From IMG/VR virus record IMGVR_UViG_3300006928_000001, positions 1 to 64,000 of that record: a stretch of DNA of 64,000 bases; one strand, given 5' to 3'. Source of the DNA: a virus. The translations under genes were made by a program, and so were the position numbers. Shown piece by piece: positions 1-64,000 of this stretch. Each line of letters starts with the position of its first letter. Within the stretch, counting starts at the first letter, position 1. The notes beneath the pieces are model-generated. The model worked only from the letters and a program-made list of their open reading frames with translations. It searched no databases and was not told where the DNA came from.

Positions 1-2019
1 TCCAGCGATCATAGAGATCGTTCCAGTTGGGGCGACCGAAGTTACGCACGTATTGGTTGCGTATTCACCAGCTTGAGTTCGCTTAATGAGCGAATTCCAA
101 CGGTCTAGATGACTCTGAGGACAGCCGTACTTAACGGCATTCTTCAAGCGCTCACGGTAAATGGCAACCATGCGCTCTGCGTTCCAACCAAGTGGCTTCT
201 TCCTTCCATCCTTGGCCAACTTGAATGACCCTTCCCAACACGTAAGAGCAATCTCTCCCATAGTAGTAGCTGCAAACCGTTCAGCATCAGCCGACCCGTA
301 CGGAATATGAAACGACATTAGCGCTTCAGCCAGTCCCATTACTCCTACACCGACCGTACGAAAATGATCATGCGTCATCATATCAATGTATCCAACAGGG
401 GCGACGTTATGCTCCATCGCATCATTGATATAACGAATAGCTACATCAGCACACTCGTTCATTTTCTTCAAGTAGCTACTAAACGCAGAGCTATTGACGA
501 TGGTGTTGAATGACATACTCCAAGAGTCACCAAACTGCATCTTCAACAGGTCATTAGCTTCTAGTGCCGCAAGACGTGCGTTAAGACTAGCCAGGTTACA
601 GCTGCCGCCAGCTGAGTTAACGTACTCAGAGCAAGGATTGCTAAGACGAGGACCATACACTCGGCTATCAACCGGCTGAAACCGTTCATACGTGTCTTCA
701 AACACGAGCCCAGGGTCACCAGAATTCCAAGCGTTTTCAACGATAAGCTGCCAGACCTGGCGCGCTTTGATGGGCCCATGGAAGTTTCCAATAGCGGCGT
801 TGATGATCTTGCGGTAGAACCTAGCATAATCCGTGTCACGCCACTGATTCTTGTTGGGCTTGAGATTTTCGCGCAATCCTTCCCATGTTGTAATGACTAC
901 GCCATACCTGTAGTGAGCATCATCCATGTCAGTAACAGACGTAATCTCTACGTCCGTCATAGATTGATCAACAAGAAATACCGTTCCATCCCCGTAATCC
1001 TTAAGACCTTCACCATACGCATCTGTCTTGGTCCAAGGGAATTCGTCTCCCTTGGGTGGATCAGCTGAATACCAGTGGAACACCCAATTGTCGTCGTTAT
1101 CTACAGCCTCAAACAGTGCGTCTGGAACGCGCACAGACACGTTACAGTTCTGCATAGGGAGGTCCCAGTCCCTATTGGCTTCTCGCCAGCTGGCAAGGTT
1201 CCAGTCGTAGACCATAGGAATAACTGGGCCTTGAAGGCCGTTAAACTTGAGAACTCCAGCATCGGCCATGATAGCAATTACGCCATCATCAGTACCATAT
1301 GCATCATGGACAGCCATTGGACGAGGCCAATCCTTGTCGAGCACGAACTTAGACGAGAACAGCATGATGACCCGTTCAACACCGAGTCGTTGCTCTTCAG
1401 TCAAGTCCTGGTGTGACTCGACGACGGACTTAGCATTAGTTGCCCAGTCGTCTAGCCAACCAAGACTCGTGGGGCGCTTAGCAAGCACGAATTCAATTGT
1501 GTCAGGGTGCCATGCACTGAGCTGCAGCATCAATGCACCACGAGCGCGACCAGACCCGGTGATATATCCAGTGGTTCCTTCAACCCGGCGAGCAGGACCT
1601 CCAAAACACATACTGCCCATGGCACCTTCAGAGCAGTGGCGAATCATTGTTCCGCGAGGACGAGTTTCGTTGAGCAAAAGACCGAATCCACCACTAGCAA
1701 CGTACGCGTCTTCGGCGTCACTGTCCGCCTGACGGAACTGCTTCAGTGTATCACCCATTCGTCCCGTGAAGCAGGATGAACCGTTACGCGGGAAACGACG
1801 AATTGCCCCGTAATTCCACAACTGTGGACTCGACGGGATGACCTTCCCGCTAATCATCATCTCAGCGTACTCTTCCTGGTCTTCGACGTTAGTCGCCACG
1901 GTATTAGCAACCCGTCGAAATACGTCTGTCCATCCGTATTCATCCTTGTCACCGGGGTTTTGGTATCGCCCAAGAAACAATTCCTCTTCGTATTGAGAGA
2001 TGAACTTAAACTCTTTCAT
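1..2019 (-). CDS. nrdJ: Ribonucleotide reductase large subunit, probably class II (B12-dependent); truncated at window edge
   Basis: Not in the ORF track; translated by hand from ATG at 2019. Contains PSSPQLWN, SSCF, GGFG, NCNVSV, NPCSEY (finger-loop Asn/Cys/Glu), CNLASLN and GVGVMGLAEAL. No ATP cone and no intein seen. Confidence 0.88.
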   Translation of the reverse strand, partial: MKEFKFISQYEEELFLGRYQNPGDKDEYGWTDVFRRVANTVATNVEDQEEYAEMMISGKVIPSSPQLWNYGAIRRFPRNGSSCFTGRMGDTLKQFRQADSDAEDAYVASGGFGLLLNETRPRGTMIRHCSEGAMGSMCFGGPARRVEGTTGYITGSGRARGALMLQLSAWHPDTIEFVLAKRPTSLGWLDDWATNAKSVVESHQDLTEEQRLGVERVIMLFSSKFVLDKDWPRPMAVHDAYGTDDGVIAIMADAGVLKFNGLQGPVIPMVYDWNLASWREANRDWDLPMQNCNVSVRVPDALFEAVDNDDNWVFHWYSADPPKGDEFPWTKTDAYGEGLKDYGDGTVFLVDQSMTDVEITSVTDMDDAHYRYGVVITTWEGLRENLKPNKNQWRDTDYARFYRKIINAAIGNFHGPIKARQVWQLIVENAWNSGDPGLVFEDTYERFQPVDSRVYGPRLSNPCSEYVNSAGGSCNLASLNARLAALEANDLLKMQFGDSWSMSFNTIVNSSAFSSYLKKMNECADVAIRYINDAMEHNVAPVGYIDMMTHDHFRTVGVGVMGLAEALMSFHIPYGSADAERFAATTMGEIALTCWEGSFKLAKDGRKKPLGWNAERMVAIYRERLKNAVKYGCPQSHLDRWNSLIKRTQAGEYATNTCVTSVAPTGTISMIAG

Positions 2020-2048
2020 TGTCGTTTTCTCCGACGCGTGAAGAAAGT

Positions 2049-2073
2049 AGCGGGTCGTCTATGACGACCCGCT
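2049..2073 (-). terminator. 11-bp hairpin in the RNR leader (terminator or attenuator)
   Basis: agcgggtcgtc-tat-gacgacccgct, followed on the minus strand by actttctt. Confidence 0.55.
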
Positions 2074-2151
2074 TATATTTGTGGTGGGAAGGTACTTTAG
2101 TATAGTACCTCTTATGTATGTAGCGGTCCAACTACGCTCATCGGACGACTT

Positions 2152-3573
2152 CTATCCAGGTCGCCCGATAAGAACATCATTGAAGTTTACGATCTCATCG
2201 ATAAGAACTGCCATCCATGTATCGTGGTACTTAATCGTTGTAGCAACCTGCTGTGCTACGCGCCTGTACGCAGGATGGCCCTGTGGAGTAGTGCGCAGAC
2301 CGAGAAGATGTACCAATTCACGTACATTGACCTTCCAAAGTACCTTGACCATTGTTGCCATTGGGCATGCATACTCTAGTGCATCAGACCCGAAGTCACG
2401 CAACTTTTCCATCCGCGTATCAGACGCCTTAAGTGCAATCTCCCGTTCACGAAACACATCAATTAGTCTCGGCTCTTGAATCGGAGACCTGAAGATTGGA
2501 TCACACCCGTATCCTCCTACAGGGTCGATATACGAACACAGTTGAGTCATCATTCTATGGCGCCCGAGATCACGATGAATAGCGATTGGCATGATCACTT
2601 CAAACCAGTACTCAGCTAGTTCAGCATCTCTAGCTGGTACCTGATGGTGTCCTCTATCATGCGTCCATCGACGCACAAGATCAAGACAATTTACTCCAGT
2701 GACTTGTTCAACCAACGGCCAATCAGGGGATTTGAGTAGCTTTACCCGTGTATCGGTGCTGAAGCCACGCCCAGCATCGAACATCTTCATCCCTGGGAGC
2801 TTGAACTTAGGACTGCAGCCAGTACTCAACGGGGTGGCAAGTACAGGGAAAACTTCAGTCGCAACGTTGGACAGGTCATGAGCTAGAGCGACGATCTCTC
2901 CATGATCATCTTCTTTTCGCTTTTGCATCATCTCCTTGAAACCAGTAATGCTCGTAGAGATACCGAAACTTGTCTTTACAGACATAGGTAGTACATCACG
3001 TACCATGTCAAGACCACGTTTCTCAGTCGCATTCAGCCACCCCTTTTCGTTCTTAAACAGGTCTTGCTTATCAAACGGGAGAATGGCTCGTACAGCTTCT
3101 ACAGCTTTAGGTACAAGCAGGGTGTAGTCACGAATCAACTGTTCACAGTGATTTTGATAAGCAGTAACTCCATACATTTCTGGTGGAGTAACGAAACCAG
3201 CCTCGGAAAAGTTAACGTAACGAGTACTCTTTGAGGTTGCCGCGATAAGCCGTGCTTCAGTGAAATCACGCTCAGCAACCGCACTAGCTCCTTCTACGGC
3301 GAAATGGATAACAGCATGATCACTGACAGATTTATGACCATAGCCGATAGTTACTCGCTTATGAAACTCTCGTGCTTTTTCACTCGCGTTTTGCGCCAAC
3401 TCGGGCGGGTCAAGATGACCAGTATCAATCATGGACTGCAGTGTATCGCGTAAATTCTTCGGGTTGCGAGAAAATTTACCGAACAGCATAGCTACAACGT
3501 CTTCAGGCAGTCCTGAAACGATTTTCACGGTGTGGTCTGAGCTACTATGGATATAGTCTTCGGCCTTACGCAT
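2152..3573 (-). CDS. thyX: FAD-dependent thymidylate synthase, tandem two-domain form
   Basis: GYGHKSVSDHA and STRYVNF in domain 1; HRDLGRHRMM in domain 2; 473 aa. Confidence 0.85.
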   Translation of the reverse strand: MRKAEDYIHSSSDHTVKIVSGLPEDVVAMLFGKFSRNPKNLRDTLQSMIDTGHLDPPELAQNASEKAREFHKRVTIGYGHKSVSDHAVIHFAVEGASAVAERDFTEARLIAATSKSTRYVNFSEAGFVTPPEMYGVTAYQNHCEQLIRDYTLLVPKAVEAVRAILPFDKQDLFKNEKGWLNATEKRGLDMVRDVLPMSVKTSFGISTSITGFKEMMQKRKEDDHGEIVALAHDLSNVATEVFPVLATPLSTGCSPKFKLPGMKMFDAGRGFSTDTRVKLLKSPDWPLVEQVTGVNCLDLVRRWTHDRGHHQVPARDAELAEYWFEVIMPIAIHRDLGRHRMMTQLCSYIDPVGGYGCDPIFRSPIQEPRLIDVFREREIALKASDTRMEKLRDFGSDALEYACPMATMVKVLWKVNVRELVHLLGLRTTPQGHPAYRRVAQQVATTIKYHDTWMAVLIDEIVNFNDVLIGRPG

Positions 3574-4742
3574 TAAAACATGTCCTCTGGAACAATTTCA
3601 TCGTCAAGAGCAGAGCCAGCTCGCTCTACTGTATTACGTGCCGTTAGCAGACTAGGATTACGTAGTCCAGCCAGTCGATAGATACTGGAATAGAGATCAT
3701 CCTCATGATCCAGTTCAAGACGCCGTAGTGCAGCTGGAATATTGGCTAGATTGACTTGCGGGAACTTCAACTCCCCGTAGTCCATGGTATCGCACATCTC
3801 AACAAGGTTATAACACTTAACGATTTCCAAGCCGGCATGTCGGAGACTGATCTTGTCAGGGACATCGATGTCTCCTGGAATAGGCAACCCGTGCTTACGG
3901 GCGAATTCCTTCGCGAAAGTACAATTTTTTGGGTTGAGTGGTGATACCAACTTACGCCCTGCCCTAACGAACGCTCGATAGAGATTACGATCAAGGTCCT
4001 CCCAATCTACAAGGTCAGGCTCTTCACGCGCGGTGTCAATCAAGTCTGGAATAGTCTTCATTGCCTTGAGGCCTTTCGCTTCTCCAATCCCGATAAGTCC
4101 ACGGATGTTATCCCCACCGTCTCCCGCAATAGCCTTAACGTTAAGGTATTCTTGACCATAAAGGATGCCTAGAAGGGCGCATTGGTCAGGCGTCAAGATG
4201 ATACCCCTAAGAGAGCGTCGCATCAAATGGATATGCTCATCTACTAGCTGAAGGTAGTCCTTGTCATCGGAGAAAATGAGACATGTTTGATCGTGGCAAG
4301 CAACTTCACGCGAGATGGTGGCAACCATATCATCTGCTTCGCAGCCATCAACCATGACTTGAGCTACACCCATGCTAGTTAGTAGCGGGCTAAGCTCCTT
4401 CATGATTACACGAACTTCCGGTCGATTGATTACGCTACCGCGTCCGTGCTTGTACCACGGATGAATACCCCGCCGAAACGCACGATTGTCATGACCATCC
4501 CAACAGACGATAACCTTAGCTCCGTCATCTACCAGACGACACAAACTGGCCAAGCAAACGATGAATACGTAAATGCCAGCGCGGACACGGTCTTCTGGCC
4601 GATCAAGCTTACGGTGACTTGCCCATGCTGTGGTCACAAGTCCACCACCATCAATGATAAGCCACTTATACGGCTTCGGCTTACTACTTGCAATTGGCTT
4701 TGTGGGGTCAGGTTCAAACAAGTCAAGTGGGTTAAAACTCAC
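3573..4742 (-). CDS. 5'-3' exonuclease / flap endonuclease (PolI N-terminal, T4 RNase H-like)
   Basis: IIDG, CWDG, YK..R, EADD, SDDKDYLQL, GDGGDNIRG..GIG motifs. Confidence 0.9.
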   Translation of the reverse strand: MSFNPLDLFEPDPTKPIASSKPKPYKWLIIDGGGLVTTAWASHRKLDRPEDRVRAGIYVFIVCLASLCRLVDDGAKVIVCWDGHDNRAFRRGIHPWYKHGRGSVINRPEVRVIMKELSPLLTSMGVAQVMVDGCEADDMVATISREVACHDQTCLIFSDDKDYLQLVDEHIHLMRRSLRGIILTPDQCALLGILYGQEYLNVKAIAGDGGDNIRGLIGIGEAKGLKAMKTIPDLIDTAREEPDLVDWEDLDRNLYRAFVRAGRKLVSPLNPKNCTFAKEFARKHGLPIPGDIDVPDKISLRHAGLEIVKCYNLVEMCDTMDYGELKFPQVNLANIPAALRRLELDHEDDLYSSIYRLAGLRNPSLLTARNTVERAGSALDDEIVPEDMF

Positions 4743-4975
4743 GGCACCTCCTCAAACGTATGAATTTTCTTTTCTCGTACAAACGTCTTCAAGACGATCA
4801 TACGACCAGTCTCGTCCATATCCTTCATGACCGTTTTCGGCACCCAGATTTGGGTATCGATTCCGGCTTCGGTGAAGTTAGTGGACGACACAAGAACCGC
4901 ATTCCACGATTCCATCACCATAGTGCAGTTTTGTACAACGACAAACTCAGAATTCTTCGTTTTCATTGATTTCAA
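4739..4975 (-). CDS. Hypothetical protein
   Basis: 78 aa, overlaps both neighbours in an operon-like arrangement. Confidence 0.5.
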   Translation of the reverse strand: MKSMKTKNSEFVVVQNCTMVMESWNAVLVSSTNFTEAGIDTQIWVPKTVMKDMDETGRMIVLKTFVREKKIHTFEEVP

Positions 4976-6950
4976 CCTCTGGAATTTCTGTACCCATCAT
5001 CATGATGAGCTCCTCTTCACTGATAACTGGTACACCGAGCTGTGCTGCCCGTTTCAGTTTGGACGTCCCAGCGTCTGGCTGATTACAAACCAGATGGGTT
5101 ACGTACCTCGATACACTAGACTTCACGTCACCACCGCACTGACGAATACGTGCTTCCATCTCTGGACGTCCACAAGACCTCAGACCGAGAGTGATACAGA
5201 ATGTCTTTCCATTAAGTTGCTTCGTTGGCTCGATGATGTAGACTGCATCGATCAGTGGCTTAATGATGTCATCCCAAGATGTGTCGATGTACGCCTTAAT
5301 CACCATCGCTCGTTTCGGTCCAATTCCATCCAACATCGACAATCTGTATCGACTTACTTCTTTCAGATCATCTGGGTCTGGGTACTCTGCAGCCACAACT
5401 CTCATGACAGACTTAGCACATCCGGGAATCCCTAGGCTACCAAGAAGATCACCCCAAGTGACGCGAGTTGATGAGGCGATATTGTCAATGATCTTATTAG
5501 CAGTTTTCATCCCCATATCGCCGTTACCCATCCACACCGTGGATAGCATAACTGGATCGAGACTATACAAATCAGCAGGCGTTTGCACCAAACCTGAACC
5601 CATGATTGCCATCGCAGTCGCGGGGCCAATACCGTCGATATTCATCTCTCTAATGAACTTCAACAGTAGACCAACGCTAGTCCCAGGGCACTCAGACGGA
5701 TCAGCGGAACATCTACGAGCGCTTCCGTCTTGTTCAATAGTGGCGCCGCAAGACGGGCATGAATCGGACGGTTCCCAGTGAATTTCAGCGGATTCTACGA
5801 CTTGTTCTACATGCGGAATAACATCACCGCGCCTAGATACAAGTACCTTTGCTCCAACACCAAGGCCGTGCAGACGCTCACGCATGAGAGTCGTGTTATG
5901 CCCAGTCGCTCTAACCACGTCGGCACCGATAAGCTTGACAGGGTCAAACTCAATTACTGGTGTAACGATACCAGTAAGCCCAAGCTGTTCGACGATTCCA
6001 CGTACGGTGGTTACCGCGGATTCCGGGTCAAATTTGATCTTGATAGAGCCGTTAGGTGTTTGGAATACCGTACCGTCAACCTGATACTTCAACTTATTCC
6101 GCTTTTCAGCGGCTTCATTCCTAGAGGCCCAAGCTTCAGTAATAGTCTGCTTGTTCACTACAGCGGGTTGAAATTTATTGATTGCTGGGCCAGTCATAAC
6201 TTGATTCATAGAGTCAAGCGAGGCGACTGAAAATAAGCTGTCATGCTTCTTTCCGTTAACCCCGAGCCCAAACGACCGTACTACCATTAGGGCTGCCCAT
6301 GCCGACGGGAGCTTTTTAGACCTGATCATTGCAACAGCGTTACGTGGAGACTTGTAAGCTCGTAGGTTATCTAGATCACGGTATTCATTCAACAGCTGTA
6401 GGTTGTTTTGAGAAATAACAACTTCGCCGTATACTTCGACGAAACCATCAAGTGGGATAGTCTTAGGTACGCCACTCATCATTCGAGCGTTCGCGATTAC
6501 GTCTTCACCACGATTACCATCTCCACGCAAAACAGCGTGTGTTAGGATTCTATCCTTATACTGTAGTTCGATACTGAGACCGTCGTACTTAAGACTGGAG
6601 TAACCCCAGTCTGACTCTAGATCGCTACAATGACTTTTCAACTCGTCTAGAGTTGTAGCGCACCTGGGCATACTTGGCATGTGGTGTCTGTGCTCAACTA
6701 CTGCCCAGTCAGTACCCTTAGGCGGTGGCGCTAGATTGGACACCTCAACACCATTACTTTCAAGATGCGACTTGACAGCATCGTACTCATCATCCGTGAC
6801 AGGAGATTCACCATCGGCGTAGTAGAGGTTACGCCAGCTAATGAGTTTGTCGTATAGAGCAGAAAGTTCAGCGTCCAAGTAGTTCTCCAACAGTCTTTGT
6901 ATTAGGTCGTGTGAATGAAACGCTATGCGGGTGTTCAGTGTCAGAACCAA
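4947..6950 (-). CDS. ligA: NAD+-dependent DNA ligase (true start probably slightly downstream)
   Basis: YY...TDDEYD, KYDG adenylation motif, RGDG..GEDV, OB domain with RRGDVIP, CPSC..C..C zinc finger, HhH repeats, C-terminal BRCT (GKTFCIT..SKLKRA..LGV). Confidence 0.95.
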   Translation of the reverse strand: MVLTLNTRIAFHSHDLIQRLLENYLDAELSALYDKLISWRNLYYADGESPVTDDEYDAVKSHLESNGVEVSNLAPPPKGTDWAVVEHRHHMPSMPRCATTLDELKSHCSDLESDWGYSSLKYDGLSIELQYKDRILTHAVLRGDGNRGEDVIANARMMSGVPKTIPLDGFVEVYGEVVISQNNLQLLNEYRDLDNLRAYKSPRNAVAMIRSKKLPSAWAALMVVRSFGLGVNGKKHDSLFSVASLDSMNQVMTGPAINKFQPAVVNKQTITEAWASRNEAAEKRNKLKYQVDGTVFQTPNGSIKIKFDPESAVTTVRGIVEQLGLTGIVTPVIEFDPVKLIGADVVRATGHNTTLMRERLHGLGVGAKVLVSRRGDVIPHVEQVVESAEIHWEPSDSCPSCGATIEQDGSARRCSADPSECPGTSVGLLLKFIREMNIDGIGPATAMAIMGSGLVQTPADLYSLDPVMLSTVWMGNGDMGMKTANKIIDNIASSTRVTWGDLLGSLGIPGCAKSVMRVVAAEYPDPDDLKEVSRYRLSMLDGIGPKRAMVIKAYIDTSWDDIIKPLIDAVYIIEPTKQLNGKTFCITLGLRSCGRPEMEARIRQCGGDVKSSVSRYVTHLVCNQPDAGTSKLKRAAQLGVPVISEEELIMMMGTEIPEVEINENEEF

Positions 6951-7176
6951 TCATCCACGCGATTAGTCTAGCGTGATTCATACCATCAGCAACAACGGGA
7001 ATCCAATAGTCGCCCCAAGGACAAGGATCGTCAGGGGCCTTTTCATCCGACAATCCACCTTGACTAACGAAGAAGTCAGCTTCTTTGACCATAGCGTGCT
7101 TACCATTACCGACATTTTCTCGTGGCAGTACGAAGTGAGTCGCACTTCTAATAGTATATGGCATTTCTGAATTCAC
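6868..7176 (-). CDS. Hypothetical protein
   Basis: 102 aa, translationally coupled to upstream gene. Confidence 0.6.
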   Translation of the reverse strand: MNSEMPYTIRSATHFVLPRENVGNGKHAMVKEADFFVSQGGLSDEKAPDDPCPWGDYWIPVVADGMNHARLIAWMIGSDTEHPHSVSFTRPNTKTVGELLGR

Positions 7177-7436
7177 GATTTACTCCTTACAACTTCTCTG
7201 ACTCGCTTGAACGCTTCATACAAATCGGTTTCAGTCCCATCAGTCGAATTCCATTCTTCATCATCTGGGTAGACTTTCCATTCCCACACAGAAGTTCCGT
7301 GACGATGGATTACTTTACCTGAATAATCGTTGTCTCCGACGTAGCGGAACCATGGCAGATACAACCCTCCTTCTTCGAAGTAAAAATCACTCGGAGGTTC
7401 AATTATTCCGCGTACGACATTGTACTCCCACTTCAT
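7173..7436 (-). CDS. Hypothetical protein
   Basis: 87 aa, AAGGAG Shine-Dalgarno upstream. Confidence 0.65.
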   Translation of the reverse strand: MKWEYNVVRGIIEPPSDFYFEEGGLYLPWFRYVGDNDYSGKVIHRHGTSVWEWKVYPDDEEWNSTDGTETDLYEAFKRVREVVRSKS

Positions 7437-7461
7437 GAACCAATCTCCTTAACGCCTATCC

Positions 7462-7507
7462 AATATAACACTAGGGGGCTACGAAAGAAATATTCGTAGC
7501 CCCCTAG
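7462..7507 (-). promoter_or_regulatory. Perfect 15-bp inverted repeat abutting an extended -10 element
   Basis: ctagggggctacgaa-agaaata-ttcgtagccccctag (7471-7507), immediately followed on the minus strand by TGTTATATT (7462-7470). Confidence 0.65.
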
Positions 7508-7530
7508 AAATGCGTTTGGTATCGCAAACT

Positions 7531-9534
7531 CTATCGACGATCACGTCTCGCAAGCTCATCGTATCTTGCGGGATCACGAACATCACGAATCCAGCGTTGA
7601 ATGTATGCCCAACCAAACCACAGCGACATGAGAAGATCTTTGTACATTGATCGTCCGCTTTGTCGAAGCTCATAGACAAGTTCATCTGCTAGTTCACGCT
7701 GCCGCGGGTTGCCACCAGCCCTGATAACGAACTTTCCACTTTCGAATGATGACGCCATACCAGGTACGCCATCCTCCAGGTCGTGTTTTTCTGCTCCAGT
7801 AATATGTGAAATTAGTGGGACTGATCCCCAGTGTTCTTCCATACCGAACTGAAAGATGACGCCTGCAGCATTCTGCTCGATAATCATTCCAGTCTGGCCT
7901 CTAGTCTCAACTCCTCCAGCTGGCATAACGTTATTGGTCCAAACGTCGTACATCCACTTCCTGTAAGCAGCATTACCAGTTAGCCCGCGGTCTCGATCGA
8001 TATAGAATACATCAAACTTGTCGTCCCATGTCAATCCAAGCCCGATGCCGGCCATCCATGCGGTTTTCTGATCTTTGCCCTTTTCTCGTGCCCATGCAGG
8101 GTCCCACGTATTCACAATGATCTGATAAGGGCCAAGCTGACCGGATAGTGGCTGAAGTGTTGGGTCAGCCATGGTTGCTAGCCTGAGCATCTCATCATTG
8201 GTTAGTGACACACGGATAATCGACCATGGAATAATACGCCTGGCAGAAGCTTGTGGTGGTGCCAAAGTATCGTTGTATGCTCGGTCTAGCCAATCTTTTT
8301 CGAACCAAGAAGTACTGTCGTCATGAGGTTCCTGCATGTACTCAGTCTGCCATGCCCAGTGACCAACACGACTTTTAAGTGTCGATAGAGCTTCTGGCGT
8401 AAACCTTGCGCCCCAGAATGAACAAGGCTCGATGGCTGTTGTACGCGCATCACACACTGGACAGTCCATTGGCCCAATTCTAGAAGCCGGCATGCCACAC
8501 ACATCACATCCAGGTCTATCTTGTACCGCCTTGAAGACAGACTTAGAGAACGTAGTACCTCTGTGACCGTTCATGACTTCCCACAGTAGGGCCAACTCAC
8601 CGATAACCGTACCATGAAACATGTAAATTGCGTTAGGATGACAAGCTGGTACGACACGGGTATCCCACCAGTCCCACATTTTGCGAGCCATGTCTTTCGT
8701 AGTCAAGAACTTTTCGTCGTCGCTATCATCAGAAATGATCGCGTCAGGTCGGTATTGTTTGTTCTTAACACCACGCAATGACTGCATGGCTCCACGCGCT
8801 ACTAGTCTAGCTCCGTTAGGCAGGATGAAGTCGTCCTTACTCCAGGTTCGAGTCTCCTGTCTAGTGGCTTTCTGCTTTCCAAAATCTTTGATCAGAAGTT
8901 CGTTGTCTTCAAGCTCACTTCTGATTTCAAATGCCCGTTCTGTGACCTGATTGCTAGTATTGCTGAGCAGCAAGATACACCTAGCCCTACCCGTAAGTAG
9001 TAGCCAGATAGACATAACCTCGCACAGCCATGTTGATTTGGCACCACCACGAGGAACGGCCGAAACAGTGCCATCGGCGAAATGCTTACCATCCCTCATC
9101 ACTAGCGAGTTATTCAACAGCCTGGTGGCTTGTTCGACCAGATAGAAGTGGATGTACGAAGATGCGACTTGTCGTTCTTCGTTATCCCAAGGCCCCATAG
9201 CTCCGCAAGTAGGACACATGATCAAAGTACGGTGGGGGACAGTATTACCGCAATTTCCGCATTGCGGATCGCGCGATACGAACTTGTGCCGCATGTAGCG
9301 TTGACCGAATACCCACGGGCGGTCAAACGCTTCAAGTCTTTGCATCTGGTCTACAAGACTGTCTAACTCTTTGACCTTAGAGTCAGACATCTTACCGGAC
9401 CTGGCTTCCTCTAGGCGTTCTTCCATCACACGCCAAAGGTCGTCCACATCTTTCAAGTTCAGTAATTCCGCGATCTCTAGAATCGCGCGCTTTCTGAGTT
9501 TTGGATCGCCTCCCCTTTCGAAGCCACCGTCCAT
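7531..9534 (-). CDS. terL: Terminase large subunit
   Basis: Walker A PRGGAKST, RG..YRPDAIISDD Walker B, GT motif C, WQTEYMQEP, RNase H-like nuclease (WDPA, IIEQN, KDLLMSLW). Confidence 0.9.
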   Translation of the reverse strand: MDGGFERGGDPKLRKRAILEIAELLNLKDVDDLWRVMEERLEEARSGKMSDSKVKELDSLVDQMQRLEAFDRPWVFGQRYMRHKFVSRDPQCGNCGNTVPHRTLIMCPTCGAMGPWDNEERQVASSYIHFYLVEQATRLLNNSLVMRDGKHFADGTVSAVPRGGAKSTWLCEVMSIWLLLTGRARCILLLSNTSNQVTERAFEIRSELEDNELLIKDFGKQKATRQETRTWSKDDFILPNGARLVARGAMQSLRGVKNKQYRPDAIISDDSDDEKFLTTKDMARKMWDWWDTRVVPACHPNAIYMFHGTVIGELALLWEVMNGHRGTTFSKSVFKAVQDRPGCDVCGMPASRIGPMDCPVCDARTTAIEPCSFWGARFTPEALSTLKSRVGHWAWQTEYMQEPHDDSTSWFEKDWLDRAYNDTLAPPQASARRIIPWSIIRVSLTNDEMLRLATMADPTLQPLSGQLGPYQIIVNTWDPAWAREKGKDQKTAWMAGIGLGLTWDDKFDVFYIDRDRGLTGNAAYRKWMYDVWTNNVMPAGGVETRGQTGMIIEQNAAGVIFQFGMEEHWGSVPLISHITGAEKHDLEDGVPGMASSFESGKFVIRAGGNPRQRELADELVYELRQSGRSMYKDLLMSLWFGWAYIQRWIRDVRDPARYDELARRDRR

Positions 9535-12500
9535 CAGATAGCGCCCTGACGGTTAAGCTCGTCGCTATCAGTTGCAGTTTCGTACAGTGGGGTAGTAGAG
9601 CTGAGCGTACTGATACTATTGGCGCGGTTAGCGATCATCACATTGTCAGTCCCGGATACCGCGATTTGGCCGTTGGCAATAGACCCAGCAACAACAGAGT
9701 TGTCACCGCTGATGTCTAGCGGACCAACATTTCCACTCCAGCAGTTGTTACCACCTGTATCAGTAGCCGTAGATCCGTTCCAGTTGTTACCTGCCATGGC
9801 GCATAGAGAACTACTCACGTCAATACCAGCGTTAAAGTGATTCCCAGCAACTGCTACATCATCACCAGCACAGTCAAAGTTTCCGTGTACGTAATTACCA
9901 ACAAAGGTGCAGTTGTCAAAGTCAAGCTGGCATGACCCGGTAAGTACGTTCCCAACAATCGGTAGCTGTTGAGAGCTGGTAGTTCCTCCCAGCTTATTGA
10001 ATACGTTACCAATGAATGGGCTTGTGACGATCGTAGAGCCTGCTGTAACCGGTTCAGCCTCGTCCGGGGCGAAGTTACCCATAATCACGCATTGAGACGC
10101 GTTGTTACTGTTTTCAGTTACAAAGAAGTTGTCATCATCATAGCAGCTGTTAAACGCTACGATGCTTCTAGTCACATCTAGGAAGTAGTTGGCTGTAGTG
10201 GCGTCACCCATCATGTTACCAACGATGAGAAGCCGCTGCTTAGTAGTACCACCACCACAGTCTAGACCGTTGTTAACACCACTACCAAGATTACCTAGGA
10301 TGATAGATTCTTCGCACCCTGTAGGCAGGGTGATGTCGGCTTGTAGAGCCCCACCCGCGTCATCACCACGCATGACTAGATTGCCGGAAACGATTGACTT
10401 ACCAACCAGTGGGTTAATACCAACTTCTGGTGTGTCAATGACATTACCGAAAATTATCTGGTAGTCCTTTGGTGTAGAAGTACTCTGAACGGTTGCAAGA
10501 ATACCGTACACCGATAGCGGACTAGAACCAGCGGAATTACCGGTAGCTCCCGTAAGATTCAGCATGTTAAGTGCGCAAACGTTTTGGTCGTCATCACCTG
10601 ACTCGAGACCCAGATCAATCGCGATAGGATTTTCTCCGGTCATGGTGATCATGTTCATGGCTTCGATATTGTGGTTAGTGGTATCAGTAGTACCACCAAT
10701 TCGAATACCGTACAGCTCAGCTTCGATGTTGTTGAAAGTCAGCATACAGTTCTTGGTCAGCCAACCATAAATTCCGACACCAACGTCTTTGATGTCGTTA
10801 CCAGTGATCATTCCCTTCCAACCGTTACCAGTCGCAACGATTCCGACGTTAATCAAAATCCCAGCTTCCGCGGAACTTCCTGTGCCGGTAATCTTGTTAT
10901 CTTTAATCCACATCATCGTATTATCACTAGACGATTCGCAGTGAATTCGGATAATACCATCAGTACCGGAAATAGTTCCGCTAGCCGTAAGTACGTTATC
11001 GGTAATCCAACCAGTAGTGTTCGTTGTACCTGCAGGGTCGCCCAACCGAATGACCCTTTGAGAGTCAGTCGTAAGGTCGTTCTTTTCTACCCTTAGATTG
11101 GTAGCGGTTATGATACGAATGCATGGGCTCTCAGCAGTGGCATCACAGTACGTAATCCGCGGATTAATCATTGTCCCACTAGACTCCCAGAACACAAGTG
11201 CTTGTTCTGTCCCGGCTGGAGTTCCGTATGAGCCGGAGTCGGAAAGCAGGAAACAGTTATTCATCTTAAGGTCTGACAACGAGCACGTTGCAGACGAGCT
11301 GGCATAAACGTAGCACCCGCCCATGTACGCTTTACAGTCAGTAAATTCAACGTCTCCAATAGATGAATTTCCGTCAGCCACCAGCACGTGTGCTAGTTGT
11401 CCTCCGCCGCCGTTTAGTGCTCCGCCGCTGATAGTAGACAAGTATGTGTTACCATCAAAAAGACATCGCCTAAATGCCAGTCCACTGATGATTCCAGCTG
11501 AGCTGACAATGATAGAGTCTGTGTCAGCAGTACCAGTCCCTGTATATCTGAAAGTAATGTTTTCAAACACCCAACCAGTGAGATTGACCCCTGGCTCAAA
11601 CAGTGCGTTACCCGTATGGCTCCAAATGATACGACCTTCACCATGGCCCTGATGAATTGAGTCGCCTCCAGACTGTCCGATGATAGTCACATTCTTCAAG
11701 TTGAAGAAGTCATCTTCTGTAATCTCGGCAGCAACAGTACAGTCACCGACAATTTCGATTCGAGTGGATCGCTGAGGCATACTGCTGGCAGCCATAGCTG
11801 CTGCGAACGCCAGCGCGTTTTCTAGCGTATCAAACTGAGCACCGTGATCATCCTGATCATCAGAGACCGTCAAGGTCAAGCACTCGTTATGCTTAGTAAA
11901 GTTGCGAGTGAGGTACCTTAGAGTACCAGATACTCTCAGACCAGACCCGTCTGTGTCAAACTGGATGAATGGTACTACTGTATCGTCATACACAGCATCA
12001 TTAAGCGTAGTCGTAAACGCAAAATCTGCAACTGTAGGATCAGAATCATAGTAAACGTAGATCGTTGAGTTGATCGTAAAGCTAGTCAACGACGCGGTAG
12101 GAGGATCATACTCTTTCCCGCTAATGAATGCTGACCCTCCAGCGGTGATATTGAGCGTTGCTCCACCACCAGCAAAAGACGAAGTAGGTCGTTCAAACCA
12201 CCCACGCCGCCAAAGATTGTCCATAGCAGTCGTAGACGCATCTACCCAGTCTGACAGAGTATCAGTAACCTGTTGGCCAGTCGTACTATGAGTTTCAGAA
12301 CCAGTAGCCGACGCGGTAGTTCCGATATGAACGTACGCATCATTACTATCGAAGTCAGTGGTCGTAATAACCGGACCAAGAATCGTAATCTTGTAGTGTG
12401 ATGCCGTTGTACTAGCAGGCGACTGTCCAAGGTACCCATCGCCAATTCCGTCCAGGTTGACGAGCCAATCTGTGTTTCCAGATCGCTTCCACAGTTTGGC

Positions 12501-13175
12501 CGCAAAACCAATTGCTACGTCAGGATCATCAGTAGCAATTTCAACTCCAGGCTGATCTGTGTCTAGCCAGACGATACAGTCATAGGACCAACTGTCATCT
12601 TCAGCATTAGCCGTCAACCACGGTTGAATTCCAAGTGCGGTCAGGTCAGTGTCAACAATGAACTGCATGTACGATCCGGCGTCGGACACCGTATCTGGAT
12701 TTACCGTAACTCCAGGTACCTCAACGAATCGCCCATACCCACGTCCACCAGCTTTACCGTTCTCTACGTCGATAGGGAACTCAGTCTGAGTCAGGTAGAT
12801 TCTATACGTAGTTCCATTAGCATTCTCATACGGGAGATTAGTAAACCATGCTGGATCATTCAGCGTGATTGTTCTAGACCCTTCAGTCAACTGACTAATA
12901 GTCGTCGATGATCCGCACTCATTGAAAAGATCACCATTAGCCGCCATAGCAGCCAACGTGTTACCCGTTACAGTGATCTTACGTTCATTGATCGCCGCAG
13001 CATCGTCAGTCAACCCGAGCCCAGTAAGAGTAGAGTCGATGACGACTTCGCCAATGACTAGCCCGCCGATGTCTCTAGCGTAGTCACGAGCGGCTTCAAA
13101 GAAATTGTCTTGAAGCAAGGAAGAACCAAGGCGTTGGTCCGAGAAGAATCCAGCCTTAACACGGCCAGTAGGCAT
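9534..13175 (-). CDS. Tail fibre / tailspike with right-handed beta-helix (pectin lyase-like)
   Basis: About 1213 aa from ATG 13175 (GGAG SD); many ..GN../..NN.. parallel beta-helix repeats; follows the baseplate genes. Confidence 0.75.
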   Translation of the reverse strand: MPTGRVKAGFFSDQRLGSSLLQDNFFEAARDYARDIGGLVIGEVVIDSTLTGLGLTDDAAAINERKITVTGNTLAAMAANGDLFNECGSSTTISQLTEGSRTITLNDPAWFTNLPYENANGTTYRIYLTQTEFPIDVENGKAGGRGYGRFVEVPGVTVNPDTVSDAGSYMQFIVDTDLTALGIQPWLTANAEDDSWSYDCIVWLDTDQPGVEIATDDPDVAIGFAAKLWKRSGNTDWLVNLDGIGDGYLGQSPASTTASHYKITILGPVITTTDFDSNDAYVHIGTTASATGSETHSTTGQQVTDTLSDWVDASTTAMDNLWRRGWFERPTSSFAGGGATLNITAGGSAFISGKEYDPPTASLTSFTINSTIYVYYDSDPTVADFAFTTTLNDAVYDDTVVPFIQFDTDGSGLRVSGTLRYLTRNFTKHNECLTLTVSDDQDDHGAQFDTLENALAFAAAMAASSMPQRSTRIEIVGDCTVAAEITEDDFFNLKNVTIIGQSGGDSIHQGHGEGRIIWSHTGNALFEPGVNLTGWVFENITFRYTGTGTADTDSIIVSSAGIISGLAFRRCLFDGNTYLSTISGGALNGGGGQLAHVLVADGNSSIGDVEFTDCKAYMGGCYVYASSSATCSLSDLKMNNCFLLSDSGSYGTPAGTEQALVFWESSGTMINPRITYCDATAESPCIRIITATNLRVEKNDLTTDSQRVIRLGDPAGTTNTTGWITDNVLTASGTISGTDGIIRIHCESSSDNTMMWIKDNKITGTGSSAEAGILINVGIVATGNGWKGMITGNDIKDVGVGIYGWLTKNCMLTFNNIEAELYGIRIGGTTDTTNHNIEAMNMITMTGENPIAIDLGLESGDDDQNVCALNMLNLTGATGNSAGSSPLSVYGILATVQSTSTPKDYQIIFGNVIDTPEVGINPLVGKSIVSGNLVMRGDDAGGALQADITLPTGCEESIILGNLGSGVNNGLDCGGGTTKQRLLIVGNMMGDATTANYFLDVTRSIVAFNSCYDDDNFFVTENSNNASQCVIMGNFAPDEAEPVTAGSTIVTSPFIGNVFNKLGGTTSSQQLPIVGNVLTGSCQLDFDNCTFVGNYVHGNFDCAGDDVAVAGNHFNAGIDVSSSLCAMAGNNWNGSTATDTGGNNCWSGNVGPLDISGDNSVVAGSIANGQIAVSGTDNVMIANRANSISTLSSTTPLYETATDSDELNRQGAI

Positions 13176-13245
13176 CGTGAACTCCAAGTGATAGAATTGA
13201 CCTTACCCTAGCATGATAGGTAAAGCCAACTTTTGCGATTCGTGA

Positions 13246-15234
13246 TCAGCTGATTCCACTGATTCCTAGTCTGTTACCGGCCCACAGTGCTAGCAGCAAG
13301 ACTTCAGAATCGGTAAGAGCTCTATCGTAGACAGCAACTGTATGGATCGGGTTACTGGACCACACCTGGGTAATTGACCCGCGGCCACCATAAGCCATGC
13401 TATCGATCGTCAAGGTTCCAGTAGTTGGGTCAGACCCGTAACTCTCCTGAGTTGGCTTCTGTATGCCACCACCGTCCAAAGAGTCGTACCAACAATCCAT
13501 CGTTAGATCAACGCCCGCTTCTCGTCGGAAAATTACGATTGCATGAGAACCGGTGTTCCCGTTATTGAAGTCTACGTCAATTTCGAAAGACCCGCCCTGC
13601 ATGAAAGCTTGGATATGACCTGGAGTAGTACCTTGTCCAAACACGAACTGAAAGTTCGCCCCACCACCATCATCACCATAAATGCTAAACATAGCAGAAC
13701 CGGTTGTTTGACTGTTTTCTGTTGGAACGATTGCGAACACCGTGAAGTCAGTCAATACCTTAGCTAGACCAGCAGCCGATTCTGGATGATTCGTAGGCAG
13801 TGCAACCGTGAAGTTACCAGGTAGATCTGTTGGTACGCCATTAACTTCGTAAGAAACTGGAGTTGGACCAGTAGTCGAGTCTGGGGTTGCATCAATCGTG
13901 TTGGCACTTTTGTCTGTAATGCTGAGAAGCTCGCTACTTCCGTTATAGTTGGCAGAATCGTAACCATCCCACCAAACGTACAAACCACTAACGGCGTCAG
14001 GGGCTACGAATGTGATGTCAATCGTGTTGCCAACGTATTGATCACGAAATGTCAGTGCGCCAAGCCTAAGTGTTCCTTGAGTAAATACCGCTGTATCCAG
14101 ACCGGCAAACCCGTAGCTGCCTCGTGGTCTGTTCCCGATAAAAATGACAGAGTCAGCATACCAGAATGACGGGTTGCCATCGACTGCGACACGTAGCAGT
14201 GCTTCTTGTTCAGCTTGGATGATAAAGAAATCGAATCGATGGTAATCACCAGCGAGATCTTCACCAATAACGAATGGGATAGTGGCGATAGCACTACCGA
14301 CTGTACCAGCGTACTTTCTATGAAGCGTAAGATTTCCGGACCTATTATTGATTCTCGCAACGTACGCCTCTGACGATCCACCATCGGGTCCGTCACTTGA
14401 AGCGTACGCGTAGACTTCCCAATACTCGTTAAGCGCAGTTCCGTCAATCTTAAACCATACTGTGATCCACTGGGTTTCGAATCCAGCAATCGTGTCTTTT
14501 ACAGTCGGCGTTCTGATGTACTGTTCCGCGTTAACCGCATCGATATCTGGTCCGAGGTCCATAGCCTCGTATTCACCGTTGACGGTAGTGGCTACCATAG
14601 ACGGATCAAAATCCGTGTACAGCCAGCTACCATACCCATCTTTCCAAGCGGTCAACGCCCAACAAGGAATCAAGGTAACTTGGTCGAGCGGGATTGCCAC
14701 GGCTTGAAGCATACGAAGCGTCTCGCCTTCTTCAAACTCAGTAGCCGATGGACCTTGACCCAGTAGAAATATATCAGTGTTGTTTGACAATACGTCAGGA
14801 ATCAGCACAAATGACATGGATGATTCATCCACAACAACGCGATTCACCAGGTACGGTCGAATAATCGACACACCACCGGCTAGTGCATTAGACGTAGCAC
14901 GATGCGATGCGAATGAACCGCGCCAAACAGATAGCAGCTGAGCCAAAATTGCCAAGCGCCGTTGTTTGGCAACGGATAGCGGTTCCTTTTTTACGTCAAT
15001 TCCGTGTAGCGCCAGAACTCTAGGCAGGTCTTCATCAAGGCACCTTGACGGATTAAGCAAGATAGGAAGGTACTGTTCCAGATCAATCATGATGTTTAAA
15101 GCATAAGCGATCTGGTCGGCCAGTGCCTCCATATACCGTCGACCCTCAGGGGTCCTAGTCAGAGTGCTAGGAGTCCATCGACGCGCTAGCGAAGACAAGC
15201 CATGGACATCAGTACCAAGCTGAGGGATAGCCAT
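13246..15234 (-). CDS. Baseplate wedge / tail protein I-like with C-terminal LamG (concanavalin-like) domain
   Basis: N-terminal LNPSRC..EDLPRVL...WRGS pattern of tail-I/gp7-like proteins; C-terminal GLYVWWDG...VAVYDRALTDSEV. Confidence 0.6.
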   Translation of the reverse strand: MAIPQLGTDVHGLSSLARRWTPSTLTRTPEGRRYMEALADQIAYALNIMIDLEQYLPILLNPSRCLDEDLPRVLALHGIDVKKEPLSVAKQRRLAILAQLLSVWRGSFASHRATSNALAGGVSIIRPYLVNRVVVDESSMSFVLIPDVLSNNTDIFLLGQGPSATEFEEGETLRMLQAVAIPLDQVTLIPCWALTAWKDGYGSWLYTDFDPSMVATTVNGEYEAMDLGPDIDAVNAEQYIRTPTVKDTIAGFETQWITVWFKIDGTALNEYWEVYAYASSDGPDGGSSEAYVARINNRSGNLTLHRKYAGTVGSAIATIPFVIGEDLAGDYHRFDFFIIQAEQEALLRVAVDGNPSFWYADSVIFIGNRPRGSYGFAGLDTAVFTQGTLRLGALTFRDQYVGNTIDITFVAPDAVSGLYVWWDGYDSANYNGSSELLSITDKSANTIDATPDSTTGPTPVSYEVNGVPTDLPGNFTVALPTNHPESAAGLAKVLTDFTVFAIVPTENSQTTGSAMFSIYGDDGGGANFQFVFGQGTTPGHIQAFMQGGSFEIDVDFNNGNTGSHAIVIFRREAGVDLTMDCWYDSLDGGGIQKPTQESYGSDPTTGTLTIDSMAYGGRGSITQVWSSNPIHTVAVYDRALTDSEVLLLALWAGNRLGISGIS

Positions 15235-15242
15235 TCATTACC

Positions 15243-17462
15243 TCAGGGTAGGACGATGATGATGTTAGTATCAGGATCGAACGTTGAATCTAGAACTGGT
15301 AGTTCGTACGTCCCTAGCTGGACAAAGTCTCCAGCATCGTAAGTATCAACGCCGTCGCTAGTACTGATCTCGATAAAAGTGCGATTAGGAATAGCGTTCC
15401 ACAGCAGCCCAAATAGAACAGCCATTGGTACCTTACCACCAAATGACCATCGGAACGTTCCGTTTTCATCTCTAGAGTGCGGTGAGAAGAACGTACGAAT
15501 TACCTGTTCTGCCTGAGCTCTGACGTTCTCAGAGCTTGGGACGTACACAGTAATGGTTGGTAGCAGACTGCGGCTGACGAAAGCCGATACAATCGCTTCT
15601 GTATTTTGAGGACCGTGCCCACCAACGACTTCGATACCCACTTCAGTTCCGTTAAGCCATACTTCAGCCTCTGCTGCATCGGCCGATGAAACGGTACCCA
15701 GTGGATCGTTTTCTGATCCAACTACCAGAACGCGGTATTGACGCGTACCAGCCCCTTCAAGAGTGTAAAACGCACGAGAGAATGGCTTACGACCATCTGA
15801 CGTCGTGAATGTTGCTCGGTTAGGCGCACCACCAGACAGTGCGGTGGTGACTTCTGGCGCCGAGATAACACTTTCGGCCCTAAGTGCTAGCTGTGGTACG
15901 ATATTAAACCTGAATCGCTGTGTGCTATCGTAGTCACTGCACTCTTTTTGCATGTACCCTTCAGTTCCACGTGGAAGAACAAAGGATGAGACCAGCCCTG
16001 GACCACCTAGAGCCTTCACTTCAGACCCATCAGCTAGGTCTCCGGGTTGAGTAGAACCAGAGCGGAATGTTACGTAGACTGGTTCACCATTAGTGGGTAG
16101 TTGACCAACTGTTCCATCACCAAAAATGACACCCCAACCATCATCTACATCTTCAGAGAAGATACCGTGCTTTGACGAGGCTGTGGTAGCGGTAAAATCG
16201 TCAACGATCTCCCAGTCCGTATCAGTATCGATAGTAACTTCAACCTTAGGGTCACTAACTGGTTCATCAATCGGTTCTAGAGAAACAGAAATGAATTGGA
16301 ATTTAGTACCATCAGTTTGTCCGGCCGTGACCTGACGACGATATCCTTGAGTAATCATCACCTCTGCATACCAGCTACCATCAGTGTTCGTTGGTTGCTC
16401 TAGATCAATTAGTTCTGGAAATACCGCAGTTCCAGCTGGGTCACAGATCCGACCACGGATAGCCCAACCATACTCATCGTGCTCAGCCCAATCATTCGTT
16501 TCTGACTTCAGATCAGTGATCAGGAACGAAACTGTACCATCACCCGTCATGTCTGTCGTACCATCGACTACGGATGGAATGGGGCGCCAATCAGCTATGA
16601 CTTCGTAATCAGAGATACTAGTACTAGGAGTCGCTTGTCCCAAGTAAGACGTCACAGCTGTTGCTGGCGCTGATGTAGATGTGACAGTAACTACTTCTGT
16701 CACATTGGTAGGTTTATGCGTGATGGACACTTCCAGTCCATACGCACTATCACTTGCGTCATTTAGGTAGTCTGACAGATCGAACTCAAGAGTTCCGCTA
16801 ACCTCAGTAACAGAAGATGGCGACCCAGATTCGATATTGAAGTATTCCCATGAAATACTACCAGACGCAGCCGGATTTGAGTTGAATGCCAGGTCGACGG
16901 CATTGAACATTAGACCAGGAAAGCCAATGATAATAGCGTCATTCTCTTCCATAGAAATACCGGCTGCAGTGAATACTTGCTGAGTAGCAGTATCCGCAGA
17001 CGTATCATAAAACCAGGCGTCAAACGCAACGGACCCTCCCGTAGCGATATCCTCGTCAGCACTGTATGACGGGTCAGTGATACCTGCTTGTGCGAATCGC
17101 ATACCTTCAACAAGATAAGTCGTGTTGATTACCGGCGCTCCACTCAACTTACCATACACCTTCCCACGGCTAGGCTGCATGGGGAGAAGAGGGCGATTCA
17201 TATGCGCAAGCAACGCGATCATTGCACGTCTGGCAGAGATAGATCGAACGTCAAACTGCTTAAGTGCGTGGTTAGCCCTATTAAAAACGTGTGATCCAAG
17301 AGCCGTTGTCAACACCATCTGCTGTACAAACGGATCGATCAAATCCTTAGCGGTGTGTTCAGGGAAATGAAGCGACCGAAGTTGAAACATGACGTCTAGA
17401 ATATCGTCGAAATCGATGTTATTACTCGGTGGCCACCGAACATCTTGAGGCTGATTAGCCAT
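15243..17462 (-). CDS. Baseplate wedge subunit (gpJ / T4 gp6-like)
   Basis: DFDDI.....DPFVQ, GQTDGTKFQ, VIFGDGTVGQLP..G..VYVTFRSG, RAESVIS motifs; start MANQ at 17462. Confidence 0.8.
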   Translation of the reverse strand: MANQPQDVRWPPSNNIDFDDILDVMFQLRSLHFPEHTAKDLIDPFVQQMVLTTALGSHVFNRANHALKQFDVRSISARRAMIALLAHMNRPLLPMQPSRGKVYGKLSGAPVINTTYLVEGMRFAQAGITDPSYSADEDIATGGSVAFDAWFYDTSADTATQQVFTAAGISMEENDAIIIGFPGLMFNAVDLAFNSNPAASGSISWEYFNIESGSPSSVTEVSGTLEFDLSDYLNDASDSAYGLEVSITHKPTNVTEVVTVTSTSAPATAVTSYLGQATPSTSISDYEVIADWRPIPSVVDGTTDMTGDGTVSFLITDLKSETNDWAEHDEYGWAIRGRICDPAGTAVFPELIDLEQPTNTDGSWYAEVMITQGYRRQVTAGQTDGTKFQFISVSLEPIDEPVSDPKVEVTIDTDTDWEIVDDFTATTASSKHGIFSEDVDDGWGVIFGDGTVGQLPTNGEPVYVTFRSGSTQPGDLADGSEVKALGGPGLVSSFVLPRGTEGYMQKECSDYDSTQRFRFNIVPQLALRAESVISAPEVTTALSGGAPNRATFTTSDGRKPFSRAFYTLEGAGTRQYRVLVVGSENDPLGTVSSADAAEAEVWLNGTEVGIEVVGGHGPQNTEAIVSAFVSRSLLPTITVYVPSSENVRAQAEQVIRTFFSPHSRDENGTFRWSFGGKVPMAVLFGLLWNAIPNRTFIEISTSDGVDTYDAGDFVQLGTYELPVLDSTFDPDTNIIIVLP

Positions 17463-17799
17463 TGAATTCGATCTCCGTCTGCTGACGTGCTTCTCGATCG
17501 GTAAACTTGAGCGAGTACGTACGAATGCCGTCAGCAATATCATCCTTAGACGAAGAGTCCTTAAACTCATCGATGTAGATGATTGAGCTTAGTCTCTGTA
17601 GCGTAGCTCTGATACGACCTTCTGCGGCTTGGTCCGTCTTAAACGCAACCTCACCTAGACTTAACGAACGAGGGTTGTACGGATTTTGACTTGTATCACC
17701 CAGCGTAAGCAATACAAGAATGGTTGTGGCATCAATACCTTTAACCATCGGAATTCGACCACCAACAGGAACAGGCGGCCATTTCATCACTTTAGCCAT
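17455..17799 (-). CDS. Baseplate gp25/gpW-like protein
   Basis: 114 aa, located between spike and wedge genes. Confidence 0.5.
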   Translation of the reverse strand: MAKVMKWPPVPVGGRIPMVKGIDATTILVLLTLGDTSQNPYNPRSLSLGEVAFKTDQAAEGRIRATLQRLSSIIYIDEFKDSSSKDDIADGIRTYSLKFTDREARQQTEIEFNG

Positions 17800-17802
17800 T
17801 GA

Positions 17803-17928
17803 TCAGAGCTCGTCGAGTGGACAAGGAAACACAAGACTGAACACTGGCAAAGACGGAAGTGGTGGAAGAACAATACCAAGTTCGAAAGATGGAATTGGTA
17901 GAGTCGGGAGTTGACACTTCGTAGCCAT
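17803..17928 (-). CDS. 41-aa Cys-flanked proline-rich peptide
   Basis: Hand-translated MATKCQLPTLPIPSFELGIVLPPLPSLPVFSLVFPCPLDEL; fills the gap between spike and gp25-like genes exactly. Confidence 0.6.
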   Translation of the reverse strand: MATKCQLPTLPIPSFELGIVLPPLPSLPVFSLVFPCPLDEL

Positions 17929-17931
17929 CGT

Positions 17932-18780
17932 TTAATCTCCGTAGATTCGTTTCGACAGGTAAGGAAGCCCAGAAGCGATTGATGTAGCCGCGTTCACACT
18001 AAAAGCCGTAGCGTTGACGGCTGTGTACGGGGCTCCGGCAGGAATTGCCAACCCGCAAGCTACAACATCATCAGCTAGCAATTTTAGTGCAGCTAGCAGT
18101 GTTAGCATTAACGGGTACGGGTGTACTGGTGGAGTGGTACCACCTCCCATTTCAATCGTACTACCTGCGATCTGGATGTTGCCACCACCCAACTTGGTGA
18201 TGTTACCGTCTTCCATCGCAAGGTATGATATACCATCTTTATGAGAGATCAAAACTCCGTCTGGATTCATTTGCAGTGCATGGTTAGCCGTAACACCGAA
18301 TGTACCTTCTTCCATGATTAGGCCGACACCATTGGCCGTACCCATTTGAATTCTGTCGCTACGTGGATCAATGTTAATGAACGACTGCTTTTCGGCGTCG
18401 GCTGTAGACGTTGCAATTAGGTATACGCCTAGATTATTGTCTAGAAGAATACTATGCCTACCATCTGGTGATCTAGCCCCTGCTCTTGTCTCAGGGTTGT
18501 CAGAGATGGAAGTCCAACTCTGACTAGAGCCCAGCCAACGGAATGAATTTCCACCAAGATGAGCAACGATAACGCGAACTGGTGCGGCATCGTCATCGGG
18601 GTTGGTGGGCCATGCAATCGAGTGCCAGCCGCCGAACGGCGAACCGGGATACATAGGTGCGATCAGTGCTGGACACTCGTCGTCCCTAAACAGCTGAGGA
18701 ATCTTCACCTTAATGTGTCCTGGCAGATTGGGGTCAGGGTTTCCGTCCGTGACCTCAGCCTCATAGAACTCGACCGGCAT
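17932..18780 (-). CDS. Baseplate central spike (gpV/Gp5 OB-fold + beta-helix)
   Basis: AEVTD..PD..GHIKVKIP OB-fold start, SPDGRHSILLD, beta-strand repeats. Confidence 0.75.
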   Translation of the reverse strand: MPVEFYEAEVTDGNPDPNLPGHIKVKIPQLFRDDECPALIAPMYPGSPFGGWHSIAWPTNPDDDAAPVRVIVAHLGGNSFRWLGSSQSWTSISDNPETRAGARSPDGRHSILLDNNLGVYLIATSTADAEKQSFINIDPRSDRIQMGTANGVGLIMEEGTFGVTANHALQMNPDGVLISHKDGISYLAMEDGNITKLGGGNIQIAGSTIEMGGGTTPPVHPYPLMLTLLAALKLLADDVVACGLAIPAGAPYTAVNATAFSVNAATSIASGLPYLSKRIYGD

Positions 18781-18783
18781 GTA

Positions 18784-19677
18784 TCAGTCCTCGGTATTCA
18801 GCGTGAACTTGTCAGCATCGAATTCGTTCTTACTCATAAACGCCAACGTGTATCCGTTGGGACCCTTCTTGCGGGAGGTAGCACCATCGAGAATAGCTTC
18901 CGGCGGCCATCCCTGATCGAATGCGGATTCCATCGCCTCGAGTTCATCAATTGGGACAGCAACGTTAATCTTCTCAGACCATACTTCGCCATCATCCAAC
19001 TTTACCCCGGTAGGCTTACCAGAATTCTCCGCATCAGGTTCGCCATTGTCAACAGGTTTTCCGTCATCTTCACTAGACGTGTCTGACTCTGGTTCCTTGA
19101 CGTCTGGTGGCCCGCTCTTTGCGACATCCTCAGACTCCTCATTCTTCTTAGGCTCGGGAAGAATTGTGCGCCCTTCAATCTTAACCTGCTTAGGCTTACG
19201 CCGCTTCGGCTTAAGCGACTCCCAAGCTCGGGTGATCATTCCGGATAGAATTTCGTCGGGAAGAAGAACCATTCCGTCACGCTGAAACCTGTCGTTAAAC
19301 AGACTATGCTGAACTTCAGGCATAATACGACGTCCGCGAGCGCCGGCATTCTTTACCGCAACCTGCATGATAGACGTGATAATTTCGTCGTACGCAGACT
19401 CAGGGTGAATAACATCACTGGACTCAGTTGCTACGGGGTATTCGCTAAGTACCTGATCGTGAGTAACAAGTACGTCCTTGGTAACCACCTTTTCGTGCTT
19501 AACCCAATTACGTGGCTTGTTCCGTACAGGACGCCATCCACGCCCAGGACGACTCCCAGCCTTAGCACGACGCTCACGAACTCCACTTACGATATCAACG
19601 CGCTTTCCCTCAGTGGTTTCAACACCCACAGAGACAATGGGACAGACGCGTCCTCCGAAGATGATGTATTGCTGCAC
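18784..19677 (-). CDS. Hypothetical protein (basic N-terminus, acidic C-terminus)
   Basis: 297 aa, GGAGG SD. Confidence 0.7.
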   Translation of the reverse strand: MQQYIIFGGRVCPIVSVGVETTEGKRVDIVSGVRERRAKAGSRPGRGWRPVRNKPRNWVKHEKVVTKDVLVTHDQVLSEYPVATESSDVIHPESAYDEIITSIMQVAVKNAGARGRRIMPEVQHSLFNDRFQRDGMVLLPDEILSGMITRAWESLKPKRRKPKQVKIEGRTILPEPKKNEESEDVAKSGPPDVKEPESDTSSEDDGKPVDNGEPDAENSGKPTGVKLDDGEVWSEKINVAVPIDELEAMESAFDQGWPPEAILDGATSRKKGPNGYTLAFMSKNEFDADKFTLNTED

Positions 19678-19686
19678 TCGAACCTC

Positions 19687-21336
19687 CTACTCTACTGCAT
19701 CTATGATATATTCAGGAATGTAGCCAGACTTCATGATTCGCTCGAATCCGGAGTCAAGCAAGTACGTGATACCGTGGTCAGATGCAGACCTAACAACACG
19801 GCCAATACCTTGAACGGTAATCTGTGCTGCCTTCCACGTGTACCAAGCTGATGACCACCTTCTGTCAAGATTCTTCATCAGATACTCAACAGTTGGGTCT
19901 TTCATGTGTGGCCAAGGTGCTTTAGCCATAACCTGCCAGCGGCAAGAATCATCCGCACCATCCACGCCTTCCATCATAGACGGACCAACAAGAATCGCGT
20001 TAGGACCATACCCACCAGACAGAAAGCGTTGAATTACTTCAGTTCTAGCACCACCCCTTGGCAGCTGTTCAATCATACGGCCACCCATACGGCGGCGTAG
20101 AGCATCCGCTACATCTCCAGCCAAGTAATGACTGTGTGTATGAATGATTCCAGGTTCGTCATAATGAAGGTTTGCCAGTCGCTCAATTTTGTCAATCAGA
20201 GCAGGAAACGTACGGGTCCTGTTCTTGTAAGACATAGAACCAACGTAGTCTTTCTTAACGATACGGTTTTCAGGGTCAAATGCTGAAAGAATATCGATCA
20301 TCTCAAAGTTCTTGAGGCCTAGTTCTGCGGCAAACAGCTTAATGTGCAAGACGGTTGCGGTGACTATTAGAATCTTGTTACCCAGGCCGGTCAGTGCTTC
20401 AGCCATGGTAGCGACTTTCAATGGCTTAATCGTCCATCGACCTTGCGGATGCCACTGATTAGGTTCTTCCCACGTCGTTCCCCACGGGACGGAGCCTGAG
20501 TCAAGCAAAAACCGCTTGGCAAAACTTTCGTAGGAACGTTCTTCCTTCTCGTCAGAATTGTCATACATCTCTTGAAGTTCAGCTTCTTCGTAGATGCCGA
20601 AACCCTTTTTATGGGTTTTCATCTTCATGAGTGTAATGGCCATCTCCTCCGAGAGACCTCTCTGTTGTTCATCCATGTCAAGATACCGCAGTTGCCAACG
20701 TAGCCAAGGTAGGAAGAAGTCAGGATTCGCTGGTGGCTCGTCTGTAGTCAACGTCAATAGATCTTCTGGGTCGATAGTTGACGTCAAGTATGTTCTGATC
20801 CAGTCAACGGCAGTGTGACCCTCATCCATGCACAGCAATTCGCGCGGACCAAAATGAGATGAAATGTTCGCTTGAGCCATCAATGACGCATAACTATGCA
20901 TCACGATAGGTGAGTCTTGTGCTTCACTAAGAGCGGTGTAAAACGGACAGTTGCCGACACTGCATTCAGCTGGGTTCTCTTCTCGAATCTGTGGGTTCAG
21001 GTTACAAGGTGCATTCTTAGCCGTAACACTGGTACCGAGCATCAATGTGCATGAGTATGCTGACTTGCCCTTCATGATTTTCAGCTGTTCCCAACCACGC
21101 ATCTGATCTTGGAGAACCTTCTGTGGTGTACAGACATACGTTCCTTTGTTCAGCGTGGCAAGATACCTACCAAGTGCTAGCTGAATGATGCTCTTCCCCA
21201 CACCGGTAGGTGCCTGTAGAAAGACGACGTCTTTGTCGTCTATCCAGAAGGCATTAAAGATACGTGACAGCGCTTCTCTCTGCTGCGGCCGAAGTGTGAC
21301 TTCTGGTACGAGCTCTTCCCAGTCTGGTTCAATCAT
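19687..21336 (-). CDS. DinG/Rad3-family SF2 helicase with Fe-S cysteines
   Basis: Q motif, APTGVGKS, Cys cluster, DEGH, TAT, EGVD, QGIGRVVRS..DHG..LLD. Confidence 0.9.
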   Translation of the reverse strand: MIEPDWEELVPEVTLRPQQREALSRIFNAFWIDDKDVVFLQAPTGVGKSIIQLALGRYLATLNKGTYVCTPQKVLQDQMRGWEQLKIMKGKSAYSCTLMLGTSVTAKNAPCNLNPQIREENPAECSVGNCPFYTALSEAQDSPIVMHSYASLMAQANISSHFGPRELLCMDEGHTAVDWIRTYLTSTIDPEDLLTLTTDEPPANPDFFLPWLRWQLRYLDMDEQQRGLSEEMAITLMKMKTHKKGFGIYEEAELQEMYDNSDEKEERSYESFAKRFLLDSGSVPWGTTWEEPNQWHPQGRWTIKPLKVATMAEALTGLGNKILIVTATVLHIKLFAAELGLKNFEMIDILSAFDPENRIVKKDYVGSMSYKNRTRTFPALIDKIERLANLHYDEPGIIHTHSHYLAGDVADALRRRMGGRMIEQLPRGGARTEVIQRFLSGGYGPNAILVGPSMMEGVDGADDSCRWQVMAKAPWPHMKDPTVEYLMKNLDRRWSSAWYTWKAAQITVQGIGRVVRSASDHGITYLLDSGFERIMKSGYIPEYIIDAVE

Positions 21337-21743
21337 TACACGTGGTCCATATCAGGATTGTTGATGAGCCATCCCTGGCTCGTTGGTGTTGCCTCGTCAA
21401 GCTCGTGCTTCATAATCCATGAAAGCGCTTCAGCAACTACGACTCTAGGTGCGTCTTCATCTTCTTTAAAGAGCTCAACTGGAATTGGACGCTGCACAGA
21501 TACTTTGATGAATTTTACATGGTTCGAACTGGCATCTGGAGCCATGTATGTAACCACTAGTGATTGACCACTATGAATTCTGTCAAACACTACCTTAGCT
21601 GTTGGTTGCATGAGTTTTAGCAGCCCACGAAATTTGATGCTACTCCAAACTTCCATGACTTGATCGGCGATTGAACCAGGTGCGTAACTACACTCGTTTT
21701 GGTTTACAATCGGCACGTAAAGAGTCATGTATGAATCGTTCAT
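21336..21743 (-). CDS. Hypothetical protein
   Basis: 135 aa, coupled to neighbours; HELDE motif. Confidence 0.65.
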   Translation of the reverse strand: MNDSYMTLYVPIVNQNECSYAPGSIADQVMEVWSSIKFRGLLKLMQPTAKVVFDRIHSGQSLVVTYMAPDASSNHVKFIKVSVQRPIPVELFKEDEDAPRVVVAEALSWIMKHELDEATPTSQGWLINNPDMDHV

Positions 21744-22126
21744 GACAACTTCCAGTCACAATCCCTGTTTGAACAGTACCTATTGCCCGATGTAGAATAG
21801 ACTTCATGACCACACATGGGGCATGGATACTTTACAACGTAAGGTTCCTGTTGATACATCTGTACGAACGCATCATTTGCCTCAAACAACGTTGGTAGCT
21901 TCATCCCGTTGATACTAGCGCCAGGAACCATCACAGGCAGGATCATCTTATCGAACCATGCCAGTAGCTTTTGACGCTGAACTTCAGTCATCTCTTCGTC
22001 AGGACCTATATCATCACAGATGAGTGTGTGAAACCGCTGCCCGATCAGAGGGTTGTGTTGCATCGGCTTGATGACTACTACGTTATCAGGGTCGTTAGTT
22101 ATGACTAGTAGTTTGTTCTTTTTCAT
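21740..22126 (-). CDS. Small protein with a terminase Walker-B-like segment and C-terminal Zn ribbon
   Basis: GQRFHTLICDD...RQKLLAWFDKMILP; CPMC...C....C. Confidence 0.55.
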   Translation of the reverse strand: MKKNKLLVITNDPDNVVVIKPMQHNPLIGQRFHTLICDDIGPDEEMTEVQRQKLLAWFDKMILPVMVPGASINGMKLPTLFEANDAFVQMYQQEPYVVKYPCPMCGHEVYSTSGNRYCSNRDCDWKLS

Positions 22127-24747
22127 GACTGCTCCTGAAACAGGAGAGGAACACGCCGCTTCATCACGCGAGTCACTGCTTCATTGATGTCTTCACCACC
22201 TTGCGCTGCCCTAGTCACCAGGTATTCCCAATGCGTTTCTGGCCTACCTTCCAAAACTTTGTCCAAGTCATACGCCGGGACGCCAATCTCTCGCATGACT
22301 TCCATGACCATGTCTTCCCCGGCCAGCTTCATGAACACCGCACCCATCTCAGTGGTAACCTTGTTACGACGGGCCGTCTTCATCTTCTCTTCGACGATAG
22401 CATCTGGTGGGCGAACCTTCTTGCATCCATGCTTCTCCAAGTTCTTTTCGACCCATTGTTCGAATTCCTTAGGAGGCATCGCGTTAAGTTCAACTCGTCG
22501 ACCCTTCGGCTTGTCTACCCAATACGGGAATTCACCGGTACGAAACATCTTTGGCATGAACGCATCAAACGCTTCTGGTTCCATCAGCGGACGTTTTGTT
22601 CCGTCTGGGTCTACGATTTTATGTTTGGTCATCGTCTTATTGATCATAGACCAGTTATGCTTTTTAATCTCGAATGGTTCGTCTTGTAGTCCCATCTCGA
22701 CAGCATCCCGAATTGTTAGACCGACGTCGATGACTTCGATCTTAACGTTCTCGCCAAACCGGGGAAGGTTAGTGGCTAGGTCGTACCCAATCATGTATCC
22801 AGCTGGGTCTGCGTCGTGCAGGCAGATGATCTTGACCATGTCACCAAGAAGCTTCTTGTATTTCTGCAATACGTCACGAATGGCTTCAACCGCAAATCCC
22901 TTAGAGCCGACGATGATAGCGTCCCATCGCTTATCGATCTTCATCTGCCTCATCTGAGCGGCGAGGTTTTCCTTCTCAACGAAGATGATAGTATGACCCA
23001 GCCACTTCTTCGGTTTGAAGTCACGAACGTCTGCAGTGCCTAGACGAACGGTCTTGCCGTTGTGAGGTTCGTACATGGTCCCTCGAGGGTCCTTTAGACA
23101 GATAGCTTTACCAGCAACATTTCGTTCGTACTCATCGATATAAGCACAGAATGTCCCGTAGTGAAGCTCACGATCGTCTAGGACATACCACTCTTTACGC
23201 ATCGAGTAATAGAACTGACGAATCAACGGCTCGTACTTACCATTGTCGGTTACCTCCTTGAGTACCCTAGGGATCAAGCGAAATAGTTCAAGACGAATAG
23301 TATCTCGCTTCTGCTTTTTAGCCTTCTTTCGCTTAGTTTCCCCGTGGCGTTGACGGCGTACCTCAAGAGTTGCTTTTTCAAGACACTCAGATAGCGGAGC
23401 AGACAACCAGGACGTATCAAACTGTTGTTTCCCGTACCCGCTATATCCAGGACTAGGGCAGGTTACGTGGACAACAAACGAACAGGGTGTCTTACCATGG
23501 TCAATTTGGTATGCTCTAGCGATAGAGCCTAGGTCACCATTGATAGACAACCATTGTCCACGAACCTTATCACGATACTTGAATCCGTCTTTACCCTTGA
23601 AAGACGGAGACCCATACAAGAACGTTCTGTTCATAGCTAGAATCGGTTCTGGAGCCCGCCGTTTACCTTCTGGCATTTGCATCAGACAGACTTCTACAAG
23701 AAACGGAATCTCTGCCTCGTTGCTAGAAAATGTACCTGAAACCGAGTGGTACCAGTGTCCAGCATCCGCATCAGTACCCATTTCTTTCGTAAGAAATTGA
23801 GCGAGTCTTTCATCGCCCACGGCGTTAAACTGTGGGAACGTGGCCTTCTTAGACGTGACCTTCGACATATACTCGTAGACGCTTTTAACCTGCTTGACAG
23901 CGTTTTCAATTGGTACGTTATCAATTCCTTGGTTCCGCAGGTCTGATGGAGAAATACGAGAAAACGCGAATTCACGCATCCAGTCATACAGCTTATAGTT
24001 AGGCCTAGCTCTAACGTCAGCTGCCATACGCTCTGTAAACTCATCTAACGTAAACCAAGTAGACGCTCCAGCCTTATGGGCTTCATTCATGCATGGCTTC
24101 GTCTTGGTAGTGTTCATTGGTGGGGTTGACCAGATAGTCGACTTGTACATCACCATGAACTTCGCGTGTGGATTCATCCACGCAAATTGACGTACGGCGT
24201 CAAACACATCGTCTAGTGTTGATCCACCTCGCTTCCAAGGTAGTTCCGGTAGTGGGACTCGAATAGCTGATGGCTTTGGGGCACCAAATGGAATACGTAT
24301 CACATCGACTTTCTGCTTCACCTTGTCAAGATTGACCTGAAGTCGAAGCGAATGTCCACTAGGTCGGTACAACTCGATGTACCCAACATCCAACCATGCC
24401 GAGACGATACCCATAATCGTCATGATGGCGTTGCCCTGAGCACCTCGGGTGGGTAGCTTGTGATGTCTGTTACTACCACCAAATCTGTCAAAGTCCAGGA
24501 TGTTATCAAGAACCGCGTCTGAAATGCCAGGCCCGTTCTCCGCAACTTCGATATATGAATCAGTCAGTGTAACGCGAATCATTGGCGTTACACCGAACTC
24601 TTCAATTGCTGCTACGGCGTTATCCAGTAGTTCTTTTACTACGTACACTGGCCAACGGCCTTGGTTAACTCCGCATAGCTTAACCAACTCACTAGGCTGA
24701 AAATTAGACCAGGTACGAGAGTCGGAATGGAATACGCGTCCACTCAT
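22123..24747 (-). CDS. Type IIB topoisomerase, topo VI B-A single-chain fusion
   Basis: GHKL: VKELLDNA, ENGPGI, RGAQGNA. A-like half: RQFYY (catalytic Tyr), FVEKE, GSKGF, HDADPAG, RVELNAM. Confidence 0.85.
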   Translation of the reverse strand: MSGRVFHSDSRTWSNFQPSELVKLCGVNQGRWPVYVVKELLDNAVAAIEEFGVTPMIRVTLTDSYIEVAENGPGISDAVLDNILDFDRFGGSNRHHKLPTRGAQGNAIMTIMGIVSAWLDVGYIELYRPSGHSLRLQVNLDKVKQKVDVIRIPFGAPKPSAIRVPLPELPWKRGGSTLDDVFDAVRQFAWMNPHAKFMVMYKSTIWSTPPMNTTKTKPCMNEAHKAGASTWFTLDEFTERMAADVRARPNYKLYDWMREFAFSRISPSDLRNQGIDNVPIENAVKQVKSVYEYMSKVTSKKATFPQFNAVGDERLAQFLTKEMGTDADAGHWYHSVSGTFSSNEAEIPFLVEVCLMQMPEGKRRAPEPILAMNRTFLYGSPSFKGKDGFKYRDKVRGQWLSINGDLGSIARAYQIDHGKTPCSFVVHVTCPSPGYSGYGKQQFDTSWLSAPLSECLEKATLEVRRQRHGETKRKKAKKQKRDTIRLELFRLIPRVLKEVTDNGKYEPLIRQFYYSMRKEWYVLDDRELHYGTFCAYIDEYERNVAGKAICLKDPRGTMYEPHNGKTVRLGTADVRDFKPKKWLGHTIIFVEKENLAAQMRQMKIDKRWDAIIVGSKGFAVEAIRDVLQKYKKLLGDMVKIICLHDADPAGYMIGYDLATNLPRFGENVKIEVIDVGLTIRDAVEMGLQDEPFEIKKHNWSMINKTMTKHKIVDPDGTKRPLMEPEAFDAFMPKMFRTGEFPYWVDKPKGRRVELNAMPPKEFEQWVEKNLEKHGCKKVRPPDAIVEEKMKTARRNKVTTEMGAVFMKLAGEDMVMEVMREIGVPAYDLDKVLEGRPETHWEYLVTRAAQGGEDINEAVTRVMKRRVPLLFQEQS

Positions 24748-24799
24748 TGGAAAACCTCACTCTTGGCCCCTCCCCTAAGGGGCAATTCCGTAGGGGTAG

Positions 24800-24876
24800 G
24801 AGACCCCTGGAGCTCACGAAGAGGGGTATGAGGGGAAGGATATACCCCTCTTAGTTTCGTAAGCCCCAGAGGCCCC
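24800..24876 (-). ncRNA. Long hairpin (about 30 bp) with C-rich loop; candidate regulatory RNA element
   Basis: 21-bp outer stem with five G-U pairs on the minus strand, 5-nt bulge, 9-bp inner stem, loop atccttcccctc. Confidence 0.55.
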
Positions 24877-24899
24877 ACAGTGAAATACGGTAGCTTGGG

Positions 24900-25637
24900 C
24901 TACCACTCCCTCGGATCAGTATCCGGAGCAACAGGCAGATGACCGCGACGAGACAGCGATAGATAGTGCTTACCGTGTCGGCCGTCCAGCTTAATGTTGG
25001 CGGATGGAAACGCCTCTTTAAGAAGGCGGTTCAACTCTTTGTCACCAACCTGTGGGTTTTGAGCGATCAGATAAGCTGCCGTAAGCTTCTGAGTATTCTT
25101 ACGCTTCTTGGTAGCGATTCGAGCCGCGGTGCGTGGGGTACGCTCCAGCTTGACCCGGTTGCTAATTGAAATCTCTGACTGATGCTTGTACGACCAGAGA
25201 ATAACTCGGTTACCATCAAGACGCTGGAACGCCACGTTAGTGGAACTTGGAGTTACATAGATTCGACGAGGATCAAACTCATTTCGAATTGGGAGATCAC
25301 CAGTAGTGATCTCAAGACCATCTTCGATTTTGATGATACGAAGATTACCTTCATCCGTCTCAACCACTTCATTACGGAGCGGGAGTTGATCACCATAGTG
25401 GAGCTGGCCACACTGATTATCATCTTCAGTGTAAAATCGCCAACTCATCAGATCGCCTTCTTCCAAGCGGTATAGAGCGTACACGGGTGTAGCCTCTGAA
25501 CTCGCCTTTAGCTTCTCACGACGCCGAACTGCGCGCAACTCTTTCTTCAAGTCATCATGGCTAGCTTTCGTCCTCTTAGCGATCTCATTCGCCGGTTCTG
25601 CCTTGAGGATTTCTGCTCTCATCTTGTCTTTGGTCAT
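24900..25637 (-). CDS. Hypothetical basic protein; C-terminal domain paralogous to 57223..57825
   Basis: AFPSANI..RHGKHYLSLSRRGHL motif; GAGGGGAAG SD. Confidence 0.75.
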   Translation of the reverse strand: MTKDKMRAEILKAEPANEIAKRTKASHDDLKKELRAVRRREKLKASSEATPVYALYRLEEGDLMSWRFYTEDDNQCGQLHYGDQLPLRNEVVETDEGNLRIIKIEDGLEITTGDLPIRNEFDPRRIYVTPSSTNVAFQRLDGNRVILWSYKHQSEISISNRVKLERTPRTAARIATKKRKNTQKLTAAYLIAQNPQVGDKELNRLLKEAFPSANIKLDGRHGKHYLSLSRRGHLPVAPDTDPREW

Positions 25638-25666
25638 TGTTGTTCTTCCCCTCAGAAGACGTTAAA

Positions 25667-25686
25667 GGCCCCTCCAATGAGGGGCC
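25667..25686 (-). promoter_or_regulatory. 8-bp leader hairpin
   Basis: ggcccctc-caat-gaggggcc, about 30 nt upstream of the 25637 start. Confidence 0.45.
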
Positions 25687-25745
25687 CCATCCTTGTATCA
25701 CACAAGGAATTTCGTAGGTAAAAAATATTCTCGTGAATTCGCAGA

Positions 25746-26390
25746 TTACCTGTTGACAACGCTCATAGCGATTTCCATAATGTAGTCTTCGCGAGTCGGT
25801 AGTGGAGGCACTTTTCCATACATACAGCTAATCCATTGATCAAGACAAGCTTTTACCATACGTTCAAACGCCCGATGATACGCGAGACTCTGTTGTCGTG
25901 CAGGGTCATCTCCAACATTAATGAACGCGTCCATACTACAGAACAAAACCAAGTCATACCGTAGCATATGCTTTGCGGCGTTAAGCTCGAACTCGTCACT
26001 CAGTGAGTATGGAGCGTGCATAGCAGTATAGCAATAATCGTCGATAGTAGTTCTATCGGTGATGAACCTGTCGTGGTTATTTTCCCACTCGATTTTTTCA
26101 GTTTGTAGACGCCGCTGAAACATAGTTCGACACGTGTTACCCTTAGAGCCATAGTTGTTGTAGTCAGACACCGCCGCCTGTGCCGCTAGGTCAGGAGTTA
26201 GTCCTTCTAAAACTGCGGCGTTATACGCAGGTTGGTTAGCAAGATCAACGTCGTACGGATTAGTAAAACCGAGAACTTCGGCGGTGCTACGTGACCCCAC
26301 CGGGTTAATTGGCACATGAAATCGCTCAGACAACATCCGAGCAATCGTGGTCTTTCCAGTTCCGCTAGGTCCACACAGTCCGATTCTCAT
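25746..26390 (-). CDS. P-loop nucleotide kinase (AAA_28/NadR-like)
   Basis: IGLCGPSGTGKTT, FITDRTTID, YDLVLF, DDPAR. Confidence 0.8.
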   Translation of the reverse strand: MRIGLCGPSGTGKTTIARMLSERFHVPINPVGSRSTAEVLGFTNPYDVDLANQPAYNAAVLEGLTPDLAAQAAVSDYNNYGSKGNTCRTMFQRRLQTEKIEWENNHDRFITDRTTIDDYCYTAMHAPYSLSDEFELNAAKHMLRYDLVLFCSMDAFINVGDDPARQQSLAYHRAFERMVKACLDQWISCMYGKVPPLPTREDYIMEIAMSVVNR

Positions 26391-26959
26391 TTCGGTTCTC
26401 CTCTGTACTTGTTCGGATAGTAGTGTTGACCCATGACCTTGAGAGCAGACGTGATCTCTTCTTCGGTCACGAGTTTCAAGTCCTTGGCTTCTTCATCGGA
26501 CATAGGAGTCAAAAGCTGTTCGCGAGCGTTGGTATACTTATCAATACGTATTTTCGCTTCAGCCGCGATCTTAGTACTCACAGAGTCTTCATCTTCGTGA
26601 TAATCACCCATGAAAATGACGTGCTTAATACCAGCCGAAGCAATCAGCTTCAGACAGGTAGGGCATGGATGCGTCGTCACAAAGATTGTGCAGCCATCTG
26701 TACTCTGTCCACCTAGTGCAGCCTGAGCAATAGCGTTTGACTCAGCGTGTACAGTACGGACGCAGTGTCCGTCGTGCATCAGATGGCCAACGTCGTCACA
26801 GTGCGGTGCTCCAGGTAGAGAGCCGTTGTATCCAGTGGCCACGATGTGACGACGCGAATTGATGATCACACACCCAACTTGACGACGGTTACACGTGGCT
26901 CTAGTCGCTACCATTTGAGCGATAGTCATAAAGTAGTCATGCCATGCTGGTCTACTCAT
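26387..26959 (-). CDS. dCMP deaminase
   Basis: RATCNRRQVGCVI, TGYNG, HAESNAI, PCPTC. Confidence 0.95.
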   Translation of the reverse strand: MSRPAWHDYFMTIAQMVATRATCNRRQVGCVIINSRRHIVATGYNGSLPGAPHCDDVGHLMHDGHCVRTVHAESNAIAQAALGGQSTDGCTIFVTTHPCPTCLKLIASAGIKHVIFMGDYHEDEDSVSTKIAAEAKIRIDKYTNAREQLLTPMSDEEAKDLKLVTEEEITSALKVMGQHYYPNKYRGEPK

Positions 26960-27414
26960 CGTTCACCACCACTAGTACTAGCGACGTATGAAGCGATTGC
27001 TCGCTCTCTGTCCGTCATCTTTTTGCCTTGTGAAACTCGTCGCATGATCGGTGGCCAGAACACGTCAACAAACCATTCAGGAGGACTGCCGGTAAGTAGT
27101 ACCTGGTCAACATGGCTAACGATATCCCAGTCAGTAACGTTTCCAGTTACCTTTGCAGGCCTTTCCTCTACCGATACGAAGAGAGGTTTGTCATCATCCA
27201 ATCTAGCATTACTTACGATAGCTGCTACTTCTTCATCGGTAACACCAACCTTCTTTGAAAGCCCCATCATAACACGAGATAGCACTAGCAGAGTATTCTT
27301 AGCGTCGGCCACGCGTTTAACATGAGACTTTTCTACGATACCAGGGTAATGCTTGTGCATGACTTCACCTAACCCAATTAGCAACTTACGTAGATCAGGG
27401 GTTGACTCAGACAT
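26956..27414 (-). CDS. Hypothetical protein
   Basis: 152 aa, coupled to neighbours. Confidence 0.65.
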   Translation of the reverse strand: MSESTPDLRKLLIGLGEVMHKHYPGIVEKSHVKRVADAKNTLLVLSRVMMGLSKKVGVTDEEVAAIVSNARLDDDKPLFVSVEERPAKVTGNVTDWDIVSHVDQVLLTGSPPEWFVDVFWPPIMRRVSQGKKMTDRERAIASYVASTSGGER

Positions 27415-27811
27415 AGCAGCCCATTAGTCGCAAGAAGTTGTCCTCACCTTCACAGACACAAACGTATTCTTCAGACGCTTCGTTAAACGGGTCCGCTGGA
27501 ATCCAAACCTTGAGACGACCGCCACCAACTGTGTCAGTTACCACATACGCGCTACTACCGGCTCTTTTTCGGATAGCTTTGATGTGATGATCTTGAGCAC
27601 CGGATAGCTTCAGCGACTTGTACGTGCGCTCTGACATGGTGCCCTTGGTCGAATCGACCTTGAACTCCATCATGATCACACGGTTAGTAACTATCATGGC
27701 GTCCGGTATACCTCGTGTAAAGCTATCGGATAACTTTACGAAATGTGCGCCATTACGCTTTAGTAGGTCCTTGATCCGGTTAGTGACAATCGTCTCAGGG
27801 TTCTTAGACAT
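27407..27811 (-). CDS. VRR-NUC / Holliday junction resolvase-like PD-(D/E)XK nuclease
   Basis: E...., GIPD, MEFK, LS..Q pattern; start MSKNPE at 27811. Confidence 0.8.
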   Translation of the reverse strand: MSKNPETIVTNRIKDLLKRNGAHFVKLSDSFTRGIPDAMIVTNRVIMMEFKVDSTKGTMSERTYKSLKLSGAQDHHIKAIRKRAGSSAYVVTDTVGGGRLKVWIPADPFNEASEEYVCVCEGEDNFLRLMGCYV

Positions 27812-28157
27812 CGACTGCGTTAACCTTGCGATCACGAAGACTATCAATCGCTTCCTGGTACTTATCCAAATCTTCGTCGGTGAAGTCTTCCGGTTCAAGA
27901 CCAGTTAGCAAAATCTCGATGAGCTTGCTAATGTTATCACGAACAATCATGATACCCTTGCGCCCGTGTACTGGTGGCTCAGTGACACCGTCTCGATACC
28001 AAAACTCACGGATATCAACGTACCGACCAGGCTTAGCATTCTTCCTGGCCGAGAAGATCTTGGTAAGAACACGCTGCTCAGTTCTAGCTGACTTAGGAAT
28101 GACTCCAATCACTTGCTCATCATCAGACAAAACAGAATCGTTACGAGCTCCAGGCAT
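27804..28157 (-). CDS. PC4/YdbC-family ssDNA-binding protein
   Basis: YVDIREFWY...GRKGIMI signature. Confidence 0.75.
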   Translation of the reverse strand: MPGARNDSVLSDDEQVIGVIPKSARTEQRVLTKIFSARKNAKPGRYVDIREFWYRDGVTEPPVHGRKGIMIVRDNISKLIEILLTGLEPEDFTDEDLDKYQEAIDSLRDRKVNAVDV

Positions 28158-28181
28158 TTTTCCCCTCTCTTCATTGGTTAG

Positions 28182-30608
28182 TTAAGCGGCGATATCGACG
28201 GCCTTAACGTCGCTAACGCCATCCCAAGACTTGGGCCCGCGCTCAGACGAACTGGCAAGCGGAACCTTAAGTCCAAAGAACGCAGTCATACACGACCGAA
28301 TACACCAATCAGTATGTGGTGTGTCAAGCTCTTCCTTAATCTCGTTCATCAATTCATCATGGATACAAGTGAGCACCCGTGCGTCAGTAGGGATGCGGCG
28401 ACGAATGATTGGATGAATCTCAGTGGCGTTGAATGCCTTACTCGCAAACATTTGACACGTGCGAACAAATCCAACCTTAAAGGCAGAAGCAGCCCAGCCC
28501 TGGATGAGACGGTTGAGACCAACGTACGCCTTACTGATAGGCAGATAGTACCTTCTACCGAATGGGTCAAAGACAAATCCACGCTGTCGAAGTGCCTTTT
28601 TGATGTTATCCTGAACCTGCTTGATTTCAGGTAGGCGACCGTGGTATTCACGCATGTACTGGTAACTTTGTGCCTTGGTCCAACCCTGGCCTCTAGCCAG
28701 CTTCTTTTGACCCATGCCGTATAGAATACCGAAGTTAATACCCTTGGCAGACTTGCGGTCCATACCAATTTCGTCAGCGACTCCTTGGTGAGCATCAAAC
28801 GGATTTTCTTCCATGGATAGATGACGTCGCCAATCAACATCGTACTTCGACTTGTCTGGCAATTCACCTGTTTCCATGTAGTCTCTAATGTACTTCAATT
28901 CGTCTGAGACTTGGTCATCCTGCATCGGAGTTCCGTACCCGTCACAGAACAGAGTTGCTCCTGTGTAGTGGGCAAATCCACGTAGCTCAACCTGACTGAG
29001 GTCCAGTAGCCTCATCATATGACCGGGCCTAGAGATGAACAGTGAGCGTACTGAAAAGTCTACAACTGGAGACCCGGGTTCAAGCTTCAATACCTTGGCT
29101 TCATCACCCTCTTTACACTTCGACATTACCATAACGTTCTTAGTGTACTCGTATTCACGAGGTGACAAGAACGCTTCGAGGATTCTAAATAGCAGATCAG
29201 CATTGACCAGCATCTTAAACCGCTTCGGTACCTGCTGCGCATTATAGTCAGCAGAACTCATACGTCCAGAAACAGTCCCAACTGTTCTTAGCCGATGAAA
29301 CATCAAATCTACCCAGTCGTCAACTACTGGGTAGTTAAACCATGGGTCAGGGCAGGCTTTAGCACCGAATGTCTCGGCGCGCTCATTAAACCACGCCAAA
29401 GCAGTGTTGCACTTTCGATAGACCTGAAGCATGAACATGAGGTCTTCATGTTCTGGATGTTGTTCGCCATAATGTTGAAGAGCATCAACATCAAGTGACA
29501 TGTAATCGATGATCGACTTATCACCGTATCCAGCCATAATCTTGACTTGGTCACGCTCTCTCATTTTCTTGAATGCATCAGTGGTATGCATCATGGACGG
29601 TTTAAAACCGAAGTCTTTGTTACGGAAGAGAATACCACGAAGCTGCTGGTTACTGCCAGGGTTCAACGTCGGCATCTTAAGGTAAGACCTTACCCAACGT
29701 GTAGCGACAGCTTGGAGAGTCGTAGCTGCTACCGTCTGACGTTCTGCCAAGTTGCGGTCATACCTAGTACCACGCATACCGGCAATGGTAGCTTGGATAG
29801 CTGACTCGATTTCTAGTTCGTATAGGTCAAGGCGGTATCGACGGTCAGGACCCCTGTACCACCACCATCGTGTGGGCGCTTGATAAATCCACTTGTACCA
29901 CTTGAGGAAAATCAATAGCGTGTCTGCAGCATCGTCCTGCGCGTAAAGACCAGCCAATGGAACTGGCGCGCGCCAAATGTCTGCGCCTGGCTTGAACTTA
30001 TGGTCTTTCAGCCAACGATCCATATCATTCTTGGTATCCAAATCACGACCAAGAACATCTTTCTGGAGGGGCTTAAGACCAATGAGCTCATTCCAACCAA
30101 CGCCCTTGTTTAGAACACGAGCCGCGATTTGAATGTCGTGCAGCTGACCTTCCAATGGCCAAACTATATTCTCGGCTAGCATGAAACCAAGCTCCATGCT
30201 AAGATTGTGTACTACAACCAATTTGTCTTTTGGTCTTTCTTTCATCCACTCGGAGAAGGATTGAATGACCTCCTTAGACGACGGCTGTATACCTCCAGCA
30301 AAGCGTTGATCATGCCGAATGCCAATGTATGCAGATTTCACTTTGCCGAGATCTTCATCTAGCCAAGCGATAGCGATCCCAGCTATTTTTGCGCCAAACT
30401 CGGGCCTAAGGGCTGAGGGGTATGCCTTGTTGACCTTCTTACCGATCTTCTTTGGTGCTAAGTCGATAGTACGACCATTTGGTTTGGTCTCAAAGTCGAA
30501 CCCAACGAACCGCGCCTTCATGGCTTCGGCAAGAATCAGGTCCCAATGCTCTATCGTCCAACATGTGGTGTAAAGGTCGATAGTGCGGTCAATAGACGGT
30601 TGAATCAT
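28182..30608 (-). CDS. polA: DNA polymerase family A with 3'-5' exonuclease
   Basis: DFET, HN..E, YAQDD exonuclease motifs; TVSGRMSS, DLSQVELR, KGINFGILYG, NRLIQG, IHDEL. Confidence 0.95.
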   Translation of the reverse strand: MIQPSIDRTIDLYTTCWTIEHWDLILAEAMKARFVGFDFETKPNGRTIDLAPKKIGKKVNKAYPSALRPEFGAKIAGIAIAWLDEDLGKVKSAYIGIRHDQRFAGGIQPSSKEVIQSFSEWMKERPKDKLVVVHNLSMELGFMLAENIVWPLEGQLHDIQIAARVLNKGVGWNELIGLKPLQKDVLGRDLDTKNDMDRWLKDHKFKPGADIWRAPVPLAGLYAQDDAADTLLIFLKWYKWIYQAPTRWWWYRGPDRRYRLDLYELEIESAIQATIAGMRGTRYDRNLAERQTVAATTLQAVATRWVRSYLKMPTLNPGSNQQLRGILFRNKDFGFKPSMMHTTDAFKKMRERDQVKIMAGYGDKSIIDYMSLDVDALQHYGEQHPEHEDLMFMLQVYRKCNTALAWFNERAETFGAKACPDPWFNYPVVDDWVDLMFHRLRTVGTVSGRMSSADYNAQQVPKRFKMLVNADLLFRILEAFLSPREYEYTKNVMVMSKCKEGDEAKVLKLEPGSPVVDFSVRSLFISRPGHMMRLLDLSQVELRGFAHYTGATLFCDGYGTPMQDDQVSDELKYIRDYMETGELPDKSKYDVDWRRHLSMEENPFDAHQGVADEIGMDRKSAKGINFGILYGMGQKKLARGQGWTKAQSYQYMREYHGRLPEIKQVQDNIKKALRQRGFVFDPFGRRYYLPISKAYVGLNRLIQGWAASAFKVGFVRTCQMFASKAFNATEIHPIIRRRIPTDARVLTCIHDELMNEIKEELDTPHTDWCIRSCMTAFFGLKVPLASSSERGPKSWDGVSDVKAVDIAA

Positions 30609-31567
30609 CGAAGATTAGCCTTCATCAGTCTGTCGTATTCTGGCCACAAATGTCTATCTCGGTTGATAGCGCCAATGAAAGGCTTTAGCCCATCATTTCC
30701 GTACGGGCAGTCACCAGTAAGAATCATCTGCCATACGTTCTTAAGCCTTCTCGTAGTATCAGCATGAAAGATGCTTTTAAAGCTCGGCAGTTCAGGTACT
30801 AGAACCTCAGGAATGTTAATCCTGCGACTGTAAATCGCATCAGCGTCGTCGAAGTTAGTACCATACAGATGGAGATTACTCAACACATGATTATACACGC
30901 CAGGCTCTAGTTCAAGCATAGACGCAACAACCCGTTGTACCGTTGTAAACGACAGTACGTCATACGGCATGCCGAGCCAAACATCGTGACTTCGCATGAA
31001 CACAGTCAGATTCAACTTGCCGTTACGAATAGTAAAGTGCCAAGCAACCGTACACGGAATGTCCTTGGATCGCCAGGAGTTTCCGTCCCATTCTGGCTGT
31101 TGAGGATCGTTGCTGGAAACAACACCAGCTGACTTCAGTGTTGGATAATCATCCTGACCTTCGTGCGGATGAGGATACCCGTTAAACGGACCAACTTGAG
31201 GTCTCCAAGTAGTTACTATAGCTTGACGGCTATCAGGATCGCGTTGAAGGGTCGCGACAACGTGATTGATCTGGCCCATAAGACGTGGCCCATAAGCTCC
31301 CCACAGAACTTTACCGTCATCACTAAACTGTGCCATGACCTTGTTGTAGTCACTGATGACTTTGACGTCATCGGACCCAGCAAGAATCCAAGCAGCTTCA
31401 GCAAAGCCAAAACGATAGTTCACCCGTCGGATTGGATCTAGGATGAAAGGCTTATGAACGTCAGTTAGCTGAAGAGTGACAGGCCACGGAACCTCATACA
31501 CTAGGTTACCACGTGGCGCTGACTCAACTCCATGCAACAAACATAATGAAAGGGCGTACCTCCACAT
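30605..31567 (-). CDS. ThyA-fold pyrimidine nucleotide (hydroxy)methyltransferase, Asp-type (dCMP-directed candidate)
   Basis: GAYGPR, DSRQA, DIPC (catalytic Cys), MRSHD..LGMPYD, NLHLY. Asp replaces the ThyA Asn177. Start placed at ATG 31567. Confidence 0.85.
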   Translation of the reverse strand: MWRYALSLCLLHGVESAPRGNLVYEVPWPVTLQLTDVHKPFILDPIRRVNYRFGFAEAAWILAGSDDVKVISDYNKVMAQFSDDGKVLWGAYGPRLMGQINHVVATLQRDPDSRQAIVTTWRPQVGPFNGYPHPHEGQDDYPTLKSAGVVSSNDPQQPEWDGNSWRSKDIPCTVAWHFTIRNGKLNLTVFMRSHDVWLGMPYDVLSFTTVQRVVASMLELEPGVYNHVLSNLHLYGTNFDDADAIYSRRINIPEVLVPELPSFKSIFHADTTRRLKNVWQMILTGDCPYGNDGLKPFIGAINRDRHLWPEYDRLMKANLR

Positions 31568-31608
31568 GGAGTCGCCTGTTTTGAAAGTAGGGACCCCGAA
31601 TGAAGGGT

Positions 31609-31962
31609 TTACTGTTTCTGAGACTCGCTGGAAGCTGCCTTTGAGGAGGTCTTCGACCGAGACTTTGAAAGCTGCTTCGAGGCTACGGTCTTGGATTCGA
31701 CCTTGGGTTCGGCCGAGGGTGCGATGGGCGGTGGCGCATGTTGGTGCCGACCGTACACTCTCCGGAAAATTCTCAAACTCTTCGAGAGTCCCGGATCGGC
31801 CTGAATCAAGGAGAGCCCTTCTCGGTGAAACTTGATGGTCTTCGTCTTTGGCGTCAACTTCAGTGTATCGTCCGTCAGGCGGTTCCACGCCTCCAGAAGG
31901 TTGTGAAATGTCTTCTGATTGCGCTCCGGCATCCGGAAGATGATGTCCGCCTGGAATTCCAT
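31609..31962 (-). CDS. Small basic hypothetical protein
   Basis: AAGGAG SD, G/C-ending codons, Ser/Lys-rich tail. Confidence 0.7.
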   Translation of the reverse strand: MEFQADIIFRMPERNQKTFHNLLEAWNRLTDDTLKLTPKTKTIKFHREGLSLIQADPGLSKSLRIFRRVYGRHQHAPPPIAPSAEPKVESKTVASKQLSKSRSKTSSKAASSESQKQ

Positions 31963-32016
31963 GACTATCTCCTTTGGACACAGTCTACCCCTTATCAGTC
32001 TAGTGAACCATGAGGT

Positions 32017-32577
32017 TCAGTTCGTCTGGTCTCGAAATGAAGAGAGGATTGTCTTAGCCATCCAAGATGGATATCCCCTCATGTCTTGAGTGTACCAGTA
32101 TGGTGAGATAGCCCCTAACCGACTTAGGTCACCACAGCAACGCATGAAACCACTTGCGATGGGACCTGCATGGGACATACCTGCTCCAGACTTCTTGTCT
32201 GGAATACCACCATCACGTTCAACTTGACGCTTGAGAATACTCAATAGCGGCAACCAACAGTGCACCAACTTTCCACCGTTGGCGACAATACGTTCATCGA
32301 TTTCACGCGCTTCGTTCATGGAGAGGTTAGACCCTCCTCGGAGAAGATTGGCGTATACGATCTCGCCAACGTGAAACCGATCGACTACTACTAGCGTACC
32401 AGTTTCTGAAATCTCGATGAGATCGTCAAGCATGATGTCGTAGTGCAGATATGGCGGAATATCAGTTGGTGGTGGGCCGTTGTTGATTCGTACAACTGGA
32501 CCGTCAAATTCTGCTTCAATAGCGTCAGCAAGGGTGGACTTACCGACGCCATCAGCTCCTTCCAGGAAGATCATCAC
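32017..32577 (-). CDS. dNMP (thymidylate-like) kinase
   Basis: IFLEGADGVGKST, VVDRFHVGEIVY. Confidence 0.85.
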   Translation of the reverse strand: MMIFLEGADGVGKSTLADAIEAEFDGPVVRINNGPPPTDIPPYLHYDIMLDDLIEISETGTLVVVDRFHVGEIVYANLLRGGSNLSMNEAREIDERIVANGGKLVHCWLPLLSILKRQVERDGGIPDKKSGAGMSHAGPIASGFMRCCGDLSRLGAISPYWYTQDMRGYPSWMAKTILSSFRDQTN

Positions 32578-32582
32578 TAGCT

Positions 32583-32750
32583 TTAGCTCTCAAAAGAGAG
32601 AGCAGAGACCATGCCGAGCACTGAAATTCCGGTAATAGTAACTACCGTGCTAGTATCACCGCCAAGTGATACTGCGTAAAACGCCCCACCAGAGATAACA
32701 ACGATACCAAGTACCCCAAGGGCCATCAAAATGGTACTTTTATTCATCAT
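32583..32750 (-). CDS. 55-aa protein with two transmembrane segments
   Basis: Hand-translated MMNKSTILMALGVLGIVVISGGAFYAVSLGGDTSTVVTITGISVLGMVSALSFES; fills the intergenic gap. Confidence 0.6.
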   Translation of the reverse strand: MMNKSTILMALGVLGIVVISGGAFYAVSLGGDTSTVVTITGISVLGMVSALSFES

Positions 32751-32753
32751 CTT

Positions 32754-32972
32754 TTACTCCTGCGCTTGTTCAACAGCAGTCTCAAGATAAGCCTTGGCTG
32801 CGATGAACTCTTCACTACTGGTATGGGCGTCTAGGTACGTTGCGAGATTATCGTACAATTCTGGCTGTTCGTCACTATTAGTAATATGGTACTGCGTAAT
32901 CATAGCCATCAACTTCGGTTTATTTTCCGTGTCAGCGAAGTGATCTACAATCGACTGCATCAACGGAGTCAT
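32754..32972 (-). CDS. Hypothetical protein
   Basis: 72 aa, coupled to the methyltransferase gene. Confidence 0.65.
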   Translation of the reverse strand: MTPLMQSIVDHFADTENKPKLMAMITQYHITNSDEQPELYDNLATYLDAHTSSEEFIAAKAYLETAVEQAQE

Positions 32973-33907
32973 CCTGCAATCTCCTTGGCGTCAGCTGGAA
33001 CACGAACCTTCCAGGCAATGTTGCGAGCCGCCTCGGGATGCATGGCACTGAACACACACGACAAAGTGTGTGGACTATGGTAGTTAGCCAGACGATTCCA
33101 GATTTCAATCTCCTTATCATCCATAGCACGAAAAAGATTACGAAGATTACTGAATGTCCCGTACTCTTCCATCACCTCACATCCGCGCTTTTCAAAAGCA
33201 CGACGTAGTTCAGACCGCTGCCATTCATAGATGTGGTTCTTGGCGATGAATCCGCCATTGACTGGCGTAGACAACAGAATCATCCCATCTGCACCATCCT
33301 CGCGCTCAGGCTTGCGGCGCGCATAACGAACCATTCCATCTAGGAATCGCTCGCCGTCAGGCTTGTCCATGTGCTCAAGTACTTCAAAGGAAATGACGAC
33401 GTCAAACGTCCAATCAGGAACTTTCTCCGGCTCGTCAACAGCATTCGTCTTACTGAGAATCTTGGTCTCAATGCCGGAAACGCGTGGACGGTACTTGATT
33501 TGATTCAGGTCTACGGCGCAATACTGCGAAGGCTTGTAGTGCTTAACGGCGCTATGGTCGCAGGTAAGCGTACGGAACAGAGGAATTTCTTTGCCACATC
33601 CCATTTCCATGATTCGAACGCCGGCTCCAAAGTGTTCCTTAACGACCTTCATCGGAAAACCATACCTGATTGCGTGAGCTAGGTAGTCACGTCCAATACG
33701 GTATGCCTTCTCAGGGGAAAGATGAGACTTATCGAACCGATTATCATCGGATCGTTCAGTTGGTGCAGCCCGGCTATGCGTCTTCTGTTCAAAGTACGGC
33801 TCAGCTTCCTTTACCGGCAGCCAATTATGCTCACCATCATCACCAGGCTCTGCCTCTCGGCGAAACTGACCGGTTCGAAGACAAACAAATCCTACGACGT
33901 CACTCAT
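32969..33907 (-). CDS. Class I SAM-dependent methyltransferase
   Basis: IMEMGCG, AVD, FDVVISFEVLEHM, LSTP, NHIYEW. Confidence 0.85.
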   Translation of the reverse strand: MSDVVGFVCLRTGQFRREAEPGDDGEHNWLPVKEAEPYFEQKTHSRAAPTERSDDNRFDKSHLSPEKAYRIGRDYLAHAIRYGFPMKVVKEHFGAGVRIMEMGCGKEIPLFRTLTCDHSAVKHYKPSQYCAVDLNQIKYRPRVSGIETKILSKTNAVDEPEKVPDWTFDVVISFEVLEHMDKPDGERFLDGMVRYARRKPEREDGADGMILLSTPVNGGFIAKNHIYEWQRSELRRAFEKRGCEVMEEYGTFSNLRNLFRAMDDKEIEIWNRLANYHSPHTLSCVFSAMHPEAARNIAWKVRVPADAKEIAG

Positions 33908-33975
33908 AACGCTTTCCCCTCTCTGTGATTGTTACTGTGGTAAAGTACCACTAAGGTGAAGTGCTCACCACTTCG

Positions 33976-35766
33976 CTAGTTCGCTGGTGGGCGCTCTTGC
34001 GAAGATTCTTCGTCATCAGAATTCATCTGATCGATCTTACTGTTGACGGCGTCAAGGGCTTCTTGAGCCTGATTCTTGAATTCGCTGACATCAAAATCGT
34101 CTGGCAACTTAACGCTAAAGAGCTTCGCCATCATCTCTGGGTTCTCAGCATTCAGAATCGCTTCGACAACCATAAGTGGAACGTCACCCCACCAAAGATC
34201 AGTAGGCTTGTAGTCTCCACCAGTTGCGCTAGAGAACACGCGAGCAGCCTGATTGATGGACACACCGCCAAGCTGACCAGTAACACTGGTAATACCAGCA
34301 GCGGGTTCATTGTCTCCCCACTCTGGAGATTCGATTACGATCTTCCACTTAGTGATACCCATCTCGATAAGAACACGGTCTAGAAACGCCATACGTTCTT
34401 CGTGGTGCGGTCCAAACCTCAAGCGATTTACTACTGCCCATGCTGCTGATGCCGTGGCAAAATTGTACGAGTCAGACCGTCCAAGTAGAACAGCTGGAAT
34501 ACGTTCTGCTTCAGAGAACCTTGCGGCTAGACTATCCTGTAGTCCTGATTGGTCAAGAAGCTCCTTAGGTAGCTTGGTACTTAGCTCATGGAGCACAAGC
34601 TTGCCACGGTCATCACTGTTGTTACCAAATGGCAACTGACCATTCATATTTGCAGCAGAATCAGATGGCATCAGTGATAGAGTAATCAGTGATGCAAGCC
34701 CTTCACGGCCGCGACCAAGTGTATCGATCTTACTTACTGCAGAATTTGCTACAGCATCATCAAACGGGCGGTTAGCCGCGGCAAGGATTACACTGTGTAG
34801 ACCGGACTTGAGGTAGCTAAGCACGAGCTTAACATGCTCTTCAGCAGCAGTAGCCGCGTTCATTTCAGAATGCCACCCACTCCATCCGTACGGGTATGCT
34901 CCAGGAAACGACGTGCGCCAAGCCATAACTTCAGTCGCGGGTGTAGCACCCTTGGGTAGGGCTCCCGGCTTGTACTCTCCAGGTTGACCTGGCTTAAGAG
35001 ACGGTCGATGTCTATTACCGGTAGAGTATTTTCCGGTCTTAGCGTCCATTGCACGCCAATCACCGTATTCCTTGAACCAACGAGATCTACCACCGGACAG
35101 GGAGACCTTAAGCCGTCTAAAATGCCGTGGTTCTTCAATCCAGTAAATCGTACCGTCTTCAAGAGCTACTGGAACAGGAACCTTTGTTGCTGCTTGGTCT
35201 GGCTTGGACCATTCGGCATTAACAGCTTCAAACCTAGCGAATCCACGTGGCTTGGTAGGCATCGTCTGCTTAGCCTTACCCACGTAGGTTTCGCGGATGA
35301 CTACCACGCCACCCCAACCGAGGATTACGCGATCAAGCTCTTGTTCCTTGAAGCCAGCACGCAGTGACTTAGCACCACGTCCCAAGAAACCAGTTTGAAC
35401 AAGTACCTGAAGCCGGTTACGTTCTTCACGTACTTCCGGCTTCCAAGTCTTAGGCTTATCAAGATCGAATTTATCATCCTCCATCATGTTTACGTCAAAT
35501 CGCGGTTGTACCGAGTAGTGTGTTCCAGCACAACCTTCAGCGACGACGTGACAGACAGCCATCAGAGCACCGTTCTGCTTAACCGCATGCAGAACTAGCT
35601 TTGGATCAATTGGCTTACGAGTCATTGCTCCAGTAAACATCTGATTGATGTCGCCTGGCTCAGAACCGGGAAGTTCACCCGGCCGATACTGCAGATTGAT
35701 GCTCTGCGAGCCGAGAATTACCGCGGCTTCAGAGGCGACGTAATCAGGCATTGATCGATTCTCCAC
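33976..35766 (-). CDS. Portal protein (PBSX/XkdE-like)
   Basis: 596 aa; WFKEYGD, YPYG.SGW, RIPAVLLG....NFATA, SINQAAR motifs. Confidence 0.75.
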   Translation of the reverse strand: MENRSMPDYVASEAAVILGSQSINLQYRPGELPGSEPGDINQMFTGAMTRKPIDPKLVLHAVKQNGALMAVCHVVAEGCAGTHYSVQPRFDVNMMEDDKFDLDKPKTWKPEVREERNRLQVLVQTGFLGRGAKSLRAGFKEQELDRVILGWGGVVVIRETYVGKAKQTMPTKPRGFARFEAVNAEWSKPDQAATKVPVPVALEDGTIYWIEEPRHFRRLKVSLSGGRSRWFKEYGDWRAMDAKTGKYSTGNRHRPSLKPGQPGEYKPGALPKGATPATEVMAWRTSFPGAYPYGWSGWHSEMNAATAAEEHVKLVLSYLKSGLHSVILAAANRPFDDAVANSAVSKIDTLGRGREGLASLITLSLMPSDSAANMNGQLPFGNNSDDRGKLVLHELSTKLPKELLDQSGLQDSLAARFSEAERIPAVLLGRSDSYNFATASAAWAVVNRLRFGPHHEERMAFLDRVLIEMGITKWKIVIESPEWGDNEPAAGITSVTGQLGGVSINQAARVFSSATGGDYKPTDLWWGDVPLMVVEAILNAENPEMMAKLFSVKLPDDFDVSEFKNQAQEALDAVNSKIDQMNSDDEESSQERPPAN

Positions 35767-36991
35767 GACGGGCGGTAATCAGCTTCATCGCAGCGATGAT
35801 ATCACCGTTACCAATCCGTTCGGTATCAGCAAGGTTCAATGCCGCGGCAATAAGCCCTCGCAGATCGTCATAAGACCAGTTGCTAGAACTGCGGACGACA
35901 CTCTGTAGAGTTCCATCGTCAACGTCGTCTTCAACCAATTGACGCTTAAGGTACTTCATACGTAGGTCAGGGCCAGGAAGCGGGACTTCCAAAATCATAT
36001 CAAAGCGACGGCGCATCGGACCATTAAATGGTTCCGTGCTATTGGACGTGACTACGAAGATAAGTCCATCCGTACTACCCATTCCACTAAGCGCAGTTAG
36101 TAGAGTGTGTCCAGTAATTCCAGTTCTGTTTTCAGAAGCAAGAACCTTTTCGAAGTCATCTAGAATTACTACAGCCGGGCCCTTACGCTGTGCCCAACTA
36201 AGAAAGTTCTTGAATGTACGACCGTCAGCGTATCGATCAGTGAAGTCAAAAGACACTGGTGTAAGACCGAGTTCAGTTGCCATCCATCGTGCTAGAGACG
36301 TCTTGCCAGTCCCAGCTGGACCGTTGAACAAATACTTACGGGTCCATGGCAACCGACGCTTCTGAAAGGACTCCTTCTTATCGAGAAATCCCTTAACGTC
36401 GTTAACGATAGATGTTTTTACGTAGTCATCCATGATAATGTCGTTAAGGGTCATTGGACTGATACGCTCAGCCCCACCGTTATAGACTTCCATCATCATG
36501 TTGGCTTGACTGATGAATCTAGTTGCCGTGTCAGCAGCGTTGACGAGTCTCATCCATGGTTCGATAGCCGTTTTTGGAATCAGAGCAACGTGCTCATTCC
36601 ATTCTTCTCCAGTACGCATCATTTGATGCCTAACCGGAACGATATAACCTACTGGGCCTTCGTTAGCATTGTGCTGAGCGAACCTCAACTTCATCGCCGC
36701 GCCATCGACTACAGGATGTACCCCACGGAACGAAATTCCTGGAGACTCTAGATGGCTAACGGATACTGCACCACTCAGCTGAGTGAAGATCATCTTCGCT
36801 TCTTCAGGTGTACCAAGAAGCCCGCTAAGATCGCTAGAAGCGACCAGCCAGTATACAAGCTGATCAACTCCACCCTTAAAAACGATGTGACTAGAATCCA
36901 TAACGGCAGGAAGGCCGAGACTTTGAAGCATCTGCTGCAAAGACTCTCGATGCAACCAATTACGCTTTTGAGTTACAGACGGGTACATCAA
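35744..36991 (-). CDS. AAA+ ATPase
   Basis: YLFNGPAGTGKTS, VILDD, TSN sensor, RRRFD. Confidence 0.9.
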   Translation of the reverse strand: MMYPSVTQKRNWLHRESLQQMLQSLGLPAVMDSSHIVFKGGVDQLVYWLVASSDLSGLLGTPEEAKMIFTQLSGAVSVSHLESPGISFRGVHPVVDGAAMKLRFAQHNANEGPVGYIVPVRHQMMRTGEEWNEHVALIPKTAIEPWMRLVNAADTATRFISQANMMMEVYNGGAERISPMTLNDIIMDDYVKTSIVNDVKGFLDKKESFQKRRLPWTRKYLFNGPAGTGKTSLARWMATELGLTPVSFDFTDRYADGRTFKNFLSWAQRKGPAVVILDDFEKVLASENRTGITGHTLLTALSGMGSTDGLIFVVTSNSTEPFNGPMRRRFDMILEVPLPGPDLRMKYLKRQLVEDDVDDGTLQSVVRSSSNWSYDDLRGLIAAALNLADTERIGNGDIIAAMKLITARRGESINA

Positions 36992-37046
36992 GAACCTCCT
37001 CGACTACTCTGTCAGGTTACCACATTCGAACTAGTTCGTCCAGCTC

Positions 37047-38006
37047 TCACGGCTTCGTACCATCTCGCTTGCACAAGCGATAAAACGGGCAACGCTCACA
37101 TACAGACGGGTCGTCAGTTGCTTCAAACTTATCACGGATAGGGATGTTTTGGTCTAGATCACCATCTTTCAAGCGATCGGCCAGATCTTCGGCAAAGAGA
37201 TCGATGATCATCCCAGTTTTTTCGATGTCTTCATCGGTGATGCGAAAATGATCTACTTGCACGTTTTCTTGACTGATGTATGGAATTACAGAATGGACGG
37301 ATGACCATCCAAGACCGTTAGCCCACATTCCGTACAGTTTAGCTTGTAGTTTGTCTTTCTTACGCTTGCGGCCAGTCTTCCAATCCACTACTATGACAGA
37401 GTTATCACTACCACGAATAACCAAGTCCATAGCTACCCAGACTCGTAACCCTGACCTTCGAAAAGACATCAAATCTTCGACCATAACTATTTGCCTGTAG
37501 TTATTGATCGCGTGTCGCAATATGTTCCTAGTCTCATTACCAGTATCGGCTTTGTACCAGGAGTTATCCTTCGCTAAAGAGTGTAATTTTTGCTGTATCC
37601 GCAGCCAGACATTCTCCCAATTTACCGGTTCGCCGTCAATAATTTCTGATAGCTGTAGCCTATGCTTCGGATTGCCAGAGTGTTGATTTAGAGCTTGGTC
37701 TTGCCCACGTGCGAACATACTTCGTGCGTGGGCAAGCATCACCGGTTCTATGTCACTAAACTTACGGCCTTGCCTAGCTTGATCGAGGATATGCTGTGCA
37801 GCCTTATGGATGATTTTTCCTGACCATGATGGTATCGTCTCAATAAACTTAGCCTCGTAGTTCTCCTCAGCTGTTCTGTCAGATGGAGGCTTATTACCAC
37901 GCCACCACCCACCCCATGAAGCATAAGTCCACCGATAGTATTTCAGTGGACACTCTGCAATCATCGTTGCTTTAGAGAATGAAAACGATGCTTCGTTCTT
38001 AAACAC
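37047..38006 (-). CDS. Cas4/RecB-like PD-(D/E)XK exonuclease
   Basis: SFS....CPLKYY, G..IH, MDLV, VDWKTG, Q..LY, C..C.F...C. Confidence 0.85.
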   Translation of the reverse strand: MFKNEASFSFSKATMIAECPLKYYRWTYASWGGWWRGNKPPSDRTAEENYEAKFIETIPSWSGKIIHKAAQHILDQARQGRKFSDIEPVMLAHARSMFARGQDQALNQHSGNPKHRLQLSEIIDGEPVNWENVWLRIQQKLHSLAKDNSWYKADTGNETRNILRHAINNYRQIVMVEDLMSFRRSGLRVWVAMDLVIRGSDNSVIVVDWKTGRKRKKDKLQAKLYGMWANGLGWSSVHSVIPYISQENVQVDHFRITDEDIEKTGMIIDLFAEDLADRLKDGDLDQNIPIRDKFEATDDPSVCERCPFYRLCKRDGTKP

Positions 38007-39295
38007 TATGCAGCCTCAGACTCGCTAAGTGGCATCTTGATATCGGGGTGCCGCTTAGCCCACCAGGCTTGACGCTCCTTTAGAGACATCTTAAGCGAGA
38101 GACGTTCTCCACGACTACGCCAGTCAATCGCCTGCATCCAAGAGTTACGGTGACTTGGCTCACCAGTTAAAGCCGGAACGGTTCGTACTCCTCGTCTAAT
38201 ACCATCTGCCAAGACTCTACCCAAAAATGCGGCATTATGCGTACACAGCCCGCGACCAATTTCGGCATACGCCTTAGACTTTGGTGAGAACTCGTAGTCA
38301 AGCGGAAACCCCATGATGGTTGCACACTCACGCGGCGTGAGATACCTGTCTTCTACTGGGTGGATGACGGTATGGCCGCCTAGAATATTCGGTGATGGTC
38401 GATCAAGGCGACCACGGGTGTGCGTGAATCCCGGCCTAGAAGAACCATTCCATTTTGCGCCACGAGGCCGATAATGCTTATGCATCAATTCATCTGCCAC
38501 TTCACGTAGATGTGATCCTGGAGGGCAGTACGGCATAATGGACCTGAACGCACCAAAGTAGGTATTCTTGTTGTTAGGAAGATCACCACCGTTTTTTACG
38601 AGCTCTAGTGCGTCTCCAAGAGTCTTGGAACCAAGATTGTCTGCAGATTCGTTATTGTAAACGCCACGCCAATCTAGATCGTATTTACTAGCTACGAAAT
38701 GGAACCTTCGTCGATCTTGGTATCCACCATGAATAGCGGATGTCGTTAGAAACGCATAACACCTGTATCCAAGGGATCTTGCTCTAAAGGCCATCGCGTC
38801 TAGAAAGCTACGTTCCTTGCTAAAGATTGCTGGAACTAGCTCCCAAGTCCAGATGTCTGGCTGAAGACGGAATGCTGCCTCGTACGCTACGTACCGTGTG
38901 TAGCACATTCTGTCATCACTAGATCCTTCGTGCTTCCCAGGCCCAGCATAGGCTACACACGGCGGATTCGCATAGAAAATACGAGGTACATTACCCGCAC
39001 TCTTTAGCTCATCAATGAATGACAACCAATCTTCTCCGTTAGTGGACCTGTTAAGATACCCGTCTTTGAGAGGGATATTAGCAACCGGCCAACGTTGGCG
39101 TGACACGTTGCTACCTAAGTCTAGATCAGGTAGCTCTAGATGACCAGCAACGTTAATTCCAGCCTGCTCCATACCAAGACTGAAAGCTCCAGCAAAAACG
39201 CATGCACCCAGAGCAGTGACTTCGTTACGCCCAGCTTCTAGTTCAGCATGAATTGCGTCCATTTGTTCGCGGTTAGACAATGGAAGATACGACAT
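38006..39295 (-). CDS. Divergent DNA (cytosine-5) methyltransferase-like protein
   Basis: VFAGAFSLG (motif I), NPPC (IV), WELVP (VI), QDRRR (VIII), RYLTPRECATIMGFP (IX). Confidence 0.85.
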   Translation of the reverse strand: MSYLPLSNREQMDAIHAELEAGRNEVTALGACVFAGAFSLGMEQAGINVAGHLELPDLDLGSNVSRQRWPVANIPLKDGYLNRSTNGEDWLSFIDELKSAGNVPRIFYANPPCVAYAGPGKHEGSSDDRMCYTRYVAYEAAFRLQPDIWTWELVPAIFSKERSFLDAMAFRARSLGYRCYAFLTTSAIHGGYQDRRRFHFVASKYDLDWRGVYNNESADNLGSKTLGDALELVKNGGDLPNNKNTYFGAFRSIMPYCPPGSHLREVADELMHKHYRPRGAKWNGSSRPGFTHTRGRLDRPSPNILGGHTVIHPVEDRYLTPRECATIMGFPLDYEFSPKSKAYAEIGRGLCTHNAAFLGRVLADGIRRGVRTVPALTGEPSHRNSWMQAIDWRSRGERLSLKMSLKERQAWWAKRHPDIKMPLSESEAA

Positions 39296-40083
39296 TAGTA
39301 GCCATCCTTCTGACGCTTGAAGTTAATGTCGTTCTTATGCATGAACGCGTAGTATAGATGGTCAAGTTTAACGCCTGGAATAGCCTGTGCGCAGGCACAG
39401 ATTTCAGGCATCAGCGTAAAGTAAATGAACCCAGATCCGGGTGGAAACTTGTGAGGATTTACAGCACCATTACTAACAAGAATCTGTTGGCGAATAGCCG
39501 CTGCAGTATCAACAAGTAGCTGACGTAGATAGTTAATCCTGGCCGCTACCTTTTTCTCCCAATCCTCGCCATGTGCTCCGTCAGCATGACTGAACATACT
39601 ATAGATTGCAAGGTTCGGACCCTGTCCATTACGTTCAGCCAGAGCCCAAGCAAAGTCAAGACCAAACGCAGGTACCTGCACTTGCATGGCGCTAGCTGTA
39701 ACTTTTGCCACAAGCTCCCGCTCAGGTTGTCCGCCCATGAAAAGATATGCGTTGACGACGAAGTGCATCACGTCGACAAGCTCCATGAGCAACTCATCTT
39801 TGTCGGCTTGAACAGGGTTAGACTTATGGTGCTTCCATCCACCTTCCACCATGTCCCAAGCTTCACTAGCCTCTTGGACACCCATATCAAGATGGTGGAT
39901 AACCCTACGTGGAAGGCAGAACGTCTTCTTGCCGAAGTCTTTCAGCCTGGAATCGTATGACCCAACCAGAGTCTGAAAATCCATCTGTCGCTTAATGATT
40001 TTTGCCTGGTGATCAATCGACCAGTCAAGTTCATCAAATTCGGTGTCGATGGAGAATTCATCGGCACAGTTCTGCACTTTCAT
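39295..40083 (-). CDS. Dimeric all-alpha dUTPase/dCTPase
   Basis: QEASE, WKHHK, ELVDVMHF, KNDINFKRQKDGY. Confidence 0.85.
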   Translation of the reverse strand: MKVQNCADEFSIDTEFDELDWSIDHQAKIIKRQMDFQTLVGSYDSRLKDFGKKTFCLPRRVIHHLDMGVQEASEAWDMVEGGWKHHKSNPVQADKDELLMELVDVMHFVVNAYLFMGGQPERELVAKVTASAMQVQVPAFGLDFAWALAERNGQGPNLAIYSMFSHADGAHGEDWEKKVAARINYLRQLLVDTAAAIRQQILVSNGAVNPHKFPPGSGFIYFTLMPEICACAQAIPGVKLDHLYYAFMHKNDINFKRQKDGY

Positions 40084-40086
40084 CGT

Positions 40087-40428
40087 TTACTTCCTATTCT
40101 TTCGCTTTGAAGCCTTCTTGGTCTTCCGCTTCTTCTTCTTAGCCTTTCTAGCCTTTCGTGACACTGGCTTGGATCGGTCGCTGTCGGGCAAGATCACTCG
40201 ATACTCGATTTCATCGGTATCTGCTTGTTCACTTGTCAACTCGGCGTCAGTGTGAGAAGCGGCCGTCAACTTCGTACTTGATGACACAGGAATACCGGAA
40301 ACTCCGAACCCGAAAAAGCCCGACCCACTACCATTTCCGGTAGTCCGTCGGACTTTTACAAGCTTGGCTTTCCTCACTGCGCCAGTTAAAGCTTGGCGCA
40401 GTGAGGAGACCAGCGGATCAGGCTTCAC
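40087..40428 (-). CDS. Small protein with Lys/Arg-rich tail
   Basis: 113 aa; C-terminus RKARKAKKKKRKTKKASKRKNRK. Confidence 0.55.
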   Translation of the reverse strand: MKPDPLVSSLRQALTGAVRKAKLVKVRRTTGNGSGSGFFGFGVSGIPVSSSTKLTAASHTDAELTSEQADTDEIEYRVILPDSDRSKPVSRKARKAKKKKRKTKKASKRKNRK

Positions 40429-41555
40429 TCAGCGTCGCTGTCCTTCTCGGAGTCACCCTTCTTGGAGTCACCCTTCTTAGAATCATCCTTCTTAGAATCA
40501 TCCTTCTTGGGCTTGGGCGTAGGCGCAGTAGTCTCAATCAGAGACTCATCATCGAACCGCTCGCGGATATCCTCAGGGATAGCCTCAAGCTTCTCCTCGT
40601 GGGAGCCGTCAGCACGGTTGTAGTACTTACGAGCTTCGATCTTAGCGACCACTCCGGCGATAGGCTTCTCCACGCCAGTACGGCCAGTCTCACCCTTGCC
40701 AGTGGGCTTGTAACCGTTCAGGTAATACGGAACGTGCTTAGTGGCCTTAGCCATGAACTTGGTAGCCTTATCACCGATACCAAGCTCAGTACAACGCTGG
40801 AAAACACGACCGGCAAAGGAACCGTCAGACTGCAGAGGACCAGGACCTCCATCCTTACCCTCGATGACGTCAACAACAGCCTGGCGAAGAGTCGGCCCAC
40901 GCTCACGCTTCTTGCCGCCACCACTACTCTTACGCTTGGAAGAACGGCGCTTCTTCTCAGGGACAACTTCCGTGTCACCGGAGACGATGTTGGGGCTGTC
41001 CTCAGGGTTTGGGACCAGAAGAGGCAGTCCATCAAAAGAGACGATGACGTGCGGGACGCCATCCTTCTCGATCTCAGCGATCACGTCAACCGGCGTACCA
41101 GCCGGAACGGTGACAGCCTCCTTACCAGAACCAACGGTAAGAGCATGACCAAGACGAGTGCACTCAGTGAGGTCCACACTCTCAAGCCAAGAGGCAAAAC
41201 CACCCCACGTCAGATCACCAGCCTCAGCAGCTGCAAACACCAGACTAGGCGGAGGAGTCTTGACAATTTCACGTCCGTCAAGACCAAAAGCGTAACCCTG
41301 GCTAAGGGCAGCTACGAGCTCAGCGTCAGTGTTCTCTCCGTCAGTTGGGACGGAGTCGTCGACATCGAAAGTACCGTTCTGCAGACCACGGTGGTAGCCA
41401 CAGGCAAACATCGTTTCCTTGGTAAGGAACTGATCCAGGTCAATGTTGTACTCAGCAAGCTTGTCTTCAAGCTGCTTGTTAGGGTCCTCACCCTCAACGG
41501 GGTCAACCCCAAGGAACACAAGGGCAAGAACAACTGCGGTGGCGGGAAGACTCAT
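40425..41555 (-). CDS. Hypothetical protein, probably highly expressed
   Basis: AGGAG SD, own promoter, strongly biased codons producing a stop-free antisense frame. Confidence 0.75.
   Translation of the reverse strand: MSLPATAVVLALVFLGVDPVEGEDPNKQLEDKLAEYNIDLDQFLTKETMFACGYHRGLQNGTFDVDDSVPTDGENTDAELVAALSQGYAFGLDGREIVKTPPPSLVFAAAEAGDLTWGGFASWLESVDLTECTRLGHALTVGSGKEAVTVPAGTPVDVIAEIEKDGVPHVIVSFDGLPLLVPNPEDSPNIVSGDTEVVPEKKRRSSKRKSSGGGKKRERGPTLRQAVVDVIEGKDGGPGPLQSDGSFAGRVFQRCTELGIGDKATKFMAKATKHVPYYLNGYKPTGKGETGRTGVEKPIAGVVAKIEARKYYNRADGSHEEKLEAIPEDIRERFDDESLIETTAPTPKPKKDDSKKDDSKKGDSKKGDSEKDSDAE
40440..40508. repeat. Degenerate 15-bp coding tandem repeat (KKDDS/KKGDS)
   Basis: cttcttagaatcatc and cttcttggagtcacc units, about 4-5 copies. 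Confidence 0.8.
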
Positions 41556-41612
41556 CTTCTCTCTCCTGGTGGGAATTCGCAAGGGGTTAAGCCCCATGCT
41601 GTGTGCTCATGA

Positions 41613-41621
41613 AGTGTATCA
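41613..41621 (-). promoter_or_regulatory. Extended -10 promoter element
   Basis: TGATACACT in the intergenic region, followed by a short leader hairpin. Confidence 0.5.
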
Positions 41622-41675
41622 CTCCATGGTATCCATGCCAATGCATGGAAGACTTCGTAAGTTCGTTGTGATCCG

Positions 41676-44528
41676 CTAGAACCCCATGTCCATCTTCGTA
41701 GGCTTTGGAGGGTCTTTCTCCATTTCACGAAGAAGATTCATGAATTCTGACGTCCAAACCATAGCCGTGTTACGGCTATTTTCTTGATCGAAGAAAGCTG
41801 CTCCGTTACGTGCCATCTGTGTGATGAACATTCGGGCTTCATTCCCGTCAAGTCCTAGAACCATCCCGATGCTATTGGGATTGACTCGGCGTAGATCAAG
41901 TAGAGCTCTACACGTATTACCAACGTCACCAGGGTCTACATCGACGATAGCAGCAATTACTGCTTCTGTATCCAACTTCTGGCGTTTCTTGTACTCACTG
42001 AACTCTTTATAGCCCAGTTCACCGTCGTACGCACAACGCATAACCCGTTCAGCAAATTCTACGTGGCACCGACGGACGTAGATGATGTTAGGGTCATCGT
42101 CTTTTACCGAGAATGTCCGTGCAGCACTTGCTACAGCTAGGCGCGCTATTTTTAGGTCCTGTTCTGCGGGTTCTACCAATGGCATAGAGTGATCGTACTC
42201 TTTCGCCATAGCCGCACCACGTTTAGCCGCAAGGTTTTCAGCTCCATCTTCCCATTCGACGTGGGATTCAGTTCTTGACCAGGCAAACCTGACTAGAGCC
42301 CTTCGTAGTTCTACGAGCGCAGGGTAGGGTTGTTCGCCAAGCTCTTGGTCAGCGGCTTCTTTATCTAGACCCTGCTTAACGGCGCATGCAAAATCAAAAC
42401 GCGCTACGTCTTCTGGCGTTCCGATAAGATCCATGATCGCTTCAACTGGTGTTCCGTATGACGATAGCATTCTGCCCAAACCACGTGGGTTACCAGCCAT
42501 AATGATTCTAGTTCTAGCTGGTGTTGAAGCATTACGAATCTTAGTAATTTCTGCGATCCCACTAGACCGCATCCCAGACATCTTAGAGATATCGTCTACG
42601 CTTAGTGAACTAGCTTCGTCAATCGTGACGAGACCACGGTCATTAGTAGGAACAAGTCCCCAAGTAACGACCCATGACTTATCACCACTCCCTACCTGTT
42701 GAAGACCACCAACGATACCGGCGTACGTAGTATTAGCGGGGTCCATGACGTACTTTCCTAAACCAAAGTATTGAGTCATGGTGTTCATTGTTTCTGACTT
42801 ACCTGTACGTGTATCACCGATTACGCAAAGTGACAACCATCCACGAGCTGGAACTTTACCACGATACTTGAATCGGATCACGCTATGGTACGTTAGATCG
42901 ACTAGTCTGAGCAGATTATTACGTCCAAACACCCCTGTGACGTGTCGAGACAGGCTTTTTTCTTCGGCTATCATTACAGCGTCAATAGAATCTGCTGTCC
43001 ATTGACGTGGATTGAACGTTTCCTTGAGAGACTGGGTCATCTCTTCGTCAAGGGTAAATGAATCGATATCATCTTCAGCAGGTATTGCGTCTGAGCTAAC
43101 CAATGTCCATTCGTTCGTCAAAACGTCAGGTTCAATTTTTCCGTAAAAATGGTACAACTGATTAGATCTGATTGGTGGTGTTCTACCATCCGCCGGACAG
43201 ACGTACATGGCAGCTCGCATCGTACTATCACCACCATGGCGCTCAGACATTGGTGGGATCAACTTAAGGTGCTGAATTTGCCAGTGACCGTCCATCTTGA
43301 ACTTGACCATTGGACAACGTCCAGGGATTCCTGCCTTACGCCTAAACTCATTCTCTTGTTGCCTGGAGTTCATGACGGCCAAGTTCATGAGCATCTCTGA
43401 CTCAGCATCAATCTCGACGCGAAGTGATCCAGCTGTTCTCATGACGGGGCAAGCAGCACACTTCTTTTCGTCCCAGTTCATATGGCACTTGACTTCAGCC
43501 AGTTGTGGAACTAGAACAGGAATCATGTTTGTACCGAGTACGTGGGCTTTAACCGAGATGCTTTCCTTTGGAACGCCACCACCAAGCTTTACTGGTAGCG
43601 GGGGTGGTGCTTCTTCTTGGTCTTTTTTGCCTTCCCACTGGTCATTTGCTAGCTTCTTGAACCAAGAAACGCTACGCTTATCCTTAAGAATAGCGTCGCT
43701 GAAGTCTTTGAAGTTAGGGTCAGACAACGAGAAGTCTAGATGAAGAGCTTCAACATCATTGGTTACCAGTCGTGACCTAACGGTACGAGCCCCTCTTCTT
43801 CCAGGAGTATCGATGTCGTAGCATAGCACTACTTTCTTACCACGGACTATGTTAAGAACATCTGCTGTCCAGGTTCCAGCACCACCTGTGATCAGCAAGG
43901 TCGGAAGACCTTGCTGGGCCGCTAGAATTCCGTCTGGCTCACCTTCGAACATCCATACTTCATCCGCCTTTTCGATAGATTCGAAGCCAAACGGAATCCA
44001 TACAGCTTTACGGTTAAGCCCTTCATCATTGGCGTAATGAAACGACTTAACCGTTGATCTTTTGAACGGGTCGTACATACGCGCGTTGATAAGTTTACCA
44101 GACTGATCGCGAATCGGTATCCAAAGATGACTACCGTCCCAGCCGATCAAAAGCTTTTCAATCGTAGCCTTAGTCCATCCCCGCTTACGTTCTAGGTCTG
44201 TTACGACCTGAGGAGAGTCGACTAGGATACGATGGTATCGTGCAATCAAATCCTCAGACAGAGGGGGCAAGTCGCGTAGAGTTACAACTGTCCCAGCGGA
44301 CTGAGGAGACTTGACAAACACGTCAAGTGGCGGACCATCATCTCTCGATGATGCTCTGCACCGATGACACCGGTAGTATCCAGTGTCGATGTTTACACGC
44401 AGAGATGGCCGCTCATCTGGTCCACAAGCTGGACACTTAGCCGTCGCCCAACCATTGGACGAGGCTTTAGTTTGGTCCAGCCCAAGAGCCGTCAGAGCGG
44501 CGTTCAGCGCAGCTGCTGAGAGCTTCAC
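41676..44528 (-). CDS. Primase-helicase fusion: Zn finger + TOPRIM primase + MCM-type AAA+ helicase
   Basis: CPAC..CHRC, FEGEPD, CYDID..G, KDFSD; MCM: GDTRTGKS, TYAGIVGG, GLV...DRGLVTIDE, AGNP, ARFD. Confidence 0.88.
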   Translation of the reverse strand: MKLSAAALNAALTALGLDQTKASSNGWATAKCPACGPDERPSLRVNIDTGYYRCHRCRASSRDDGPPLDVFVKSPQSAGTVVTLRDLPPLSEDLIARYHRILVDSPQVVTDLERKRGWTKATIEKLLIGWDGSHLWIPIRDQSGKLINARMYDPFKRSTVKSFHYANDEGLNRKAVWIPFGFESIEKADEVWMFEGEPDGILAAQQGLPTLLITGGAGTWTADVLNIVRGKKVVLCYDIDTPGRRGARTVRSRLVTNDVEALHLDFSLSDPNFKDFSDAILKDKRSVSWFKKLANDQWEGKKDQEEAPPPLPVKLGGGVPKESISVKAHVLGTNMIPVLVPQLAEVKCHMNWDEKKCAACPVMRTAGSLRVEIDAESEMLMNLAVMNSRQQENEFRRKAGIPGRCPMVKFKMDGHWQIQHLKLIPPMSERHGGDSTMRAAMYVCPADGRTPPIRSNQLYHFYGKIEPDVLTNEWTLVSSDAIPAEDDIDSFTLDEEMTQSLKETFNPRQWTADSIDAVMIAEEKSLSRHVTGVFGRNNLLRLVDLTYHSVIRFKYRGKVPARGWLSLCVIGDTRTGKSETMNTMTQYFGLGKYVMDPANTTYAGIVGGLQQVGSGDKSWVVTWGLVPTNDRGLVTIDEASSLSVDDISKMSGMRSSGIAEITKIRNASTPARTRIIMAGNPRGLGRMLSSYGTPVEAIMDLIGTPEDVARFDFACAVKQGLDKEAADQELGEQPYPALVELRRALVRFAWSRTESHVEWEDGAENLAAKRGAAMAKEYDHSMPLVEPAEQDLKIARLAVASAARTFSVKDDDPNIIYVRRCHVEFAERVMRCAYDGELGYKEFSEYKKRQKLDTEAVIAAIVDVDPGDVGNTCRALLDLRRVNPNSIGMVLGLDGNEARMFITQMARNGAAFFDQENSRNTAMVWTSEFMNLLREMEKDPPKPTKMDMGF

Positions 44529-44555
44529 CGCTAACCGCCGCTCATGAGGGTTTTA

Positions 44556-45584
44556 CTAGAACGAATCTTCCGGAGCAGCCTCATCCTCGGAGGGAGGAGC
44601 GTCAATCACATCGCCAGACGCGGCCCCGGTCTCGCCGAGATCACCGCCGTCATTCATGTCAGGGACGTAGGACTTATCCTGCGTCGACTCGTAAAGTTCA
44701 CGAGCCTGATCAGTCAGGGCCTTAACTGCGTATCCAGTCTGAGCCACCGTAGCGACGTAGAAAATACCCTTATCGTTCTGAGTCTTCTTAGCAGCCAGGG
44801 TGAAGATCTTAGCCCATGCCGGTTCGCGCGCAGCCAGCTTAATCATCCCAGCCAAGGAACGTCCCGCGGCAAGGCTACTGCGACTGAAGCTGATGAATGC
44901 CGGAACAATCTCTGGAGGCATTCCGTTGAACGGAGGCAGAGCTACTAGGGCCAAGACGTCAATGCTAGCAGTACACCTGGGAGCCCGCTGTTCGTTCTCA
45001 AGTCGGATAGATTCTCCGTCCTGAACGATGATCTTAGGCAACCAAGAGTTGCCTCGGCCACTGGGGGTACGCCCTGCAGCAGAAGCCGCTGCGCCGGGAC
45101 CGTAAACACACTCTTCACAAGAGGAAGTAGGACGTCCACCAACCCACTCAAGGCTAGTAACAACACCCTTACTGTTAACTTCGAGCTTGAGCTTAGCCGC
45201 GGCCAGCCCTTCAGCATCCCGAGCCTGGTAATCGCCATAGGCTGCTTCACACTCGATGCCACCACCTTCAGTAAGAGGGGTCCATCGACGCTGAGCGTTG
45301 AAGATGCGAACAACAATAAACTTGAGACCATCTTCAGCAGACAAGCTAGCCGGTCGGTTGTATGGCGTGGTCCAGTACAGACCAGCCTTAGCACCTTCAA
45401 TCTCCTCCTGCACGGCCTTACTCATTGCCTGCAGCAGAGAAATCCGTGGTAGAACAATATCACCAGTCTGAATATCCTCAGACCCAGCTCCAGCATCACC
45501 CGCGTCAAACTGCTGGGTTTCAGCCGGCATCATAAGGTCTTCGACGCTCACAGCAAGTGCCGTCTCTTCTTTCTTCTTGGCCAT
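44556..45584 (-). CDS. Probable single-stranded DNA-binding protein
   Basis: DIVLPRISLLQAMS N-terminal motif, acidic C-terminus ending in F, lies directly upstream of the primase-helicase. Confidence 0.55.
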   Translation of the reverse strand: MAKKKEETALAVSVEDLMMPAETQQFDAGDAGAGSEDIQTGDIVLPRISLLQAMSKAVQEEIEGAKAGLYWTTPYNRPASLSAEDGLKFIVVRIFNAQRRWTPLTEGGGIECEAAYGDYQARDAEGLAAAKLKLEVNSKGVVTSLEWVGGRPTSSCEECVYGPGAAASAAGRTPSGRGNSWLPKIIVQDGESIRLENEQRAPRCTASIDVLALVALPPFNGMPPEIVPAFISFSRSSLAAGRSLAGMIKLAAREPAWAKIFTLAAKKTQNDKGIFYVATVAQTGYAVKALTDQARELYESTQDKSYVPDMNDGGDLGETGAASGDVIDAPPSEDEAAPEDSF

Positions 45585-45615
45585 TATGGCCTCCCTTTCG
45601 TCAGGTGGACACTGC

Positions 45616-45625
45616 AGTATACCTC
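45616..45625 (-). promoter_or_regulatory. Promoter -10 element GAGGTATACT
   Basis: Identical 10-mer at 57893-57902. Confidence 0.6.
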
Positions 45626-45676
45626 AATGGTCTACGCATTGCCATGGTTCAATAGTCGTGTGCCTTCGCCAGAGCA

Positions 45677-45991
45677 TTAAGCCGAAGCGATATTCTTGTT
45701 TTTGAAAACGGAATGGTCTTGCCATGATTCGATGTGTTCAACAATCTTCTTAGAATCACCATCAGATTCGACAAGGTCTAGCCCATACAAAGCGGCTGCA
45801 CCCCGTAGAATTTCAATTACATCTTCATCTTCACCAATGTGGTTTACGGATAGATACCCACCAGGCATCAGCGTAATTTCTACTCTTCCAATACACCCCT
45901 TCGGGATACTCGATACTACTGTGATCATCTTATCATCGTCAGCCAACAGACACACTCCTCTGTGGAGAAAGGTATACTCTACAGTAACCAT
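45677..45991 (-). CDS. Hypothetical protein
   Basis: 104 aa. Confidence 0.6.
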   Translation of the reverse strand: MVTVEYTFLHRGVCLLADDDKMITVVSSIPKGCIGRVEITLMPGGYLSVNHIGEDEDVIEILRGAAALYGLDLVESDGDSKKIVEHIESWQDHSVFKNKNIASA

Positions 45992-46031
45992 GAATGGTTC
46001 TGCGGAAAAATTACGCTACTGCGTAGAAGTC

Positions 46032-47696
46032 CTAGCCGTAAATCGTTTCAGCAAGCCAATTTAGTAACGACAGAGCTACGCTTCGTTGTTTTCTATGAGC
46101 GATGACTACGGCTTCATCTGGACCATTGTCAACTACCAAATCGTAGATGATAGCTTTGTGCTTCAAACCATGCCGGTGCACTCGATCTTCAGACTGTGAT
46201 CTTGCGATCGTTCCAAGTGGCTGTGAATAGTACACTGCCGATTTGCTATGCTGCCAGTTCAACCCAGCACCAGCCACACCCGGGTGTGCGATTACGGTAT
46301 GATATCTTCCTGCTCTCCAGTCCGATTGAATCATATCTCTTTGACGAGCGGGCGTAGGCCCATGAATAATCGCGACTCCTCTCTTCCCGAGTAGTTCAAC
46401 TACTCGTTGATATTCAACCCGTGAAAAGTCTGTTGTTCCGTCTTCTTTGAGAGGTCCATACACTTGACCCCCAACACGAAGGGCGGTGTCTGGTTCTTCC
46501 CCAGCCGCGACAAGCGCAGCGGCGATGACTTCTCTGGACCTCGAGGCCCAAATGTGACGTGGCGCACGGTCACCGTGGGCGTCTTTGATTTCTTCGATAA
46601 CATCTCGGAGGAGGGCAAGCTTTCCACTGTGGACAGGTCGCCCTTCAAGATATCCACCCGTAAGCTCAATGGTTCGAAGTCGTTCGATGAGAACATTCTC
46701 AGGGACGATTGCGTGCCCGTCGTCAAGAACGGCACGATCGTCTTCGATGAGATCGAGCATAAGCTTAGCAGCTGACGGCGGAAGATCAAAAGAGCGTTTG
46801 AAGTAAATTTTGTCAGGGAGGTCAAGACACTCGTCCTTACGCCTACGAACTGTGTATGGATGCATTGGGTCAAGTACTTCGTATTGAATGCGTTTTTGAT
46901 TTACGCCAACTACGAATGATCTAGACACACTGAACTGTTTACCCTTACTCTCCATCGGGTCATGTAGCTGACCGTATCTATACTTGAACGCATCAAACGA
47001 ACCTGGGGCACCGGCTGGAAATCTAGCTTTCCCGATTGTAATGATATCTGGTGGAAGTCTCTTCAAAACGTCTGGGCGTACAAGCTTCGTTAAACCCCAG
47101 AGTCTCATATGCTCCGGTCTACCAATTGGAGTAGCTGTGATACCAGCAGCTCCAATGCAGGCAGACGCAAAAGCTCTAGCTGCTACACCTTGCCCTGAAT
47201 GAGATAGTGCAACGCCTTGTGCTTCATCCACGACGATGGCTATACGCCTACCCCTTGCATGTATCATCATAGGATGATCAGCTTTTACGATGTTTTTGCG
47301 TCGGTACTTAGTCACCAATAGACTACGAAGGCCGGAGAACGTAGTTGCCATTACCGTAAGTTTGTGCTGTTCAGTTCTCAATCCCGACGTGATGACATCT
47401 TCAATCAAGTCGTTATCTGGTGGTCTACAGTCGATGAAGTTCACCAACCCTTCAGGCCACGTTCGCCCATCAAATGTTTCGCGCCAGTCTGGCATCGTCA
47501 TACTTGGTAGCACCAAGACAACTTCGTCAATGACACCTCTAAGCCAGAGGGTTTGAAGCCACCAAGCTGTTGTAGCAGTCTTACCAGTACCCAGTTCGTT
47601 CCAGATGTTAACCCTAGAAAATCGAGCTAGTCTTTGAACATCTTCAGCTTGATGTTTAAGCGGAGACCATTCCGCTGGTAGCAACTGGTACGTCAC
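46032..47696 (-). CDS. SNF2-like SF2 helicase
   Basis: HQ, ELGTGKT, DEAQ, TATP, RRRKDECLDLP, GAGLN, QSEDRVHRHG. Confidence 0.9.
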   Translation of the reverse strand: MTYQLLPAEWSPLKHQAEDVQRLARFSRVNIWNELGTGKTATTAWWLQTLWLRGVIDEVVLVLPSMTMPDWRETFDGRTWPEGLVNFIDCRPPDNDLIEDVITSGLRTEQHKLTVMATTFSGLRSLLVTKYRRKNIVKADHPMMIHARGRRIAIVVDEAQGVALSHSGQGVAARAFASACIGAAGITATPIGRPEHMRLWGLTKLVRPDVLKRLPPDIITIGKARFPAGAPGSFDAFKYRYGQLHDPMESKGKQFSVSRSFVVGVNQKRIQYEVLDPMHPYTVRRRKDECLDLPDKIYFKRSFDLPPSAAKLMLDLIEDDRAVLDDGHAIVPENVLIERLRTIELTGGYLEGRPVHSGKLALLRDVIEEIKDAHGDRAPRHIWASRSREVIAAALVAAGEEPDTALRVGGQVYGPLKEDGTTDFSRVEYQRVVELLGKRGVAIIHGPTPARQRDMIQSDWRAGRYHTVIAHPGVAGAGLNWQHSKSAVYYSQPLGTIARSQSEDRVHRHGLKHKAIIYDLVVDNGPDEAVVIAHRKQRSVALSLLNWLAETIYG

Positions 47697-47881
47697 AGCT
47701 TAATCACGTTCCCGTGTTCGTCGGTGATGACTTCAACTGTTTCAGACGATTGAAACACAGATGCCATACTGACAACCCAGGTCCCCAAAGCTATCACGAG
47801 ACATAGTGTAGACGCTGCCTCGTGTGTGGGCGCCAAGTAACCAGTCAACACTACCAGTGATACAGGAAACAAGTGATGCAT
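47693..47881 (-). CDS. Small two-TM membrane protein
   Basis: MHHLFPV start, GGAGG SD, two hydrophobic stretches. Confidence 0.55.
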   Translation of the reverse strand: MHHLFPVSLVVLTGYLAPTHEAASTLCLVIALGTWVVSMASVFQSSETVEVITDEHGNVIKL

Positions 47882-47882
47882 T

Positions 47883-48137
47883 TTATCCTCCACAAACAAG
47901 AGCTTCACCAAGAGCGTCAGACACATCGGTGTCGACTGCACCCTGAAGCTCCATAATCGGAATCCAGCGCCAGTCATCTGGCGGAGTCCCTGTAGAGTGC
48001 TGAATGACACGAACCGTGTTATAATCGAATGACTCGATCACACTCGTGAACGACTCAACCTCTTCCACGGTAGGAATAGGGTCAGTAGTAGATGGCTTCG
48101 CCAGAACCTTCGTTCCACGAATTACGATGGCAAGCAT
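47883..48137 (-). CDS. Hypothetical protein
   Basis: 84 aa, GGGAG SD, TGGTATAAG upstream. Confidence 0.65.
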   Translation of the reverse strand: MLAIVIRGTKVLAKPSTTDPIPTVEEVESFTSVIESFDYNTVRVIQHSTGTPPDDWRWIPIMELQGAVDTDVSDALGEALVCGG

Positions 48138-48217
48138 TCTTGCTCCCTTAAGGTTTACAAGATACTTATACCACTGCCCTTAAGTGAGGACCATTCCGCA
48201 GAATCGTTTGTCTGCGC

Positions 48218-48703
48218 TTAGCCCCACATCCACTCAGACGTAAAATCGTTTTGCGGACATTCGATTTCATCAATCTGCGGAAATGGTGACTGTCCGTGCT
48301 TCACACGTTGAACAGCGACTTCAAATGTATTTCGCCCAATTGGCTTAAACGTCAGGCCGCCACCAACTCTGGTTTCTGCAGCGCGTCGTTTGTCGCGACT
48401 AGTAGCCCATCCGGTCATCAACCCAATTTTCGTCTTTGGGGAGTGCTCACGAATAGCCTCTCCTAGACCAACACCAACAGGACCACCATTCAACCGTACG
48501 TCGATTATAACGATGTTAGGTTGCCACTGCTCTGCTGTGTCTAGGGCTTCTCTTTTTGAAGTTACGCCACGTACACTCGCACCCAATCCTCGCATATGAT
48601 TCATATACGATTTTAGTGCAATGACGTTATCTTCGACGATAAGAACTCTTAGCTCTTCATTTGGGTCTGGTGGGTCTGGCCAAATATTGGTTCCTGGCAT
48701 CAT
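48218..48703 (-). CDS. Single-domain response regulator (CheY-like receiver)
   Basis: VLIVEDN, IIDVRL (phospho-acceptor Asp), MTG, FKP. Confidence 0.88.
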   Translation of the reverse strand: MMPGTNIWPDPPDPNEELRVLIVEDNVIALKSYMNHMRGLGASVRGVTSKREALDTAEQWQPNIVIIDVRLNGGPVGVGLGEAIREHSPKTKIGLMTGWATSRDKRRAAETRVGGGLTFKPIGRNTFEVAVQRVKHGQSPFPQIDEIECPQNDFTSEWMWG

Positions 48704-49404
48704 GGGATTCCTTTAACACGCGTCTTGAGCGTGTTAGCTGCGGAGCTGATTACCCATCGTGTAAAAGCCGCTCTAGACGAGCGCACAGCAGAATCTTCGC
48801 TATCAGGGTCTTCGTCGTCATCCTCATTTGGCATGACCATCGACGCAGGTGCTGCGTGATGAACTGCTAGGTACACTAGCTTTCTATCGTCTTCGGCTCT
48901 CCATAGCGTTTCGATAGATGCACTCAGAACGTCAGATACTTGCCACTGATCACGTAGCTGACCAGGATTGACCTCTGACAGATCAAGGATGATAGACTTC
49001 TCGTCTTTTTCGATGAGATGAGAAAGCACAGAAGCTCTGTACGAATCTGTTACTTCTCGTCTACTCCAGTGGTTCTTAATTGGTTCAACTGCCCTAAGCG
49101 TGGCTTCTGAGACAATCGTTATGAACAGGTTAGATTTCGCTTCTCGTAGTGCGCCACCACCATTAGTAACGACTACGATAAACGCTCTTAGAGCAGCAGT
49201 TTCATTTACGATTCGTTGAAGCTGATTCTGAATGGCGAGCATATCACCACCACTAGCTTCTGCGTTAAGCTCTTCCTGCTTATACTTACGCCACCGTGCC
49301 CATAGCTCTCTAATCAACTGTCCAAATGCTACAGACGCAGTTGAGATAGCCGCTGCCACTTCTTTAGGGTGTGACTGAATGATTGCGTCAAACCAAGCAA
49401 GCAT
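48700..49404 (-). CDS. N-terminal TM + GAF-like domain protein (holin-like candidate)
   Basis: Hydrophobic N-terminal helix, then LQRIV.ET.ALRAFIVVVTNGG..ITIVSE GAF-like pattern. Confidence 0.5.
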   Translation of the reverse strand: MLAWFDAIIQSHPKEVAAAISTASVAFGQLIRELWARWRKYKQEELNAEASGGDMLAIQNQLQRIVNETAALRAFIVVVTNGGGALREAKSNLFITIVSEATLRAVEPIKNHWSRREVTDSYRASVLSHLIEKDEKSIILDLSEVNPGQLRDQWQVSDVLSASIETLWRAEDDRKLVYLAVHHAAPASMVMPNEDDDEDPDSEDSAVRSSRAAFTRWVISSAANTLKTRVKGIP

Positions 49405-50072
49405 TAGTCCATACCACCACGAATAAGTTCAAACGTCTTTTCACCACGATCAGACGCTTGAATGGAATTCATTTTGTGCTGAATCTCATTGAGAATCTGC
49501 TCACGGTCACTAGCCTTTTCTGACCAGAAGGCGCTAGCACGACCCTTAAGATTGAGGTCCGGCATCATCTCGGCTAGTGATTCTTCAACTGAGGTTAGTT
49601 CTCTACATGCATCGCGTAGAGCTGTAGAGAACTGCGTTTTTCCGCTTTCACACTTTTCTAGTTCCGTCATTACGTATGCCGAAAGAGCTTCCCAGCGTTC
49701 CATAACCATGCGAATCTTAGTAGAATGGAACTCGATACCAAGAATAGCCCACACCTGAGCTTCAGCTTCAAGCAAAGCATCTCGACGAATCGCTGACCGT
49801 TTGGACTGAAAGATGGCACGCTTCTCTCTCCACCGCTCAGCGCGAGACCGTCTGCGTAGTTCACCTGGAACTGTGTGCTGCTCCATCTCTTCGAATTGGT
49901 CTGAATACATGCGGACAAGCTGCTGCATAGTCAATGGCACAGGACTGCAGATGAAAGCATCACCTGGGTCCTGGAAGACCAAGCGCAGATCTTCAATTGA
50001 ACCATTGCCATTTTGAAGACGATTGATCAGTGAAGTCTGACTCTCGTCAAGTCCGTCGTTGTCGTCTCGCAT
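49404..50072 (-). CDS. Helical protein, possible terminase small subunit
   Basis: LRRRSRAERWREKR HTH-end pattern followed by coiled helices. Confidence 0.4.
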   Translation of the reverse strand: MRDDNDGLDESQTSLINRLQNGNGSIEDLRLVFQDPGDAFICSPVPLTMQQLVRMYSDQFEEMEQHTVPGELRRRSRAERWREKRAIFQSKRSAIRRDALLEAEAQVWAILGIEFHSTKIRMVMERWEALSAYVMTELEKCESGKTQFSTALRDACRELTSVEESLAEMMPDLNLKGRASAFWSEKASDREQILNEIQHKMNSIQASDRGEKTFELIRGGMD

Positions 50073-50091
50073 CTTACCAAGATACCCCGAC

Positions 50092-50574
50092 TTATCCTGT
50101 GATTCCAGACCTGTGAGCTCGACTGTTTTCGATGTGACGCCAAGATACGTACCGTGCTAACTTAGCATCTTGTGGTGCTACATTTATTTGATTCTCGACA
50201 AAGATTCGATACGCATCGATAACATATTGACTGTTACCATCAATCTCTGGAGGTCGTAGCCCCATGATCCATTGTCTAGACATTTCTACGATTTCTTTTG
50301 TACGCTTATGGTGAGACCCTAGAGGTCTGAGATACCGTGCCATCCGTCTGTGCGCGTCAGACGGCGCGAAGGCTACATTATGCGCTCGTGGCCAATCAAT
50401 GAGAAACTTCCATATAGCTTCGTCATTGAGTATCATGCTAGCCAGTACTACTCGCCAACTATGCTCGTCTTCATCTTCGCCACCTACCATTTCCTGCGGT
50501 AGTAGAAGTGGGCTTTCAGGGTACCCTCGGTTCTCAACTTGGAGGAGCAAGTATTCAAACTCGTAGTCAATCAC
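50092..50574 (-). CDS. MBD4-like HhH-GPD DNA glycosylase domain
   Basis: SPLLLPQE, WRVVLASMILN, WKFL..WP, LRPLG, QYVIDAYRIF, PQDAKLARY..W track the MBD4 catalytic domain. Confidence 0.8.
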   Translation of the reverse strand: MIDYEFEYLLLQVENRGYPESPLLLPQEMVGGEDEDEHSWRVVLASMILNDEAIWKFLIDWPRAHNVAFAPSDAHRRMARYLRPLGSHHKRTKEIVEMSRQWIMGLRPPEIDGNSQYVIDAYRIFVENQINVAPQDAKLARYVSWRHIENSRAHRSGITG

Positions 50575-50698
50575 GTTTCTGACTCAGTACAGGAGTAGAT
50601 TCTAGTCGAGCGATTTCGTTGTTAATTTTACGCAGTTCCTCTTCAAGCTTACGTTTCTTTTGATGAAGAAGCATTAAACGTTGATTATGTTCATCCAC
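50567..50698 (-). CDS. 43-aa coiled-coil peptide
   Basis: GTG start overlapping the upstream stop; heptad-rich. Confidence 0.45.
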   Translation of the reverse strand: MDEHNQRLMLLHQKKRKLEEELRKINNEIARLESTPVLSQKRD

Positions 50699-52829
50699 CG
50701 ATGAGGAATGCATGGGCCTCTCCAATAATATCTTCGATAGCGATGTTCCCGACGAATGTATCACCAGTGGGGCTAGTACCACTAGTAGCATCTCGGTAGA
50801 ATCGAATCCACAACTTGTCTCCAGGCACGAACGATGAGATGTCGAGCTCGAACTCTGTACGCTGGAGCACGTCATCATCAGCGGGAACAATGGCTGTGAT
50901 CTCGGTGATCGTGTCGATGGCCACACCAGAACCATCGATTGTATCTCCGATTCGAGCTCGGCCATACTCGATGGACAGCGCAACGTTACCGGTGGCTGAC
51001 GCCCGGGGAAGCCAGTCGATCCGGAACCGAGCTTTAATTGCTGTGTTCACCCAATTTGGCATGATGACCTTGGCACCACGGGCGTCTACCTGACCATTGT
51101 TGTACGAGTTGTCGCCTGGAGAGAGCGATGTCGTCGAGCTATACGCGATGTTGTTGTTACCAGGGCTTGTCGATGTGTTGACTGTGTCGGCGAAACGGAT
51201 CAGAGTCCGCCACTGTTGGAGAAGCCCGTAGAGTTTGGCCCCCACCTGATCCGCGGCCAGACGGCTCGTGCCGATCTCGCATCGGCTGAACTCCATGGGA
51301 GTTGTGAACGTGGTGGCCGGTCGAACTGACAGCCAGTAGTACTCCTGACTGTTATGTGTATCAGCATCCCAGTCGTCAAAAGCCGTTGCATGGTGGTCTA
51401 GATGCTGTGCAACCCGCGTTGACGTATCGTCTTTGAATACATCGTTTCCGACTGGGTCGACGCCTCGAACCAGACTGGCGTCCATGACGTCGATCTCGTT
51501 CCAGCCGCTAGCACCGTCGGACAGTTCGATCACTACGTCTCCGGAACCTAGTGCCGTAGCCAGAGCGTACACCCAGTTCGTGAACTTGCCAAACTTGTAA
51601 CCAATGAGAATTCGGTCATTGGTGTCACCGGGATGCACTACGTTGGTACCATCACTGACGTTGGCTGTGACGTCGGTGTAGACACCAGAGCCTCCTCCAG
51701 CGCTGTCGTCGTACGAGAGGACCACCATGTTCTCGACGCCGGGTGCACCCTCGACAGCATAGAAGTTCTGCGGGTTTCTGGGTGCACCATGACTGAATCG
51801 ACCACCTGCGCGTGTAGTTGGCGGGTTTACCACACCTTCGTCGAAGTAGAATACCCGCAGATCGTCACCAAGACCGGACACGAACGAAGCTGGGACGTCG
51901 ATCTGCTCGCGCCGCATCTCCATGCTGGTGAGCGAAAGAATGGAGCCACTATACGCTGGGCCATCATCTGCTGTGAAGTCATTGGCCGTTCCGTGGAGAC
52001 GACCGCCGTTCATGACCATCGTGAATGGTCCGTCGCCGAAGTGAACCGCGTTGTTAATTCCACCACCACCATTCGGTGTGATGATTTTGACATCGACATA
52101 CGCTCCGGCAGAACCACTGTCGAACACAAAGACAGTGTCGGTGATCGTCATGGCAGGGCCACAGTCGATGGTACCTGGTCCTGTCACGTTTGCGTCTGTG
52201 TTGAGATTGATTCCCTTCGCCAAAGAGCCGTTGTTGAAGTTGATGCCTCCAGCGAGAACTCGCACGTTTCCGTCGTTCACCTCGATACCAGCCACAGCTG
52301 CCGAACCACTGTTGAACGACAATTGGTTGACAACCAAAGCATTGGTGTTCTCGGCTCTGACGCCTTCACCACCACCGGTGGGGACTTGGCAGACTACTCG
52401 AGTCAGAAACGAGTTCGCTCCCTGTGTTAGAATCGAAGGGGACGAACCGTCAGCACCACCATTGACACGAATGTCCTGGATGCTGCTGTTATTGTTCAGC
52501 GTGATTGTTGGGCCAGTACCATCACCTTCGATGACCGTGGCACTGATAAGTGTCGCGGCCATGATCTTGACACCAGCAGGTGTGTCGACACCAGACCCCA
52601 CGTTAAAAGTACTCGGCCCAAGTACGACCACGTCACCTGATGTTGCGTCTTGAAACGCTTCGGCAATCGTGTCGTAACTTTCCTGCGTAGTAGCCGTCAG
52701 AAGGTTTACACCAACAAACGAATTGATGTCGTCCAACGCGGCGTTGACTGCCGTGTACCATGCCCACTCAAGTTCTAGATGCTCAGCAACCAAATCAATG
52801 TCTGAATATGGACGTGCTGCGTCAATCAT
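50691..52829 (-). CDS. Beta-helix (pectin lyase-like) virion/receptor-binding protein
   Basis: YDTIAEA...A.SGDVVVLGP.TF beta-helix cap; G/N/T/D-rich; start MIDAA at 52829. Confidence 0.65.
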   Translation of the reverse strand: MIDAARPYSDIDLVAEHLELEWAWYTAVNAALDDINSFVGVNLLTATTQESYDTIAEAFQDATSGDVVVLGPSTFNVGSGVDTPAGVKIMAATLISATVIEGDGTGPTITLNNNSSIQDIRVNGGADGSSPSILTQGANSFLTRVVCQVPTGGGEGVRAENTNALVVNQLSFNSGSAAVAGIEVNDGNVRVLAGGINFNNGSLAKGINLNTDANVTGPGTIDCGPAMTITDTVFVFDSGSAGAYVDVKIITPNGGGGINNAVHFGDGPFTMVMNGGRLHGTANDFTADDGPAYSGSILSLTSMEMRREQIDVPASFVSGLGDDLRVFYFDEGVVNPPTTRAGGRFSHGAPRNPQNFYAVEGAPGVENMVVLSYDDSAGGGSGVYTDVTANVSDGTNVVHPGDTNDRILIGYKFGKFTNWVYALATALGSGDVVIELSDGASGWNEIDVMDASLVRGVDPVGNDVFKDDTSTRVAQHLDHHATAFDDWDADTHNSQEYYWLSVRPATTFTTPMEFSRCEIGTSRLAADQVGAKLYGLLQQWRTLIRFADTVNTSTSPGNNNIAYSSTTSLSPGDNSYNNGQVDARGAKVIMPNWVNTAIKARFRIDWLPRASATGNVALSIEYGRARIGDTIDGSGVAIDTITEITAIVPADDDVLQRTEFELDISSFVPGDKLWIRFYRDATSGTSPTGDTFVGNIAIEDIIGEAHAFLIGG

Positions 52830-52889
52830 TGTAGTAGCCTCGTGTGTTATATTGAGGCTACTACAGTTGTTCAATGAATACCAATCGAT

Positions 52890-53081
52890 TTAATCGTCTG
52901 TCACCGCAGCAGCCACAAGCATTACGAACGTGTGTAAGACCGCTACCATAACCAATACGACTGTTACAATCGTCATGACAATTGAGACTACTACCATTGC
53001 AGCTCGTATTATGAGGTCCATAGGATCAAACGTCCAAACGTCCAAGTCCGGTGGTTCGGAGTCATTCGAAGTCGTGGGCAT
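52890..53081 (-). CDS. Small hydrophobic membrane protein
   Basis: 63 aa with a ~35-residue hydrophobic stretch. Confidence 0.55.
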   Translation of the reverse strand: MPTTSNDSEPPDLDVWTFDPMDLIIRAAMVVVSIVMTIVTVVLVMVAVLHTFVMLVAAAVTDD

Positions 53082-53146
53082 GGCACCTTCGTGGCATCTA
53101 GGGTAGTTTACAATTGCCGAATTAGTTCGGGGCCCGAGCTTGGTGG

Positions 53147-53212
53147 GACGGGCCGTCGTGGGCTGTAGTAACTGGGTACCCCTTTCCCCGGCTGCTATGG
53201 CCCACGGCCGTC
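53147..53212 (+). ncRNA. Long hairpin with C-rich loop, folds best on the plus strand
   Basis: cgtgggctgtagtaactggg / cccggctgctatggcccacg with four G-U pairs, closed by gacgg/ccgtc; loop tacccctttc. Confidence 0.45.
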
Positions 53213-53732
53213 TACAGAGTGTTGTTCCTTAGTTCACGCCACATTCTAAGTACATGACGAGCATGCCGTAGAATTTGAACGTTGTCCAAATGAGCAATCC
53301 ACAATGACCAAGATTTATCGTACCTGACCGAGTGCTTGACAATTTCGTCTGGTGTCAAGTTCTTTGTACCAATTTGAGACATGACGTCTCGACCGCACAC
53401 GTGTGGGTTATTAGCGTATTGTGCCGTTGCCTTCATGACAGCTGCAACAGTAGCTTCAGACCCTTCCGGTGAAAGAAGTCTTTCTACCGCTTCGGTACGA
53501 ATCAGAATCTCACGCCTGAAATCTGCTTCGATCCGTGAAAGTTTGACGATCTGTTCTACATCTGGGAACTTGTCGCAGATATTTTCTGCTGCCTCTTGCC
53601 AGACCGCGTCTAGCCAATCTTCAAACTGACTTGGTGGCATGTCTCCACTGTACCTGTACCAAACCGCACGAAGCAGGTATGAGCAGCAGACTTCTTCTAC
53701 GTAATTTTCAAGTTGCTTGAGTGTGGACATCG

Positions 53733-54545
53733 TTAACACCCCATCCGAATTTCAGCCATTCGCTCTGCGTGATGCGCCGCTTCATCCGCAGCCATTTCAT
53801 TACGCCAGGTGAGCCATGCGTCGTACATCGGCTTGTCATCTGGATGAATAGCTGACTCTACCACAGCGATGTCATGGCCACCACCATTACAGCTGTAGCA
53901 GCGAACGTCGAAAACACCACTGAAGTAGTTATCGCGAAAGCCGGGGTCTTCATCGAACTCGCGAGACGAGATACCGCCAGCATCTACACTGGGGTTTACG
54001 TGAGTGCCCTTACCACCGCACGTCTCGCATGGAACACGCTTGACTGGCAGTACCATCTTGCGGAAAGGCCTGTACTCTCTGTCTTCCATGTCAGGGTCAG
54101 GCTTCTCTTCGTCTAGACGTACGAGAACTGAGGACTTTCCGTCGATGCACCACGAATCGTTACACTTTTCCTTACGAAAATTTTCGGGGCTCGTTTCAAA
54201 CTCGCTTTGATAATTAGCCCACATCGGGTCGGTGGGGGTTCCATCTGCACGGAGTGTAACGCCTTGCCACTCTTTATGCCGATACATAACCCTGTGACCT
54301 TTACACTTCTGACAAGGCTTGTCGATTGGTTGACGTTCCATGGAGATTACTGGCCGACCTCCAGCCTCGAAGTCTTCGGGGTCATAACCTGCGTCAGCCA
54401 GCAGCTGGTAGTCTGCAGTTGGGACCCTGACTACCGCTTCAGTAGGTCCCTTCTCGTTATCGAGGCCGATGTACCAAGCTTCCTTGCCAAGGGCAAGTAC
54501 CCGGCGGTCATTGTGGTAATTGACGTTCTCGAGTGTACTATGCAT
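53733..54545 (-). CDS. DnaJ-type zinc-finger (CxxCxGxG) protein
   Basis: CQKCKG, CETCGGKG, CYSCNGGG. Confidence 0.7.
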   Translation of the reverse strand: MHSTLENVNYHNDRRVLALGKEAWYIGLDNEKGPTEAVVRVPTADYQLLADAGYDPEDFEAGGRPVISMERQPIDKPCQKCKGHRVMYRHKEWQGVTLRADGTPTDPMWANYQSEFETSPENFRKEKCNDSWCIDGKSSVLVRLDEEKPDPDMEDREYRPFRKMVLPVKRVPCETCGGKGTHVNPSVDAGGISSREFDEDPGFRDNYFSGVFDVRCYSCNGGGHDIAVVESAIHPDDKPMYDAWLTWRNEMAADEAAHHAERMAEIRMGC

Positions 54546-55055
54546 TTGTAAGCTCCCAATCAGTGATTCTGATATCAGAACTACCACGGACAATCACACA
54601 ATCGTACAATCGTCCATTGATAGTCAGGTTTACGTTGAATTCTTCAATGAGTTTTGAGTCCTCGTCATAGGAACACCCCCAACTATCTTGAAAGAAGAAG
54701 TTCACTACTACATGAAGCTCTTCTTCCTGAATGCCTCTGTTGATGAGATGTTGAAGACGGGACAGGGCTGTGAGGTTATCCATTGATCTTCTCATCAACA
54801 TCTAGTTTGTCTGTGCGAAAACAGTTTTCACGAGTATATAGTTCAGGATTTTCAAGCCAATCGAGTACGTCATTTGACCAGTGCATCATCAGGTAAGTCG
54901 GATACCAAAGACGAGCATCTATTTCAGGGTGCTTCTCAAAAGCATCAAGCATGAGTGCTTGTGCTTGATGACCTCTAGTATCGATCTTGGCTTGTTCACA
55001 GTACTGCATGAATGTATGTACGATCTTCTTTAGCTGTTCTACAGTCATTGTAATC

Positions 55056-55472
55056 TCACTTCTGCTTTTCATCCTTAATCACGATGCCAGCAGCTCTAGC
55101 TGCAGCTTTTGCCATTGTTCGCATCGATTGTTCCATTTGAATTACACGGTTCTCCATTTTGTCGATGCCAATCTCTGGAGACCCGTCAAGATTGAAGTTT
55201 CTAACGTTGCGTTCTGCTTCAGACGCACAAATCCAATGACAAATTTCATGAAGCATGTCATCGGCATTCATCACAGGAAACTCATCTTCTCCACTATTAC
55301 GCCTATTAGGCTTCTTGATCATCCATTTACCAAATCCGTCGTAGTAGTAGTCATTACCGCCCCATTCAGACGTGACGTATTTGATGTTTTCTCGTTGGTA
55401 TGAAGGTTCCCATTCGATAGTGAAACCCATGGATACCCACAACTCCATGACGATCCAGCGGTACAGATTCAT
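55056..55472 (-). CDS. HExxH metal-binding protein
   Basis: MLHEICHWICA...R...F.L...E. Confidence 0.6.
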   Translation of the reverse strand: MNLYRWIVMELWVSMGFTIEWEPSYQRENIKYVTSEWGGNDYYYDGFGKWMIKKPNRRNSGEDEFPVMNADDMLHEICHWICASEAERNVRNFNLDGSPEIGIDKMENRVIQMEQSMRTMAKAAARAAGIVIKDEKQK

Positions 55473-56209
55473 TCCGGATACCCCACAGTAATGTAGTCAC
55501 GCAACTCAGTAAGCATATTAACCACAGTCTTATCATCCTCACTGGACTTATACGCCAGCTCAAGAGACTTGACTGCGTCAAGCAGATGAGACCTTGGATT
55601 CTCGGGTAGACCATCTTCAGGAATACCGGCTACAAATGCAAGTTCTTCGAAGGTTAGGTCAATTCCGTGGCTGCTGAAACTATCGTAGATGAAATCAGCC
55701 GGTGACCCTACACAGCAAATCATATCGGCGAGCTGGTACATGATCTCGTTATCTTTGAGACCAGTCCATCGATAGCCGATAGTCATGTCAATTGTATCGC
55801 CTCCACAGATACCAAGTGTATCAGCATGGATTTGAAGTCCAATCTCACAAAGCTCATTTGCCCGTTCTTCAGTGAGTTTAAACGGTCTGCCCTGTGGCAA
55901 GTCGTTGAACGCGCGTACCAAATCGATGATTGGTACGACACCGTTAATAGACATACGTCCCTCGATCTGAATCGTGTCGTCACCAGACACAATTGTAACA
56001 TTGGCTACAGACCGAGCGACTAGAATTGCGGACGGGTTGTTCGGGTCAGCAAAATCTAGTTCTTCAATGGTGATAGCCACAACATTTCCGTACTCAGCTT
56101 CCTCAAAGCTAAGCGTCAGACCAAACTCATCCATGAGGTCTGTAGCAGACATTCCGATGTAACGCGAGTGAAGGTTCATCGCGACAAAAGCATTGAGCAA
56201 AGGGTCCAT
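55469..56209 (-). CDS. Hypothetical acidic protein
   Basis: 246 aa, coupled. Confidence 0.7.
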   Translation of the reverse strand: MDPLLNAFVAMNLHSRYIGMSATDLMDEFGLTLSFEEAEYGNVVAITIEELDFADPNNPSAILVARSVANVTIVSGDDTIQIEGRMSINGVVPIIDLVRAFNDLPQGRPFKLTEERANELCEIGLQIHADTLGICGGDTIDMTIGYRWTGLKDNEIMYQLADMICCVGSPADFIYDSFSSHGIDLTFEELAFVAGIPEDGLPENPRSHLLDAVKSLELAYKSSEDDKTVVNMLTELRDYITVGYPE

Positions 56210-56799
56210 TAGTCAATGTCCTCTTCAAAAATCACGAAATCGGCTGGGTAACCTGGAAACGATTCGTACACCGTAATTCGCGTACTAGATTGAAACGCGT
56301 TGAAATCGTTGCTGTGTAGTAGTTGGATAACCTCGTCGTTACATGCTGGTGCCTCAATCGCGATGTCTGGTCCATCTTCGAAGTGTGAATCAGCTGGGAC
56401 TTCGAAGACGTGCTGTGTAGTGAAGGTGTACTCAACTAGGAGCCTTGCAGGAGGTGCGTTTTTTTCAGGAACTTCAAGTGTGCACTTGTTGGGGTGACCG
56501 TCTACCACATTGATGTTGTACGTAGTTGACATGCGGTTAAACGTAACCTGCCAACAATAATCTGTGAATGGGCTAATGCTTAATGTAAGTTCTGCGGACG
56601 TTACCGGCTTGGCTGGATCATTCGTGAGTAACTGTAGATGCGCGCTTGGGAACAGGTAATTAACAACGGTCTTGAAATCTTCGTCTGTATGTTCAAGACT
56701 AACCCACCATTTGTGTAGTTTGGCTAGATGATCTTTATCATCTTGATTGATTAGGTCATCAAACATTTCGATTAGCTTGAGCTTGTCCATACTACTCAT
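56209..56799 (-). CDS. Hypothetical protein
   Basis: 196 aa, coupled. Confidence 0.7.
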   Translation of the reverse strand: MSSMDKLKLIEMFDDLINQDDKDHLAKLHKWWVSLEHTDEDFKTVVNYLFPSAHLQLLTNDPAKPVTSAELTLSISPFTDYCWQVTFNRMSTTYNINVVDGHPNKCTLEVPEKNAPPARLLVEYTFTTQHVFEVPADSHFEDGPDIAIEAPACNDEVIQLLHSNDFNAFQSSTRITVYESFPGYPADFVIFEEDID

Positions 56800-57222
56800 T
56801 GAGTCACTTCCTTCTGTGAAGTCAAGAACTTCATGATGGCATCGTACTCAAGCTCTGAGATAACGCCATCATCGTAATTATTCATCGTCAATTCTTCGAG
56901 AAGAGTTAAGACGTCAATTTCCATACGTCACACCTTCCAAGAGGTTTCCGTCCTCATCATACTCTGCATCATCATTGACTGGTTCATCAAGGCTAGAGGT
57001 GAGTCGATGCTCAGCAAACGAAATCACGGCCAGTGCTGCTCCATACTCTTCGCTCGTCAAGTACCCGTTTTCTAGGTCAGAACCCAACGCTGACTGAAGT
57101 ACGAAGATTGCCTCAGCCCATGTCTTTCTGTTCTTCATGTTGGCCATCCTCAGCATGCACCTTATGCATGGACACCCACTTGTCAGAATTGACGAGTGGG
57201 TGTTTCGGCCTTTAAGTGAACT

Positions 57223-57825
57223 TCAGGCAGCTTCGCTCTTAGCCTCAACGATCTTCTTCGCAATCGTCTCAGGCTTCCAGCGGGTAGTGGCCTTGATGCC
57301 AAGTGCACCAGCCATTTCTACGAGGGTCTCATGGTCGTTACCCTCCACCAGGAGAGCAACGGTCAACTCAGGTGCATCCTTGGCCTCTTCCAAGTCTGCC
57401 TGGACCTCTTCCTTCTGACGAGTCTTACGCACCGCGTGCGGAATCGGCGGAAGGTCTTCACGAAGACCCTTCAGTCGACCGTGCCTGGCGTGGCTCATGT
57501 AGTGCTTACCATGTCGGTCACTGATGTTAGCGTTCGGGAACGCATTCGACAAAGCAGTAGTCAGGTTGCTGTCATTGAACGGGACCCCCTCGCCGATAGT
57601 GAGGTTGATAAGCACCGCAGCAAAGTGACCCTGGGTCGAGATACCCTGCATCCGGAGGTAAGCTTCCGCTCGATCCTCTTCCGTAGAGCCCTTAGTGACA
57701 GCAATGTTGGACTTCTCCAGCTCACTGTCGATGGTAGAGAGCTCCACAACGGACGTCATGACAGTGGCCGCTGCTCGGACGTCAAAGAAACGGGCGTTCT
57801 TGTTGTTGGTGTTAGCGTCAGACAT
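57223..57825 (-). CDS. Probable nucleic-acid-binding protein with C-terminal Rho-N/HeH-like motif; paralogue of 24900..25637
   Basis: AFPNANISDRHGKHYMSHARHGRL; C-terminal ETLVEMAGALGIK...KPETIAKKI; own promoter. Confidence 0.7.
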   Translation of the reverse strand: MSDANTNNKNARFFDVRAAATVMTSVVELSTIDSELEKSNIAVTKGSTEEDRAEAYLRMQGISTQGHFAAVLINLTIGEGVPFNDSNLTTALSNAFPNANISDRHGKHYMSHARHGRLKGLREDLPPIPHAVRKTRQKEEVQADLEEAKDAPELTVALLVEGNDHETLVEMAGALGIKATTRWKPETIAKKIVEAKSEAA

Positions 57826-57892
57826 GATGATTCCCCTCATCGTGGCCCGGTGGATGATGGAGAAGGAGTGGGCCTTGCCCCTTCCCTAGATT

Positions 57893-57902
57893 AGTATACC
57901 TC
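57893..57902 (-). promoter_or_regulatory. Promoter -10 element GAGGTATACT
   Basis: Identical to 45616-45625. Confidence 0.6.
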
Positions 57903-59164
57903 TCTTTGTGGGAGAAGTACATAGGAAAATGCATCTAAGATGCCGTTAGTTCCACCTCTCAGGAAGCTTCATGTTCCACAAGGCGTCAAGTCCGATCTCG
58001 ATCGCTTCCAGATGGTCATCAAGAGTACGCAAGTCATTAATATTGATCTCAACGCACTGACGTTCGAAGATGATTTCGCCACTGTGTACAGTAATGTCAC
58101 CAGTTCCACTATCGGGGAAGACGAGACCGCCACAGGCGCTGTGCGCATAGTGTGCCCAAGAAATTAAGTCATTTTCTTGACGCAAACTACTCCACTTTCC
58201 GTCAGCATAACTCTCAATACTAGGAAAGATGGCGTCGTAGTTGATATCTTCATCATCGGTTGGCACGTTGGTACTCCATAGCTTCTTCGTAAGCCTTAGT
58301 CATTTCTTCTTTAGACAGATCCGTTCTAAGCCAGAGGCCATCGCCAACATACATGTATTTGCTGTAATCGACGCGATCGTTGTTCATACCGAAGATATAC
58401 CAACCTCGAGGCTTATTATCTTCAGGATAATCTGTCTTGTCAGATACCAGTTCGGTATCAATTGGAGACATATACTCCAGTCCAGCTTCAACAAACAGTC
58501 TACATGCTTCTTTCTGCATGTCAGTCAAGTTGTCAGCCATGACGTCCCCATCAACTACTTTGCCGACCAGCAAGCCAGCTTCAGCCCATGTGATGTTGGT
58601 TTTCATAGTGATTGACTCACACGAAATTCAGGGTTAGCCTCGTCTCCAACGTTGTCTTCAGCTGGAATTTCCCATTCCACGGGATAGTGGATTTCATCCA
58701 GTGGGGGCTGATAGACGAGAATGAAGTAGGTACCCCATTTTGGGTCCTTAGACCTATCGAAGAGAACACAAGTCTCACCAAGTGGTGTGGTAGCATAAAA
58801 GATTGGGAAATCTTTCGTACCTTCGTACACCTCCATTGCATGGCGAGCGAAATCGTTGATCTCTCCTCTGGAGGGCTCGAATGTGATGGTGTTCATTCCG
58901 GCCTCTTAACATTCCAAACGCCAATAGCGAATGCGTACATGTCTGGAACATTGATGAGCATCTCGTAGAACCGTTCAACCAGTTCCTTCTCTTCAGGCTC
59001 GCAGTGGTCATACAGGCGACCAGCGTCGTAGCACAGTTCGACGATAGCTTCTTCGTCGTCAGGATCATCCATGAATGGGATACAGTCGGCAGCGATGTAT
59101 TGCCATGCTTTGTACATGATTCGATGCATGGTCCAAGCTTCACCGGGTGTTAGCTCAAGTACCA

Positions 59165-59533
59165 TTACTTCTTCGGCTCCAGCTTGATGACGTTGCCAGA
59201 CCTGGTGTTGTATGGCTTGTTAGGGATAAGATGGTCTTCGCTGTAGTTAAACGTCACGAAAGACTCCCAGGGAATCTTGACCCTGTACAGCTTGTCGAAG
59301 CTCACAAAAGCGTGAAAGTAGGTGTCATCGGTCTTAACTTCCATGCCCTGGTGGACGTTGTCGTTAGAGAAGTCGAATCGAAGACCAACAAGAGCACGTC
59401 GCTCACGGTGCGCTTTGACAACATTCTCCGGAAGTCCAGTTTCCGCGCTACTCAGAAAGGGAGAAACCAGGACAGTACAATCAGCATGTGCTTCGTACGC
59501 CCCATCAATCAGCACCTTGAAAAAGTTCACCAT
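59165..59533 (-). CDS. SspB-like ClpXP adaptor candidate
   Basis: LP..V....LRFDFS....MEV..DD..F...VSF....VKIPW..F..F pattern; C-tail GNVIKLEPKK. Confidence 0.5.
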   Translation of the reverse strand: MVNFFKVLIDGAYEAHADCTVLVSPFLSSAETGLPENVVKAHRERRALVGLRFDFSNDNVHQGMEVKTDDTYFHAFVSFDKLYRVKIPWESFVTFNYSEDHLIPNKPYNTRSGNVIKLEPKK

Positions 59534-60030
59534 ACCGACACCTCCTCATCATCCAGATAGTCTGGTTCCAAACCGAAGACGCTTTGCATCGCTTCTTCTA
59601 GTTGAAACAATCCAGTAGCTCCTTCAATTTGTTCTTTATACTCAGCGATCATGTCATCAACAACACTGTCATCAACATCATCGCGGTTCTTGATTAATTC
59701 ACGTAGACTCAATTTCAACCCACCTACCAAAGCAGTTATTCTCGTTATGCCTGGACCCAGGCACATTCTTTTCGACGACCTTGCAGTCATCACACCGGCA
59801 TAGTACGTCAAGGTGGGCAGATTGATGCCGCCGAATACGAACGGAAGTACCATAAGCACCAATCTGACCACGAATGACGAAGTTTCGCATCGGGAAGTAT
59901 TCCCGACCGATTAGGTCTGCACACTTTGGGCAGTAGAACAGACCCGTGATACTATTCCAGCAACGTGGATCAGCGGAGTTGTGACAGGCTTCACGACCAC
60001 AACGAAGCCAGGCTTCATCACTTGGATTGC

Positions 60031-60528
60031 TCATTGTGGGTTCACCTCTATCGGAAAATAAACCGTTTTACGAGCTACACCTTCAGCACGGATTTTGCCA
60101 CTATTCTTCAGTGTCAACGCGAACTTTTGGAACCGCTTGGACTCCAGACCCATGATCTCACGATAAGTCTTGGGTGAGCAACCTGGATGTTCTCTTACGA
60201 GCCGAAGTAGTTGCTGTGTACGAGTCTCTTTCTTCGGTACAGACAGATTTCCGGAAAGCTCAGGCTCAAGAAACGCCAGTAGCACACCAGATTGACTAAA
60301 GTCGAGCCTCAGCTGGTACTTCGGATTGCCTTCGTTCATATCATGGAATCCAGCAGCCAGACCCTTGGAATCTGGGCGTGCCATGACATAGTTAGGTCGT
60401 GACGGTTCTGGTTCATACATCACTACCGTGACAATTTTGCGGTCAGCTTCCTCAGCAAGTTTCTCGATGACTTGACCGATAAGGAATGACTCATGGTTTT
60501 CAGAACCCTTAATGATGAGTTTGCTCAC
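60031..60528 (-). CDS. Protein with C-terminal winged helix-turn-helix
   Basis: LLRLVREHPG.....REIMGL.......L..LKNSGKI..EG..RKTVYF. Confidence 0.65.
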   Translation of the reverse strand: MSKLIIKGSENHESFLIGQVIEKLAEEADRKIVTVVMYEPEPSRPNYVMARPDSKGLAAGFHDMNEGNPKYQLRLDFSQSGVLLAFLEPELSGNLSVPKKETRTQQLLRLVREHPGCSPKTYREIMGLESKRFQKFALTLKNSGKIRAEGVARKTVYFPIEVNPQ

Positions 60529-61258
60529 AAGTCCTTCCCAGTCTTAGGATTCCAAAGCCAATCACACTCAGGCTTTACTTCAGCAGACTTCCACTGCTGA
60601 CGAGTGATGAGCTCACCAGCGTCGTTGAGCATACACCATTCATTACCATCGAATGATAGGTCAGCGTAATTAACAAACTTTTCGTTGTCAATCCAGGCAA
60701 GACAAACGTAAATTCCGCCACTGTTGTGATGAGCAATTTTCATATCAAAGAGCTCATTCCACTTAACGTCATGCCCGTATTCTTCCCAGTATTCCTTTAG
60801 GCCGTTTACATCTTCAACCTTACTCATGCTTCTACCCTCACTGGCTTGATTTTGTCTTTGTCTACAGTGTGTTGAGCGGCGTTCTTTCTGGCGTTGAACA
60901 GTGTGGCGTTGCACAAATTGTCTACGATACTGTAACGCACAAACTCACGGAGTTCTCCATACTGTCGTTTGGCGGTTCTGCGAACATTCAAGAATCCATC
61001 GTCGCGGATGATGACATAAGCTTTGTCATTCTTCATCTTTGTGCTCCTTAAGAAACTGTTCGAAGCAGTCTCCACACACTGGTGATGAAAACGGATTGGA
61101 GCTCACTTGATGCATATCATCGTCTGTTGTGACGTTGTCACACTCACAGCGCCAGTAACCAGGCTCAAGGCCTTCCCGCGCATCAAAATAAGCAGATTCT
61201 GCAGCGTCTTCCATTGAACTTAGCCAACACAGCATTGTTTTCCTCTTTTTGTTAAAAA

Positions 61259-61339
61259 CGGAGATAATGGGAATCGAACCCACCAGTCTTTCAGTGAGCT
61301 GCTCAAGTGACGGAAGCCGTCCGTTAGGCCTCTACCCCT
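61259..61339 (-). tRNA. tRNA-like element with non-canonical anticodon arm (pseudo-tRNA or tRNA mimic)
   Basis: Canonical T arm gtggg-ttcgatt-cccat, acceptor aggggta/tatctcc, D arm ggcc-taacggac-ggct; no clean anticodon stem-loop and no encoded CCA. Confidence 0.5.
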
Positions 61340-61476
61340 TACGTCACGAGCACAAAGGTTGCAGGCACACAACCAGTTGGTGGAACACATCTTGACTATC
61401 CATGAGCCTACAAAGCTCGGCGGTCACCAGCTCCGCATGTATCTCCTGGATGCCTTAGTCGTCTCGACGCCAGCCA

Positions 61477-62280
61477 TTACGCTGACTCATCGAATTCCCT
61501 GTAGACTCGAGAAGGGATGCTCTTACCTCCAGGAGCTTCTGTGTCGTAGAAGTCTCCGTTGATGAGGTACGTAATGTTTTCTACGTAGCCCCATGGTCCA
61601 GATGATTCTGGTTCGATCTCGGCCTTAGAACGAATCAGCTTGTTATCAACAATGATAACATCACACCCATCCTTCTCGTGCCTAATGAGTTCACACTCAT
61701 GACTGTAGCCGTCACCAAGCTGGTTGCTCTCAGGATACCAATTGTAGTCATGACCTCGTTCAACCCAATAGACCACGATCCGTAGCTCTCCATGATGGTC
61801 GTAGGCGCCCTTTACATAACTGGCGAATGCCCACGGTACTGGGGCATCATAAGAGGCTCGGCCACCTAGTACAACTACATCACCAACTACGAATGGACAC
61901 TTGGCACTACGGGGCTGGTACTCACGGACTGGTGCTCCTCGACGAGCTACAGCAGCCATAGTCAAGTCTACAGTCATTCCCGTAAGGTCATCTTCCTCAC
62001 CGCTATAGCGAAGACGGTATCCCCACTTTTCATTACTGGTAACAGTAAACCATAGAGTTTGACCAACCAAGTCTTCGTCGATACACTCCTCCACAGTCAT
62101 GGATGCAACATCTTTCGTAAAAGACTGAAGCTTCAATTCGATGTGGAAGTACGGGGTACCAAGAGTGCACCGCTTCGGCAAGAACTCCTTCACACGAGTC
62201 TCATAATTGATCCTATCCCAGTCAGAATCAGGATGGAGGTAATGACAGACAACGCGTTCGTTCGTGTAGTTGTAGAACAT
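61477..62280 (-). CDS. Hypothetical protein
   Basis: 267 aa, AGGAG SD. Confidence 0.7.
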   Translation of the reverse strand: MFYNYTNERVVCHYLHPDSDWDRINYETRVKEFLPKRCTLGTPYFHIELKLQSFTKDVASMTVEECIDEDLVGQTLWFTVTSNEKWGYRLRYSGEEDDLTGMTVDLTMAAVARRGAPVREYQPRSAKCPFVVGDVVVLGGRASYDAPVPWAFASYVKGAYDHHGELRIVVYWVERGHDYNWYPESNQLGDGYSHECELIRHEKDGCDVIIVDNKLIRSKAEIEPESSGPWGYVENITYLINGDFYDTEAPGGKSIPSRVYREFDESA

Positions 62281-62497
62281 CAGAAGCTCCTGGGGTATTC
62301 AACCTTGTAATGGCATTTGCCGTTGACAGAGACCGTTACCTTGCCTTCTTCGAAACCGATGGAGACATCAGCCATTCCGAGCTGGAGCTCGAGCTTGGCA
62401 TATGTTGGATCAACATTGTCATGGACAACAGTACAGTCTTCGCCATTTACAGTTGTCGTGATATTCCCGTTGTTCTCAGTCTTAAGCTCGGCGTACA

Positions 62498-63307
62498 TTA
62501 CTTCTTCTCCGTCGGTGGGGTAGAAAATCCAATGCCCTTCCAGTCACGCAAAGAGTCTTCCAGTCGCCTTCTAGTGTCCAAAGGCGATCCGTTAAGACAC
62601 ATAGCCTCACGGACGAGATCATCTCGTGACATGCTATTAACACTCCCGAATCCTTCTGAGATAGAGTCGATTACCATGTCACGACTCAACTCAGGCTCAA
62701 GCCAACAGTTGGCTACATACCAGGCGATGACACCATCTGAGTAGCCTTCCAGACAGTCTACTGCCCGAGGGTTAGGATCATCAGTAGACGTAGGCTTCCA
62801 TGTGAGAGTGCGCATGTCACACATCTCATTGATACTACGCGCGGACTTTTCTTTCACGTTGACGAAGTAAACGCCACTAATCGCCTCGTACCATCCATCC
62901 TTGGCTGGTTGGGGAGAAGCGCGGTCGACACGAATCTGCTGTGCAGAGTGCCAAAGCATCATGGCCATACGCTCCATCTCACTCGGTGTCATGGTGAAAC
63001 CAGCACGATTTCCGATGTTGAGTAGCGGCAACTGGCCGTCGATCTCGTCGGTTACTGTAACCGGCCCATGGACACTACCGATGTACATCGTGCCGATGTC
63101 TTCGACCTCACTGAACTCGTCGTACATGTCGAAGATAGCCATGATGAGTGGCGCAAGCGGGTCTGGTGAGTACTGGGTATTATCCTTGATTGATGGCTTC
63201 CCATACGTAGCGTAGTACCCAATTTCATCCTCGTGCACAGTGATACTACGGATTACTTTGTCCGGAAGTGTGACAGCCGCGGTGATATGCTTTTCTGGCT
63301 TAGGCAT
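62498..63307 (-). CDS. Hypothetical protein
   Basis: 269 aa, GAGG SD. Confidence 0.7.
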   Translation of the reverse strand: MPKPEKHITAAVTLPDKVIRSITVHEDEIGYYATYGKPSIKDNTQYSPDPLAPLIMAIFDMYDEFSEVEDIGTMYIGSVHGPVTVTDEIDGQLPLLNIGNRAGFTMTPSEMERMAMMLWHSAQQIRVDRASPQPAKDGWYEAISGVYFVNVKEKSARSINEMCDMRTLTWKPTSTDDPNPRAVDCLEGYSDGVIAWYVANCWLEPELSRDMVIDSISEGFGSVNSMSRDDLVREAMCLNGSPLDTRRRLEDSLRDWKGIGFSTPPTEKK

Positions 63308-64000
63308 GATTTACCTCTCTTCTGCGTTATGAAAGTGAACTGTATCCCAGAGCAATTCTGGCATAGAACCTTCTGCTCTAGATCTAACGTTGTACCGTCG
63401 GCCGCCATGGTGGATACCAACTCCGTATGTTACGGTACCTTTATACGGGTATTTCCAGAGCATGATGTGCGCAATTTTCCCATTACACTTGCGAGAAAAT
63501 GTGTAGATCTGCATTTTATCGAGTGTACGCATGGCACCAATTTGCGGGAACCGGAGCAGAAAGCTTGTGCTAAGCGCTCGGCACTTCAATTTGAGAGTGC
63601 TTCCATCCGCTACGAGCTTGGCCTTTGTGACGTCTGCCATGATGACGTCATTAGCAAACTGTAGGATTTTCTTGCTCATCACTCTTCCACGAAGCAGACA
63701 TCGTCCAACGCCACCTCTGGGCCTGTTGTGTCCATAGACTCAACGTTCACCAGGTGGAGGTCTGTGATGTTGAGAAGAAGGCGTTCTTGGATTGCTTTCT
63801 TGGCCTTTTCGACAGCTTGGTCTTTTGTTGCACCGCGAGCATCAACAACGACACTCATCTCGACTGTGAGCGTGATTTCGTACAAGTCTTCCATTATGGG
63901 TTCTACCTCTTTGCGAGAAGACTACGAGCTTCTCGGTCATTTCTGATTTGAATCATTGCTACTGCTGAGCCGTTCAATGTCGCTCTAAGTAGCTTCATGA

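Follow-up and report, generated by a model that had tools for sequence, protein, structure and literature searches.

A phage locus with a predicted dCMP hydroxymethylase and two companion transferase families

The 108-kb genome of an uncultured phage carries, within a window of 64,000 nt (the whole stretch of DNA that was analysed), genes that would replace dC before replication as in T4 and then add a second layer, yielding a non-glycosyl derivative of 5-hydroxymethylcytosine (5hmC). We place the probability of this reading at about 0.55. Family membership and diagnostic residues point to the pre-replicative steps: a pyrophosphatase of the dimeric dUTPase family would convert dCTP (and dUTP) to monophosphates, the ThyA-fold enzyme would hydroxymethylate dCMP at C5, a TMPK-like kinase would begin re-phosphorylation, and the phage PolA would incorporate 5hm-dCTP, while dCMP deaminase and ThyX would supply dTMP. 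The second layer, whose chemistry we infer, would be laid on 5hmC by a class I SAM methyltransferase together with two paralogous C5-MTase-fold enzymes of the NPPC/Arg type. Two methyltransferase-like enzymes travel with the pathway, in some phages as one fused protein, so the base that ends up in the DNA is probably a non-sugar derivative not described before. Derivatives of 5hmC so far known from phage DNA comprise sugars and a single carbamate.

Gene content and layout

All genes named in an earlier sequence-only reading were found in place on the minus strand (Table 1). From the methyltransferase to the kinase the genes lie tightly together or overlap, as do ThyA and PolA, the latter gene overlapping the ThyA stop by 4 nt and being translationally coupled. 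A gap of 449 nt between the kinase and ThyA genes contains a 117-aa ORF; a longer GTG-start ThyA frame, reaching to 31981, overlaps this separate ORF and was discarded as an artefact. Three bystander genes lie inside the interval: an AAA+ ATPase, a PD-(D/E)XK nuclease and a 596-aa protein that was rejected as a modification enzyme for being portal-like. The block is syntenic with a 92-kb relative (L010). Megablast against GenBank phages returned no match, and a Pfam scan of 10 more early ORFs at 64-74 kb gave no matches.

Table 1. Genes of the candidate pathway, with positions in the window
Feature	Position	Strand	Support
ThyA-fold enzyme, predicted dCMP hydroxymethylase (5hm-dCMP synthase)	30605..31567	-	PF00303, E 3.6e-22
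TMPK-like P-loop kinase, putative modified-dNMP kinase	32017..32577	-	PHROG 761 thymidylate kinase, E 1.6e-12
Class I SAM methyltransferase, companion of Asp-type ThyA	32969..33907	-	PF13489
C5-MTase-fold enzyme, NPPC lineage, Arg at motif X Asn position, paralogue 1	38006..39295	-	PF00145
All-alpha (dimeric dUTPase family, dUTPase_2) NTP pyrophosphatase, putative dCTPase/dUTPase	39295..40083	-	PF08761, E 3.7e-11
dCMP deaminase	26387..26959	-	PF00383, E 2.3e-26
AAA_28 P-loop kinase, pathway role uncertain	25746..26390	-	PF13521, E 3.4e-12
Tandem-domain ThyX, phage dTMP synthase	2152..3573	-	two PF02511 (Thy1) matches, 473-aa frame
Family A DNA polymerase (PolA)	28182..30608	-	PF00476

The TMPK-like kinase possesses a P-loop and a DRF motif and has SPbeta YorR as its only solved relative; most related loci have a homologue immediately upstream of ThyA. 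The pyrophosphatase matches PHROG 173 (NTP pyrophosphohydrolase) and, weakly and locally, T4 gp56; it may fill the role of the PRA-PH pyrophosphatases of related modules, with dCTP/dUTP as putative substrate. The zinc motifs of the dCMP deaminase (HAE and PCPTC) are intact, and among 84 related loci a deaminase is found near ThyA in 79 and PolA adjoins ThyA in 66. ThyX also matches TIGR02170 and has one RHR motif. The AAA_28 kinase matches PHROG 2107 (thymidylate kinase), solved structures match its P-loop only, and it is conserved in L010 only; its part in the pathway is uncertain. With the TMPK-like kinase, pyrophosphatase, dCMP deaminase and ThyX, the set of enzymes for replacing cytosine in the manner of T4 would be complete. 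Two earlier claims are supported by residue signatures and gene content, namely that pyrophosphatase, hydroxymethylase and kinase form a triad of the T4 type and that ThyX and dCMP deaminase supply dTMP.

Known tailoring enzymes were sought throughout the 108-kb genome. There was no match to GT1, GT2 or the T4 glucosyltransferase (PF09198), the last test being weak, as its control gave no signal, and none to a carbamoyltransferase or a TET-type enzyme. The claim that the window lacks a glycosyltransferase therefore holds genome-wide in these searches. Palindrome statistics show avoidance of GATC only (O/E 0.67), with G/C 4-mers near 1.0; they fit protected cytosines weakly and decide nothing.

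Residue signature and predicted product of the ThyA-fold enzyme

The ThyA-fold enzyme is 320 aa long, and an identical protein is on record as P0002. It contains MRSHDVWLGMPYD, and alignment to E. coli ThyA places the final Asp at Asn177, confirming the substitution first noticed in the ThyA-fold gene next to PolA. The same Asp occurs in all 120 of the best ThyA homologues. The functional meaning of positions 143, 169 and 177 has been described (PMC13326640, PMC8670742), and Asp at the Asn177 position denotes a cytosine substrate (PMC13326640, PMC8670742). The alignment columns contain the catalytic Cys146, Glu58, Tyr94, His207 and Tyr209, and Arg126, Asp143, Cys146, Thr147, Met165, Ser167, Asp169 and Asp177 make up the T4 gp42/MilA signature, identical to that of T4 gp42 and common to the 120 best homologues. 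At the Leu143 position, where KDIPC aligns to ALAPC, stands an Asp; an acidic residue here admits water and leads to a hydroxymethyl product, a rule that is a correlation (PMC13326640). We read the enzyme as a predicted dCMP hydroxymethylase that would make 5hm-dCMP from dCMP and methylene-THF, and the claim that it is cytosine-directed gains support from both its signature and the surrounding genes.

Other products and substrates were considered. A 5-hydroxy-dCMP synthase of the RB69 gp48 type, which is marked by Asn at Asp169 (PMC13326640), was set aside as Asp169 is kept (MRSHD). CMP instead of dCMP as substrate was rejected because Ser167 and Arg126 are the pair that marks 2'-deoxyribose substrates (PMC5175136). 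The sequence-only reading had allowed either 5m- or 5hm-dCMP; the hydroxymethyl part is favoured, the signature being that of T4 gp42, and the methyl part is not. 5-Methyl-dCMP is an unlikely product because positions 143, 147 and 165 match T4 gp42 and MilA and not PaMx74, the 5mC phage whose single sequence served as dCMP methylase reference (Asp/Thr/Met here and in T4 gp42, Asn/Pro/Leu in PaMx74). It is accordingly very improbable that the homologue is an Xp12/PaMx74-type dCMP methylase and that the DNA carries 5-methylcytosine. Asp177 alone would be compatible with such an enzyme, and many metavirome Asp177 enzymes tested make 5mdCMP (bioRxiv 10.1101/2024.12.05.627091), but among solved structures the best match is a hydroxymethylase, MilA, which acts on CMP (E 2.7e-25), and PaMx74 encodes a DHFR, whereas none was found among the ORFs scanned here, roughly half of the genome.

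The two transferase families and the second layer

The AF2 model of the class I methyltransferase (pLDDT 90) has a small-molecule/tRNA methyltransferase fold. Its fold matches are generic, with CmoM among the top ones, and DNA methyltransferase motifs were not found in the protein. Assignment as CmoA or CmoM was rejected on profile comparisons (about 5% probability each) and on the generic fold ranks. The methyltransferase is the best-conserved gene of the block (72.5% identical in L010), better conserved than ThyA, and its family comprises 291 cluster representatives at E <= 1e-30. Cultured phages with the module are AXL3 and PW916. A K/A-rich protein beside the methyltransferase in siphovirus modules is a low-complexity sequence rather than an enzyme, and this genome has no homologue of it.

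The C5-MTase-like gene has the motifs NPPC, ELV, QxRxR, FAGAF and EIGRGL, and its AF2 model is a DNA C5-MTase fold. The catalytic Cys, the motif VI Glu and the motif VIII QxRxR are retained, while the canonical motifs I (FxGxG), IV (PCQ), VI (ENV) and X (GN) are replaced by FAGAF, PCV, ELV and GR. The NPPC catalytic motif is present in all 61 lineage members, and the motif X Asn (HhaI Asn304) has become Arg (EIGRGL), as in 47 of the 61. A second paralogue lies outside the window, at genome positions 78711-80513.

Gene neighbourhoods were surveyed on IMG/VR and GTDB contigs with alignment queries, which were needed since a single protein query found no loci. When ThyA was the seed, 10 of the 19 rows in one ThyA branch had the methyltransferase, against none of 46 in the other. 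With the methyltransferase as seed, ThyA lay within 2-3 kb in 41 of 64 IMG/VR loci and in 8 of the 9 GTDB loci with enough flank. Of the 60 loci around the C5-MTase-like seed, 50 had an Asp-type ThyA no more than 10 kb away (median spacing 3 kb), with Asp177 in 49/49 sequences covering the position; PRA-PH was present in 43 of the 60, dCMP deaminase in 40 and CmoA in none. Both transferase families are genomically tied to Asp-type ThyA, in many unrelated phages. They probably make up a single functional unit, given that other phages fuse them: among the best 150 cluster representatives at least 20 are fusions, and 8 of 10 fusions scanned carry PF00145 and PF13489. The reciprocal surveys and natural fusions strengthen the earlier proposal that both methyltransferases are part of this pathway.

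These observations bear on whether plain 5hmC might be the final base, with both transferases acting elsewhere (on host nucleic acid, residual unmodified cytosines or a small molecule) and linked to ThyA only through a shared early nucleotide-metabolism operon. We consider this unlikely, since the linkage is reciprocal and spans unrelated phage backbones, the methyltransferase is more strongly conserved than ThyA, and the two families are repeatedly fused. It would agree with a pre-replicative gene set that is complete without the transferases, with the 46 ThyA loci devoid of methyltransferase, and with the small-molecule-type fold of that enzyme.

Enzymes of the C5-MTase fold ordinarily require a free C5, and their presence sits awkwardly with a second layer on 5hmC because full replacement would remove that position. 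Deamination of 5hm-dCMP to give 5hmU replacing T, which would leave the cytosine C5 free, was rejected because the phage and AXL3 retain ThyX. C5-methyltransferases can derivatise 5hmC in vitro. As a natural counterpart, the NPPC/Arg enzymes might tentatively be proposed to act on 5hmC in DNA, a covalent attack at C6 activating or alkylating the 5-CH2OH group and the class I methyltransferase completing a two-step reaction; we regard this scheme as possible but doubtful. If true, the route would be enzymatically new, as would the hypermodified, non-glycosyl cytosine that it yields. A single reaction scheme cannot cover every case, because AXL3 and other complete genomes have the methyltransferase without any C5-MTase-like gene; where it occurs alone, the simplest product would be 5-methoxymethylcytosine, by O-methylation.

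The C5-MTase-like enzymes might instead be carboxymethyltransferases of the CmoX type using host carboxy-SAM, the class I enzyme methyl-esterifying the carboxyl, so that a 5-carboxymethyl-type ester would end up either on the hydroxymethyl oxygen or on those cytosines that were not replaced. In favour, the motif X Asn has given way to Arg, matching Arg350 of CmoX (PMC12783734), smaller residues adjoin the catalytic Cys and occur in motif VI (PCA/PCV, ESV/ELV), and CmoM ranks high among the methyltransferase folds. Methyl-esterification has precedent in CmoM and Trm9 on tRNA, and fusion would suit two consecutive steps. We nevertheless judge this decidedly unlikely. No phage-encoded CmoA was found in the genome or in the 60 related loci, although a host CmoA is possible; the motif is NPPC against SPPC in CmoX; and CmoX (8YF3) is missing from the sequence matches and comes only 21st in the Foldseek ranking, after M.HaeIII and DNMT1-type enzymes, though the scores are close. 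The methyltransferase also occurs without the C5-MTase-like gene, and free C5 should be scarce.

Relation to known systems

The T4 5hmC pathway (gp56 dCTPase/dUTPase, gp42, gp1 dNMP kinase, cd dCMP deaminase and td) follows the same logic with the same enzyme roles, and the pyrophosphatase and gp56 are members of one all-alpha superfamily. T4 differs in its alpha- and beta-glucosyltransferases, none of which was found here, and in making dTMP with the ThyA-type td rather than ThyX. The kinase here is TMPK-like, not gp1-like, the hydroxymethylase is closer by sequence to MilA than to gp42, and two extra transferase families are attached.

MilA and BcmA, CMP hydroxymethylases of nucleoside-antibiotic pathways, are the closest solved relatives and likewise have Asp at 143 and 177. 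The bacimethrin pathway also pairs a MilA/BcmA-type enzyme with a SAM methyltransferase. For ribose, MilA has Ala176 and Lys133, in contrast to the deoxyribose pair Ser167 and Arg126 here (PMC5175136).

The cytosine-modification core defined by MetaGPA, ThyA(Asp177) with PRA-PH and dCMP deaminase (PMC8670742), shares its hub enzyme and deaminase with this phage, and relatives of the locus carry exactly that trio. PRA-PH is replaced here by the dUTPase_2-family pyrophosphatase, and the downstream carbamoyltransferase by the class I methyltransferase and C5-MTase-like enzyme; the main text of PMC8670742 does not mention methyltransferases. The CmoA/CmoX/CmoY system of Synechococcus phage S-B43 (5-carboxymethylcytosine; PMC12783734, PDB 8YF3) also combines a class I methyltransferase fold with a C5-MTase fold bearing Arg in motif X. 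It has SPPC for NPPC, its CmoA and CmoY are absent here, and the class I partner here shows no specific similarity to CmoA. The present lineage is tied to Asp-type ThyA, whereas the CmoX study mentions no such ThyA.

Stenotrophomonas phage AXL3 offers a cultured comparison. Its module (gp27-gp31 and gp50) contains a homologous methyltransferase (E 7e-24), a kinase, ThyA(Asp177), dCMP deaminase and a separate ThyX; it is a 47-kb siphovirus that has a PRA-PH pyrophosphatase and lacks the C5-MTase-like gene. Its DNA withstood 35 of the 37 restriction enzymes tried; each of these 35 has G/C in its site, and no G/C-site enzyme tested overcame the resistance (PMC7504290), and gp28 was read by its authors as an ordinary thymidylate synthase (PMC7504290).

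The locus suggests that the standard dCMP-hydroxymethylase pathway is often joined by a widespread tailoring unit that has gone unstudied. It raises the biochemical question of what role a DNA C5-methyltransferase fold has once C5 is substituted, which is now testable because the cultured AXL3 and PW916 carry the methyltransferase module. If a new base is indeed made, it would bear on how phages resist restriction and type IV systems, and it could also yield new DNA-labelling enzymes.

Genome setting and gene content

The 107,823-bp IMG/VR phage genome, of which the window forms the first 64 kb, is complete with a terminal repeat of 123 bp, carries genes on the minus strand from 2 kb to 64 kb, and has no similar relative at the DNA level among GenBank phages. 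A cytosine modification pathway built around an Asp-type ThyA homologue (Asp in place of Asn177, E. coli numbering) had been proposed in the sequence-only reading, and every gene named there was confirmed by Pfam, PHROG and NCBIfam scans. No family match to GT1, GT2, T4 glucosyltransferase, carbamoyltransferase or TET was found in the whole genome.

Coordinates of the features discussed (window positions unless a locus is named)
Feature	Coordinates	Strand	Remarks
ThyA fold	30605-31567	minus	next to PolA; 320-aa product on record
P-loop kinase	32017-32577	minus	Pfam/PHROG/NCBIfam scans
Class I methyltransferase	32969-33907	minus	Pfam/PHROG/NCBIfam scans
C5-MTase-like gene	38006-39295	minus	Pfam/PHROG/NCBIfam scans
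C5-MTase-like second paralogue	78711-80513 of genome
dUTPase_2 family gene	39295-40083	minus	Pfam/PHROG/NCBIfam scans
AAA_28 kinase	25746-26390	minus	Pfam/PHROG/NCBIfam scans
dCMP deaminase	26387-26959	minus	Pfam/PHROG/NCBIfam scans
Tandem ThyX	2152-3573	minus	two Thy1 domains
Lys/Ser-rich ORF	31609-31962	minus	117 aa
Portal-like protein	33976-35766	minus	596 aa
GHKL/Topo VI-A/Spo11 chain	22123-24747	minus	874 aa
NDT/DNPH1-like ORF	L010:8378-8800	plus	frame 2
Lys/Ala-rich protein	L012:6301-6963	plus	homologues in L005, L006, L009, L011, L014, L015
Siphovirus-module kinase	L006:8004-8987	plus	AXL3 gp29
Siphovirus-module kinase	L012:8818-9975	plus
PW916 ThyA-fold gene	L009:3280-4098	plus

The portal-like protein, AAA+ ATPase and PD-(D/E)XK nuclease inside the interval are bystanders. 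The first of these (Atlas feature score 0.97, structure TM 0.65) has no Pfam match, and its gene is placed within the replication/nucleotide block, distant from the late genes. A further single chain combines a GHKL ATPase with a Topo VI-A/Spo11 Toprim domain and is 65% identical to its counterpart in L010, a 92-kb syntenic relative. Across the whole genome, GATC is the sole strongly avoided 4-mer palindrome (O/E 0.67, z -11.7), while GGCC, CCGG, CGCG and GCGC occur at about expectation.

The ThyA-fold enzyme and its supporting genes

The true extent of the ThyA gene is that given in the table; a longer GTG frame overlaps the separate Lys/Ser-rich ORF and is probably spurious. The 449-nt gap between kinase and ThyA is occupied by this ORF. 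Alignment to E. coli ThyA, T4 gp42 and PaMx74 ThyA places Asp at position 177, the mark of a cytosine substrate, and also at position 143, where T4 gp42, MilA and the 5-hydroxy-dCMP synthases carry an acidic residue and methyl-forming enzymes a hydrophobic or other one (PMC13326640). Since Asp169 is retained, the protein is not a flavin-type 5-hydroxy-dCMP synthase (PMC13326640). Ser167 and Arg126, the mark of deoxyribose over ribose (PMC5175136), are both present. At 143, 147 and 165 the window enzyme departs from the ThyA of PaMx74, a phage whose DNA contains 5mC. MilA is the best solved relative, and the signature is common to all 120 of the best homologues. From these residues and the likeness to MilA, the ThyA-fold enzyme is read as a predicted dCMP hydroxymethylase.

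The Pseudoxanthomonas phage PW916 gene, annotated as a deoxyuridylate hydroxymethyltransferase, has Asp177 and the full gp42-type signature, and judging by these residues the substrate given in the annotation is probably incorrect. AXL3 gp28, from a cultured Stenotrophomonas phage, is similarly labelled a plain thymidylate synthase.

With ThyX the phage has its own source of dTMP, which frees the ThyA-fold enzyme; the RHR motif of the 473-aa ThyX chain lies in the second half only. The zinc motifs of the dCMP deaminase are intact. By family the pyrophosphatase belongs with the dimeric dUTPases, and it matches T4 gp56 faintly; related modules use a PRA-PH pyrophosphatase in this role. The P-loop kinase has a P-loop and DRF motif, as in thymidylate kinases, and among solved structures matches only the SPbeta protein YorR. 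At 186 aa, it lacks the C-terminal extension (150-200 aa) of the siphovirus-module kinases; motifs within the AXL3 extension are reminiscent of family 4 uracil-DNA glycosylases.

The two methyltransferase-like families and their fusions

The class I methyltransferase possesses the usual SAM motifs but not the DNA amino-methyltransferase motif, and its AF2 model (pLDDT 90) resembles small-molecule and tRNA methyltransferases (ChlM, CmoM, RebM), with no clear winner. Orthologues are found at 53-80% identity, on contigs that agree in length with those bearing ThyA orthologues. Among the genes of the block shared with L010, the methyltransferase is the most conserved (72.5% identity). Its homologues include AXL3 gp31 and a gene of a Manatee Spring phage, each located in a module that also encodes a pyrophosphatase, a kinase, ThyA(Asp177) and a deaminase. 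AXL3 DNA resisted all 35 tested enzymes having G/C in their sites, and its base was left without identification by the authors (PMC7504290).

In surveys seeded with the methyltransferase, ThyA lay 2-3 kb downstream in 8 of the 9 GTDB loci with enough flank and within 10 kb in 41 of 64 IMG/VR loci. With ThyA as seed (84 loci), the methyltransferase occurred in one branch of the ThyA tree only (10/19 rows, versus 0/46 in the other).

Between methyltransferase and kinase, L010 has an NDT/DNPH1-like ORF; in the window this position holds just two short ORFs, one acidic (72 aa) and one membrane-like (55 aa). Directly upstream of the methyltransferase, the siphovirus modules encode a protein of roughly 220 aa that is rich in Lys and Ala, resembles histone H1 in composition and has no homologue in the window's genome.

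The C5-MTase-like enzyme retains the catalytic Pro-Cys, the Glu of motif VI and the QxRxR of motif VIII, with its cofactor-facing residues altered (FAGAF, PCV, ELV, Gly-Arg). The Arg of Gly-Arg occupies the same site as the defining Arg of CmoX (PMC12783734). The fold of the AF2 model is clearly that of a DNA C5-MTase; CmoX ranks 21st among the fold matches, whose scores are close. CmoA was found in none of 60 IMG/VR loci of relatives. All 61 members of this lineage have NPPC rather than SPPC. ThyA lies within 10 kb in 50 of the 60 loci (median spacing 3 kb), with Asp in all 49 sequences covering position 177. PRA-PH is present in 43/60 and dCMP deaminase in 40/60, and two paralogues flank the pyrophosphatase in many.

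A methyltransferase-family profile retrieved 291 cluster representatives at E <= 1e-30, and at least 20 of the best 150 of these carry an N-terminal NPPC-type C5-MTase-like domain. Three further fusions have the reversed order, and 8 of 10 fusions scanned contain both PF00145 and PF13489. Given these natural fusions, the window's two "methyltransferases" together make one functional unit. An intein bearing a LAGLIDADG endonuclease splits the C5-MTase-like domain in two of the fusion proteins, P0183 and P0200.

Proposed scheme and novelty

An enzyme of the C5-MTase fold would be expected to require an unsubstituted C5, and complete genomes like AXL3 possess the methyltransferase but not the C5-MTase-like gene. 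In the simplest scheme, 5hmC would be O-methylated by the class I methyltransferase, and the C5-MTase-like enzymes would add a further or sequence-specific step. The Asp177 ThyA class and the pyrophosphatase/deaminase core have already been published (PMC8670742). Two findings are new and absent from the literature searched: the link of the NPPC C5-MTase-like lineage to Asp-type ThyA, and its fusion to the methyltransferase.

What the first reader, a model, noticed from the sequence alone, without database searches (positions are those of the whole stretch)
50092..50574. Phage MBD4-like glycosylase with intact base pocket but remodelled DNA-gripping elements
Seen, against my recollection of the MBD4 catalytic domain: SPLLLPQE ~ SPFNLVQE, WRVVLASMILN ~ WKLLIATIFLN, LRPLG ~ LKPLG, DAYRIF ~ DSYRIF, PQDAKLARY ~ PEDHKLNKY. 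The pocket Gln and Tyr and the catalytic Asp are kept. The Arg-finger loop after LN (RTSG...) is deleted and the HhH GIGKY has become GNSQY. Established: MBD4 excises T, U or hmU opposite G after deamination of 5mC, C or hmC. Inference: this is a companion repair enzyme for a methyl/hydroxymethyl-C genome, or a repurposed modified-base reader. A write-and-repair pair for modified cytosine in one phage would be notable.
Basis: partly seen in the sequence, partly recalled or inferred. Interest (0 to 1): 0.75.

Follow-up and report, generated by a model that had tools for sequence, protein, structure and literature searches.

The report
Phage MBD4-type glycosylase, DNA grip remodelled
A 108-kb phage that appears to make C5-modified cytosine carries a stand-alone copy of the MBD4 mismatch glycosylase, an enzyme type that also sits beside the 5-methylcytosine genes of the classical phage Xp12; this copy keeps its catalytic pocket but alone has lost every element that normally grips duplex DNA.

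Summary
ORF 50092-50574(-) encodes a 160-aa MBD4-family HhH glycosylase: PDB E 1.5e-10, family profile 2e-61, AlphaFold pLDDT 96, and the 16 best fold matches are all MBD4. It keeps Gln449, Tyr540, Asp560 and Lys562 (human numbering). Among the full-length members of a 238-row family alignment it alone lacks the intercalation loop R468-A474. It also alone has Leu508->Ser and Val448->Pro, plus GIG->GNS in the hairpin. Of 55 conserved columns it deviates at four, all in published DNA/base-contact segments (p=0.005). That argues against long-term decay.

The host genome is a complete phage encoding an Asp-type ThyA homologue, a dCTPase-like protein, a dNMP kinase, a dCMP deaminase and two C5-MTases.

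Among 50,697 phage records I found the family in the Xp12 group (all-5mC DNA), in cyanophage S-TIM54, and as a weaker match in an archaeal virus I did not examine. Both phage lineages carry Asp-type ThyA; in Xp12 it lies one gene away in the same gene run. I found no paper describing this link.

The family most likely repairs deaminated 5mC/5hmC in phages. This copy is a derived variant whose activity is uncertain: a weakened or ssDNA-directed enzyme, or recently inactivated. A non-catalytic "reader" role is disfavoured.

The parts
50092..50574 (-). MBD4-family HhH DNA glycosylase gene, 160 aa, GTG start, no Cys residues (so no Fe-S cluster)
50491..50499 (-). Codons P26-Q27-E28 = human V448-Q449-E450. 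The pocket Gln is kept. The O4-reading backbone amide is lost through Val->Pro.
50422..50427 (-). Codons N50-D51: the junction where the 7-residue intercalation loop (human R468-A474) is missing. The AlphaFold model joins helices 35-48 and 51-60 by a two-residue turn.
50314..50325 (-). Codons P84-L85-G86-S87 = human P505-L506-G507-L508. The wedge Leu is replaced by Ser, the only Ser among 238 family rows.
50224..50238 (-). Codons G113-N114-S115-Q116-Y117 = human G536-I537-G538-K539-Y540. The HhH hairpin is degenerate; the pocket Tyr is kept.
50161..50169 (-). Codons D136-A137-K138 = human D560-H561-K562. The catalytic Asp is kept.
50567..50713 (-). Small upstream ORF (about 48 aa, heptad-like). 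Its stop overlaps the glycosylase start (GTGATTGA), which suggests translational coupling.
49404..50072 (-). 222-aa gene of unknown family immediately downstream. It neighbours the glycosylase gene in the related phage G001 as well (44% identity).
30605..31981 (-). Asp-type ThyA homologue (catalytic PC motif; MRSHDVWLGMPYD). Best solved relative is the CMP hydroxymethylase MilA. The true start is probably near 31567.
32017..32577 (-). P-loop dNMP/thymidylate-kinase-like gene (sub-threshold Pfam match only, 22.1 bits against a cut-off of 27)
38006..39295 (-). C5-cytosine DNA methyltransferase homologue (63% identical in G001). A second paralogue lies outside the window at genome 78711-80513.
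39295..40083 (-). dUTPase_2-family (all-alpha NTP pyrophosphatase) protein, a candidate dCTPase
26387..26959 (-). dCMP deaminase

Best explanation
The gene encodes a stand-alone MBD4-type monofunctional pyrimidine DNA glycosylase. An ancestor of this phage lineage (G000, G001 and a 13-member protein clade) acquired it. In phages that put a C5 substituent on cytosine, the family most likely removes T or 5hmU left opposite G when 5mC or 5hmC deaminates. By established knowledge, uracil-specific host Ung cannot act on these lesions. After excision, phage PolA, a ligase and a host AP endonuclease would complete base-excision repair. In this phage the protein still folds as MBD4 and keeps the base pocket and catalytic residues (Q27, Y117, D136, K138). 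After it split from its nearest relative (P0003), it lost the minor-groove plug loop, the wedge Leu, the Gly-rich hairpin and the O4-reading amide. My committed reading is that it is still a pyrimidine N-glycosylase. It would no longer extrude a base from intact duplex DNA or check the orphan G. It would therefore act weakly, or on bases already unstacked, such as ssDNA, replication forks or recombination intermediates. Shown: family membership, fold, residue pattern, genome context and co-occurrence. Inferred: substrate, retention of catalysis and type of DNA engaged.
For: Family and fold: E 1.5e-10; profile against MBD4 2e-61; next best, Mig/EndoIII, about 1e-12; pLDDT 96.2; 16 best fold matches all MBD4, TM 0.76-0.80 normalised by the target.

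Residues: D560 is conserved in 237/238 rows, Y540 in 234/238 and Q449 in 195/212, and all three are kept here.

Targeted change rather than decay: P0001 deviates at 4 of 55 conserved columns, all within the contact segments of PMC3479182, and at 0 of 39 elsewhere (Fisher p=0.005). Its total number of deviations is ordinary (4 against a median of 3). Its terminal branch is 0.65 against 0.26 for the sister.

Context: Asp-type ThyA, dCTPase-like protein, kinase, deaminase and two C5-MTases. The gene order is syntenic in G001, which has the same set.

Independent lineages: Xp12 gp61 lies one gene from the Asp-type dCMP methylase in the same gene run. Donnerlittchen has the same arrangement. S-TIM54 has Asp-type ThyA plus a C5-MTase. 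These glycosylases fall in a different subclade from the window's.

IMG/VR: 10 of 80 flanks hold a ThyA-family ORF. Seven could be typed, all Asp and none Asn, although 14 of the 49 whole records searched hold Asn-type TS elsewhere.
Against: All three DNA-binding regions of MBD4 are altered, and the human R468W variant is loss-of-function (PMC7781447). Duplex activity may therefore be gone altogether. Val448->Pro removes a base-reading hydrogen bond, so the substrate base may differ or binding may fail. No HhH glycosylase is known to me that works without plug and wedge residues. Here the gene lies about 19 kb from the ThyA homologue, not adjacent as in Xp12. The phage's DNA modification is inferred from genes and has not been measured. 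Co-occurrence lacks a matched background rate. I chose the contact segments from the paper after I had already seen the deviant residues. With only identical copies available, recent inactivation cannot be excluded.
Confidence: 0.45

Rival explanations
1. It is a recently inactivated relic. The fold persists, but loss of the plug loop, wedge and hairpin has abolished DNA glycosylase activity, and the gene is on its way out or merely tolerated.
For: It uniquely combines four deviations with the loop deletion; no other full-length member among the 238 rows has two or more. R468W alone inactivates human MBD4. Its branch is 2.5-fold longer than the sister's. It is among the less conserved orthologues between G000 and G001 (39.6%). 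It gives no Pfam HhH-GPD signal at all.
Against: The ORF is intact and identical on 32 contigs. All 39 conserved non-contact columns and all catalytic and pocket side chains are kept. On a branch of 0.65 changes per site this is not expected under long neutral drift. The start overlaps the upstream gene's stop, which suggests translational coupling.
Confidence: 0.25
2. It has been retargeted to a non-DNA substrate. The pocket and Asp would hydrolyse the N-glycosidic bond of a free 5-substituted pyrimidine nucleotide, for example 5hmdUMP made when the phage dCMP deaminase acts on 5hm-dCMP. This would keep the pool clean, by analogy with DNPH1.
For: Only the elements needed for duplex engagement are lost, while the pocket and catalytic residues stay. 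The genome encodes a dCMP deaminase, an Asp-type ThyA, a kinase and an NTP pyrophosphatase, so such by-products are plausible.
Against: I know of no precedent for an HhH glycosylase acting on mononucleotides. The net charge and pI of the domain are not unusual for the family. The idea rests purely on inference.
Confidence: 0.1
3. It is a non-catalytic reader or sensor of a modified base or DNA state, or an anti-defence decoy.
For: HhH folds have been recruited as sensors of hypermodified DNA (iEndoIII in END nucleases).
Against: The END sensor domain lacks the catalytic residues yet still recognises hypermodified DNA. This protein shows the opposite pattern. It has no fused effector domain and no PADLOC-type context was looked for.
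Confidence: 0.08
4. It is an offensive enzyme that attacks host DNA, for example by excising unmodified C or T from host DNA while modified phage DNA is spared.
For: Val448->Pro removes the amide that selects O4 over N4, so the pocket might accept cytosine. By established knowledge, phages with modified C such as T4 destroy C-containing host DNA.
Against: Loss of the duplex-gripping elements argues against efficient action on host chromosomal DNA. Canonical relatives in Xp12 and S-TIM54 show no such change.
Confidence: 0.05

Closest known systems
Human/mouse MBD4 glycosylase domain (PDB 4e9e, 4dk9, 6vjw, 4ew0, 1ngn)
   Same: Same fold (TM about 0.8), about 30% identity, no Fe-S cluster. Gln449, Tyr540, Asp560, Lys562, Leu506-Gly507 and Arg512 equivalents are present.
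   Different: No MBD domain and only 160 aa. A clade-specific N-terminal helix and a 5-residue acidic insert follow QE. Loop 468-474 is deleted; Leu508 is Ser; the hairpin GIG is GNS; Val448 is Pro.
Xp12 gp61 and its orthologues (Donnerlittchen gp33, AXL_1 'ENDO3c domain protein', FMYAK-P1, MET13-T1, DoCa6) and S-TIM54 UYE97365
   Same: Stand-alone phage MBD4-family proteins in genomes with Asp-type ThyA homologues.
   Different: They keep the full loop, the wedge Leu/Met and the G-x-G hairpin, and reach the Pfam HhH-GPD threshold. They belong to a different subclade. In the Xp12 group the gene heads the gene run that makes 5-methyl-dCMP.
Nearest relatives P0003 (54%) and P0007 (G001, 41%) in the 13-member phage clade
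   Same: They share the N-terminal YEW helix and the insert after QE. P0007 also sits at the same syntenic position, next to the 222-aa gene; P0003's genomic context could not be examined (1.5-kb contig).
   Different: Both keep the loop, a Phe/Leu wedge and the G-x-G hairpin. The remodelling is specific to the window's phage.
Mig.MthI (1kea), endonuclease III and MutY
   Same: HhH-GPD superfamily. Mig is also a T:G mismatch glycosylase linked to a C5-MTase.
   Different: They carry a 4Fe-4S cluster and match the family profile far more weakly (about 1e-12 against 2e-61). The window protein has no cysteine.
iEndoIII sensor domain of END nucleases (PMC12191111)
   Same: An HhH glycosylase fold diverted from canonical repair in the phage-host conflict over modified DNA.
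   Different: END lacks the catalytic residues, still recognises hypermodified DNA, and is fused to a nuclease. Here catalysis-related residues are kept, the DNA grip is lost, and nothing is fused.

Membership tests
MBD4 glycosylase-domain family (HhH-GPD superfamily) | Significant sequence similarity to MBD4 catalytic domains, stronger than to other HhH families | tested here: met
   E 1.5e-10 for the single sequence. The family profile scores 2e-61 against MBD4 and about 1e-12 against Mig/EndoIII.
MBD4 glycosylase-domain family (HhH-GPD superfamily) | All-helical HhH-GPD fold superposable on MBD4 | tested here: met
   AlphaFold pLDDT 96.2, pTM 0.90. The 16 best Foldseek matches are MBD4, with TM 0.76-0.80 normalised by the target.
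MBD4 glycosylase-domain family (HhH-GPD superfamily) | Catalytic Asp (human D560) | tested here: met
   D136 in PQDAKL; the column is Asp in 237/238 rows.
MBD4 glycosylase-domain family (HhH-GPD superfamily) | Pocket Gln449 and Tyr540 | tested here: met
   Q27 and Y117. Q449A is inactive in human MBD4 (PMC3479182).
MBD4 glycosylase-domain family (HhH-GPD superfamily) | Backbone NH at position 448 that reads O4 of T/5hmU | tested here: not met
   Pro26, the only Pro among the 212 rows that cover this column.
MBD4 glycosylase-domain family (HhH-GPD superfamily) | Minor-groove intercalation loop 466-471 with a plug residue (R468) | tested here: not met
   Seven residues are deleted. This is unique among the full-length members of the 238-row alignment.
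MBD4 glycosylase-domain family (HhH-GPD superfamily) | Wedge Leu508 in DNA-binding loop 503-511 | tested here: not met
   Ser87. The column holds L/F/M/I/V in 233/238 rows.
MBD4 glycosylase-domain family (HhH-GPD superfamily) | Gly-rich HhH hairpin (G-h-G) and the Pfam HhH-GPD signature | tested here: not met
   GNS instead of GIG/GVG; Gly538 is present in 231/238 rows. P0001 gives no PF00730 hit even at E 10, whereas Xp12 gp61, S-TIM54 and a vertebrate MBD4 reach the cut-off.
MBD4 glycosylase-domain family (HhH-GPD superfamily) | No 4Fe-4S cluster, unlike Mig, EndoIII and MutY | tested here: met
   The 160-aa sequence contains no cysteine.
MBD4 glycosylase-domain family (HhH-GPD superfamily) | Excision of T/U/5hmU opposite G | not testable with these tools
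   Needs a glycosylase assay.
Asp-type ThyA homologues (dCMP hydroxymethylase/methylase), the proposed 'writer' | Catalytic Cys, and Asp in place of E. coli ThyA Asn177 | tested here: met
   DIPCT and MRSHDVWLGMPYD in the window gene. The same Asp is present in Xp12 gp59, Donnerlittchen gp31 and the S-TIM54 homologue. Product (methyl or hydroxymethyl) was not determined. The best solved relative is the CMP hydroxymethylase MilA, and the genome has no DHFR.
Inactivated HhH 'reader' domains (END iEndoIII type) | Catalytic residues lost, recognition of modified DNA retained, fused to an effector | tested here: not met
   The catalytic Asp and pocket residues are kept, the DNA-contact elements are lost, and the ORF stands alone.

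The most novel reading that the evidence does not exclude
An HhH/MBD4-fold N-glycosylase has been evolutionarily retargeted away from intact duplex DNA. By shedding the plug, wedge, hairpin and orphan-G reading while keeping the pocket and catalytic Asp, it would act on extrahelical substrates in a phage with hm/mC DNA. These could be ssDNA at forks, or even free 5-substituted deoxyuridylates, which would make it a DNPH1-like pool sanitiser. More broadly, MBD4-type glycosylases would be a previously unrecognised standard accessory of phages with C5-modified cytosine, Xp12 included.
Probability: 0.15. Interest if true: 0.8.

Novelty: new variant of a known kind. Interest (0 to 1): 0.6.

Why it matters
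Phages that replace C with 5mC or 5hmC gain protection from restriction, but they also take on a deamination problem. By established knowledge, the products (T or 5hmU opposite G) are not substrates for the uracil-specific Ung glycosylase. If MBD4-type glycosylases are the phage answer, this supplies a missing "maintenance" part of DNA-modification pathways. It would also give the hypothetical protein gp61 of Xp12 a function. Such genes could then help flag modified-cytosine genomes in metagenomes. They would also be small bacterial-virus T:G/5hmU:G glycosylases of possible use in methylation-sequencing chemistry. The window's copy is a natural experiment: it shows what remains of an HhH glycosylase once all duplex-invading elements are removed and the pocket is spared.

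Tried and rejected

Searches that found nothing:
- The genome-contig scan with A5.
- The viral scan with P0003.
- megablast of the region against phages.
- tblastn of P0007 against phages.
- Pfam, PHROGs and NCBIfam for P0001.
- The large word-indexed protein search returned only the protein itself.

Ideas tested and dropped:
- The acidic-patch or charge argument for a non-DNA substrate: the domain pI of 6.7 is at the 26th percentile of the family, so it is not an outlier.
- I first counted a divergent 262-280-aa ThyA-like family (IRSCDYIRHFRDD) in about 12 large IMG/VR contigs as Asp-type. I withdrew this, where one cultured-phage member is annotated 'pyrimidine hmase synthase'. From my own knowledge, relatives of some of the phages hit make 5hmdU-derived bases. 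The motif alignment is not secure either, so I leave these records as unresolved.
- The downstream 222-aa gene has no recognisable family or solved relative, and I make no claim that it is a partner.

Steps not attempted. dN/dS was not attempted: the only DNA-level relative (G001) is about 40% identical in protein, and all close copies are identical. I did not run complex prediction because I make no binding claim.

Full report
**1. What is there**

The minus-strand ORF at 50092-50574 starts with GTG and encodes 160 residues. Its start overlaps the stop of a small upstream ORF (GTGATTGA). A 222-aa gene of unknown family follows it. All long ORFs in this part of the window run on the minus strand. 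The window is the first 64 kb of a complete 107,823-bp virus record with direct terminal repeats. Around the gene lie:
- a primase-MCM helicase, an SNF2 helicase and a Pam3 gp34-like protein;
- PolA, a topo VI-like fusion, a DinG-like helicase and a dCMP deaminase;
- a nucleotide-modification set: an Asp-type ThyA homologue, a P-loop kinase (sub-threshold Pfam match), a SAM methyltransferase, a C5-MTase and a dUTPase_2-family NTP pyrophosphatase.

**2. Identity**

phmmer against all PDB sequences returns MBD4 catalytic-domain chains (15 distinct sequences, E 1.5e-10 to 2e-9); the next hit has E 1.2. An exhaustive phmmer search of 1.84 billion cluster representatives finds 251 relatives. A profile built from 95 of them scores 2e-61 against MBD4 and about 1e-12 against Mig and endonuclease III. 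AlphaFold2 with that alignment gives pLDDT 96.2 and pTM 0.90. The 16 best Foldseek matches in the PDB are all MBD4 structures, with TM 0.76-0.80 normalised by the target. The protein has no cysteine, so like MBD4, and unlike Mig, EndoIII and MutY, it has no Fe-S cluster. Pfam, PHROGs and NCBIfam give nothing for it. Canonical members (Xp12 gp61, S-TIM54, a vertebrate MBD4) reach the Pfam HhH-GPD cut-off.

**3. Residue anatomy**

I numbered the human sequence by counting back from S580 along the alignment. This reproduces the published residues Q449, R468, L508, Y540 and D560. Moréra et al. (PMC3479182) describe the following:
- The pocket is formed by 447-449, 560-562, L466, G471 and Y540.
- The V448 backbone NH reads O4, and Q449A is inactive.
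- DNA is bound by three regions: loop 466-471, loop 503-511 and the HhH hairpin 534-541.
- R468 plugs the gap left by the flipped base, and the carbonyls of R468 and L506 read the orphan G.

R468W is a loss-of-function variant (PMC7781447).

In the window protein Q27, E28, Y117, D136 and K138 correspond to Q449, E450, Y540, D560 and K562. The changes are R468-A474 deleted, L508 to Ser87, I537-G538 to Asn-Ser, and V448 to Pro26.

In that alignment:
- the loop deletion is unique among full-length sequences;
- Ser at 508 occurs once in 238 rows;
- Pro at 448 occurs once in the 212 rows that cover the column;
- no other full-length member has two or more such deviations.

Of 55 columns conserved at 80% or more, the protein deviates at four. 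All four lie in the published contact segments and none in the 39 conserved columns elsewhere (one-sided Fisher p=0.005). Its total number of deviations (4) is close to the family median (3). One caveat applies: I fixed the contact segments from the paper after I had already seen the deviant residues.

**4. Evolutionary setting**

The protein belongs to a well-supported 13-member clade (SH-aLRT 99). The clade shares an N-terminal helix (YEW...) and an insert after QE. Its sister P0003 (54% identity) and P0007 (41%) keep the loop, a Phe/Leu wedge and the G-x-G hairpin. The window's terminal branch is 0.65 against 0.26 for P0003. The remodelling is therefore recent and lineage-specific.

P0007 lies on a 91.9-kb IMG/VR contig (G001). 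G001 is syntenic with the window's genome almost throughout (orthologues mostly 35-72% identical). It has the glycosylase gene at the same place next to the 222-aa gene, the ThyA homologue (about 50% identical) and the C5-MTase (63%). The window protein is letter-identical on 32 contigs from three sources. The deletion is therefore not an assembly artefact, but there is no variation with which to measure selection. The genome holds a single copy.

**5. Does the family go with modified cytosine?**

The window's ThyA homologue has the catalytic PC motif and MRSHDVWLGMPYD, with Asp where E. coli ThyA has Asn177. Its best solved relative is the CMP hydroxymethylase MilA. The genome has no DHFR, which fits a hydroxymethylase weakly. 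It has a second C5-MTase at 78711-80513.

Among 50,697 phage records, tblastn with four family members finds the family in:
- the Xp12 group (Xp12, Ep029, MET13-T1, YB23, AXL_1, FMYAK-P1, DoCa6, Donnerlittchen);
- cyanophage S-TIM54;
- more weakly, an Aeropyrum virus that I did not examine.

One search also returned a few weaker matches in Listeria, Enterococcus and uncultured-phage records that I judged, without checking, to be generic HhH proteins. Xp12 is the classical phage whose cytosine is replaced by 5mC (PMC7653180 abstract; replacement being complete is from my own knowledge). Its gp61 is annotated as hypothetical. It heads the run gp61 - hydrolase - 'thymidylate synthase' - dCMP deaminase - DHFR. 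That ThyA reads LRSSDLFVGLPYD, which is Asp-type. Donnerlittchen has the same arrangement and motif. S-TIM54 has ARSNDMATGVPLD and a C5-MTase. These glycosylases are canonical in loop, wedge and hairpin. They fall outside the window's clade. The ThyA homologues are only 25% identical to the window's. The association has therefore arisen more than once.

In IMG/VR, 232 contigs encode relatives. In the ±10-kb flanks of 80 of them, ten hold a ThyA-family ORF. Seven of these can be typed by the motif and all seven are Asp-type; none is Asn-type. Yet 14 of the 49 whole records searched contain an Asn-type TS elsewhere. A further divergent ThyA-like family in about 12 records could not be typed. I lack a matched background frequency, so the association is suggestive rather than proven. 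Five full-text searches found no paper that describes an MBD4-type glycosylase in phages, and a sixth turned up only the END nuclease paper.

**6. Interpretation**

The phage glycosylase would remove T or 5hmU from mispairs with G that arise when 5mC or 5hmC deaminates. By established knowledge these lesions are outside the range of host Ung.

For this copy, the pattern is pocket and catalytic residues kept, fold-determining positions kept, and every duplex-engaging element changed. That argues against long-standing pseudogenisation. It also argues against a non-catalytic reader. The known HhH reader (the iEndoIII domain of END nucleases, PMC12191111) shows the opposite pattern.

I therefore favour a still-catalytic enzyme that no longer extrudes bases from intact duplex or checks the orphan G. 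It would be weak, or it would act on unstacked DNA (confidence 0.45). The rivals are recent inactivation (0.25), retargeting to free nucleotides (0.10), a reader or decoy role (0.08) and attack on host DNA (0.05). None of these can be separated without assays.

**7. Verdict**

The protein is a new variant of a known kind. The by-product may interest phage and DNA-repair specialists more than the variant itself: MBD4-type glycosylases sit beside the cytosine C5-modification genes of Xp12-group phages and occur with such genes in other phages, apparently unreported.

Noticed in passing
L006:7989-8471 (Xanthomonas phage Xp12 NC_073033, 46973-47455, gp61): The all-5mC phage Xp12 carries an unannotated canonical MBD4-family glycosylase. 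It heads the gene run that also holds the hydrolase, the Asp-type dCMP methylase, the dCMP deaminase and DHFR. The same arrangement is seen in Donnerlittchen; the other group members have the glycosylase gene, but their neighbourhoods were not examined.
   Followed up: partly
window 32969-33907 (-): A class I SAM methyltransferase next to the kinase and ThyA homologue is the best-conserved protein between this phage and G001 (72.5% identity). It may act in the base-modification pathway.
   Followed up: no
G000 genome 78711-80513 (+), outside the window (L131:14711-16513): A second, 600-aa C5-cytosine DNA methyltransferase paralogue, 46% identical to the single G001 copy.
   Followed up: partly
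window 48218-49404 (-): The CheY-like receiver and the overlapping 234-aa gene have no counterpart in the otherwise syntenic G001, so they look like a lineage-specific insertion between the glycosylase block and the SNF2 helicase.
   Followed up: no
L125:1060-1863 and L126:1324-2109 (IMG/VR contigs G033, G018) and about 10 further large contigs: A divergent 262-280-aa ThyA-like family (ERVPCT..., IRSCDYIRHFRDD) accompanies MBD4-like genes in many large viral contigs. In cultured phages it occurs in 115 records (Gordonia, Pseudomonas PMBT14, a Yersinia phage annotated 'pyrimidine hmase synthase'). Its base specificity is unresolved.
   Followed up: partly
window 30605-31981 (-): The first 130 or so codons of the ThyA-like ORF are not matched in the G001 orthologue and look non-coding or low-complexity. 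The real start is probably Met139, near 31567.
   Followed up: no
window 22123-24747 (-): A single-chain GHKL ATPase plus Topo VI-A/Spo11 Toprim fusion (874 aa) is 65% identical in G001, so it is a conserved core gene of this phage group.
   Followed up: no
window 50567-50713 (-): A small ORF of about 48 codons with heptad-like sequence lies upstream of the glycosylase. Its stop overlaps the glycosylase's GTG start by 8 nt.
   Followed up: no
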